From Bacteroidota bacterium (GTDB lineage Bacteria; Bacteroidota; Bacteroidia; AKYH767-A; OLB10), in NCBI GenBank assembly GCA_031423735.1, contig JANPGA010000023.1:1-35166 (forward strand): DNA of 35,166 nt, in the 5' to 3' direction. This document shows positions 1 to 35,166 of the stretch, piece by piece. Made by a program: the position numbers and the translations under genes. The notes under the pieces were generated by a model. That model saw nothing but the letters and a program-made list of their open reading frames with translations. It searched no databases and had not been told where the DNA came from. Positions within the stretch are counted from its first letter, which is position 1, and each line of letters opens with the position of its first letter.

Positions 1-473
1 TTTAAAAATTTTGGTTTAGGCTCGCCCGAATTATTAGAAGAAGTGGCATTGGAAAACCGAACAAGTGATCTGAAAAGTTCTTCATTTAAAATAATATTAC
101 TAAAATATTCAGACAATAAACTTGATCCTTCTTCAGCTGCATTTCGAGTGCTATCATCTTCATAAACTTCTTTAATAGTTCCTAGCTTACACATTAAATC
201 AGAAAGATCATACTCTAACTCATCCATTGCAAATAATGTGTTCGCTAAAGTTTGTTTACCATTGGGTACAGATTTTATTTTAAAGATCCTTTCATCAGAC
301 AATTTAATTACCGAACTAACAGCATCTCGAATTAATGGAGCATCCACTTTGTTAAATAAAATAGGAGAATTTGAATGCACCAATAATAGGTTTACGGGTG
401 TAGCCGAAAACGAATTAAGCGTGATAGAAATTAGCAATGATGTTGCTAATAGAGTTTTTTTAAGGTAATTCAT
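1..473 (-). CDS. Partial CDS (N-terminal 157 codons; continues past the window start). Secreted M3-family (Dcp/oligopeptidase-like) metallopeptidase, tentative.
   Basis: Not in the ORF track because it has no stop inside the window. My reverse-strand translation from ATG (complement of 471-473) reads MNYLKKTLLATSLLISITLNSFSA (signal peptide) ...TLANTLFAMDELEYDLSDL...STRNAAEEGSSLLSEYFSNIILNEELFRSLV, with no in-frame stop down to position 1. The pattern resembles the N-terminal helical region of M3 peptidases. The HEXXH site would lie outside the window, so the family call is from memory only. Confidence 0.5.
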   Translation of the reverse strand, partial: MNYLKKTLLATSLLISITLNSFSATPVNLLLVHSNSPILFNKVDAPLIRDAVSSVIKLSDERIFKIKSVPNGKQTLANTLFAMDELEYDLSDLMCKLGTIKEVYEDDSTRNAAEEGSSLLSEYFSNIILNEELFRSLVRFSNATSSNNSGEPKPKFL

Positions 474-823
474 TAAGATGGTTGTTATGTAAGGATTAAT
501 AATATGTTGAAAATTTATAGGAGACCATTAAATTTCACAGCGTCGAAATTAGCAAAAAATCAAATGGTGGTTTTGAACTAAAACTTCCCATTAAAATTCA
601 AATTATTTTGCCTTTTACTTGCTTTTGTCACTTTTAGGTGATAAATTGTGGCTATTAACTTCAAGAATAAGACTACCTTTGAGTCGATTTATTACAAAAT
701 TGTTTCATTGTATCTTTTATTCACATACTTAAGTTCTAACTTTGCCCTGTAAATTAGATACGTTTACAAAAATTCATAAAAATATACAGTGCTTAATTCT
801 ATTTTTGATTTAAAGTTACATTC

Positions 824-1894
824 ATGTTAAACATTACATTTGCTTGTATTACTGCATTTATTATCACGTTCGTCGCGATCCCCTCAATAATTCGCGTTTC
901 GGTGATAAAAAATCTTTTCGATGAGCCTAATGAAAGAAAATCACATATTGCTAGTATTCCAACCTTAGGTGGACTTGCCATCTTTGCTGGAGTAGTTTTT
1001 TCCTACACTTTTTGGTCGGCAGGATTGGAAAATACATCAACTCAATATATCATTTCTGCAGTTGTTGTTCTCTTTTTTATAGGTATCAAAGACGATATTG
1101 TTGAACTTACAGCACATAAAAAATTTTATGGGCAAATAATGGCGGCTACCATCATTGTAATGTTTGCTGATATTAGAATTACTAGTCTTTATGGAATTCT
1201 TGGAGTTTATCAAATCCCATATTGGCTTTCAGTAATTGTGACCCTTTTTACTATTCTAACAATTATAAATGCGTTTAATTTAGTAGATGGGATCGACGGT
1301 CTTGCTGGTGGGATCGGAGCAATAGCAGCCTTTACTTTTGGATTATGGTTTTATAACTATAACCAAATTGCACTTTGTATCCTTTCATTCTCTCTATTTA
1401 GTTCATTACTAGCATTTTTAGTTTACAATTTTTCTCCGGCCAATATTTTTATGGGCGACACAGGATCGTTAATTGTTGGATTAATATTAGCTGTTTTAAC
1501 AATCAACTTTATTGAGTTAAGTTTTGATGCACTTCCATATGCTTTTCCTTTTAGATCAAGCCCTGCGATGGCAATAGCAATTTTGATAATTCCTTTGGCC
1601 GATACTCTTCGAATATTTGTTGTTCGGATTTTAAATGGCCGCTCCCCATTTCAGGCGGATAGAAACCATATTCATCATCAATTATTAGACCTTGGCTTAA
1701 GTCACCGTGAAGCTGCTTTAACATTATACTTAGTAAATATTGGCTTCATTCTTACTGCTCTAGCCTTCCGAAACATCTCCAGTTTGAGTCTTTTAATCCT
1801 ACTTATAGGAATGGCGATATTTTTAGGAACAGTTCCAACTATTATTCGCTACTTCAATAAATCGAAGGTAGTAAACATCAAAATCAGCAAATAA
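824..1894 (+). CDS. MraY/WecA-family (GT4) polyprenyl-phosphate N-acetylhexosamine-1-phosphate transferase, copy 1
   Basis: 356-aa polytopic membrane ORF with an ATG start. Family motifs present: NAFNLVDGIDGLAGG, FMGDTGSLIVG, and IKDD in an early cytoplasmic loop. Confidence 0.88.
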   Translation: MLNITFACITAFIITFVAIPSIIRVSVIKNLFDEPNERKSHIASIPTLGGLAIFAGVVFSYTFWSAGLENTSTQYIISAVVVLFFIGIKDDIVELTAHKKFYGQIMAATIIVMFADIRITSLYGILGVYQIPYWLSVIVTLFTILTIINAFNLVDGIDGLAGGIGAIAAFTFGLWFYNYNQIALCILSFSLFSSLLAFLVYNFSPANIFMGDTGSLIVGLILAVLTINFIELSFDALPYAFPFRSSPAMAIAILIIPLADTLRIFVVRILNGRSPFQADRNHIHHQLLDLGLSHREAALTLYLVNIGFILTALAFRNISSLSLLILLIGMAIFLGTVPTIIRYFNKSKVVNIKISK

Positions 1895-2241
1895 TCGATT
1901 TCTTCATATCCGATTCATGCACTTTCGCTGATTCTTAGTACTTTTACAAACCTGCAAGTAGGTGAGAGGTCCCTTTACAGTTCTTTATCTGCTTCAGAAA
2001 TCAACAATTTCTCATAGGAATTACTGTATTTCTTACAGTAAATTTTTTCTATTTCTTAATAAAAAGAGATAGAAAAGCAATGCATTTGTAACTCACACGT
2101 TCTATCTTACGTAGAGGTTGAGTTATGAAAAAACTACGTTTGAAACATTTAATAGGATGGTAACTCCTCCTCAATCATTTAGTTATTTTTAACAAATTGA
2201 AAATGTAACATTCGCATGTAAACCAGTATTAAAACTAAAGA

Positions 2242-3948
2242 ATGAAATTAACACGTAAAATTTATCTGCTCGCAATGTGTGGGTTTCTGGCTGCCACTCC
2301 TTTGCTTGCCCAATCACCAAATCCTCCAATTAGCACTACTTCAACTTCGGTTGAAACATATGATCCAATTGTTGCCGCACTTGATAGTTTGGTTACTTTA
2401 AATCATGTTGTACGTTATAATGGACTGGAGGCTAATTGTTTCGATTCGCCAAATGGTAAATGTACAACTGGGCCTAGCTTCAGTGATCAAGTATATGCTG
2501 ATCGAATCAACAAAATTAATTCACCAATTCCACTTTCTTTTAATCCTTATGTTAAAGGCTTTATTGATCTATATGCCAACCGTAAACGAGGGTTAACGCA
2601 ACGTGCGATGGGTCTTTCAAATCTTTATTTTCCAATGTATGAGGAAGTAATGGATCGTGAAGGTATTCCATTGGAATTTAAATATTTATCTATTGTTGAG
2701 TCGGCGCTTAACCCAATTGCTGTTTCTCGTGTTGGTGCTACAGGTTTATGGCAGTTTATGTATAACACTGGTGTGATGTATGATTTAAAAGTTAATTCTT
2801 TTACTGATGATCGTCGTGATCCATACAAGGCAACAGTAGCTGCATGTCAGTATTTTAAGGATATGTATAAAATTTATGGCGACTGGTTATTGGTTATTGC
2901 ATCTTATAACTGTGGCGCTGGTAATGTGAATAAGGCGATTAAAAGATCAGGAGGAAAAACAAACTTTTGGGAAATTATGCCTTATTTACCTGCTGAAACA
3001 CGTGGCTATGTTCCGGCATTTATTGCTGTAACTTACGTTATGAATTATTCACGTGAGCATAATTTATATCCAATTGCTCCAGCTTATTCTTATTTTGAAG
3101 TAGATACTATCCATGTAAATGATCAAGTATCTTTTTCTGCATTATCTAATCAGCTAGATCTGCCTTTGGATGTGATTTCGTTCTTGAATCCAATTTACAA
3201 ACGCAATCAAATACCTGGCAATAACGCATATTCTTTACGTCTACCATCGAAATACATTTCACAATTCATGGCAAAAGAAGGTGAAATTTATACTCAGTCA
3301 AACTCAGGTCCTAAGCCAATTTTACCTGATTACTATAATCGTAAAAGTGCTAATGATGATCTACTTGCTGACTCAGAAAGCGGAGATTCAGGAATTAAAT
3401 ATGCAACATCTACTAAGCGAGTTAAGAAAACTCATATTGTAAAAAGAGGTGAAACATTAGCCTCAATTGCAGATCGTTATGATTGTAGCACTAAGGAACT
3501 TAAGAAAACTAACCGATTACGTTCTACTAAAGTTAAATCAGGTCAGCGTTTGCAAGTATTTGCTTATGTTAAGACTAAAACTTTGGTGAAATCATCTATA
3601 GCTAGTAGTTCTGCTAAAAAGGATTCAGGCTTAACTGCAAGTATGTCAACTAAAAAGGATTCGGGCCAAACAACTATTGTTGATGCAAAGGCTAAATCTG
3701 ACTCCACACAGGAAATAGTTAAAGATGCTGACGACACAACGCAACAAACTACTGCATCTACTATAAAACCATCTACTAAAGACAGAAGTCAAAAGTATAT
3801 TTATCATTTAGTTCAGCCAGGAGATACTCTTTGGAATATCGCTAAACGCTATGAAGGCCTTACTGTTGAGATGATAAAAGATATGAATAACCTTCATAAT
3901 GCCAATTTAAAACCTGGTACCCGATTAAAGGTTATTATTAATAGTTAA
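2242..3948 (+). CDS. MltD-like lytic murein transglycosylase (SLT domain) with two C-terminal LysM domains
   Basis: Signal peptide MKLTRKIYLLAMCGFLAATPLLAQ. SLT catalytic region SIVESALNPIAVSRVGATGLWQFM...IASYNCGAGNV. Two LysM units (HIVKRGETLASIADRYDCSTKELKKTNRL...GQRLQV and YHLVQPGDTLWNIAKRYEGLTVEMIKDMNNL...GTRLKV) are separated by a Ser/Thr/Lys-rich linker. Confidence 0.9.
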   Translation: MKLTRKIYLLAMCGFLAATPLLAQSPNPPISTTSTSVETYDPIVAALDSLVTLNHVVRYNGLEANCFDSPNGKCTTGPSFSDQVYADRINKINSPIPLSFNPYVKGFIDLYANRKRGLTQRAMGLSNLYFPMYEEVMDREGIPLEFKYLSIVESALNPIAVSRVGATGLWQFMYNTGVMYDLKVNSFTDDRRDPYKATVAACQYFKDMYKIYGDWLLVIASYNCGAGNVNKAIKRSGGKTNFWEIMPYLPAETRGYVPAFIAVTYVMNYSREHNLYPIAPAYSYFEVDTIHVNDQVSFSALSNQLDLPLDVISFLNPIYKRNQIPGNNAYSLRLPSKYISQFMAKEGEIYTQSNSGPKPILPDYYNRKSANDDLLADSESGDSGIKYATSTKRVKKTHIVKRGETLASIADRYDCSTKELKKTNRLRSTKVKSGQRLQVFAYVKTKTLVKSSIASSSAKKDSGLTASMSTKKDSGQTTIVDAKAKSDSTQEIVKDADDTTQQTTASTIKPSTKDRSQKYIYHLVQPGDTLWNIAKRYEGLTVEMIKDMNNLHNANLKPGTRLKVIINS

Positions 3949-3986
3949 TTGAATAGTAGAATATTCGGTTTTTTTTGAAAAAAAAC

Positions 3987-3994
3987 TATCTTTG
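3987..3994 (+). promoter_or_regulatory. Candidate Bacteroidota -7 promoter box (TAnnTTTG) for tRNA-Gln
   Basis: TATCTTTG matches the TAnnTTTG consensus exactly and ends 19 nt upstream of the mature tRNA 5' end. No clean TTTG -33 element at canonical spacing, hence low confidence. Confidence 0.3.
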
Positions 3995-4012
3995 CACCCG
4001 CTCAGAATAAAT

Positions 4013-4083
4013 TGACCGATGGTGTAATGGCAACACTACAGATTTTGATTCTGTCATTCAAGGTTCGAATCCTTGTCGGTCAA
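4013..4083 (+). tRNA. tRNA-Gln (anticodon TTG), CCA not encoded
   Basis: Cloverleaf folded by hand. Acceptor tgaccga/tcggtca; D arm gtgt-aatggca-acac; anticodon stem acaga/tctgt with loop ttTTGat; variable loop catt; T arm caagg-ttcgaat-ccttg; discriminator a. Confidence 0.9.
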
Positions 4084-4095
4084 CATAAATAGCTC

Positions 4096-4156
4096 CCCTG
4101 AAGTAGAGTGCAAAAACCCTGAAGTAGAGTGCAAAAACCCTGAAGTAGAGTGCAAA
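4096..4156 (+). repeat. Direct tandem repeat: 21-bp unit CCCTGAAGTAGAGTGCAAAAA, 2 full copies plus a 19-bp third copy
   Basis: Copies at 4096-4116, 4117-4137 and 4138-4156 are identical over the shared length. The third copy runs into the terminator hairpin. Confidence 0.95.
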
Positions 4157-4179
4157 TGCACACACTTCAGGGTTTTTTT
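4138..4179 (+). terminator. Rho-independent terminator downstream of tRNA-Gln
   Basis: ccctgaagt (4138-4146) pairs with acttcaggg (4164-4172). An inner gtgca/tgcac helix adds to the stem, and a T7 run follows (4173-4179). Confidence 0.75.
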
Positions 4180-4192
4180 ATGCTTATATATT

Positions 4193-4735
4193 ATGGATTC
4201 TAAAATTTATCTCTTCAAATCGAAACGTTTGGGATTTAGAAATTGGTTGGACACTGATATTGAATTAATGTCATCAATAAATGCTGATCCAAAGGTGATG
4301 GAATTTTTTCCAAGCATTTCTTCTAAAGAAAAAACAATTGCATTTATTGAACGAATGCAACTACAATTTTCGGAAAAGGGATTTTGTTATTTTGCTGTAG
4401 ACAAATTAGAGAATGAAGAGTTTATTGGTTTTATTGGATTATCTGAGCAAACATTCGAATCATCATTTACACCTTGCATCGACATTGGTTGGAGACTTGC
4501 ATCAACTGAATGGAATAAAGGATATGCAACTGAAGGTGCAAAAAAATGTTTAGATTATGCTTTCAATATTTTAAAAATAACTACGGTAAATTCTATTGCT
4601 CCAATTGTTAATTTGAAGTCACAAATGATAATGGAAAAAATTGGGATGAAAAAACGATTTGAATTTAAACATCCATTGTTATTACAAGATGAAAGATTGC
4701 AAGATTGTATTTTGTATGAGATAGCGAATTTTTAA
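4193..4735 (+). CDS. GNAT-family N-acetyltransferase (RimJ/RimL-like, Acetyltransf_3 type)
   Basis: The track ORF 4073..4735 starts at a TTG inside the tRNA and reads through the repeat and terminator. The in-frame ATG at 4193 (MDSKIYLFKSKRLGFRNW...) gives a 180-aa product with typical GNAT features: FIGFIGL, WNKGYATEGAKKCLDYAF. Confidence 0.85.
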   Translation: MDSKIYLFKSKRLGFRNWLDTDIELMSSINADPKVMEFFPSISSKEKTIAFIERMQLQFSEKGFCYFAVDKLENEEFIGFIGLSEQTFESSFTPCIDIGWRLASTEWNKGYATEGAKKCLDYAFNILKITTVNSIAPIVNLKSQMIMEKIGMKKRFEFKHPLLLQDERLQDCILYEIANF

Positions 4736-4736
4736 T

Positions 4737-4756
4737 AAGAATATAATTGTATTCTT
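4737..4756. terminator. Possible bidirectional hairpin between the convergent GNAT and tag genes
   Basis: aagaata-taattg-tattctt (7-bp stem), followed by a T-rich tract on the plus strand. The stem is AT-rich, so weak. Confidence 0.3.
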
Positions 4757-5315
4757 ATTTTGATTTTTTAAACATCGGCTTTTGCTTTAACACTTTTTTA
4801 TAAACCGGACAATCTTCAACATGTGCCCCAGGAAGATAACCTGTACTCATTAAAAATTCGTTAACGATTTCTCCTCCTGTAAAACGAAACGTTTTTTTAA
4901 ATACCTTAACCCATTCTTCTTTTGTTAATGGATGATGATGGTCGATCCAATTTTTAAAAGAACCATATTCCTTTTGAAGAACCTTCACTGCTTTAGCATT
5001 TTCAATTGCTGCATCAACCTTTAATCGATTACGAATTATTCCAGCATCATTGAGCAATCGTGTTCGATCTTTTTCTCCATATTTTGCAATTCGATCAATA
5101 TCAAATTGGTGATATGCATTAAAGAAATTATCTTTCTTATTGAGGATTGTTGTCCATGATAATCCTGCTTGATTTATCTCTAAAATTAATCTAGCAAAAA
5201 GTTGATGATCATCTACTATTGGAAATCCATATTCTTTATCATGATAATGACGATGCACATTATCTTTTTCGGCACTTGATGCAAAATCGCAATAAGATTT
5301 AAAAACTGGTTTCAT
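4755..5315 (-). CDS. tag: DNA-3-methyladenine glycosylase I
   Basis: 186 aa. HRHYHDKEYGFPIVDDHQLFARLILEINQAGLSWTTILNKKDNF is the Adenine_glyco (Tag) signature region. C-terminal ...GAHVEDCPVY fits the Zn-snap motif region. Confidence 0.9.
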   Translation of the reverse strand: MKPVFKSYCDFASSAEKDNVHRHYHDKEYGFPIVDDHQLFARLILEINQAGLSWTTILNKKDNFFNAYHQFDIDRIAKYGEKDRTRLLNDAGIIRNRLKVDAAIENAKAVKVLQKEYGSFKNWIDHHHPLTKEEWVKVFKKTFRFTGGEIVNEFLMSTGYLPGAHVEDCPVYKKVLKQKPMFKKSK

Positions 5316-5331
5316 ACTTCATTTTTTTTAA

Positions 5332-6042
5332 TTACAACATTGGGATTTCAATTATTAAAAGTTTTGAATTTGATACTGCCTTTATTTCAAGATTCATTGT
5401 TTCTGAAATAGCAATTGCATCTCTTGTATTTAACCTTTCCCCATCAATTACAACTTCTCCTTCCAAAACAAATAAATAAACTCCATTCGTTTCTAAATGC
5501 AAATCATATTGCAATAATTTTTCAGCGTCTAGATCTATCAATACAATCCAAGCATCTTGATTAATCCAAACTGAATCGGTATCTTTTTCGGGACTAACTA
5601 CTACTTGAAATTTATTTTTTCTTTCGGCTACATCAAAAGTTTTTTGTTCATAGCGAGGTTTAATACCATCCACTTTTGGAAAAATCCATATTTGCAAGAA
5701 GTTTACTGGTTCTGTAGTTGATGCATTCATTTCTGAATGTGTGATGCCAAGTCCCGCACTCATAATTTGTACATCACCGGCATTAATGATTTCATTTCTT
5801 CCTGTATCATCACTGTGCTTTAAGGCTCCGCTTAATGGTATCGAAATAATTTCCATATTCTCATGAGGATGTGCGCCAAAACCTCTTCCTGCTGCTACAA
5901 CATCATCATTTAATACTCTTAATACTCCAAAATTATTTCGTGAAGGGTTATGATATCCAGCAAAGCTAAAACTGTGAAAACTATTTAACCACCCATGATC
6001 AGCATGGCCTCTACTATTGTTTAAGTGAATCGCTTTTTTCAT
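5332..6042 (-). CDS. Pirin-family cupin protein (YhhW/quercetinase-like)
   Basis: 236 aa. GFGAHPHENMEIISIPLSGALKHSDDTG and ...MSAGLGITHSE are pirin metal-site motifs. Sits 16 nt upstream of tag on the same strand. Confidence 0.9.
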   Translation of the reverse strand: MKKAIHLNNSRGHADHGWLNSFHSFSFAGYHNPSRNNFGVLRVLNDDVVAAGRGFGAHPHENMEIISIPLSGALKHSDDTGRNEIINAGDVQIMSAGLGITHSEMNASTTEPVNFLQIWIFPKVDGIKPRYEQKTFDVAERKNKFQVVVSPEKDTDSVWINQDAWIVLIDLDAEKLLQYDLHLETNGVYLFVLEGEVVIDGERLNTRDAIAISETMNLEIKAVSNSKLLIIEIPML

Positions 6043-6088
6043 ATATTTCTAAAGTAAATTGAAAATTTTATTGTAATTTAAAATTAAC

Positions 6089-6538
6089 TTATCCTCTCAT
6101 TTTATCTAAAATGCGATTAAGTTCTTGAGCTTCATTCTTGGGAATAGTCTTAAACTGTTTTACCCATTCTTCTGAATGAATGTCTATTTCTGCTAAAAGA
6201 TCTATGCCTTTTTGAGTAATTAAAATATCAACTTGCCTACGATTGGTTTTGCAAATATCACGCTTAAGCAATCCTTTTTGTCGAAGCTTTTCAACTAATC
6301 TGGTTGAATTAGAATTTCGATCGACCATTCTTTCGCTAATATCAGTTAGTCGGGTAGGTTCCTTTTGTGCTCCTCTTAAAATACGTAAAACATTAAATTG
6401 TTGAGGAGAAATTCCAAATGGCTTCAACGTTTGAATATGAAGTGCGTCAATCCAGCTAGCTGTATAAAGAATGTTTACCGCTAATTTCTCATATTCATTA
6501 TTGAACTTCTTTTGCTTTATTGCATCTTCGATTGTCAT
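6089..6538 (-). CDS. MarR-family transcriptional regulator
   Basis: Winged-helix region LTDISERMVDRNSNSTRLVEKLRQKGLLKRD...DRRQV-like (NRRQVDILIT). The track start at 6574 is a TTG and would put the upstream palindrome inside the ORF. I prefer the ATG at 6538 (MTIEDAIKQKK...). Confidence 0.85.
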   Translation of the reverse strand: MTIEDAIKQKKFNNEYEKLAVNILYTASWIDALHIQTLKPFGISPQQFNVLRILRGAQKEPTRLTDISERMVDRNSNSTRLVEKLRQKGLLKRDICKTNRRQVDILITQKGIDLLAEIDIHSEEWVKQFKTIPKNEAQELNRILDKMRG

Positions 6539-6545
6539 ACTACAA

Positions 6546-6570
6546 ATATACAAAATCAATTGTTGTATAT
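6546..6570. promoter_or_regulatory. Candidate MarR operator (inverted repeat ATATACAA-N9-TTGTATAT)
   Basis: Perfect 8-bp arms (6546-6553 and 6563-6570), 8 nt upstream of the preferred marR start codon. MarR proteins typically autoregulate through such palindromes. Confidence 0.35.
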
Positions 6571-6775
6571 ACAAGTTTAGGTCGATTAAAAAATTTCACT
6601 GATTCGCTAATATGAAGAAACTTTATTGGATAATTTAAAAAACATTCTTATTCGTGCATAAAACTAAATTCAAAATGAAAAAATAAATTTCTGATTACAG
6701 GATTAAATTCATGAAATTAAAATTCTTTGATGATATTCCGATTGAAACTATCTTTATCCTTTATTAATTTCTTCT

Positions 6776-7945
6776 ATGCCATTATATAACGGAAACATCA
6801 AAAGTAAATTACCGAAAGTAGGAACTACCATTTTTGCAATCATGTCGGGATTAGCTACTGAAGTTGGAGCAATAAACTTAAGCCAAGGATTCCCTGGGTT
6901 TGATGTTGCGCCGGAGCTTATTAGTTTGGTAGATAAATACATGAAAAAAGGATTAAACCAGTATGCGCCAATGCCTGGTGTTCCACTTTTAAGAGAGCGA
7001 TTAGCTGAAAAGATGGAGAAATTGTATTCTATTCGATACAATCCTGATACAGAAATTACTATCACAGCAGGTGGAACGCAGGCTTTATATGCCGCCATAA
7101 CTGCCTTTATAAGCGAAGGAGACGAAGTGATCATCTTCGAGCCTTGTTATGATAGTTATGTACCCGCCATTGAATTAGCAGGAGGAATTCCAATACATGT
7201 TCATCTACAGCCACCGGCGTATGGCATTGATTGGGAAGAGGTGAAAAAATTGATTAACCACAACACGAGGATGATCATGATCAATACTCCACAGAATCCT
7301 ACTGGAACAATTTTAAATGCTGATGACCTTTTACAACTAGAAAAAATTACAGAAGGTTCAGATATTATCGTTTTAAGTGATGAAGTTTACGAACATATTA
7401 TTTTTGATGGAAATGAACATCAAAGTGTAGCTCGCTTTCCAAAACTTGCTGATCGCAGTTTAATAGTTTTTTCATTTGGAAAAACATTTCATGCTACAGG
7501 ATGGAAAAGCGGTTATTGTATTGGTCCAGAAAATTTAATGAAAGAGTTTAGAAAAGTACATCAGTTTATTGTTTTTTCAGTAAATACTCCACTGCAACAT
7601 GCTTTGGCAGAATATTTATCGAATGAAAATAATTATTTAGGTTTAAATAATTTTTATCAAGAAAAGCGAGATTACTTTCAGAAACTGGTAAAAGGATCTG
7701 AGTTTAAAATACTGCCTTGCTATGGATCCTATTTTCAATTGTTGGATTATTCTTCAATTACAGATGAAAAGGATACAGAATATGCAATACGATTAACAAA
7801 AGAAAATGGTGTTGCATCAATTCCTGTTTCCGTTTTTTATAATGAACCTATTGATCATAAACTTTTGAGATTTTGTTTTGCTAAAGAAAACGATCAACTA
7901 GAAAAAGCTGCTGAATATTTACACAAAATAAAACCATCTTATTAA
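6776..7945 (+). CDS. Class I/II PLP aminotransferase, methionine/glutamine (YbdL / kynurenine-aminotransferase-like) type
   Basis: 389 aa. NLSQGFPGFD, NTPQNPTG, and SFGKTFHATGWKSGY (PLP-lysine motif) match the YbdL/KAT subgroup. Confidence 0.88.
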   Translation: MPLYNGNIKSKLPKVGTTIFAIMSGLATEVGAINLSQGFPGFDVAPELISLVDKYMKKGLNQYAPMPGVPLLRERLAEKMEKLYSIRYNPDTEITITAGGTQALYAAITAFISEGDEVIIFEPCYDSYVPAIELAGGIPIHVHLQPPAYGIDWEEVKKLINHNTRMIMINTPQNPTGTILNADDLLQLEKITEGSDIIVLSDEVYEHIIFDGNEHQSVARFPKLADRSLIVFSFGKTFHATGWKSGYCIGPENLMKEFRKVHQFIVFSVNTPLQHALAEYLSNENNYLGLNNFYQEKRDYFQKLVKGSEFKILPCYGSYFQLLDYSSITDEKDTEYAIRLTKENGVASIPVSVFYNEPIDHKLLRFCFAKENDQLEKAAEYLHKIKPSY

Positions 7946-7954
7946 TTAATCATT

Positions 7955-8761
7955 ATGGGAAAAGATTTACGTGTTACTACACTTCAAACAACACTTTTTT
8001 GGGAAGATCCAGTAAAGAATATAAGAAAATTAAATAGGCAACTTAAACCTATACAACGGAATTCGTCGGATGTAATTGTTTTGCCAGAAATGTTTAATAC
8101 TGGTTTCACCATGAATGCAGAAAAAGTTGCAGAACTTGAGGGTGGATTTACAATGCAGTGGATGAGTGAAATTTCATCTTCTCTAAATTCATCGATTTGT
8201 GGAAGCTTAATCATCAAAGAAAAAAAGAAGTTTTATAATCGCTTTATCTGGATGAATCCAAATGGAAGTTATCAAAATTATGATAAACGCCATTTATTTA
8301 GAATGGGTGGTGAGGATAAAATTTTTACAGCTGGAAAAGAAAGTGTAGTAATTGAGTGTAATGGATGGGTAATTTGTCCACAGGTTTGTTATGACTTAAG
8401 ATTTCCAGTTTGGAGTAGGAACAGAATGGAGCGAGATGGTAAAAAAATAATTTTTGATTACGATGTTTTACTTTATGTTGCAAGTTGGCCTGCTGTTAGA
8501 AAATTTGCATGGCAACAATTATTGATTGCCAGAGCGATCGAAAATCAATCTTATTTAATCGGAGTAAATCGAATTGGTAAAGATGGATTAGGTTCAACTT
8601 ATGAAGGAGGAACAACAATATTAAACCCATTTGGTGAAAAGATAAACAAGGCCACCAATAAAAAAGTTCTTGAAACTATTACTCTATCAATGAAAAATTT
8701 ACAGGAAATAAGAAAAAAATTCCCAGTTTTTTATGACGCAGATAATTTTAAATTAATTTAA
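7955..8761 (+). CDS. Carbon-nitrogen hydrolase (nitrilase superfamily), omega-amidase YafV/Nit2-like
   Basis: 268 aa. Glu-Lys-Cys triad contexts VLPEMFNTGF, YDKRHLF and ICPQVCYDLRFP. Lies 9 nt downstream of the aminotransferase. Confidence 0.85.
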   Translation: MGKDLRVTTLQTTLFWEDPVKNIRKLNRQLKPIQRNSSDVIVLPEMFNTGFTMNAEKVAELEGGFTMQWMSEISSSLNSSICGSLIIKEKKKFYNRFIWMNPNGSYQNYDKRHLFRMGGEDKIFTAGKESVVIECNGWVICPQVCYDLRFPVWSRNRMERDGKKIIFDYDVLLYVASWPAVRKFAWQQLLIARAIENQSYLIGVNRIGKDGLGSTYEGGTTILNPFGEKINKATNKKVLETITLSMKNLQEIRKKFPVFYDADNFKLI

Positions 8762-8772
8762 TTAATTGAAGT

Positions 8773-10140
8773 TTACTTAACCCCATATTGCGAAAGCAGC
8801 CACACTAAGGATGTGATACTTGCAGCACCTAACTCAAGTTCACGTTTACTTACTCTATCGAAGGTATCCAATGCAGAATGATGAATATCAAAATATCTTT
8901 GTGGGTCGGGGCTAAAGCCGATTAACATGGTTCCTTGATCTTCTAATGGATTAATATCAGAACCACCATATCCATTTACCCAATCATGTAAACCATATTG
9001 GGTAAACATTTTTTTGTATGAAATTAATTTTTGTATTTGAATAGAGTCTCCATTAAAAGTGAATCCTCGTGGGGTAAATCCACCTTCGTCACTTTCAATT
9101 GCAGCAATATGATTTTCCCTTTTTTGCTTTGCTACTTCCGCATATTTCTTTCCGCCACGTAATCCATTTTCTTCATTCATAAATGCAACGCATCGTATTG
9201 TTCGCTTAGGATGAAGATTGAGCGCTTTAAATAAATTTAATACTTCCATCGATTGAACTACTCCTGTACCATCGTCAGAAGCACCCTGAGCTAAATCCCA
9301 AGAATCAAGATGTCCTCCGATAATAATTATTTCATCAGGAAACTCAGATCCTTTAATTTCACCAATAACATTATAAGAAACTACTTCATCAAGAGTAGCG
9401 CATGTTTGAAGAAAATAAAAATTTAATGAAGGATCGTGTTTTAATGAAGTACTAAGAAGATCCGCACCGTATGTACTTATTGCACATGTAGGAATTTTTG
9501 CAATTGAATCAACATATCCCATGGCACCTGTATGAGGATAATCATCAATAGAAACATTCATTGATCGTACTACAACAGAAATTGCTCCTAATGCTGCGGC
9601 TTTACTTGCAGTTGCATAACGATACTTTGCAGATTCGCCATAAGATTCAAAAGGATTTATGTGCTTCGGATTCATTGCATGATTTAAAAAAACAATTTTA
9701 CCCGATATTTTTTCCTTACCTAGCTTATTCATTTCCTCCCAATCATACACTTCAATCAATTGTGATGTGACACCCTTTTCACCAGTACCTATGCTGCCTC
9801 CTAATGCACATATTTTATAGGGTACTTTTTTACCATTTACTAAAGTCCATGCTTGTTCCTTTTCACCGCGTACCCAATGTGGGACCATCATCTCTTGCTT
9901 ATAAGATTTATCAATTTGTAATTTTGAAAGTTCATCATTTACATATTCAACCGCTTTTGCAGCATTATCAGACCCTGTTAATCGTGATCCAATTGAATTA
10001 CATAAATGATCTAACCACGAATAAGCTTTCCCATTCGTTAATGCTTCATCGTAAATTTTACGAATAATTAATGAATCATTATTTTGAGCATGTGAGATAC
10101 ATGGTAATAAAAAAGCAAGTAATAGAAATCTTCGAAACAT
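8773..10140 (-). CDS. Secreted M28-family zinc aminopeptidase with PA domain
   Basis: Signal peptide MFRRFLLLAFLLPCISHAQ. Zn-ligand region IIIIGGHLDSWDLAQGASDDGTGV, ...FMNEENGLRGG, and a PA-like insert (GKIVFLNHAM). Confidence 0.88.
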   Translation of the reverse strand: MFRRFLLLAFLLPCISHAQNNDSLIIRKIYDEALTNGKAYSWLDHLCNSIGSRLTGSDNAAKAVEYVNDELSKLQIDKSYKQEMMVPHWVRGEKEQAWTLVNGKKVPYKICALGGSIGTGEKGVTSQLIEVYDWEEMNKLGKEKISGKIVFLNHAMNPKHINPFESYGESAKYRYATASKAAALGAISVVVRSMNVSIDDYPHTGAMGYVDSIAKIPTCAISTYGADLLSTSLKHDPSLNFYFLQTCATLDEVVSYNVIGEIKGSEFPDEIIIIGGHLDSWDLAQGASDDGTGVVQSMEVLNLFKALNLHPKRTIRCVAFMNEENGLRGGKKYAEVAKQKRENHIAAIESDEGGFTPRGFTFNGDSIQIQKLISYKKMFTQYGLHDWVNGYGGSDINPLEDQGTMLIGFSPDPQRYFDIHHSALDTFDRVSKRELELGAASITSLVWLLSQYGVK

Positions 10141-10226
10141 AATAATTTTGATTATAGATCAAAAGTAGTGTTTCTAACTATACAGTCAAAATGAGTAATA
10201 AAAACTATTTTTAAAAAATGTAGTAA

Positions 10227-11321
10227 CTACGCTCTTGAACCTTGAATGGACTTTTTATTTACTTGTCCACCCATTTTCTTATAAATGTTCGCGAGTTTGG
10301 TCATCACTAAAGTATTGATCGTTATCATTCCTAGGCAAACACTCATTAATAAAAATAGGTTGATATTTAGTTTGCTAAAAACAATTGCCATTCCAACAAA
10401 AATCAAATTTATAATTACAATTATAATTGTTGTAATACGATGCCCAAAGCCTCTCGATCCTATCATATGATGAACATGATTTCTATCTGCTCTAAGAGGA
10501 GAAACGCCTGTTAAAATTCGTATAACACATACTCTTATTACATCATATACAGGAACAAATAAAACAGCAGCAACTAATGCGGGACTAATAATTGATACTT
10601 TAGCATTTGGAATTTCTCTTATATCTAAAAGGTTTATTGCTTGAGTGGCTAATAAAAATCCTAAAATTAAAGAACCTGTATCTCCCATAAATAATTTCGC
10701 GGGATGATAGTTATATTTTAAAAATCCAACTAAAGCACCTGTCATGCAGAACGAAAGGATAGCATAATCAGTATATTCAAACTGGTAAAATAACCAACCA
10801 AATATTAAGGATGCCATAACTCCTAAACTACCTGCCAATCCATCAATCCCATCCACTAAATTGTATGCATTTGTGATACTAACAATAAATAGAATCGTTA
10901 CTGAATATTGTAGCCAAATAGGAATTTCATTTATGCCTAAAAATCCATATAAATTAGTAATACGTATTCCACCAAATACCACAATTGAAGAGGCAATAAT
11001 TTGAAGTGCTAATTTTTTCTTCGCATTCATGTCAAGCAAATCATCAAAAAATCCAGTGAAAAATAAAATCAATGATCCAGCTATTAAATATTGAATAGGC
11101 TGATTTGAAAGTTGCTTACTTAGCAATAAAAAAGAAATAATAATTCCAGCATAAATAGCTAAGCCTCCCATTGTAGGAACACTCTCATGATGCAACTTAC
11201 GGTCATCTGTTTTTTCAAATAAGTTCCACTTTTTACATACATTTATCCACGATGGAATAACCAGCATTGTAATAATTAATGAAATAATAAATGGTAAAAA
11301 TATTGTCATTAGAAAACTCAT
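10227..11321 (-). CDS. MraY/WecA-family (GT4) polyprenyl-phosphate HexNAc-1-phosphate transferase, copy 2 (last gene of the polysaccharide/T9SS block)
   Basis: 364-aa polytopic ORF with NAYNLVDGIDGLAGS, FMGDTGSLILG and FFDD. It is a paralog of 824..1894, alignable by eye over most of its length. It starts 2 nt after the stop of the PorP/OmpA gene. Confidence 0.88.
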   Translation of the reverse strand: MSFLMTIFLPFIISLIITMLVIPSWINVCKKWNLFEKTDDRKLHHESVPTMGGLAIYAGIIISFLLLSKQLSNQPIQYLIAGSLILFFTGFFDDLLDMNAKKKLALQIIASSIVVFGGIRITNLYGFLGINEIPIWLQYSVTILFIVSITNAYNLVDGIDGLAGSLGVMASLIFGWLFYQFEYTDYAILSFCMTGALVGFLKYNYHPAKLFMGDTGSLILGFLLATQAINLLDIREIPNAKVSIISPALVAAVLFVPVYDVIRVCVIRILTGVSPLRADRNHVHHMIGSRGFGHRITTIIIVIINLIFVGMAIVFSKLNINLFLLMSVCLGMITINTLVMTKLANIYKKMGGQVNKKSIQGSRA

Positions 11322-11323
11322 AA

Positions 11324-13183
11324 TTATTGCTTCTTAGTTTTTACTACGTGAATTTCAACTCTTCGATTATGAGCTCGTCCTTGCTCTTCAATATTATTTG
11401 CTATAGGCATTGTTTCGCCGTATGCAACAGTAATAATCCTATCTTCTGTTAATCCCTTTTTAATAAAAATTGCTTTAACAACATCTGCTCGAGCTTGCGA
11501 TAAGTTCATATTAAATGTTGCATCACCTTCACCATCGGTATGTCCTGTAATTACTAATTTATAATTACTATTATAATAAACGCTATCCAGTGCAGGCTCT
11601 ATGATATCTAACTTATAAATACCTCTTACATCGATACTATTTGTAGCGAATTCGATATTTCCACCTGGAACTTCAACAGGAACATTTTCTTCAACTTCAG
11701 GACAACCATTTCCACCCTTTTTACCACCAACAAATGGACAAGGATCTTTTGCATCAGCAATGCCATCATCATCCGAATCAGGACAGCCATGCATTGACAA
11801 CTTTCCTTTTATGTAAGGACACTCGTCAACATTATTCGGAACACCATCATTATCTGAATCAAGAATTATTTCTGTAATTTCAGGAATAGTTGGCGCGATA
11901 ACAGGAATCGGAGTTGTAACAACTGGCTCAATAGTTTTAATTGGAATCTCAACCTTTGGTTTTTCAACGATTTTAGCTACAGGTATTAGTACTGGTATTA
12001 CTGATTTTTTTGTTGGTGCTTTCTTATGATGGGTTCCTGTAGGTTTCCCTGGAATTACTTTCTTAACTTTTGCAGGACATCCTTTCATTTTAAATACACC
12101 AGCAACATCTGGACAAGCATCTTTTTTATCTTCAACACCATCTCCATCACTATCTAAAGGAACAATAACTTCATTTGTTTTGCTGGAAGGTTTTGTATCC
12201 TTCTCTTCTTTCTCCTTCTTAGGAGTTGGCTTAGACTTAACTTTTGCTTTCGGAATATAAGTTAGCGTTAACTCAAAAGCGCCTGGACCACCTGTTAATC
12301 CAGAAACATTTACATCGTAACTAACACCAACCATAAAACTATTCATTTGATAACCTACGTATGCTGAAACCGCGTCATCTTTACGATGGAAAACACCAGC
12401 TTCAACATGTGTTCGTTCTTGCATTGGTAACTTAGCAATAAAACCATACATCAGTTCTTTTGAAAATTGTTGTTGTTGATACATAAACATTGGAATTAAA
12501 TCCAATTGCTCATTTACATGAATTCCAACACCACCTTGCATTACCAATTTCCGAGGAATAATATTTGGTGTTTCAATAAAAGTTTCCTTCGATTGATTAA
12601 TATGTTGAAATGCTGCACCCGCATATGGATGTAGTCTATTGTTCTTTTCTTTACCATATGTCCATAGAAAACCAACACCAAAATCTGGTCGTGTTAATTT
12701 GGTATAAGAAAATGTTTCACTAGTTGGATTAGAAGGATTATACCCTTGATCAGGATTATACTGATCATCAAAAGTCATTTTTGAAGGATCAAAACTTTTT
12801 TGAATTAACCCAACTTGAATCCCGCTTGCTAATTGATGATTACGATAAGAAACACGATAAGATAAAGTTCCATTTACATATAACTGTCGGATACCTGCAT
12901 CGCCAGAAGTGTTATTAATTAATGTTGCTCCTAAACCAACTTTACTAACTTGCTTATCAAAAAATATTGACTGAGTAACAAATGGACTAGTAACACTTGC
13001 CCATTGATTTCGATACAATCCAGTTAATCTAATATGTTCTACATCTTGACCTGTGGAAGCAGGATTATAATAAGTTGGTATCCTATGAAATTGTGTAAAA
13101 TGTGGATCTTGGCCATATACGATTACGACTAGCATAACAAATGCTAATGTGAATTTCGAAATAGATTTTAAGGAATTGATCAT
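11324..13183 (-). CDS. PorP/SprF-family T9SS outer-membrane protein fused to thrombospondin type-3 repeats and a C-terminal OmpA peptidoglycan-binding domain
   Basis: N-terminus ...VYGQDPHFTQFHRIPTYYNPA is the PorP/SprF signature; a beta-barrel-like region runs to ~aa 310. Then come Lys/Pro-rich linkers and three TSP3 motifs (DSDGDGVEDKKDACPD, DSDNDGVPNNVDECP, DSDDDGIADAKDPCP). OmpA_C follows (LVITGHTDGEGDATFNMNLSQARADVV...NRRVEIHV). The start overlaps the stop of the upstream cargo gene (ATGA at 13180-13183). Confidence 0.85.
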   Translation of the reverse strand: MINSLKSISKFTLAFVMLVVIVYGQDPHFTQFHRIPTYYNPASTGQDVEHIRLTGLYRNQWASVTSPFVTQSIFFDKQVSKVGLGATLINNTSGDAGIRQLYVNGTLSYRVSYRNHQLASGIQVGLIQKSFDPSKMTFDDQYNPDQGYNPSNPTSETFSYTKLTRPDFGVGFLWTYGKEKNNRLHPYAGAAFQHINQSKETFIETPNIIPRKLVMQGGVGIHVNEQLDLIPMFMYQQQQFSKELMYGFIAKLPMQERTHVEAGVFHRKDDAVSAYVGYQMNSFMVGVSYDVNVSGLTGGPGAFELTLTYIPKAKVKSKPTPKKEKEEKDTKPSSKTNEVIVPLDSDGDGVEDKKDACPDVAGVFKMKGCPAKVKKVIPGKPTGTHHKKAPTKKSVIPVLIPVAKIVEKPKVEIPIKTIEPVVTTPIPVIAPTIPEITEIILDSDNDGVPNNVDECPYIKGKLSMHGCPDSDDDGIADAKDPCPFVGGKKGGNGCPEVEENVPVEVPGGNIEFATNSIDVRGIYKLDIIEPALDSVYYNSNYKLVITGHTDGEGDATFNMNLSQARADVVKAIFIKKGLTEDRIITVAYGETMPIANNIEEQGRAHNRRVEIHVVKTKKQ

Positions 13184-16125
13184 CGTATTACAGTAATTGA
13201 TCCTGTTAATTCCTTAGTAATATTTGTTTGATCCAAAATGCGTATTCGATAAACATAAGTTGCATTTTGAACATTTTCACCATTTACTTTTCCGTCCCAA
13301 TCAGGTCGAGAAGCATCTGTACAATAAATAAGAGTTCCCCATTGATCATAAATTTTCATTTCTTGAAAAGAAAATTGATCCCCACGAACTCGAAATATAT
13401 CGTTCTTTCCGTCTCCATTAGGACTAAATGTTGTTGGAATAAATAATGAATTATTATTATGAATATTTACAGTTTTAAAAATACTATCACTACATCCATT
13501 TATATTTTTGGAAATCAAAATAACATTAAAATCTCCAGTACTTTGATAAGTATAAACAGGATTCAAATTGTAACTTACATTTCCTGCAATTGTTGTATCA
13601 CCAAAATACCAAACTTGCGAATCTGCATTTGTTGTACTATTCAAAAACACAGTTGGGTAAAGCCCACTTTGAGGAGTAGTTGTTGTTGTAAAACTACAAA
13701 TTGGAGTAGGAAGAGGATCAACATTTAAAACAGCTCTGCCTAATGATCTACATCCGTTAGCACCAATTGATTCAATAAAATAAGAAACAGAACTTGTAAC
13801 AGGAGGTGTTTGATAATTATCTGAAACGAGAAATGATGTTCCTCCAACTGCTTTAGTAAACCATGAAAAACTATTTCCGTTGACATTAGGAATTTGCAAA
13901 TCAACAACAGTTCCTTTGCAAACAGAAGTATCAGAAACATTTGCTAATTGTGGTGCAGAAAAAACAGTAACCAATATTGAATCAGAATAAATAACTCCGT
14001 TTGTTTGTGAAATTCCTACTTTATAATATCCACTATCAGTTGCTAAATATTGCTGACTGGTTGCTCCATTAATTGCTAATCCATTATAAAACCATTGATT
14101 TCCTGTTGGAAAAAGTGAAGATAATTGAACATTATTTCCTTCGCAAAAAGAAGTTACTCCGTTTGCAGTAAGAAGTGAGCTAGAAGCTATAACAATTACT
14201 TGAACAGGTATTGAAGAAACGTTACATCCATTGACTCCAATAGAATTTACAAAATAATTTCCCGCAGTTTTAATATATACTGAGTTTCCAGTTTGTGCAT
14301 TCGACCATTGATAATTACTTCCACCATTTGCAGTTAATAAAATTGAGTCACCTTGGAATATAGTTACTATTCCTGTTGGTGTAATAGTGGGAATTGATAC
14401 TGAAAAATTTGTAATAGCAATTGTAGTTGATTTTGTTGAACATCCAAAAGCATTGGTAACGGTTACGAAATAGGATCCTGCTGGAACTTTAATAGTTTGT
14501 GTGGTTGCACCTGTTGACCAAATCCATGATGAACCAATTGATGCGGTGAGTTGCAAAGAATCATTTGGACAAATGGTAGTGGTTGTAGATGTAATTGTAG
14601 CGATTGGCGACGTTTGAGTTGTAATTACTATTGGTGATGATATGCCTTTACATCCGCTTGAATTTGTGACAGTAACCGAAAACGAACCTGCAGTTGTTAC
14701 ATAAATATTTTGAGTGGTACTATTATTCGACCATAAGTAGGATGATCCTATAGGTGCTGATAATTTAACAGAATCTCCTTGGCATAGCGATGTTCCATTA
14801 CTTGATGATATAACTGGAGTAAATACAGGTAATACCGTAACAGTAACAGTATTTGATGATGCTAAAGCACCATTTGAATCATATGCTGTACAAGTAAGTA
14901 TATGTGATCCTGATGATAATCCAGCAATTGAAACAACACCATTCGCTGAGCTTCCAACAATTGTAGTTCCTTCCTTAAAAGTATAATTTGTTAAACCACT
15001 CGGGCTGGCATTTAAATGAAGACTGTCGCCAAAGCATAAAGAGGAGTTACCAGTATTAGTTAATGAGATTGTAGTTGGAGATTGGAAAGAAACTTTTCGT
15101 ATTAAATGATTATTACAATCCGCTACATATAAACATTTATCGAAAGTATTGAAAGTAATTCCTGCGGCATTATTAAAACGTGCAGCTGCTCCAGTTCCAT
15201 CTACAGATCCACTTAAACCAGGAGTCCCTACATAAGTAGTAACTGCTCCAGCTGAAGATATTTTTCGTATTGTAAAATTATATCCATCTAAAATAAATAT
15301 ATTATTAAAAGCATCAATTGTTACATCCCAAGGATAATTGAATTGCGATGCTAACGCTGTTCCATCTATACTTCCTACAAGTCCTTGCCCTGCGAAAGTT
15401 GTTACCAGACCAGCAGGAGTAATTTTACGTAAAATATTATTCCATTCATCTGCAACGATAATATTAAAATTATTATCAAGTTCAATTCCATAAGGATGAT
15501 TGAAAGTTGCTGCTAAGCCTAGTCCATTAATAGCGCCTGCCACATAAACTGTTCCTGCAAAAGTTGTTGTTTGTCCGTTAAATATTTTACGAATAACGTG
15601 CGTATTATAATCTGCAACATATATTGTGTTCCCATCAGGGGTTACTGTTATACCACTTGAAAAACCAAATTTCGCAACACTATTTGCTCCGTTGGTAGTT
15701 CCAAAAACTCCTGTTCCAGCTATAGTACTAACAACACCTACACTATTTATTTTTCGAATTTTATAACTCTTTGTATCTGCAATGTAAACATTCCCTAAGG
15801 TATCGCATGTAACTCCCCATGGTTCATTAAAAGTAGCAACATTACCAGGTCCATCATTACTTCCTGGTGATCCAGTTCCTGCGAAAGTTGAAACAACACC
15901 AGAAGAATTTATTTTTCTAATTAAATTATTATATCGATCAGCAATATAAACATTACCTAATTTATCGGCAGCAATTCCGTGTGGATTATTAAATCTTGCA
16001 CTAGTTCCATTACCGTTAATATTCCCAACAACTCCAGTACTACCAGCTATGGTAGATACAACTTGACCTTCCGTAACGGAAATACAACTTACAAATATTA
16101 ATAACGAAAGTAAAATTATTCTCAT
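13180..16125 (-). CDS. Large T9SS-secreted surface protein: six NHL repeats, ~6 Ig-like repeats, a PKD domain and a type B (CHU_C / gliding-motility-associated) C-terminal sorting domain
   Basis: Signal peptide MRIILLSLLIFVSC. Six units of the form FNxPxG(I/V)xxDxxGNxY(I/V)ADxxNxxIRKI (aa ~20-347, DNA ~15085-16068). Repeats of C-x-G-D-S-x-x-L...Y-x-W...G-x-Y-x-V-x-V-T-N-x-x-G-C. PKD-like WYFGDTT...YTYQSTGDFNVILISKNINGCSD. C-terminus FIPTTFSPNGDGKNDIFRVRG...KIYDQWGTLIY...WDGKVNGENVQNATYVYRI (DNA ~13183-13458). Confidence 0.88.
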   Translation of the reverse strand: MRIILLSLLIFVSCISVTEGQVVSTIAGSTGVVGNINGNGTSARFNNPHGIAADKLGNVYIADRYNNLIRKINSSGVVSTFAGTGSPGSNDGPGNVATFNEPWGVTCDTLGNVYIADTKSYKIRKINSVGVVSTIAGTGVFGTTNGANSVAKFGFSSGITVTPDGNTIYVADYNTHVIRKIFNGQTTTFAGTVYVAGAINGLGLAATFNHPYGIELDNNFNIIVADEWNNILRKITPAGLVTTFAGQGLVGSIDGTALASQFNYPWDVTIDAFNNIFILDGYNFTIRKISSAGAVTTYVGTPGLSGSVDGTGAAARFNNAAGITFNTFDKCLYVADCNNHLIRKVSFQSPTTISLTNTGNSSLCFGDSLHLNASPSGLTNYTFKEGTTIVGSSANGVVSIAGLSSGSHILTCTAYDSNGALASSNTVTVTVLPVFTPVISSSNGTSLCQGDSVKLSAPIGSSYLWSNNSTTQNIYVTTAGSFSVTVTNSSGCKGISSPIVITTQTSPIATITSTTTTICPNDSLQLTASIGSSWIWSTGATTQTIKVPAGSYFVTVTNAFGCSTKSTTIAITNFSVSIPTITPTGIVTIFQGDSILLTANGGSNYQWSNAQTGNSVYIKTAGNYFVNSIGVNGCNVSSIPVQVIVIASSSLLTANGVTSFCEGNNVQLSSLFPTGNQWFYNGLAINGATSQQYLATDSGYYKVGISQTNGVIYSDSILVTVFSAPQLANVSDTSVCKGTVVDLQIPNVNGNSFSWFTKAVGGTSFLVSDNYQTPPVTSSVSYFIESIGANGCRSLGRAVLNVDPLPTPICSFTTTTTPQSGLYPTVFLNSTTNADSQVWYFGDTTIAGNVSYNLNPVYTYQSTGDFNVILISKNINGCSDSIFKTVNIHNNNSLFIPTTFSPNGDGKNDIFRVRGDQFSFQEMKIYDQWGTLIYCTDASRPDWDGKVNGENVQNATYVYRIRILDQTNITKELTGSITVIR

Positions 16126-17315
16126 GCTACAATCGTATTGTTTTCCACATTTGAAATAACTTTCTCTTCATGTTGATTAGCTACTTTTTCGGTTAACAAA
16201 TCAACAACTGACATGTCGGTTCCTTCGAAAGCCATTGCATACATATTTGTAACTCTTTTCCAAGTATATTTTTCCTTTGCAAACTTTTCTAGTTTTGATG
16301 AAATTTCGAATTTCTTAAAATTATCTAGGGTATCGATAATATTTAACAATTCCTCAGCATTTCTAAAATAAACAGTATCATGATTGGTAGTTTCTCGATT
16401 GTAGGAAATATTAAACGCTACAACACATAATCCTAATCCCATTGCTTCAACTAGTGAAGGATTTGTACCTCCTGCACTATGCCCATGAATATATAAAGAA
16501 GCGTTCGATCTAATAATATTTAATTCAGTTTGATTATAAATTGGATCTAGCAGATGTATATTTGAAAAGGTCGAATATTTATTTTTTAATTGAACACCAT
16601 AATTTCCATGGTCCCATAATCCAACAATAACTAATGTTTGATTTGGTCGATTTGAATATGCTTCAAGAATTAAATCCACATTGTTTTCGGGTTCGATTCT
16701 ACAAACATTAAAAGCATAAGGTTTTGAAAGAAAACTATATTTTTGAATTGCTTCGGAAGTCCTTTTTTCTTTTACTACATGATCTGATCCATATTCAATC
16801 AACCATGTATCTTTACGTTTATAGCGATCCTCTACATATTCACGAATGATTCGATTATCTGCAATAACAATATCAGAAAGTTGTACAGCTAATTTTTCAC
16901 AAAAACGAAGTGTCTTCTTTGCAAACCAATTCCATTTCGGACGCTTCCATTCTTGACCGTCAATATTTACTAAAATAGGTTTATTTGTAAATAATTTTAC
17001 AAAAGGAAGAATCATTGCACCAGAAACTCCTAGTAATAAAAGTACATCGCTATTTCTTATTGCGTGAATTACTGAGCAGATATCATAAATTATACTTTGA
17101 TAACCATTTGCATTAAAAGGTAGATAAACAAGTTTAGCACCATTAAAAGTAGTAGGTCGGGATTGCTTTTTAGCAAAATACTTTTCACTACAATAAACAG
17201 TAATGTCGAATCGCGTATTTAAACGATCAACGAGATGATGTGCTAAAGTTTCGAACCCGCCATATTTTGCTGGTAAGCCTGTTGTGCCTATAATTGCAAC
17301 GCGTTTATTCCGCAT
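16122..17315 (-). CDS. GT4-family glycosyltransferase with DUF1972-type N-terminal domain (WchF/GacB/RgpA-like second-sugar, often rhamnosyl, transferase)
   Basis: N-terminus VAIIGTTGLPAKYGGFETLAHHLV matches the IGxRGxPAxYGGFETF signature I recall for DUF1972. C-terminal GT1 domain HGHSAGGTNPSLVEAMGLG. The stop overlaps the cargo gene start (ATGA at 16122-16125). Sugar specificity is not determinable from sequence. Confidence 0.8.
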   Translation of the reverse strand: MRNKRVAIIGTTGLPAKYGGFETLAHHLVDRLNTRFDITVYCSEKYFAKKQSRPTTFNGAKLVYLPFNANGYQSIIYDICSVIHAIRNSDVLLLLGVSGAMILPFVKLFTNKPILVNIDGQEWKRPKWNWFAKKTLRFCEKLAVQLSDIVIADNRIIREYVEDRYKRKDTWLIEYGSDHVVKEKRTSEAIQKYSFLSKPYAFNVCRIEPENNVDLILEAYSNRPNQTLVIVGLWDHGNYGVQLKNKYSTFSNIHLLDPIYNQTELNIIRSNASLYIHGHSAGGTNPSLVEAMGLGLCVVAFNISYNRETTNHDTVYFRNAEELLNIIDTLDNFKKFEISSKLEKFAKEKYTWKRVTNMYAMAFEGTDMSVVDLLTEKVANQHEEKVISNVENNTIVA

Positions 17316-17593
17316 CTTTGATAAGGTAGTTTCTTAAGGTTTTGATCTTATCATTATACTGCAAAACGATAAAATTGGCTATGAAAAAAAGCAGAAAAAA
17401 CACTTTTGTAAGATTATTAAAAAAATGAAGTGGTTTTTTGATTCACCTTACTGAGATTACGTCGTTAAATACTTCAAAGAATAATATTATTTACTTTTCC
17501 ATGCTAAAATAAAATGTAAGGTTTTAAATCTATTTGTTCACTTTTCATGATATTGCAAGCAAAAATATAATCTTCACAATACCTTACATTAAA

Positions 17594-18682
17594 TTATAAA
17601 AATTGAATTGCAGAGTTTACTTGCTCTTGAAGAACTGATGATTTGAATTTACTTGCAGTTATTTTGGCACCTATTGATAAATCTGAACAAATAGAACTAT
17701 TTGAAGATATATTATCAATAACTTCATCTAATTCCTTTACCTTTCTTACATCAATGGTATAGCCATTCAAACCAGTTTTTACAAATTCGGAAGGGCCTCC
17801 AACGGGTGGAGCAATAACAGGAACACCATAGCACATCGCCTCCAATAATGTTAATCCGAAGGTTTCAATACACCGAGCAGGATTAGTAAGATTTACAACA
17901 AGACTAGCTCGCTGATAAAATGGATGTAAATCCTTTTGTACTGAGAAAATTTGTAAATTAAATGGAAGATCTTCATACACAAAATAATGCTGAACCTCAA
18001 GCTCCGATGCATTTAAAACTAATTCGAATTTCAATGCAGGATGACGATGAGCTAATGATAAAAATTCATGAACTCCCTTGTACGTTTTGAGAGAACAAAC
18101 CATTAAGATGCAAAATTTTTCTGGTTGAACTTGGTGATAGCTATATGTTTCAGATTGGCTTACGAATTCATCTGGAAGAGCATTATAAACAACTTGAGAT
18201 TTTACATTCTTTAGGTGCTCAACTTCTGATAAATAATTAGAAACATATAATACAGTATTCGCAGTTGATGATGCTACATATTTTAAAAACATCTTTAAAG
18301 GTTTTGGTCGAATATAACTTTCATGCAAATGATACATTACCTTTTTACCCATTAATTTACCTGATAATGCAGCACCAAAAGGTAACAGTGTATTAACATA
18401 AATAATTACATCTTCATTTCGATATTTTAGTAATTGAAAAAATAGTATTAATTGGCTGAATAAAAAAAGAAATAATCTTCCAATCATATTGGAAACAAAA
18501 TGATAAGGAAAGTAAACTATTTTACATTGGATTCTTGACAAAAAACCTTCGCGATTTTTTGATGTATGTAATACAATTTCATGACCTGCTTTTTGTAATC
18601 CTTCTAATGCTTGAGTAAACACCAAAGGACTTCCGCTAAAGTCGTTTAATAGATGAACTGCTATTATTTTTTTTGATTTCAT
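17594..18682 (-). CDS. GT4/GT1-family glycosyltransferase
   Basis: 362 aa. The C-terminal ETFGLTLLEAMCYGVPVIAPPVGGPSEFV contains the EX7E motif of retaining GT-B enzymes. Confidence 0.85.
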   Translation of the reverse strand: MKSKKIIAVHLLNDFSGSPLVFTQALEGLQKAGHEIVLHTSKNREGFLSRIQCKIVYFPYHFVSNMIGRLFLFLFSQLILFFQLLKYRNEDVIIYVNTLLPFGAALSGKLMGKKVMYHLHESYIRPKPLKMFLKYVASSTANTVLYVSNYLSEVEHLKNVKSQVVYNALPDEFVSQSETYSYHQVQPEKFCILMVCSLKTYKGVHEFLSLAHRHPALKFELVLNASELEVQHYFVYEDLPFNLQIFSVQKDLHPFYQRASLVVNLTNPARCIETFGLTLLEAMCYGVPVIAPPVGGPSEFVKTGLNGYTIDVRKVKELDEVIDNISSNSSICSDLSIGAKITASKFKSSVLQEQVNSAIQFL

Positions 18683-18688
18683 TAAAAT

Positions 18689-19948
18689 CTAACTTGCTTT
18701 TTGCATTAATGAATCATATACATCTCGTAATCGTTCTCCTTTTAAATTCCAATCGAATTTCTCTATAAATGTATTTCTTGCCCCTTGTGATAATTCAATA
18801 TATCTAACTTTATCTTTATAAAGTAGATTTAACGCTGCAGCAAATTGTGTGATACTGGAATCATATCTTCCATAGGCGACAGAAATACCACAACTAGCAT
18901 CCACAAACTCTCCTGGACCTTCGTTTTTAAAACACAAAACTGGAACACCATAGGAAAGTGCTTCCGCTACTACCATTCCAGCTCCTTCATGTGATGGAAA
19001 TAAGAATACTTTTGATTGCGTATATAATTTTCTGAAGTCGCTACGATGTAACCATTCAATAAACTGAACAGCATTTCCAAGCTCTAATTCTTTAACTAAT
19101 CTTTTCAAATACTCCTTTTGAGGACCATCACCCACTAGTATTAATTTAGTTTTAATTCGATCATTAATTGGAAGCTGATGATAAAAACGAGAAAATGATT
19201 TTATAGTAATATCAAAACCTTTTAATGGCACAAATCGTCCTGCGGATAAAACTGTAAATCCATCGCTTGATAAATTACTTGGCATCAATGACAATGGAGC
19301 TTCAGAACTTACCGAAGGCATATGAATCGTTTGTTTAAGAGAAAGGTGCAAAAGTTTTGCAACCGTTGAATTCATTGTCAATACAGCATCTGCATGATTT
19401 ATAGTTTGTCGAAGGAAAGGATCGACATTCCAAAAATATTTTTTTAACAACCATTTTAACTGTTCAATGATATATGCTTTACGACCATAAACATGCAATA
19501 CATAATCCTTAGGAATTCGTGGATGATGACCAATGGGGCCCCAAACAAATGGCTTATTTAAAATCCATAATCGTGAAGGAGTCCAATCATTATGAAAATT
19601 TAGATTGTGAACAATATCAAAATCTAGTTTCTTTCGTCGAATATAGTAAGGTAAAAAATATTGCCACAAATAATAATATGGCAAAGCTCCTCTACTTCCT
19701 TTCTTCCAAAATCGCATCCAATACGGAAGATCAAAATAAACAAACTGAATATTTGCATAACATGATGATGGATGTTCCTGCATATATTGTTCAATATTTT
19801 TTCGTGTGTTTTTACGCACCACGGCAATTATTTTATTGAACCTTGCAATTTGAATTATAAAATTCCATCCCATACCATCTTCCGAACCATGATATGGATT
19901 TACTGCATATGCACTTAATAAAATTGTATTTGTTTTTTCCAATGACAT
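18689..19948 (-). CDS. GT4/GT1-family glycosyltransferase
   Basis: 419 aa. SHEGAGMVVAEALSYGVPVLCFKNEGPGEFV (EX7E). N-terminal SAYAVNPYHGSEDGMGWNF is common in EPS glycosyltransferases. Confidence 0.85.
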   Translation of the reverse strand: MSLEKTNTILLSAYAVNPYHGSEDGMGWNFIIQIARFNKIIAVVRKNTRKNIEQYMQEHPSSCYANIQFVYFDLPYWMRFWKKGSRGALPYYYLWQYFLPYYIRRKKLDFDIVHNLNFHNDWTPSRLWILNKPFVWGPIGHHPRIPKDYVLHVYGRKAYIIEQLKWLLKKYFWNVDPFLRQTINHADAVLTMNSTVAKLLHLSLKQTIHMPSVSSEAPLSLMPSNLSSDGFTVLSAGRFVPLKGFDITIKSFSRFYHQLPINDRIKTKLILVGDGPQKEYLKRLVKELELGNAVQFIEWLHRSDFRKLYTQSKVFLFPSHEGAGMVVAEALSYGVPVLCFKNEGPGEFVDASCGISVAYGRYDSSITQFAAALNLLYKDKVRYIELSQGARNTFIEKFDWNLKGERLRDVYDSLMQKAS

Positions 19949-19963
19949 GGTATTTATTTTAGA

Positions 19964-20695
19964 TTATCCTACCAACTTTAAGGCTAGCGGTATGGAATCA
20001 ACTGAATCTCTAAACCGAATTACTTTTGCAGGTACTCCTCCAATTACTGCATTTGCAGGCATACTTTTCGTAACCACTGCACCTGCAGCAATGACACAAT
20101 TTTCACCAATAATAACACCATCGAGAATAGTAACTTTTGCTCCAATCCAACAATTTCTATTAATGTGAATTCCTTTTCTACTTACTGATTGCAATCTAAT
20201 AAGTTTGTCATGTTCATTAAACGAATGATTCTCCGGATGACAACTAAAATAAGGTCCAATTATACAATCATCATCGATTGTAAGTCCGCCTGCACCACCT
20301 AAATGAGCAAACTCACCAATCCCCACATGTTTACCTATTCGAATAAAATCGCCTAAATCATTAAATGAAAAAGAAACTTTTAAATACGTATTTCCTCCTA
20401 TCCATGAATGATCATTAATAAATAATCCTTTCTTACCAAAAGCATTTACTTGAACATCATTACCAATTTGAACAGCTTTACCATATTTAAATTGTTTTTT
20501 ACCTTGAATGAAAACATTTCTTCCAATGAAAATGAAATTTTTATTTCCACTACGAATCATTAAAATTATACCTCTTAAAAGTGCTATGAACTTATTGAAC
20601 AAAAAAGGCCATAATATTCCGTTACTTACATTATCATTGATTGTAAATAATGGATTCTTCTTTTGACCGAAGTAAATAACAATTCTTCGAATCAT
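19964..20695 (-). CDS. Left-handed beta-helix (hexapeptide-repeat) O-acetyltransferase, WcaF/maltose-acetyltransferase-like
   Basis: Hexapeptide repeats NCWIGAKVTILDGVIIGENCVIAAGAVVTKSMPANAVIGGVPAKVI. The track start at 20779 is a TTG and overlaps the upstream gene by 83 nt. The ATG at 20695 (MIRRIVIYFG...) lies 1 nt after the upstream stop and is preferred. Confidence 0.85.
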   Translation of the reverse strand: MIRRIVIYFGQKKNPLFTINDNVSNGILWPFLFNKFIALLRGIILMIRSGNKNFIFIGRNVFIQGKKQFKYGKAVQIGNDVQVNAFGKKGLFINDHSWIGGNTYLKVSFSFNDLGDFIRIGKHVGIGEFAHLGGAGGLTIDDDCIIGPYFSCHPENHSFNEHDKLIRLQSVSRKGIHINRNCWIGAKVTILDGVIIGENCVIAAGAVVTKSMPANAVIGGVPAKVIRFRDSVDSIPLALKLVG

Positions 20696-20696
20696 G

Positions 20697-21452
20697 TTAA
20701 ATTTTCCAGAAAGTAGTTTGACATACAAAAAATGCCATTGGGCAAAAACCTGTGAACTTATGCATCTCTCTCCATTCAACTAATTCTGCGCCGCCCCAAT
20801 TAACAGGATTGTCGCTGTTATCTAATACCAGCCATCCTCCTGGTTTTACTTTTTTCAATGCTGCACGAATACAATCATTACGACGTGTAAAATCATTCAT
20901 TGAATCGATAAGTACTACATCATAGTATTCATTCTCCAATCTCTTAAGATCTGTAATTGCATCTGTACCTTGCATTACATTTAGATTGAATCGATTTTCA
21001 TTATACTTACCGGGATTTGAATGAACAGTTTTAATAATCATTTGTGCCCAATCAACATTATGTTCGTAAGTAGTAAGATTTACGCCTTTCTCTAAAAACC
21101 ATAATGAGCTATTTCCTCCACCAAGTTCCAATACTCGCATTCCTGGTCGCACTAATTTTTCTAAAAATTTAATTGCATCCAATACAATAAATGGAACAGG
21201 ATTTTTCATAATAGGAGACTTACGCGCTTGAAAATATGTTTTAACAACATATGGTAAACGAGCAACACTGTATAAAGAAGGGAAATTTCCTTCATAATCT
21301 GTAAAGCGTAAACTGGCTTTCAACTGCTCAACATGGCCGTCATCACATTCCCATTTTAATGTTGTACGACCTAATAATTTATCAATAATTGGTTTTTCAT
21401 AACTTGATTTAACCGTTTTTGCATTTGGTGGTGTAAAGTCTTGACGTTTCAT
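20697..21452 (-). CDS. Class I SAM-dependent methyltransferase
   Basis: 251 aa. Motif I MRVLELGGGNSSLW, motif II-like YDVVLIDS, and GGWLVLDN. Confidence 0.8.
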   Translation of the reverse strand: MKRQDFTPPNAKTVKSSYEKPIIDKLLGRTTLKWECDDGHVEQLKASLRFTDYEGNFPSLYSVARLPYVVKTYFQARKSPIMKNPVPFIVLDAIKFLEKLVRPGMRVLELGGGNSSLWFLEKGVNLTTYEHNVDWAQMIIKTVHSNPGKYNENRFNLNVMQGTDAITDLKRLENEYYDVVLIDSMNDFTRRNDCIRAALKKVKPGGWLVLDNSDNPVNWGGAELVEWREMHKFTGFCPMAFFVCQTTFWKI

Positions 21453-21477
21453 AGTTATAATTTAGTGTTACTTAATA

Positions 21478-22782
21478 TTAAAGTGCTGCCGAAATACATT
21501 GTTTCATTACAATATCTAATGTAAGATTGAGATCTGTATTATTAATGACCATATATCTCTGTGTTTTACTGCCTTTACTTAATTCATCGAACAACTCTCT
21601 ATATTCTGCAGTTAATGATTGAATATCCTCACTACTGAGTTCTCGCTTTCTACTTAAAATGATTTCAGGTGCTGCATATAGAAACACATTAACATTTGGT
21701 TTGAAAAGAAAATAATAGAATAGTTTAAGAAAACTTTTAGGAAGAACAATATTCGATCTCTTCGAATCAATGATAAAATCAAAATAATAACGATCGTATA
21801 AAACTGTATATCCTCTAAAAGTGTATCTGAAATAAATATAGAATTGCCCAAATAAATAATCTAAGTAGTAATAGGCAAATCGAAACAAGGAACTAATTTT
21901 ACTATTATTTTTCCCTTGTCGAGGAAGTACTTCTGTTGTTTTTCGCTCTGCATTTTGCTTACCATAACGGATTGAACTTAAAATTGGAAGTATAGATGGG
22001 CGGTGACGTAGTACAACAACTCGTTGACGATATTTCATCTGCAAACTTTGTCGTACACTTTCTAATATAGTAGATTTTCCGGAACCATCAACGCCACTAA
22101 AAGTGACAATTATTCCTCGGTTATGTATTAGATCACGAATTACATCGGTTAAATATCTTAATGTATTTAAAAACCTAAAAAAGTTACGATTTCCCGGTTG
22201 AAGTTTTATTGACTCAACTATTTTTTTTGAATCCTTACCTGTGTGTGAAAACAATTCATCTAATATGTTTAAAGTTAGCTTATATTTATGACATATATAT
22301 CCAAATATTTCTCTTCTTTCTTCAACATTAAATGATGAAAAATATTGAACATATCGATCAGGAGTATTTGCTCCATTAATTAAATTAAATAAAATAACAT
22401 ATTCAAACATATGTTTGATAGAAGAAACAGAAACACCTTCAGCCGTTTCTTTAGAATGTTTTAAAATATCCTTTGCATCGAGATAAATTACGCCTTTTCG
22501 ATCAAAACGATGTATCAGATCAACTTCTAAATAAGTACCATCTTTAAAAGAAATATTAACAAACGTTACAAACGATTTTTTATATAAGTGTACCCATTCA
22601 ATATTTCGACCATTTCTAATTATTTGAATAAAATTTTTTCTATCCTTTTGTTTAATCAATAAATCAATATCCGATGTTTCGGGAATTTCATCAATACTTT
22701 TATAAGTAAATTTTAGCATTGCATAATGAAACTCACTTGCAGCGCTAAAGAAATTATGAAGAAATTCTTGGCGATTGTTCAT
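21478..22782 (-). CDS. Two-domain protein: N-terminal Pol-beta-type nucleotidyltransferase-like domain fused to a thymidylate/deoxynucleoside-kinase-like P-loop domain. Function unknown.
   Basis: N-terminal ETSDIDLLIKQKD ... YLEVDLIHRF resembles the DxD / DxH pattern of uncharacterised NTases (PF14907-like, from memory). C-terminal half IIVTFSGVDGSGKSTILESV is a GxDGxGKST P-loop; a Tyr/Phe-rich segment and a lid-like SRKRE follow. Confidence 0.6.
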   Translation of the reverse strand: MNNRQEFLHNFFSAASEFHYAMLKFTYKSIDEIPETSDIDLLIKQKDRKNFIQIIRNGRNIEWVHLYKKSFVTFVNISFKDGTYLEVDLIHRFDRKGVIYLDAKDILKHSKETAEGVSVSSIKHMFEYVILFNLINGANTPDRYVQYFSSFNVEERREIFGYICHKYKLTLNILDELFSHTGKDSKKIVESIKLQPGNRNFFRFLNTLRYLTDVIRDLIHNRGIIVTFSGVDGSGKSTILESVRQSLQMKYRQRVVVLRHRPSILPILSSIRYGKQNAERKTTEVLPRQGKNNSKISSLFRFAYYYLDYLFGQFYIYFRYTFRGYTVLYDRYYFDFIIDSKRSNIVLPKSFLKLFYYFLFKPNVNVFLYAAPEIILSRKRELSSEDIQSLTAEYRELFDELSKGSKTQRYMVINNTDLNLTLDIVMKQCISAAL

Positions 22783-24167
22783 ATACTTGAAGCCGGATTG
22801 TCAGCAATATGTGTTGATTCTTCTAATGCTTCAAGCCAAGCATCCATCATCCATTGACTCTGAACCAATAACTCTTTTTCATTGATATATTGTCGTAAAT
22901 AATAACTGACATTAAACAATAAATACAAATTAAAATGTAATAACGAATTAATTTTATATTTATAAACGAGTTGTTTTATTAGAGGAGTTTGTTGCCAATT
23001 ACAAATGTTTTTCATAACTTCATCATATCCTTTTCTTTGTTGAAGTATTGTAGATTGAAAAGTAAAATGAAAAAGATCAAACAACATAGGAATACCGTTC
23101 CTTGCTAATTCCCAATCATAAACATATAATCGCTGGTCATCACAATACATATTCCATGGAGTAAAATCTCCATGAGAAACAGAGACTGGAATTTCATCTG
23201 CAACAGAAATTACATTATATAATTTTTTTAAGAGATATATAATTCGCTTTGTTTGATTTGAATTTAATCCATTGTTAAAAAGCATCTCTTGTTTTAGGAA
23301 TTCCATATTATTGGTAATCGTAATCCAAGCTGAGGTTTCAAAAATTAGTTTTCGTTCATGACTGATATTATAGAGTTCGGCAAGAGCTTTTGAATGAATA
23401 GCTGTTATACGATCGGCGGAAATAATTATTCCAGGCTTCACATTACTAATTCGAGCATTCCCATTTATCTTTTTTGACAAGGTTGGAAGACTCAAAGTAG
23501 TGAAGTCGTATTTTCCTAATGATGCTAGCATATCAATTTCGTTTTGTACTAGTTTTTTTGATGTATCAGTAACAGGAATTTTAACGAAACCCATACAGGT
23601 TTTACCTTTATGTATTTCCATTACAGCTTTCCTTGTAGCTCCTCTTGTTCCAGTAAAGAATGAAACTGTTTCATCCACTTCAATACCGTATTGTTGTTTT
23701 ACTTGATTTATCAAATTTTGTTGCAGATATATTGTTCCTGATACCAACCTGTTACCTTGACCAAATGTCCATGCTAAATGGCTAATCTGTTTATACAATT
23801 TTCCTTTCCAAGTTCCTGTATTATAAAGAGATAGGTATCCAGCTACATTTGAATTCGCTGGGAAAATCCATCGAATAGTTCCATCTGAATTATTGATAAA
23901 AAAGTACTTTACAGTGTCATTATTGGAAGAACTCCCAAGTAAAAGTGCATTTCCTGTCTTTTGAAAAGAGCATCCATCAATTGCTAAATCAATATAAAAT
24001 GCTGAATTATTATCTTCAACTAAAGGTTCTTGTAACAATTTAAAATTGCTTTTGAAAACTCCTGTAAGTCGGTGAAAAGGATCGAAGATGGCTAGCTCCA
24101 TTTTATTAGGAGCAAATACATCACGAAGTAATATTAAATCAGAAAGATAAATGGGGGTTGATTGCAT
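22779..24167 (-). CDS. APH/choline-kinase-fold phosphotransferase with an unassigned ~170-aa N-terminal extension
   Basis: Brenner motif VSHGDFTPWNM (HxDxxxxN), then the metal-binding YVYDWELA. N-lobe-like GTRGATRKAVMEIHKGKTCMGFVKIP...QNEIDML. 4-nt overlap with the downstream gene; the Wzy-like gene upstream overlaps it by 29 nt. Confidence 0.7.
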   Translation of the reverse strand: MQSTPIYLSDLILLRDVFAPNKMELAIFDPFHRLTGVFKSNFKLLQEPLVEDNNSAFYIDLAIDGCSFQKTGNALLLGSSSNNDTVKYFFINNSDGTIRWIFPANSNVAGYLSLYNTGTWKGKLYKQISHLAWTFGQGNRLVSGTIYLQQNLINQVKQQYGIEVDETVSFFTGTRGATRKAVMEIHKGKTCMGFVKIPVTDTSKKLVQNEIDMLASLGKYDFTTLSLPTLSKKINGNARISNVKPGIIISADRITAIHSKALAELYNISHERKLIFETSAWITITNNMEFLKQEMLFNNGLNSNQTKRIIYLLKKLYNVISVADEIPVSVSHGDFTPWNMYCDDQRLYVYDWELARNGIPMLFDLFHFTFQSTILQQRKGYDEVMKNICNWQQTPLIKQLVYKYKINSLLHFNLYLLFNVSYYLRQYINEKELLVQSQWMMDAWLEALEESTHIADNPASSI

Positions 24168-25425
24168 TTGGCTCAGTACGTTGATTTATACGTGAGGAAA
24201 TGCCGCTTGGTTCGATACTTATTGTAAAAACAAGCAAGAGGTAAAATAATATTCCATAATTTGTTTCACCAAAGATGCCAAACTCGGTTAACGAATTAAT
24301 AAGAATTGGAATAAACATTAGTAATGCAACTTTCTTTTGCTCTACATTTTGATATGTAATCATTGCATGCAAAAAGGAAGTTAGTTGTGTAAAAACAAGT
24401 AACAATCCTACTAAGCCAAGCCCAAGTAATACTTGTAAAAACGTATTATGAGTCATTGCTCCAGCGTAAGCATTTAACGATTCAAATTTATCAGCATAAT
24501 CAATCCTCATATAACCAAAACCTAACCAAGGTTCACGTGGGAAATTATAAGTAAGCAAATCACGCCAGAAAGGAATTCTACCAGTCATGCTCAGCACTTC
24601 ATCAATATTACTTTGTTTTATAAAAATTTGAATTCCAATAAGCGGGATAGCCAACACTATTAAAACTCCCAAAACAATTTTAAAAAATTTAGATCGTTGA
24701 AAATATGCAAACACCCCTATTACCAAAAGCATAGATATAAATGAAGATCGTGAACCAGTTAAAAAAAGCAGATACACAATTCCAAATATGATAAGCAAAG
24801 TTCGAATACTATATTTATCATTTTTATTGATCAATGGTAATAAAACAGCAATCCCAACTACTAACAACATTCCGAGTTCGTTTGGATTAATAATATAACC
24901 TCCTAAACGAGAAACTTCACCTCCATGTGTAAGTCGATAAAATTCATCTGGATTTACAATCATCCCAATACCAAAACCTAAGGCTATTAATACAATTGCT
25001 GGAGCTAAAATTTTATTTAAACTAAAATAATCGCCAGGGTAAATAGATTTATATGCGATCAATAATCGAGTGAAAAAAAATACGAAAACAAAATTTTCCA
25101 TATCCATAAAAAGCTGAAGCATCGAATAACGAATCGAGCTTGTCCATAACAATGAAGCTGCTCCCAATATTAGATATCCTGAATAAAGCCAAATTGGTAA
25201 TTGATAATTTACCTTATATAACGGGTTATCCTTCCGAAAATGTTGGATAATACATGCTACAATAACTATAAACGTTAATCCAGATCTTAATCCTGCTTTT
25301 AAGGCTTGCGTAATTACTAAATCTTCAGATAAAACAAAATAACTGATAATTCTAAAAAATATAATTGCAATTAGAAATAGTCGAAGCTCTCTTGCTGGAT
25401 TATTATTAATTGCTTTAGCTATCAT
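24139..25425 (-). CDS. O-antigen polymerase/ligase-family (Wzy-like) membrane protein
   Basis: 428 aa with ~10-12 predicted TM helices. FLTGSRSSFISMLL, and a large loop with ...GRIPFWRDLL..., typical of the Wzy_C family. Confidence 0.8.
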   Translation of the reverse strand: MIAKAINNNPARELRLFLIAIIFFRIISYFVLSEDLVITQALKAGLRSGLTFIVIVACIIQHFRKDNPLYKVNYQLPIWLYSGYLILGAASLLWTSSIRYSMLQLFMDMENFVFVFFFTRLLIAYKSIYPGDYFSLNKILAPAIVLIALGFGIGMIVNPDEFYRLTHGGEVSRLGGYIINPNELGMLLVVGIAVLLPLINKNDKYSIRTLLIIFGIVYLLFLTGSRSSFISMLLVIGVFAYFQRSKFFKIVLGVLIVLAIPLIGIQIFIKQSNIDEVLSMTGRIPFWRDLLTYNFPREPWLGFGYMRIDYADKFESLNAYAGAMTHNTFLQVLLGLGLVGLLLVFTQLTSFLHAMITYQNVEQKKVALLMFIPILINSLTEFGIFGETNYGILFYLLLVFTISIEPSGISSRINQRTEPNAINPHLSF

Positions 25426-25436
25426 TTTTAGTAGTA

Positions 25437-26579
25437 TTATTTGGCTTTTACTAAAGATCCTTCTTCGTAAACCTTTGCTAACTTACTTGCAATACTTAAC
25501 CAATTAAACTCTTCCTTCACCATCAACTTTGCTGCTTCACCCATTGCTAAATGAGATCCATTTTCAAAGAAAACATCAAATGCTCCTAGTGCCTTTGCGA
25601 TTGAACTTGGGTTTGTTTCGTGCAAATGAATTCCACAGTTTTTCTTTTCAACAAGTTCTCCTACATTTGTTGCTGTACTTACCAAAAGCGGTTTAGTTAA
25701 TGCAGCAGCTTCTAAAACTGCAGTTGGCGATCCTTCTGATCGAGATGGATGACAAAACAAATCCATATTTGCAATTCGATTAAGTTTATCCTTTCCATAA
25801 CGCGCTCCCATAAAATGAACTCGATCAACGATTCTATGTACTCGCACTTGTTCTTCCAGAATAGGACGATCAGGGCCATCACCTATTAACCACAATTCAC
25901 CTTTACCTCCTTCTAAAAGATAAGAAGCAAAACCATCAATTAACAAATCAAGTCCTTTATAATAAATATCTAATCGGCCACAAAATCCAATAACAGGACT
26001 ATGCTTACGATTCATTTTATGGTAATCAAAAATTAACTCTTCAAAATTTTGACCATTGGGGATAATAATTTTGTTGTCGAGTTTAATAATATTTGAAATA
26101 TGATCGAATTCACTTTGACCTAAGAAATGAACTTTTTTTGCATCTCGTAAAATCGTTTTTTCATATCTTTGAATATAAAGTTTTTTTAGCCATTTACTTT
26201 TATCTAGCGCTATCGAATTAAATGCTCCATGTGGTGTGTATACATACGCAATCTTCATGTCTTTTAAAAGAAGAGTTACTTTATAAAAATCTGCAATGAA
26301 TGCTCCATGTATATGAAAAATTGTAGAACGAGGTAAACGAGAAATTGCGTATGAAAGATGTGGATCTAAATCACGATAAAATGGTTGAGCACGAAATAAT
26401 TTTGTTGGGAATTTTCGTGGGAAGACTTCTGTAGTAACATTTTTTGTAATACCCCAAATCTCCACATCGTATCCTAACTCAAATAAATGACTTGCATGAT
26501 TATGAGCAACCTTATTAACCCCGTTCATACGATTGGGATTGGCCTTTCCTAAAACCAAATGAATAATTTTGCAGGTCAT
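25437..26579 (-). CDS. GT4/GT1-family glycosyltransferase
   Basis: 380 aa. PSRSEGSPTAVLEAAALTKPLLVSTATNVGELV (EX7E-type motif). N-terminal HLVLGKANPNRMNGVNKV. Confidence 0.85.
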   Translation of the reverse strand: MTCKIIHLVLGKANPNRMNGVNKVAHNHASHLFELGYDVEIWGITKNVTTEVFPRKFPTKLFRAQPFYRDLDPHLSYAISRLPRSTIFHIHGAFIADFYKVTLLLKDMKIAYVYTPHGAFNSIALDKSKWLKKLYIQRYEKTILRDAKKVHFLGQSEFDHISNIIKLDNKIIIPNGQNFEELIFDYHKMNRKHSPVIGFCGRLDIYYKGLDLLIDGFASYLLEGGKGELWLIGDGPDRPILEEQVRVHRIVDRVHFMGARYGKDKLNRIANMDLFCHPSRSEGSPTAVLEAAALTKPLLVSTATNVGELVEKKNCGIHLHETNPSSIAKALGAFDVFFENGSHLAMGEAAKLMVKEEFNWLSIASKLAKVYEEGSLVKAK

Positions 26580-26665
26580 AATCTGCTTATTATACGTCGT
26601 ATTTATTTTTTAGTTTAGCTAAAGATTGCCAATTCAAAAAATAATAGAACAAAAATTAATTTTAA

Positions 26666-27928
26666 TTATAGATGCTTTAACTCTTTGCGCAAGCTTATCA
26701 AATAAATTACTAACGTGATTATTTGCGTAATCATTAATCCAGCAACCACTCCATTAATTCCAAAGGCTTTTATTATTGGATACGCAAATAGAATGCTAAA
26801 TGCAGAACTTGCAATAAATGAGATAAAAATTAGTTTCGTTTTTTCTAAAGTACGAATTGCATACCGAAGTGGATATCCTAAAAAGACGATAACATATAAT
26901 CCACAGAAACCAATTAGCAAATGTCGATATTCAATAAAATCACCACCATAACATGCATGTATGATTTCAGTGCTAAAAATGGCAATTAATCCAAGCATCG
27001 TTAACGTGATGCATCCCATTTGTAAAGTAAATTTCCATAGATAACGAAACATCATTTCCTTGCCACCGATTCTTTGGAAATTAGATGCACGAGCTGGAAT
27101 TATATTCTCCATTGCAAGAAATAAAACATGCGTAACACCTACAATATTTTGTGCCATTCGTGTTGCACCAACTGCTTGTGGACCTAAAATAGCACCTGCA
27201 GCAATTATAAATAAATTTCCTGAAAACCATTGCAACAATGCAGTTGCTGTTAGCCATTTGCTAAAATCCCAATGTTCAGTTACAACGTCTTTAATATTTT
27301 GAAGATTAAATCGTAACTCCTTTAATGACCATAATGCAACTAATGATGCATATAAAAAAAATACTGCCGTAAGTAATAAAACAAATTGTGCATCCATTGA
27401 TCTCACAAAATGAATACAAAATGCACTTACCAAAACCCCTCCATATGCAATGGTATCAATAATAATAGATACATGTGGCTTTCCAGTAACAAAAAAATAT
27501 CTTCTAAAAAAATCCTGAAGTAGAAAAGAAAATACCGCTAAAGGAAATGCTAAAATAATACTATTTACATTCCATCCCTTTAACACATATCCCATAAAAA
27601 CAACAGTTATAAAAGACAAAATCCCCATTAATGAGGCAAATAAAATTTGTTTAATAACTAATGCTTGTAAATAACTTTCTTGCTGAACAGGCGATTTTTT
27701 CCCTGTTAAGGTTTGCATTGGTGCAATGATGAATGGTTGATTGATACTACTTGCGATAAGTACACCTATCCAAGCAATACTATAAATACCAAAACCATTT
27801 ATTCCTAAGTACCTCGCTAAAACGATACTCGATAAAAAACTAAATCCACTTACTATAGCCTGATCCGCGTAAACTAGTATAGAACTGTTACGCTGTAAAA
27901 GTCGGGGTATTGAAATTGAAATACTCAT
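26666..27928 (-). CDS. Wzx-type oligosaccharide flippase (MOP superfamily)
   Basis: 420 aa with ~12 TM helices. N-terminal ...ILVYADQAIVSGFSFLSSIVLARYLG is characteristic of polysaccharide flippases. It sits between the Wzc-like and GT genes. Confidence 0.8.
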   Translation of the reverse strand: MSISISIPRLLQRNSSILVYADQAIVSGFSFLSSIVLARYLGINGFGIYSIAWIGVLIASSINQPFIIAPMQTLTGKKSPVQQESYLQALVIKQILFASLMGILSFITVVFMGYVLKGWNVNSIILAFPLAVFSFLLQDFFRRYFFVTGKPHVSIIIDTIAYGGVLVSAFCIHFVRSMDAQFVLLLTAVFFLYASLVALWSLKELRFNLQNIKDVVTEHWDFSKWLTATALLQWFSGNLFIIAAGAILGPQAVGATRMAQNIVGVTHVLFLAMENIIPARASNFQRIGGKEMMFRYLWKFTLQMGCITLTMLGLIAIFSTEIIHACYGGDFIEYRHLLIGFCGLYVIVFLGYPLRYAIRTLEKTKLIFISFIASSAFSILFAYPIIKAFGINGVVAGLMITQIITLVIYLISLRKELKHL

Positions 27929-27934
27929 ATATTA

Positions 27935-30238
27935 CTACCAAACAAATAAATTTGTAAGCTGAGGGGTTGTTCGTTTAGTTATTGAAGCTTTTAATTTTCC
28001 TGTGCTAATATAACCTGTATGATTACGTTTTTCTTTCATAGCATTTAAAACAAAATGTACTTCCTGTAGTCGATATTCCTCTTTAATTATTTCTGCATTT
28101 GCAATCAATTCATCCCGACCAGAATCTGCACGAACAACATATAAATTCAAATCACTCCATTTCATAAATGGTATTGCATCTGTGTATTCTCCTACTTCAG
28201 GAGTATCAATAATTACAGCATCGTATTGACTTTTCAACTCATCGATTATTTCCTTAGTACGTTGCGTGGCCACTAAATGTCCTAATGGAGAACTCTCCAT
28301 GCCTGCAGTAATAATATCCAAATTCGGAATTGATGTTAATTGAATTACATCTTGTATTGAACGATGATTTATATAAACTTCACTAATTCCTTCTGATCCA
28401 CGAGCATCAAACAGTTGTCCTAAACAAGGTTTATAGGTGTTCAAGTCGATCATAATAACTTTTTTGTCCATTGCCGCAAAAGTTCTTGCTAAATTTGTTG
28501 CAACAAATGATTTTCCCTCTCCACGTCTAGTACTCGTTACAGTAATAACCATCGAATCATTAGAATTTCGATTCATCATTATACGTGTACTTAATGCAGT
28601 AAAAGCTTTATACGCAGGTTCCTCTTTTCTTAACTTCTCAATTTGACCAATAACTGGAATACTACTATTTGGTGATAAATCTTCTGGTGCATTAACCGTT
28701 GGATTTATATAATGACGGAAATATGAAAACACAACACCAATTATTAATCCTAAAAATAATGCAACACCCCAAACTACATTCGTTCGCGGGGAAACAACTT
28801 CTAACGGTAATGTAGCAACTTCTAACACTTTATTAAACGATACATTCACCTGTCGGGTGATCATGGCTTCTGTTCGCTTTTCAATTAAAAAGTTATAGAT
28901 TTTTTCATACAAATAATAATTGCCTGTAAGTTCTTCCAACGTACTTTCCTTTTCAGGAACGCCTTTAAATGTTGCACGTTCATCATCAATTGCAAGATAT
29001 AATTCATCTTGCTTTGCTAATAATTTTCGTCTTGTATTATTTATACTTTCAACAAGAAAAGCCTTTTGTTGAACAATCTCTGCGTCAACATTTTTTAATC
29101 GATCATTATCTGCTGTGTACTTATGAAGCAATTCATCGTGCTCGCGTAGTTTGCTATTTAAATGGGTAACTGCATCTGTAAATAATGGATCTTGTATTGA
29201 ACCATATTCGGGTCCTGAAAAACGGATTTCTTTATTTTTACGCAAATAATCACTCATGTTTTCTAGTGAAGCAAGTTGCATGTTTAAATCAACCTTTTGA
29301 ATTTCCAATTGACCTAATGTTTTATACGTTGCTTCAGTAGCTTGAGGAATATTTACAATATCATTTTTAATACGATAATCTTTAATGGCATTACGAGCAT
29401 TTTCTAATTCAAGACTTACAATCGCTAATTGCTGATTAATAAAATCAACAGTATTTCCAGCAATATCTTTTTTATCTTCTATACTTTGATCAATATATGA
29501 TTGTGCAATGGCATTCACCATCTTCACTGCCTTTTCAGGAATTGGATGTGAATAATAAACCTTAATAATATTTACATCCTTATCAACCGCTTTAACTAAA
29601 TAATCTCTTGTTAAATATTTATTCGTTAATGCATTACTCGAATAAACTATAAATTTCCAAGGTGCAGCTAAATATTGATTAGTTCTATATTTAATAACGG
29701 CTTCGTTTTTATGAAGTGTTAAGCAAACACCTCGATCACAAATCTCCTTTTCAAACTCTCCTTCTTTTTCTACCTCAGTACCGATAATACTATACGTGAT
29801 TTTAAATTTATTTCCTGATACATAACGAAACTCATAGTCACGATTATAAAAAGTACTATCTGAAATTTTAAAATCAACTTTGAATGGTGTTTCACTATAA
29901 ATTTCTTCAGTCTTTAATTCACCTTCTTTATAATACTCCACATAAAAATCTAATCGTTCTAATGCTTTTTCGAAAAAATTTTTGGATTTTAAAACCTCCA
30001 CTTCTGTTTGAACTTTATTGTTGCTTTTAAAAACATCAAAGTCACGATATAAATTGGAACTCGCCATTCCTTGTTGTGGATCTTCTATTTTTAAAGTAGC
30101 ACTTGCTTGGTATTCTGGTGTTACCATATACAAATAGCGTGTTGCTACTATACTTGCAATCATGATGCAAATTAGCACAATATACCAACGTTTTTTTAAT
30201 GGGTATAAAATATGAGATAAGGTTCCTGGTGAGCGCAT
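27935..30238 (-). CDS. Wzc-like polysaccharide co-polymerase / BY-kinase-type P-loop protein (GumC/Wzz domain plus CpsD-like ATPase)
   Basis: 767 aa. N-terminal TM then PEYQASATLKIED (Wzz motif), a long coiled-coil periplasmic region and a second TM. Walker A TSTRRGEGKSFVATNLA; Walker B YDAVIIDTPEVG. No C-terminal tyrosine cluster (see findings). Confidence 0.85.
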   Translation of the reverse strand: MRSPGTLSHILYPLKKRWYIVLICIMIASIVATRYLYMVTPEYQASATLKIEDPQQGMASSNLYRDFDVFKSNNKVQTEVEVLKSKNFFEKALERLDFYVEYYKEGELKTEEIYSETPFKVDFKISDSTFYNRDYEFRYVSGNKFKITYSIIGTEVEKEGEFEKEICDRGVCLTLHKNEAVIKYRTNQYLAAPWKFIVYSSNALTNKYLTRDYLVKAVDKDVNIIKVYYSHPIPEKAVKMVNAIAQSYIDQSIEDKKDIAGNTVDFINQQLAIVSLELENARNAIKDYRIKNDIVNIPQATEATYKTLGQLEIQKVDLNMQLASLENMSDYLRKNKEIRFSGPEYGSIQDPLFTDAVTHLNSKLREHDELLHKYTADNDRLKNVDAEIVQQKAFLVESINNTRRKLLAKQDELYLAIDDERATFKGVPEKESTLEELTGNYYLYEKIYNFLIEKRTEAMITRQVNVSFNKVLEVATLPLEVVSPRTNVVWGVALFLGLIIGVVFSYFRHYINPTVNAPEDLSPNSSIPVIGQIEKLRKEEPAYKAFTALSTRIMMNRNSNDSMVITVTSTRRGEGKSFVATNLARTFAAMDKKVIMIDLNTYKPCLGQLFDARGSEGISEVYINHRSIQDVIQLTSIPNLDIITAGMESSPLGHLVATQRTKEIIDELKSQYDAVIIDTPEVGEYTDAIPFMKWSDLNLYVVRADSGRDELIANAEIIKEEYRLQEVHFVLNAMKEKRNHTGYISTGKLKASITKRTTPQLTNLFVW

Positions 30239-30240
30239 AA

Positions 30241-30996
30241 TTATTTTTTTGAAACGCTGTACACTAATGCAATTGCTGTAATTAAACTTGCGAGAGGTAT
30301 TAACTTAGCCGAAAATCTATCGAATTTTTTTCCGCCTGAAGGTGGAATGTAAACTATATCGTTCGGATAAACTCTCGTATCACTTAAGGAGGTATTTGTC
30401 ATGTCGATAACAAATGATTCTTTCCCTCTAATAATTTTTATTTTAGTTGTCTTGGAATAATCTGTAAATCCAGAAGCTTTTGCAACAAGGTCAGCTAAGC
30501 GAATATTATCAGCACTAAACAAATAAATTCCTGCGCGTTGTACTTCTCCAATTATGGTAACTTCATTATTAAGAATTCGCAAATTAATTATCGGATTTAC
30601 AACAAATTTCGAATAGGCTTTTTCAAGTACACTTTTCGCTTCATTTAAAGTAAGTCCTTCTAACTTCGTAATTCCAATTTGAGGAAGATTCACTTCGCCA
30701 TTTGCATCTAACATTAACCATTTTCCTGTTTCTTCTTGAACATTATAAATGTTATGAACCGAACCAACACTTAAATCTTCATGACCCCAAATACTAATTG
30801 AAATTTTATCGTTGGGTTGCAAAAGTTTCGCTGTTGATTCAGGAGAATCAGTATTCTGTTTTGATGGTGTTGACTTTTGCGAATCATTAGTATGAGAATA
30901 CAAAACATACTTATTGCATGAACTAAAAATGCAGATGCTGAAAATCAGCAAAAGCAAGGTTCTGGTAAAATTAAAATTGTCACTTTTTGTATACAT
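30241..30996 (-). CDS. Wza-like polysaccharide export outer-membrane lipoprotein (Poly_export + SLBB)
   Basis: Lipobox ...ICIFSSCNK. LLQPNDKISISIWGHEDLS (Poly_export). EVTIIGEVQRAGIYLF (SLBB). First gene of the co-directional block. Confidence 0.85.
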   Translation of the reverse strand: MYTKSDNFNFTRTLLLLIFSICIFSSCNKYVLYSHTNDSQKSTPSKQNTDSPESTAKLLQPNDKISISIWGHEDLSVGSVHNIYNVQEETGKWLMLDANGEVNLPQIGITKLEGLTLNEAKSVLEKAYSKFVVNPIINLRILNNEVTIIGEVQRAGIYLFSADNIRLADLVAKASGFTDYSKTTKIKIIRGKESFVIDMTNTSLSDTRVYPNDIVYIPPSGGKKFDRFSAKLIPLASLITAIALVYSVSKK

Positions 30997-31292
30997 GATT
31001 TTAAATTCAAAAACGAATGTTGAGTAAACACTTCATCTCTTAGCGTAATTAAACTCATTTTGGTACAAAAAGGTTGCAATTTTTCGAAAAGATTACAACA
31101 ACAAAAATTAAAATTTATCCTTAAATAACTATTTATATACGCAATAAAATGAAATAAGTTACATTGAAATTGAGTTTATAATCACAACGCCAATAATGTT
31201 TCTCCAAACTTGAAAAAATTAAACGCAAAAAACAATTCGAGGTGCATTATCATTAAAAAGAATAACTTATTTTCGCATTAATAAGAAACACC

Positions 31293-31727
31293 ATGAACGT
31301 TAAAATCATCAATCAATCTCATCACGCATTACCTGGATATGAAACAATTGCTTCGGCAGGAATGGATCTTAGAGCCAATCTTGATTCCATTATAACCATT
31401 CAACCTTTGCAGCGTGTTATGATCCCTACAGGATTATCCATCGAATTACCAATGGGTTACGAAGCGCAAGTTCGTCCCAGAAGTGGTTTAGCTTGGAAAC
31501 ATGGCTTAACTGTTTTAAATAGCCCTGGAACTATTGATGCAGATTATAGAGGTGAAATAAAAGTTATATTAGTGAATCTAAGCAATGATGTTTTTGAAAT
31601 TAAGGATGGTGAACGTATCGCTCAAATGGTTGTTGCTGCCCATGCACGTGTAGAGTGGGAAACAACTACCGAATTAGAAGAAACCGCTCGTGGAGCTGGT
31701 GGATTTGGAAGTACGGGGAAGGGGTGA
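31293..31727 (+). CDS. dut: dUTP diphosphatase
   Basis: 144 aa. [35 protein letters not shown] and the C-terminal [10 protein letters not shown] are the five trimeric dUTPase motifs. Confidence 0.95.
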
Positions 31728-31737
31728 AGAAATTAAA

Positions 31738-31761
31738 AATGAGGAATGAGGAATGAGGAAT
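31738..31761 (+). repeat. Tandem heptamer array (AATGAGG)x3 plus partial AAT
   Basis: Read directly: aatgagg aatgagg aatgagg aat. It begins 11 nt after the dut stop and ends 16 nt before the stop of the antisense four-helix-bundle gene. Confidence 0.9.
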
Positions 31762-31776
31762 TAATCCCCCACTTTT

Positions 31777-32133
31777 TTAGGCTTGCGTTTTTAAGGTTAG
31801 TTGTATTTTCCCTAAAATATTTGAAATGTCGGTTGCATCTTTTAAGAAACTATTTGCTTCTTTAGTTGATAGATAATCTGTTGCTTCAAGTAATTTAATC
31901 CAAAAGATTGTTTCTCTTGATTCTTTGTAACTGATGCTTATTTTAGCCTTGAAATCTGCGCGAGATTGTGCGCCTTCCGATTCTTCAACGTTTGCACCAA
32001 TGGAAGTTCCACACTTTAACAACTGTTTTGAGAGTATGAATTCCTTCTTTTCCTTAATAAGATACTGATAAACCCTGACAATTCGAATTGCGAAGGCGAA
32101 ACTTTTGTCCTGAATAAGATTGATTTTTGCCAT
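31777..32133 (-). CDS. Four-helix-bundle protein (23S rRNA intervening-sequence protein / TIGR02436, Avd-like)
   Basis: MAKINLIQDKSFAFAIRIVRVYQYL...LLKCGTSIGANVEESEGAQSRADFKAKISISYKESRETIFWIKLL is the family hallmark (GANIAEG-like, S-x-DF, KE-xx-ET-x-YWL). The 118-aa length fits the family. The longer track ORF (start 32232) adds a non-conserved hydrophobic extension. Confidence 0.85.
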   Translation of the reverse strand: MAKINLIQDKSFAFAIRIVRVYQYLIKEKKEFILSKQLLKCGTSIGANVEESEGAQSRADFKAKISISYKESRETIFWIKLLEATDYLSTKEANSFLKDATDISNILGKIQLTLKTQA

Positions 32134-32261
32134 TGTAAATGTTTTTATGATAAAATTGATTTGAAAAATGTTTAAGCAAATAAAGTTCATTTTATTATTT
32201 CTACCAAATAACCATTTCAAAACCACCCTCATTAGTAGATAATTCCTAAATTCCTCACTCT

Positions 32262-32287
32262 TCTCCCGATAGCTATCGGGACCTCAT
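32262..32287. repeat. 26-bp element TCTCCCGATAGCTATCGGGACCTCAT, copy 1 (contains the perfect 16-bp palindrome CCCGATAGCTATCGGG)
   Basis: Identical to copy 2, 65 bp downstream. GC-rich hairpin in an otherwise AT-rich spacer. Confidence 0.9.
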
Positions 32288-32326
32288 GCCTCATTTATTA
32301 ACTAACTTATCTATCTTAATAAGTCC

Positions 32327-32352
32327 TCTCCCGATAGCTATCGGGACCTCAT
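32327..32352. repeat. 26-bp element TCTCCCGATAGCTATCGGGACCTCAT, copy 2
   Basis: Exact direct repeat of 32262-32287. Confidence 0.9.
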
Positions 32353-32419
32353 ATTACAAGTCCTAATTATCTAATTTCGCAGCATATACTTTCACAATTA
32401 GCGATAAATTATTTAAGAA

Positions 32420-33421
32420 ATGAAAATCATCGTTCCAATGGCAGGTATGGGAAAAAGGATGCGCCCTCATACCCTAACAACTCCCAAACCTCTTATCCCT
32501 GTTGCAGGAAAACCAATTGTTCAACATCTTGTTGAAGATATTATTCGAATGTGCAACCAAAAGGTAGATGAAATCGCTTATGTAGTAGGTCATTTTGGTG
32601 CTGAAGCAGAGAAAAACCTAATCAAAATTGCAGAATCGCTAGGAGCTAAAGGAACCATCCATTATCAAGATACACCACTTGGAACGGCTCATGCAATTCT
32701 TTGTGCCGAGTCAGCGTTATCAGGGCCAGTGGTTGTCGCTTTTGCGGATACCTTATTTAGTGCTGATTTTAATATGGATCCCGAATGTGATGGCGTTATT
32801 TGGGTGAAGCAAATAGAAGATCCTCGTCAGTTTGGAGTTGTGAAAACAAATAAGGATCAGGTAATTACAGATTTTGTTGAGAAGCCTCAAGAATTTGTAA
32901 GTGACCTTGCGATTATCGGGATTTACTATGTTAAGGATGGCGATAATTTGAAAAAAGAATTGCAATACCTTATTGATAACGATATAAAAGACAAAGGGGA
33001 GTATCAATTAACCAATGCATTAGAAAATATGAAGACTAAAGGCCTTCGATTAAAAGCTGGAAAAGTTGATGAATGGTTGGATTGTGGAAATAAAGATGCT
33101 ACCGTTTTTACTAATCGTCGTGTTTTAGAAATTAAATATCCAACCTCTTATATTGCAAAAACAGCAACTGTTACTAATTCTGTAGTTATTGCTCCTTGTC
33201 ATATAGGTGAACATGTAGTTTTAGAAAATTCGGTTGTTGGACCGTTTACTTCGATAGGTAACAATAGTAAAATCATTGGAAGCGTAGTTAAAAACAGTAT
33301 TATTAGAGACCACACTTCAATTAAAGATGCTGGTTTAGATAATTCATTAGTAGGAAATCACGTTCATTACAAGCAAAAGCTCAACGATTTAAGCATGGGC
33401 GACTATACCACAGAATCATGA
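32420..33421 (+). CDS. Sugar-phosphate nucleotidyltransferase (NTP_transferase domain plus C-terminal left-handed beta-helix)
   Basis: MKIIVPMAGMGKRMRPHTLTTPKPLIPVAGKPIV (the G-x-G-x-R signature of sugar-1-P nucleotidyltransferases). C-terminal hexapeptide-like repeats VVLENSVVGPFTSIGNNSKIIGSVVKNSII. Substrate not assignable. Confidence 0.85.
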   Translation: MKIIVPMAGMGKRMRPHTLTTPKPLIPVAGKPIVQHLVEDIIRMCNQKVDEIAYVVGHFGAEAEKNLIKIAESLGAKGTIHYQDTPLGTAHAILCAESALSGPVVVAFADTLFSADFNMDPECDGVIWVKQIEDPRQFGVVKTNKDQVITDFVEKPQEFVSDLAIIGIYYVKDGDNLKKELQYLIDNDIKDKGEYQLTNALENMKTKGLRLKAGKVDEWLDCGNKDATVFTNRRVLEIKYPTSYIAKTATVTNSVVIAPCHIGEHVVLENSVVGPFTSIGNNSKIIGSVVKNSIIRDHTSIKDAGLDNSLVGNHVHYKQKLNDLSMGDYTTES

Positions 33422-35163
33422 ACAACAGTAAATTTTTTGTTTGCATAATTGCATTGATGATCGTAATCTCTTCTTGCAGTAGTTCTAAAAAAACTACTGT
33501 AAAATCACCTTCATCAAAAAATAATTCTGCTATAACAGAAGAACAGAATGTAGAAGCAACTTATTCGTTTTTTAATGCTGTTAAAGAAAAATTAATTGGT
33601 AATCCTGAAAAGGCTGCTAGCGAATTTGCAAATTGTTTACGAAAAGATCCTAAGAATCATGCGGCAATGTATGAGCTTGCATCTATCTATAACGATAATA
33701 AAAAATATTCTGATGCATTATTTTTTGCAAAGAGTGCAAATGAGTTGGATCCCAAAAATGAATGGTATGCTTTGCTTCTTGCAGATTGTTACGAGAAAAC
33801 AGGAAAGCATAATGATGCTGAAAATACGTATCAAAAATTAATAAAAGATCATCCTGATCGTGTTGAATTTTATTTCAACATGGCGGAGGCGCAACTCTAT
33901 CAAAATAAAATTCAAGATGCTATTAAAACATATGATTTAGCGGAAAAGAAAATTGGTGTTAGTCGTGATTTAATTTTTCAAAAACAACGTCTCTATTTAA
34001 AACTTGGTAAAGTTCCCGAAGCTGCAAATGAACTTGAAAAATTAATTAAATCAGAGCCCAATAATCTTGATTATTATTCTTTGTTAGTAGAAGTTTATCA
34101 GGTTAATAATATGCCTGAAAAAGCTTTTGAAGTGATACAACGCATGCAAGCGATCAATCCAGAAAATCCAAATGTAGCATTATCTCTTGCAGAGTATTAT
34201 CGTAGTAAAGGGCAAAAAGCTGAGTCGTTTGAGCAATTGAAAAAAGCTTTTCAAAGTAAAGATCTTGGCAGCGAAACAAAAATTAGAGTACTTACAAGTT
34301 ATCTTCCATTAGTGGGTGATAATCCTGAGCTGTTAACACAAGCGTTAGAGCTAAGTAAGGAAATGAGCATTGTTCATAAGAATGAAGCAAATCCGCAAGC
34401 CGTTTATGGTGACTTTTTAGCAATCAGTAATAAATATGAGGAAGCACGTGTACAATATCGGGCATCTTTAGCGATTGATAAAAAGAATTTACAAGCTTGG
34501 CAACAACTTTTAATTGCTGAATCAAACTTACGTGATTTTGTTGCAATGGAAAAAGAAAGTGAAGATGCTTTAGCATTATTTGCTGATCAAAGTATCATCT
34601 ACTTATTTAATGGGATCGCCAAGATTCAAAATAAAAAATACGAAGAAGCTTCTAAAGTTTTACTTTCTGGAAGCAAAATGGTGGTTGATAATGATGCACA
34701 ATTAATTGAATTTTATTCAAACCTAGGCGATTGTTTTAATAATTTAAAGAAGTTCGAAGAATCAGATAAGTATTATGATAAAGCATTATTGATTGATCCG
34801 AATAATGCTTTTGTATTAAACAATTATGCTTATTATTTATCCATTAGAAAGGAGAAGTTGGAAAAAGCTGCCGAGATGTCGAAGAAATGTAATGAGCTTA
34901 CGCCAACATCCTCTAATAACCAAGATACCTATGCATGGGTGTTATATGCTCAAGGTAAATACCAAGAAGCAAAAACATGGCTTGATAAAGCGATGGCTGG
35001 TGATGGTGGTAAAAATGGAACTATTCTAGAGCACTATGGTGATGTTTTATTTCGCTTAGGACAAATTGATGATGCATTAATTTATTGGAATAAAGCTAAG
35101 CTCACAACTGATCATAGTGAGTTTCTTGATAGAAAGATTGCTGACAAAAAAATTTATGAGTAA
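33418..35163 (+). CDS. Tetratricopeptide-repeat (TPR) lipoprotein
   Basis: Lipoprotein signal MNNSKFFVCIIALMIVISSCSS, followed by many 34-aa TPR-like units (e.g. AMYELASIYNDNKKYSDALFFAKSANELDPKN; AFVLNNYAYYLSIRKEKLEKAAEMSKKCNELTP). ATGA overlap with the upstream nucleotidyltransferase gene. Confidence 0.85.
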   Translation: MNNSKFFVCIIALMIVISSCSSSKKTTVKSPSSKNNSAITEEQNVEATYSFFNAVKEKLIGNPEKAASEFANCLRKDPKNHAAMYELASIYNDNKKYSDALFFAKSANELDPKNEWYALLLADCYEKTGKHNDAENTYQKLIKDHPDRVEFYFNMAEAQLYQNKIQDAIKTYDLAEKKIGVSRDLIFQKQRLYLKLGKVPEAANELEKLIKSEPNNLDYYSLLVEVYQVNNMPEKAFEVIQRMQAINPENPNVALSLAEYYRSKGQKAESFEQLKKAFQSKDLGSETKIRVLTSYLPLVGDNPELLTQALELSKEMSIVHKNEANPQAVYGDFLAISNKYEEARVQYRASLAIDKKNLQAWQQLLIAESNLRDFVAMEKESEDALALFADQSIIYLFNGIAKIQNKKYEEASKVLLSGSKMVVDNDAQLIEFYSNLGDCFNNLKKFEESDKYYDKALLIDPNNAFVLNNYAYYLSIRKEKLEKAAEMSKKCNELTPTSSNNQDTYAWVLYAQGKYQEAKTWLDKAMAGDGGKNGTILEHYGDVLFRLGQIDDALIYWNKAKLTTDHSEFLDRKIADKKIYE

Positions 35164-35166
35164 CCA

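Follow-up and report, generated by a model that had tools for sequence, protein, structure and literature searches.

Cargo of the T9SS that carries a type-B C-terminal sorting domain (CTD) raises the question of how it is anchored, and of what makes some of this cargo static. Type-B CTDs have been proposed to remain uncleaved and bound to a PorP-like protein (PMC9143113, PMC10202324), which is held to be the anchor of type-B cargo (PMC9143113), and for static cargo a tether composed of PorP-like and PorE-like (OmpA_C) proteins has been modelled (PMC9143113, PMC12618676). The closest described systems are the cargo/SprF-like/PorE-like operons of F. johnsoniae (Fjoh_3952/3951/3950) and the PG1035-PorP-PorE complex of P. 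gingivalis (PMC12618676, PMC9143113). The locus described here likewise places a type-B cargo beside a PorP/SprF-like partner, and it shares with these systems an OmpA_C-type peptidoglycan-binding module through which the complex is predicted to be static and wall-tethered. It differs from both in that the PorP barrel and OmpA_C form one polypeptide, joined by TSP3 repeats, and in that the pair is embedded in a polysaccharide-priming operon instead of an adhesin operon of its own.

The four-gene module and its neighbours

The window, i.e. the whole analysed stretch of 35,166 nucleotides, contains on its minus strand four genes whose coordinates, order and identities are those given by the first-pass annotation; the open reading frames match exactly and domain searches agree. 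From upstream to downstream the region comprises:

17594..30996, minus strand: Wzx/Wzy-type polysaccharide locus, from Pfam annotation
17316..17593, minus strand: intergenic gap upstream of the module, 278 bp, candidate promoter/operator region
16122..17315, minus strand: DUF1972-type GT4 glycosyltransferase (GT), 397 aa, candidate second-sugar transferase
13180..16125, minus strand: T9SS type-B cargo, 981 aa, NHL/Ig/PKD domains and type-B CTD
11324..13183, minus strand: PorP/SprF::TSP3::OmpA partner, with barrel, repeats and OmpA_C
10227..11321, minus strand: WecA/MraY-family polyprenyl-phosphate sugar-1-phosphate transferase (initiating PGT), 364 aa
8773..10140, minus strand: secreted M28 peptidase, from a Pfam M28 match and a signal peptide

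The GT/cargo junction (16125-16122) reads gtagcATGAgaa and the cargo/PorP junction (13183-13180) reads atacgATGAtca, both being ATGA overlaps, and the PorP/PGT junction (11323-11319) reads TAAttATG, a 2-nt gap. Read directly in the window sequence, these junctions are as annotated before, and they give the four genes the operon-type coupling that had been claimed. The co-directional block likewise has the described 15 genes, from 30996 to 10227, and the 278-bp gap ahead of the module is its largest, all other gaps being at most 86 nt. A terminator scan from 8500 to 19000 gave zero terminator-like sites on the coding strand. Rfam, applied to the whole window, had a tRNA at 4013-4083 as its sole match, with no known RNA in the 278-bp gap.

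The cargo consists of a signal peptide (residues 1-19), an NHL propeller (20-348), Ig/PKD-like domains (349-892) and the type-B CTD (893-981), and its Pfam and NCBIfam domains are NHL repeats, Ig_7, PKD and CHU_C. The N-terminus, MRIILLSLLIFVSCISVTEG/Q, has the features of a Sec signal peptide, with a helix at 2-14 in the structural model, and Gln21 does not vary among 69 orthologues. The sorting domain is recognised by TIGR04131 (66.6 against a cutoff of 35, residues 896-981) and PF13585 (62.4 against 27), and Pfam and NCBIfam searches gave no type-A CTD match (PF18962/TIGR04183) in the cargo. With its type-B CTD the protein falls outside A-LPS-type anchoring, in which a type-A CTD is cleaved by PorU and the cargo linked to anionic LPS. 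The AF2 model (mean pLDDT 88) has a six-bladed NHL propeller on a stalk of ~7 Ig/PKD-like beta-sandwich domains. In Foldseek searches the stalk resembled the GhpA fibre (best structural match, E = 3e-30) and the head resembled non-enzymatic NHL propellers. Conservation within the cargo is highest in the head and the CTD, and full-length orthologues (~980 aa) are 41-73% identical. A lactonase-, lyase- or arylesterase-type enzyme was considered for the head and rejected, the corresponding Pfam matches being weak and partial and the best sequence and fold matches being non-enzymatic propellers; the head looks like a ligand-binding module, not an enzyme. Core T9SS genes are absent from the window, and type-A CTD proteins encoded on related contigs suggest that the lineage has a T9SS.

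The partner protein starts with a PorP/SprF barrel (residues ~1-315; TIGR03519, 182.4 against 90.55; PF11751, 155.6 against 22.3). A Lys/Pro-rich linker bearing thrombospondin type-3 (TSP3) Ca-binding repeats (~340-490; DSDGDGVEDKKDAC at 344, DSDDDGIADAKDPC at 469; TSP_3, 34.2) joins the barrel to OmpA_C (~500-619; PF00691, 55.2 against 27.2, residues 538-607). PorE has TPR, beta-propeller and CRD domains that are absent here, so the protein is not a PorE orthologue. Judged by its domains, the PorP::OmpA_C fusion is predicted to supply a complete protein-based anchor to peptidoglycan. In every locus with enough downstream flank the PorP gene comes next after the cargo gene, usually with a -4 overlap.

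Among the flanking enzymes, the GT contains DUF1972 (PF09314, 93.9 against 25) and Glycos_transf_1 (PF00534, 44.2 against 26.4) domains and has orthologues of 53-76% identity; among NCBIfam models it best matches the Cps2T beta-1,4-rhamnosyltransferase (NF046071), with 199 bits where the equivalog cutoff is 500. The PGT has a Glycos_transf_4 domain (PF00953, 144.7 bits) and intact catalytic motifs (DDLLD at 93, NAYNLVDGIDG at 151, LFMGDTGS at 210). PF00953 together with these DDxxD, NxxNxxDGIDG and xFMGDxGS motifs places it in the WecA/MraY family; the assignment is one of family membership, the score for WecA proper (TIGR02380) being 150.6 with a cutoff of 326. A second WecA-like PGT is encoded in the window at 824-1894, so the PGT that brackets the cargo pair is not unique.

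The upstream genes are in the order Wza, Wzc, Wzx-like, GT4, Wzy, APH-like, TMK-like, methyltransferase, hexapeptide transferase, GT4, GT4. Wza is identified by PF02563, Wzc by Wzz, GNVR and P-loop, and Wzy by PF04932 (57.2 against a cutoff of 31.7). For Wzx the window gives a weak call (PF01943, 22.4, below the cutoff of 28.2); the orthologue in locus L005 is recorded with PF01943, the match in L166 being faint. With Wza, Wzc, Wzy and, weakly, Wzx present, this is a Wzx/Wzy-dependent locus with Wza/Wzc export.

Recurrence and origin of the arrangement

The order GT-cargo-PorP/OmpA-PGT with -4/-4 overlaps was found in ~24 distinct species-level loci, in which the cargo is 44-69% identical and both the overlaps and the upstream gap are kept. 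The comparative synteny of the four proteins, put forward earlier as a check, thus shows a recurring order, and the module also occurs in stand-alone form: in L080/L081 it has no surrounding Wzx/Wzy locus, and near the L080 module there is no flippase, polymerase or other GT. Further contexts are L120, in which DUF1972 is followed by an NHL protein, L041, which has cargo-PorP-PGT with unrelated genes upstream, and L085, in which Wzx<Wzc<Wza<PorP::OmpA<NHL-CHU_C is divergent from DUF1972>PGT and the cargo is a short NHL form. L085 belongs to a neighbouring clade in which other cargo adjoins the same GT/PGT pair: two species (L082/L164) have, within a nonulosonic-acid locus, an LRR type-B cargo after the PGT-GT pair, and L084 has a PKD type-B cargo beside the pair. 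A 364-aa ORF after the LRR cargo was considered as a divergent PorP and rejected, having no Pfam match; its two terminal TM helices around a coiled coil correspond to a Wzz/PCP-like topology. Near unrelated type-B cargo, Wza, Wzc, GT or PGT genes occurred in 0 of 33 loci (tblastn E <= 1e-10, at most 10 kb away, on contigs some of which are short). Because the order recurs, stands alone in L080, and other type-B cargo adjoins the same GT/PGT pair, the adjacency does not appear to be accidental.

In neighbour-joining trees, calculated without support values, every locus with the cargo pair between GT and PGT falls in one clade of the GT tree. This clade includes no locus without the pair, DUF1972-cargo-PorP is its most stable sub-unit, and the order of the upstream locus is kept; the steady pairing of GT and PGT within it is consistent with a priming role. 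A neighbouring clade on the GT tree has the same upstream order at 24-56% identity (GT4a-Wzy-APH-TMK-Hex-GT4b-GT4c-gap-DUF1972, then PGT) with no cargo pair, and in cargo-less loci the PGT starts 1-11 nt after DUF1972 (42 nt in L119). Since the cargo-between loci form one clade and the same locus occurs without cargo in a neighbouring one, the pair appears to have entered by a single insertion, and the ~24 species, all descending from that event, are not independent observations. The first-pass annotation had regarded an identical locus without the cargo pair in close relatives as the mark of a simple insertion; such loci exist in the neighbouring clade, and none lies in the cargo clade itself. 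All genomes are MAGs, so that absences hold for the contigs seen and not for whole genomes. The MAGs come from activated-sludge, soil and freshwater habitats.

Parts of the module have also been lost. The PGT is missing beside it in four species (L006, L011, L012, L043), and in class II (L019, L020, L024, L025) Wza, the stretch from Wzx to DUF1972, and the PGT are deleted at the same chromosomal site. Class II keeps cargo and PorP, with an NHL head as conserved as elsewhere and no relaxation; L022 was grouped with this lineage on a contig too short for the far flank. In both class II and class III, GT and PGT are missing and the cargo is intact and conserved, and in class III, more weakly in class II, the cargo pair stands at the 3' end of the same locus in reduced form. 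Classes II and III were considered as ancestral arrangements and rejected as such, with evidence given for class II: it is nested inside class I on the cargo tree and shares both chromosomal flanks with the window, which makes it a derived deletion. Since cargo-less loci exist and the pair persists in class II, which has lost the biosynthesis genes, neither partner seems to need the other.

Downstream of the cargo pair, the gene that recurs most constantly is that of the M28 peptidase, at 39-138 nt (up to 657 nt, in L006) from the last gene of the module (PGT or PorP) in most loci of classes I-III. It is absent beside L005, L031 and L080, and may be co-transcribed with the module. The lineage conserves further neighbours outside the operon (CN-hydrolase and aminotransferase on the M28 side; dUTPase, NTP-transferase and TPR on the other side), and with these equally kept, some of the conservation is simple inheritance.

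The gaps orthologous to 17316..17593 are mostly 215-430 bp long, a few being shortened to 72-124 bp. In 30 gaps of the cargo clade the hexamer CTTACA/TGTAAG occurs 48 times against 4.0 +/- 1.9 expected, a 12-fold enrichment, and the gaps of cargo-less loci show none. The sites in the window are CTTACA at 17412-17407 (97 nt before the GT start), CCTTACA at 17521-17515 and TGTAAGG at 17588-17582. In one subclade the hexamer lies inside gAACCTT-N16/17-TCGTAc, which is ECF-sigma-promoter-like.

Functional readings of the linkage

The explanation that we favour, tentatively and with slightly less than even confidence, is that the module encodes a static adhesin fibre that is co-transcribed with polysaccharide priming enzymes from a clade-specific promoter, the tie being regulatory. 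The ancestral unit would have been a two-gene operon of DUF1972-GT and WecA-like PGT, which would prime the polysaccharide of an old, unusually conserved Wzx/Wzy locus. The cargo and its cognate PorP/SprF would have been inserted once between these genes in the ancestor of a single uncultured lineage of Bacteroidia and retained there through selection for co-expression, and the four genes would now be transcribed together from a promoter of their own in the 278-bp gap. The product would be a ~980-aa fibre with an NHL head on a stalk of ~7 Ig-like domains. Once the fibre has been exported by Sec and translocated by the T9SS, the uncleaved type-B CTD would stay on the PorP-like barrel, whose periplasmic tail (TSP3 Ca-binding linker and OmpA_C) is expected, from its domains and the published model, to bind peptidoglycan. 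The fibre would thus be a static wall-tethered adhesin projecting through or into the polysaccharide layer. With primer and fibre made together, coat and adhesin would appear jointly, and the tie to GT and PGT would be regulatory rather than a covalent or biosynthetic dependence.

Among the alternatives, a neutral insertion is unlikely, at roughly half the weight of the favoured explanation. The pair would have landed by chance in the GT-PGT operon and have no functional relation to the polysaccharide, with overlapping frames and a generally syntenic chromosome hindering its removal. Such an event agrees with the single origin on the GT tree, the orthologous cargo-less loci of the neighbouring clade, the equal synteny of unrelated flanking genes, and a cargo pair that outlives the in-place deletion of the locus with its head still conserved. 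It does not readily account for a linkage that survives several independent rearrangements into new contexts (L080, L085, L120, L041), for LRR and PKD heads beside the same GT/PGT pair in the neighbouring clade, for the lack of such adjacency in the 33 background loci, or for a conserved clade-specific motif upstream of the module. The earlier claim of a functional tie as opposed to chance adjacency is supported with regard to the linkage, which recurs and is not seen in the background, and is unsupported with regard to a glycan requirement.

More doubtful is a role as lectin or organiser, in which the NHL head would bind or trim the polysaccharide of the locus and so tether polymer to the wall via PorP::OmpA, or bring about cohesion between cells. 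No extracellular part of the cargo is more conserved than the head, whose propeller fold is typical for ligand binding, the pair stands consistently at the 3' end of this locus family or beside Wza/Wzc, and the RemA lectin with its polysaccharide and capsule-anchoring lectins would be comparable cases. However, class II, which has lost the neighbouring biosynthesis genes, shows the same degree of head conservation, the LRR and PKD cargo of the neighbouring clade have unrelated heads, and Pfam, NCBIfam and Foldseek searches of the cargo gave no carbohydrate-binding or catalytic signature.

On comparative genomics, glycan dependence is currently the less likely reading, and we regard it as improbable that the lipid-linked disaccharide of PGT and DUF1972-GT glycosylates the cargo or anchors it covalently; it is just as improbable that this disaccharide is a dedicated substrate which modifies the cargo or the PorP::OmpA anchor, by glycosylation or as a glycan tether. 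The stand-alone L080 module without flippase, polymerase or other GT nearby, the stability of DUF1972-cargo-PorP in a GT clade never seen without the pair, and the precedents of A-LPS anchoring and CTD N-glycosylation (PMC11611037, PMC10202324) speak for it, as do D-[ST]-[AILVMT] sequons, of which the cargo has 8 against 3.8 +/- 2 expected, four being kept in >85% of orthologues. These sequons, however, fall within the generic GDS motif of the Ig domains and would fit a general Bacteroidota O-glycosylation system, GT-PGT pairs also occur alone or in loci without cargo, and the type-B CTD has been proposed to escape cleavage and to remain on the PorP-like protein (PMC9143113, PMC10202324). The glycan anchoring or glycosylation suggested by the first-pass annotation found no support, since the cargo-less clade, the loss of the adjacent PGT in four species and of GT and PGT in classes II and III, the anchoring already provided by the PorP::OmpA fusion, and the second PGT do not indicate a biochemical glycan requirement; the loss of the adjacent PGT is in itself indecisive either way, as the paralogue in the window could compensate. 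The idea is now directly testable, and if it were true, the L080 module would be a self-contained glyco-adhesin cassette, and type-B T9SS cargo would have its first described glycan requirement.

For the favoured co-expressed fibre, the long retention of the pair in a priming operon and the other cargo types that adjoin the same enzymes suggest that in some environmental Bacteroidia the production of a surface fibre and that of an extracellular polysaccharide are regulated as one unit. Such co-regulation bears on floc and biofilm formation in activated sludge, soil and freshwater. With regard to type-B anchoring, the natural PorP::OmpA_C fusion backs the model of a PorP and PorE tether and offers a compact system for testing it.

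Relation to other surface and polysaccharide systems

In streptococci, priming pairs are formed by the WecA-type GacO and the DUF1972 rhamnosyltransferase GacB, and also include Cps2T/WchF. By analogy with GacO/GacB, the WecA/MraY-family PGT and the DUF1972 GT4 of the window would jointly make a lipid-linked disaccharide primer. Differences are that both window enzymes score below equivalog cutoffs, and that they belong to a Gram-negative host, which exports by Wzx/Wzy and Wza/Wzc.

RemA of F. johnsoniae is, according to the title of Shrivastava 2012 as cited in PMC10202324, a T9SS-secreted surface lectin. Whereas RemA is mobile and has a type-A CTD and a recognisable lectin domain, the cargo of the window is without lectin signature. 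The proposed fibre would share with RemA its delivery as a surface adhesin by the T9SS, and the function of RemA is reportedly tied to the cell's own secreted polysaccharide, with a dependence on RemC, Wza and Wzc. To our knowledge, RemA is not encoded within a polysaccharide locus.

The PEP-CTERM/EpsH exosortase system (PMC1569441) similarly combines a C-terminal sorting domain with a genomic and regulatory link to EPS and a conserved upstream cis-site. NHL-repeat PEP-CTERM proteins exist as well, and ScyF gave a weak match in the NCBIfam search. Since that system uses another sorting signal and machinery (exosortase, not T9SS) and occurs in other phyla, it serves as an analogy only.

The grappling-hook fibre GhpA of Aureispira (PDB 9flp, 9fly, 9flw) is, like the stalk of the cargo, a long extracellular fibre of tandem beta-sandwich domains from Bacteroidota. 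GhpA has ~5000 aa or more, with solved fragments that reach residue 5009, and forms hooks for predation, whereas the cargo of the window has 981 aa and an NHL-propeller head; the likeness between the two is structural.

Genes and proteins of the module

The first-pass annotation described four minus-strand genes (the module, 10227-17315) and a 278-bp gap upstream of them. The ORF listing, Pfam/NCBIfam searches and junction sequences bear out its coordinates, gene identities and junctions.

Genes of the module, in gene order
16122-17315, minus strand: DUF1972-type GT4 glycosyltransferase (DUF1972 GT), 397 aa; Pfam/NCBIfam DUF1972 and GT1
13180-16125, minus strand: cargo, 981 aa; Pfam/NCBIfam NHL repeats, Ig_7, PKD and CHU_C
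11324-13183, minus strand: PorP::OmpA partner, 619 aa; Pfam/NCBIfam PorP_SprF, TSP_3 and OmpA
10227-11321, minus strand: WecA/MraY-type transferase (PGT), 364 aa; Pfam Glycos_transf_4

The junctions read ATGA, ATGA and TAAttATG in this order, and a terminator scan found no terminator-like hairpin on the coding strand. The gap (17316-17593) is the sole sizeable one in a block of 15 genes that opens with Wza, Wzc and a Wzx-like gene. In NCBIfam, the cargo and its partner score above the cutoffs of TIGR04131 (T9SS type-B sorting domain) and TIGR03519, respectively. The best NCBIfam matches of the enzymes, Cps2T beta-1,4-rhamnosyltransferase for the DUF1972 GT and WecA for the PGT, lie under the cutoffs of these models; on inspection of the sequence the catalytic motifs of the PGT are intact. 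The cargo, the PorP::OmpA protein and an M28 peptidase encoded downstream each carry a signal peptide followed by Gln.

An AF2 model of the cargo, built from an alignment of 69 sequences (mean pLDDT 88), begins with a signal peptide and a six-bladed propeller (20-348), continues with about seven beta-sandwich domains and ends in the CTD. In Foldseek the stalk matched the Aureispira fibre GhpA, and the head matched the NHL propellers of SOQ1, NHLRC2, TRIM71 and teneurin, which are binding modules, not enzymes. Conservation is higher in the head (60%) and the CTD (64%) than in the stalk (41-50%). In the partner, the PorP barrel is joined to OmpA_C by a Lys/Pro-rich linker of variable length with TSP3 Ca-binding repeats; orthologues are between 549 and 745 aa long, and the one from locus L020 gave no Pfam match to OmpA. 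Judged from its domains, the fusion is predicted to form a complete protein-based tether for the cargo.

The motif D-[ST]-[AILVMT] is that of the general O-glycosylation system of Bacteroidota. The cargo (13180-16125) contains 8 such sequons, with 3.8 +/- 2 expected; those at residues 108, 593, 715 and 880 are conserved in >75% of the 69 orthologues (three of the four in >85%), and the conserved sequons lie mostly inside the GDS motif of Ig-like domains.

Recurrence of the gene order and the GT tree

Full-length cargo orthologues (~980 aa, 45-69% identity) are numerous and all come from uncultured Bacteroidota, the relatives being MAGs or metagenomic contigs throughout; with each GTDB species represented by a single genome, a scan recovered them in about 37 species. 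The synteny comparison proposed in the first-pass annotation had a positive outcome: the order GT-cargo-PorP/OmpA-PGT recurs in about 24 distinct class I loci, although the species of this clade (cargo-between, see below) are non-independent observations. Context look-ups at 69, 57, 53, 50 and 46% cargo identity gave the same order, ...GT4-Wzy-APH-like-TMK-like-MT-Hex-GT4-GT4-[gap]-DUF1972-cargo-PorP/OmpA-PGT.

Layouts of the cargo loci, drawn from ORF-level maps
Class I: complete four-gene order; overlaps mostly -4/-4
Class Ib (L006, L011, L012, L043): without PGT
Class II (L019, L020, L022, L024, L025): Wzc-like gene, 242-aa ORF, cargo, PorP, M28; without GTs and without PGT
Class III (L035, L044): Wzc, APH C-half homologue, TMK N-half homologue, GT4, cargo, PorP
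Other (L041): cargo-PorP-PGT downstream of unrelated genes

The class I PGT mostly starts 3-14 nt after the preceding gene (up to ~85 nt), and the upstream gap is conserved, usually at 215-430 bp. The class Ib locus L043 has an IS transposase immediately upstream of the GT. A second PGT of the WecA/MraY family is encoded in the window at 824-1894 on the plus strand (356 aa, PF00953 136.9 bits); it shares 44% identity with the PGT of the module and could substitute for it where the latter has been lost. In control loci with unrelated type-B cargo, no Wza, Wzc, GT or PGT was found within up to 10 kb (0/33). The frames of cargo, PorP::OmpA or M28 are split in some MAG loci (L037 at about 10001-12939; the PorP region of L016 and L014; M28 in L004), which may be pseudogenes or assembly/frameshift errors.

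Downstream of the cargo pair, i.e. the cargo and PorP::OmpA genes, the neighbour that varies least across classes I, II and III is the gene for the secreted M28 peptidase (8773-10140, minus strand). It usually lies 39-138 nt downstream of the module's last gene (up to 657 nt in L006), and is absent beside the stand-alone module L080 and in L005 and L031.

A neighbour-joining tree of 107 GTs, without support values, was based on DUF1972 GT homologues with their contexts and 80 metagenomic loci, labelled with locally built HMMs and tblastn searches with the window proteins. Three neighbouring clades were distinguished. Every DUF1972-cargo-PorP(-PGT) locus falls in the first, cargo-between, where the stand-alone module L080/L081 branches at the base. 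The immediate neighbours of the four genes in L080/L081 are a response-regulator/HATPase gene and a penicillin amidase; GlnRS and FolB lie further upstream, and the surroundings contain no Wzx/Wzy locus. In the second, cargo-less clade (L083, L086-L092, L098, L108-L112, L115, L119, L121, L125), the PGT directly follows DUF1972 with a spacing of 1-11 nt (42 nt in L119); most of these loci have the same polysaccharide locus upstream, GT4a-Wzy-APH-TMK-Hex-GT4b-GT4c, at 24-56% identity, often with APH-TMK as a fusion of 790-900 aa. The third clade is rearranged.

Loci of the rearranged clade
L082/L164: HisK-PGT-DUF1972-LRR/CHU_C cargo-Wzz-like ORF-nonulosonic-acid genes; 73% GT identity
L084: PKD/CHU_C cargo-DUF1972-PGT
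L085: Wzx<Wzc<Wza<PorP::TSP3::OmpA<NHL/CHU_C, divergent from DUF1972>PGT
L120: PGT<>DUF1972-NHL protein
L114: without cargo

Among remoter DUF1972 GTs, which come from gut and marine samples, an adjacent PGT is very rare (L113 and L140 are the exceptions), and none has a type-B neighbour. From these clade contexts we infer that the ancestral unit is the GT-PGT pair, closing an old, conserved polysaccharide locus, and that the NHL cargo pair was inserted once between GT and PGT. The same locus without the cargo pair, which the first-pass annotation regarded as the mark of a simple insertion, is seen in the neighbouring clade, yet type-B cargo still recurs beside the GT/PGT pair, in several different layouts.

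Two-component genes (histidine kinases, hybrid kinases, stand-alone receivers) lie right beside DUF1972-PGT pairs in several lineages (L080, 7776-8900; L082, 6119-7531; L083, 11336-11833; L084, 4946-6697; L085, 10157-13024), and an ORF that follows the PGT in L088, L098, L119 and L125 (about 168 aa) is listed among them. The window contains no such gene.

The upstream gap and the polysaccharide locus

The element CTTACA/TGTAAG occurs in 48 copies in 30 gaps of the cargo clade, with 4.0 +/- 1.9 expected (12-fold enrichment); gaps from loci that lack cargo show no enrichment.

Copies of the conserved element in the window gap
17412-17407, minus strand
17521-17515, minus strand
17588-17582, minus strand

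The proximal copy lies 49-97 nt upstream of the GT start codon. In one subclade the element sits within gAACCTT-N16/17-TCGTAc, which resembles an ECF-sigma promoter; the subclade of the window carries AAAATCTTACAA at -97. Conservation and enrichment of this motif support the view that the module would be a specifically regulated transcription unit.

Gene content and order of the Wzx/Wzy locus (window 17594-30996; L001-L044, L086-L121) are constant across lineages at 24-56% protein identity, whereas capsule/O-antigen loci are normally hypervariable, which suggests that environmental Bacteroidia widely share a conserved polymer. Two conserved proteins are encoded at 21478-24167 (minus strand) by genes that overlap by 4 nt: one is APH-like (462 aa), and the other, of 434 aa (constant within about 1 aa across species), has a thymidylate-kinase-like P-loop C-terminus; other lineages have a single fused ORF (L086-L092, L098, L112). 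The listed TTG start of the hexapeptide-transferase ORF (19964-20779, minus strand) overlaps the methyltransferase gene by 83 nt; its orthologues are annotated with 216-250 aa, so translation probably begins at a later codon. Likewise, a GNAT acetyltransferase ORF (4073-4735, plus strand), listed with a TTG start, overlaps a tRNA gene (4013-4083, plus strand; Rfam 63 bits) by 11 nt, and this ORF too probably starts further downstream.

Nature of the tie and comparison with known systems

The reading that we favour, with somewhat less than even confidence, is that the cargo is a static adhesin fibre tethered to the cell wall, that it is co-transcribed with both priming enzymes, and that the tie is regulatory. 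Retention of a neutral insertion through operon inertia and general synteny is rather unlikely, but the class II loci count in its favour and limit the claim of a functional tie. Class II is nested inside class I on the cargo tree and has both chromosomal flanks in common with the window (L019, L020, L024 and L025 compared with 31293-35163 and 6776-10140): one flank holds dUTPase, NTP-transferase and TPR (54-80% identity), the opposite one M28, CN-hydrolase and aminotransferase. By this nesting and these flanks, class II is the window's chromosomal site from which Wza, the stretch from Wzx to DUF1972 and the PGT have been deleted; it has kept the Wzc-like gene (39% identical), the cargo pair and the 242-aa ORF, which has weak similarity to the APH C-half. 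The lineage therefore preserves non-operonic synteny as well, and part of the class I conservation is simple inheritance.

That the head binds or organises the polysaccharide of the locus is an unlikely explanation. Identity of the NHL head to that of the window is 63% in class II and 66% in the class I sister group, with head/stalk ratios of 1.49 and 1.37, and by these values the head is equally conserved in both. Dependence of the cargo on the lipid-linked disaccharide, the glycan link proposed in the first-pass annotation, is improbable: although a stand-alone four-gene module exists and every locus of the cargo clade on the GT tree has the cargo pair, the idea is weakened by PGT-less and GT-less lineages that retain intact, conserved cargo, by GT-PGT loci without cargo, and by the proposed anchoring of type-B cargo by PorP-like proteins, which the PorP::OmpA fusion would already supply.

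As to the components of the favoured static fibre and its priming enzymes, type-B cargo with an adjacent PorP/SprF gene, the PorE-like tether and WecA + DUF1972 priming pairs are already described. An incomplete literature check, covering T9SS papers and reviews, found no description of a PorP::OmpA_C fusion, of a priming operon in a conserved Wzx/Wzy locus with a type-B cargo pair embedded in it, or of other type-B cargo recurring beside the same GT/PGT pair. EPS-associated protein sorting has been described for PEP-CTERM proteins (PMC1569441). For static type-B cargo, anchoring through PorP-like and PorE-like (OmpA_C) proteins has been proposed, and five F. johnsoniae operons encode such cargo/PorP-like/PorE-like trios (PMC9143113, PMC12618676). 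Unlike in these trios, the PorP-like and PorE-like anchoring functions are fused in the partner encoded in the window.
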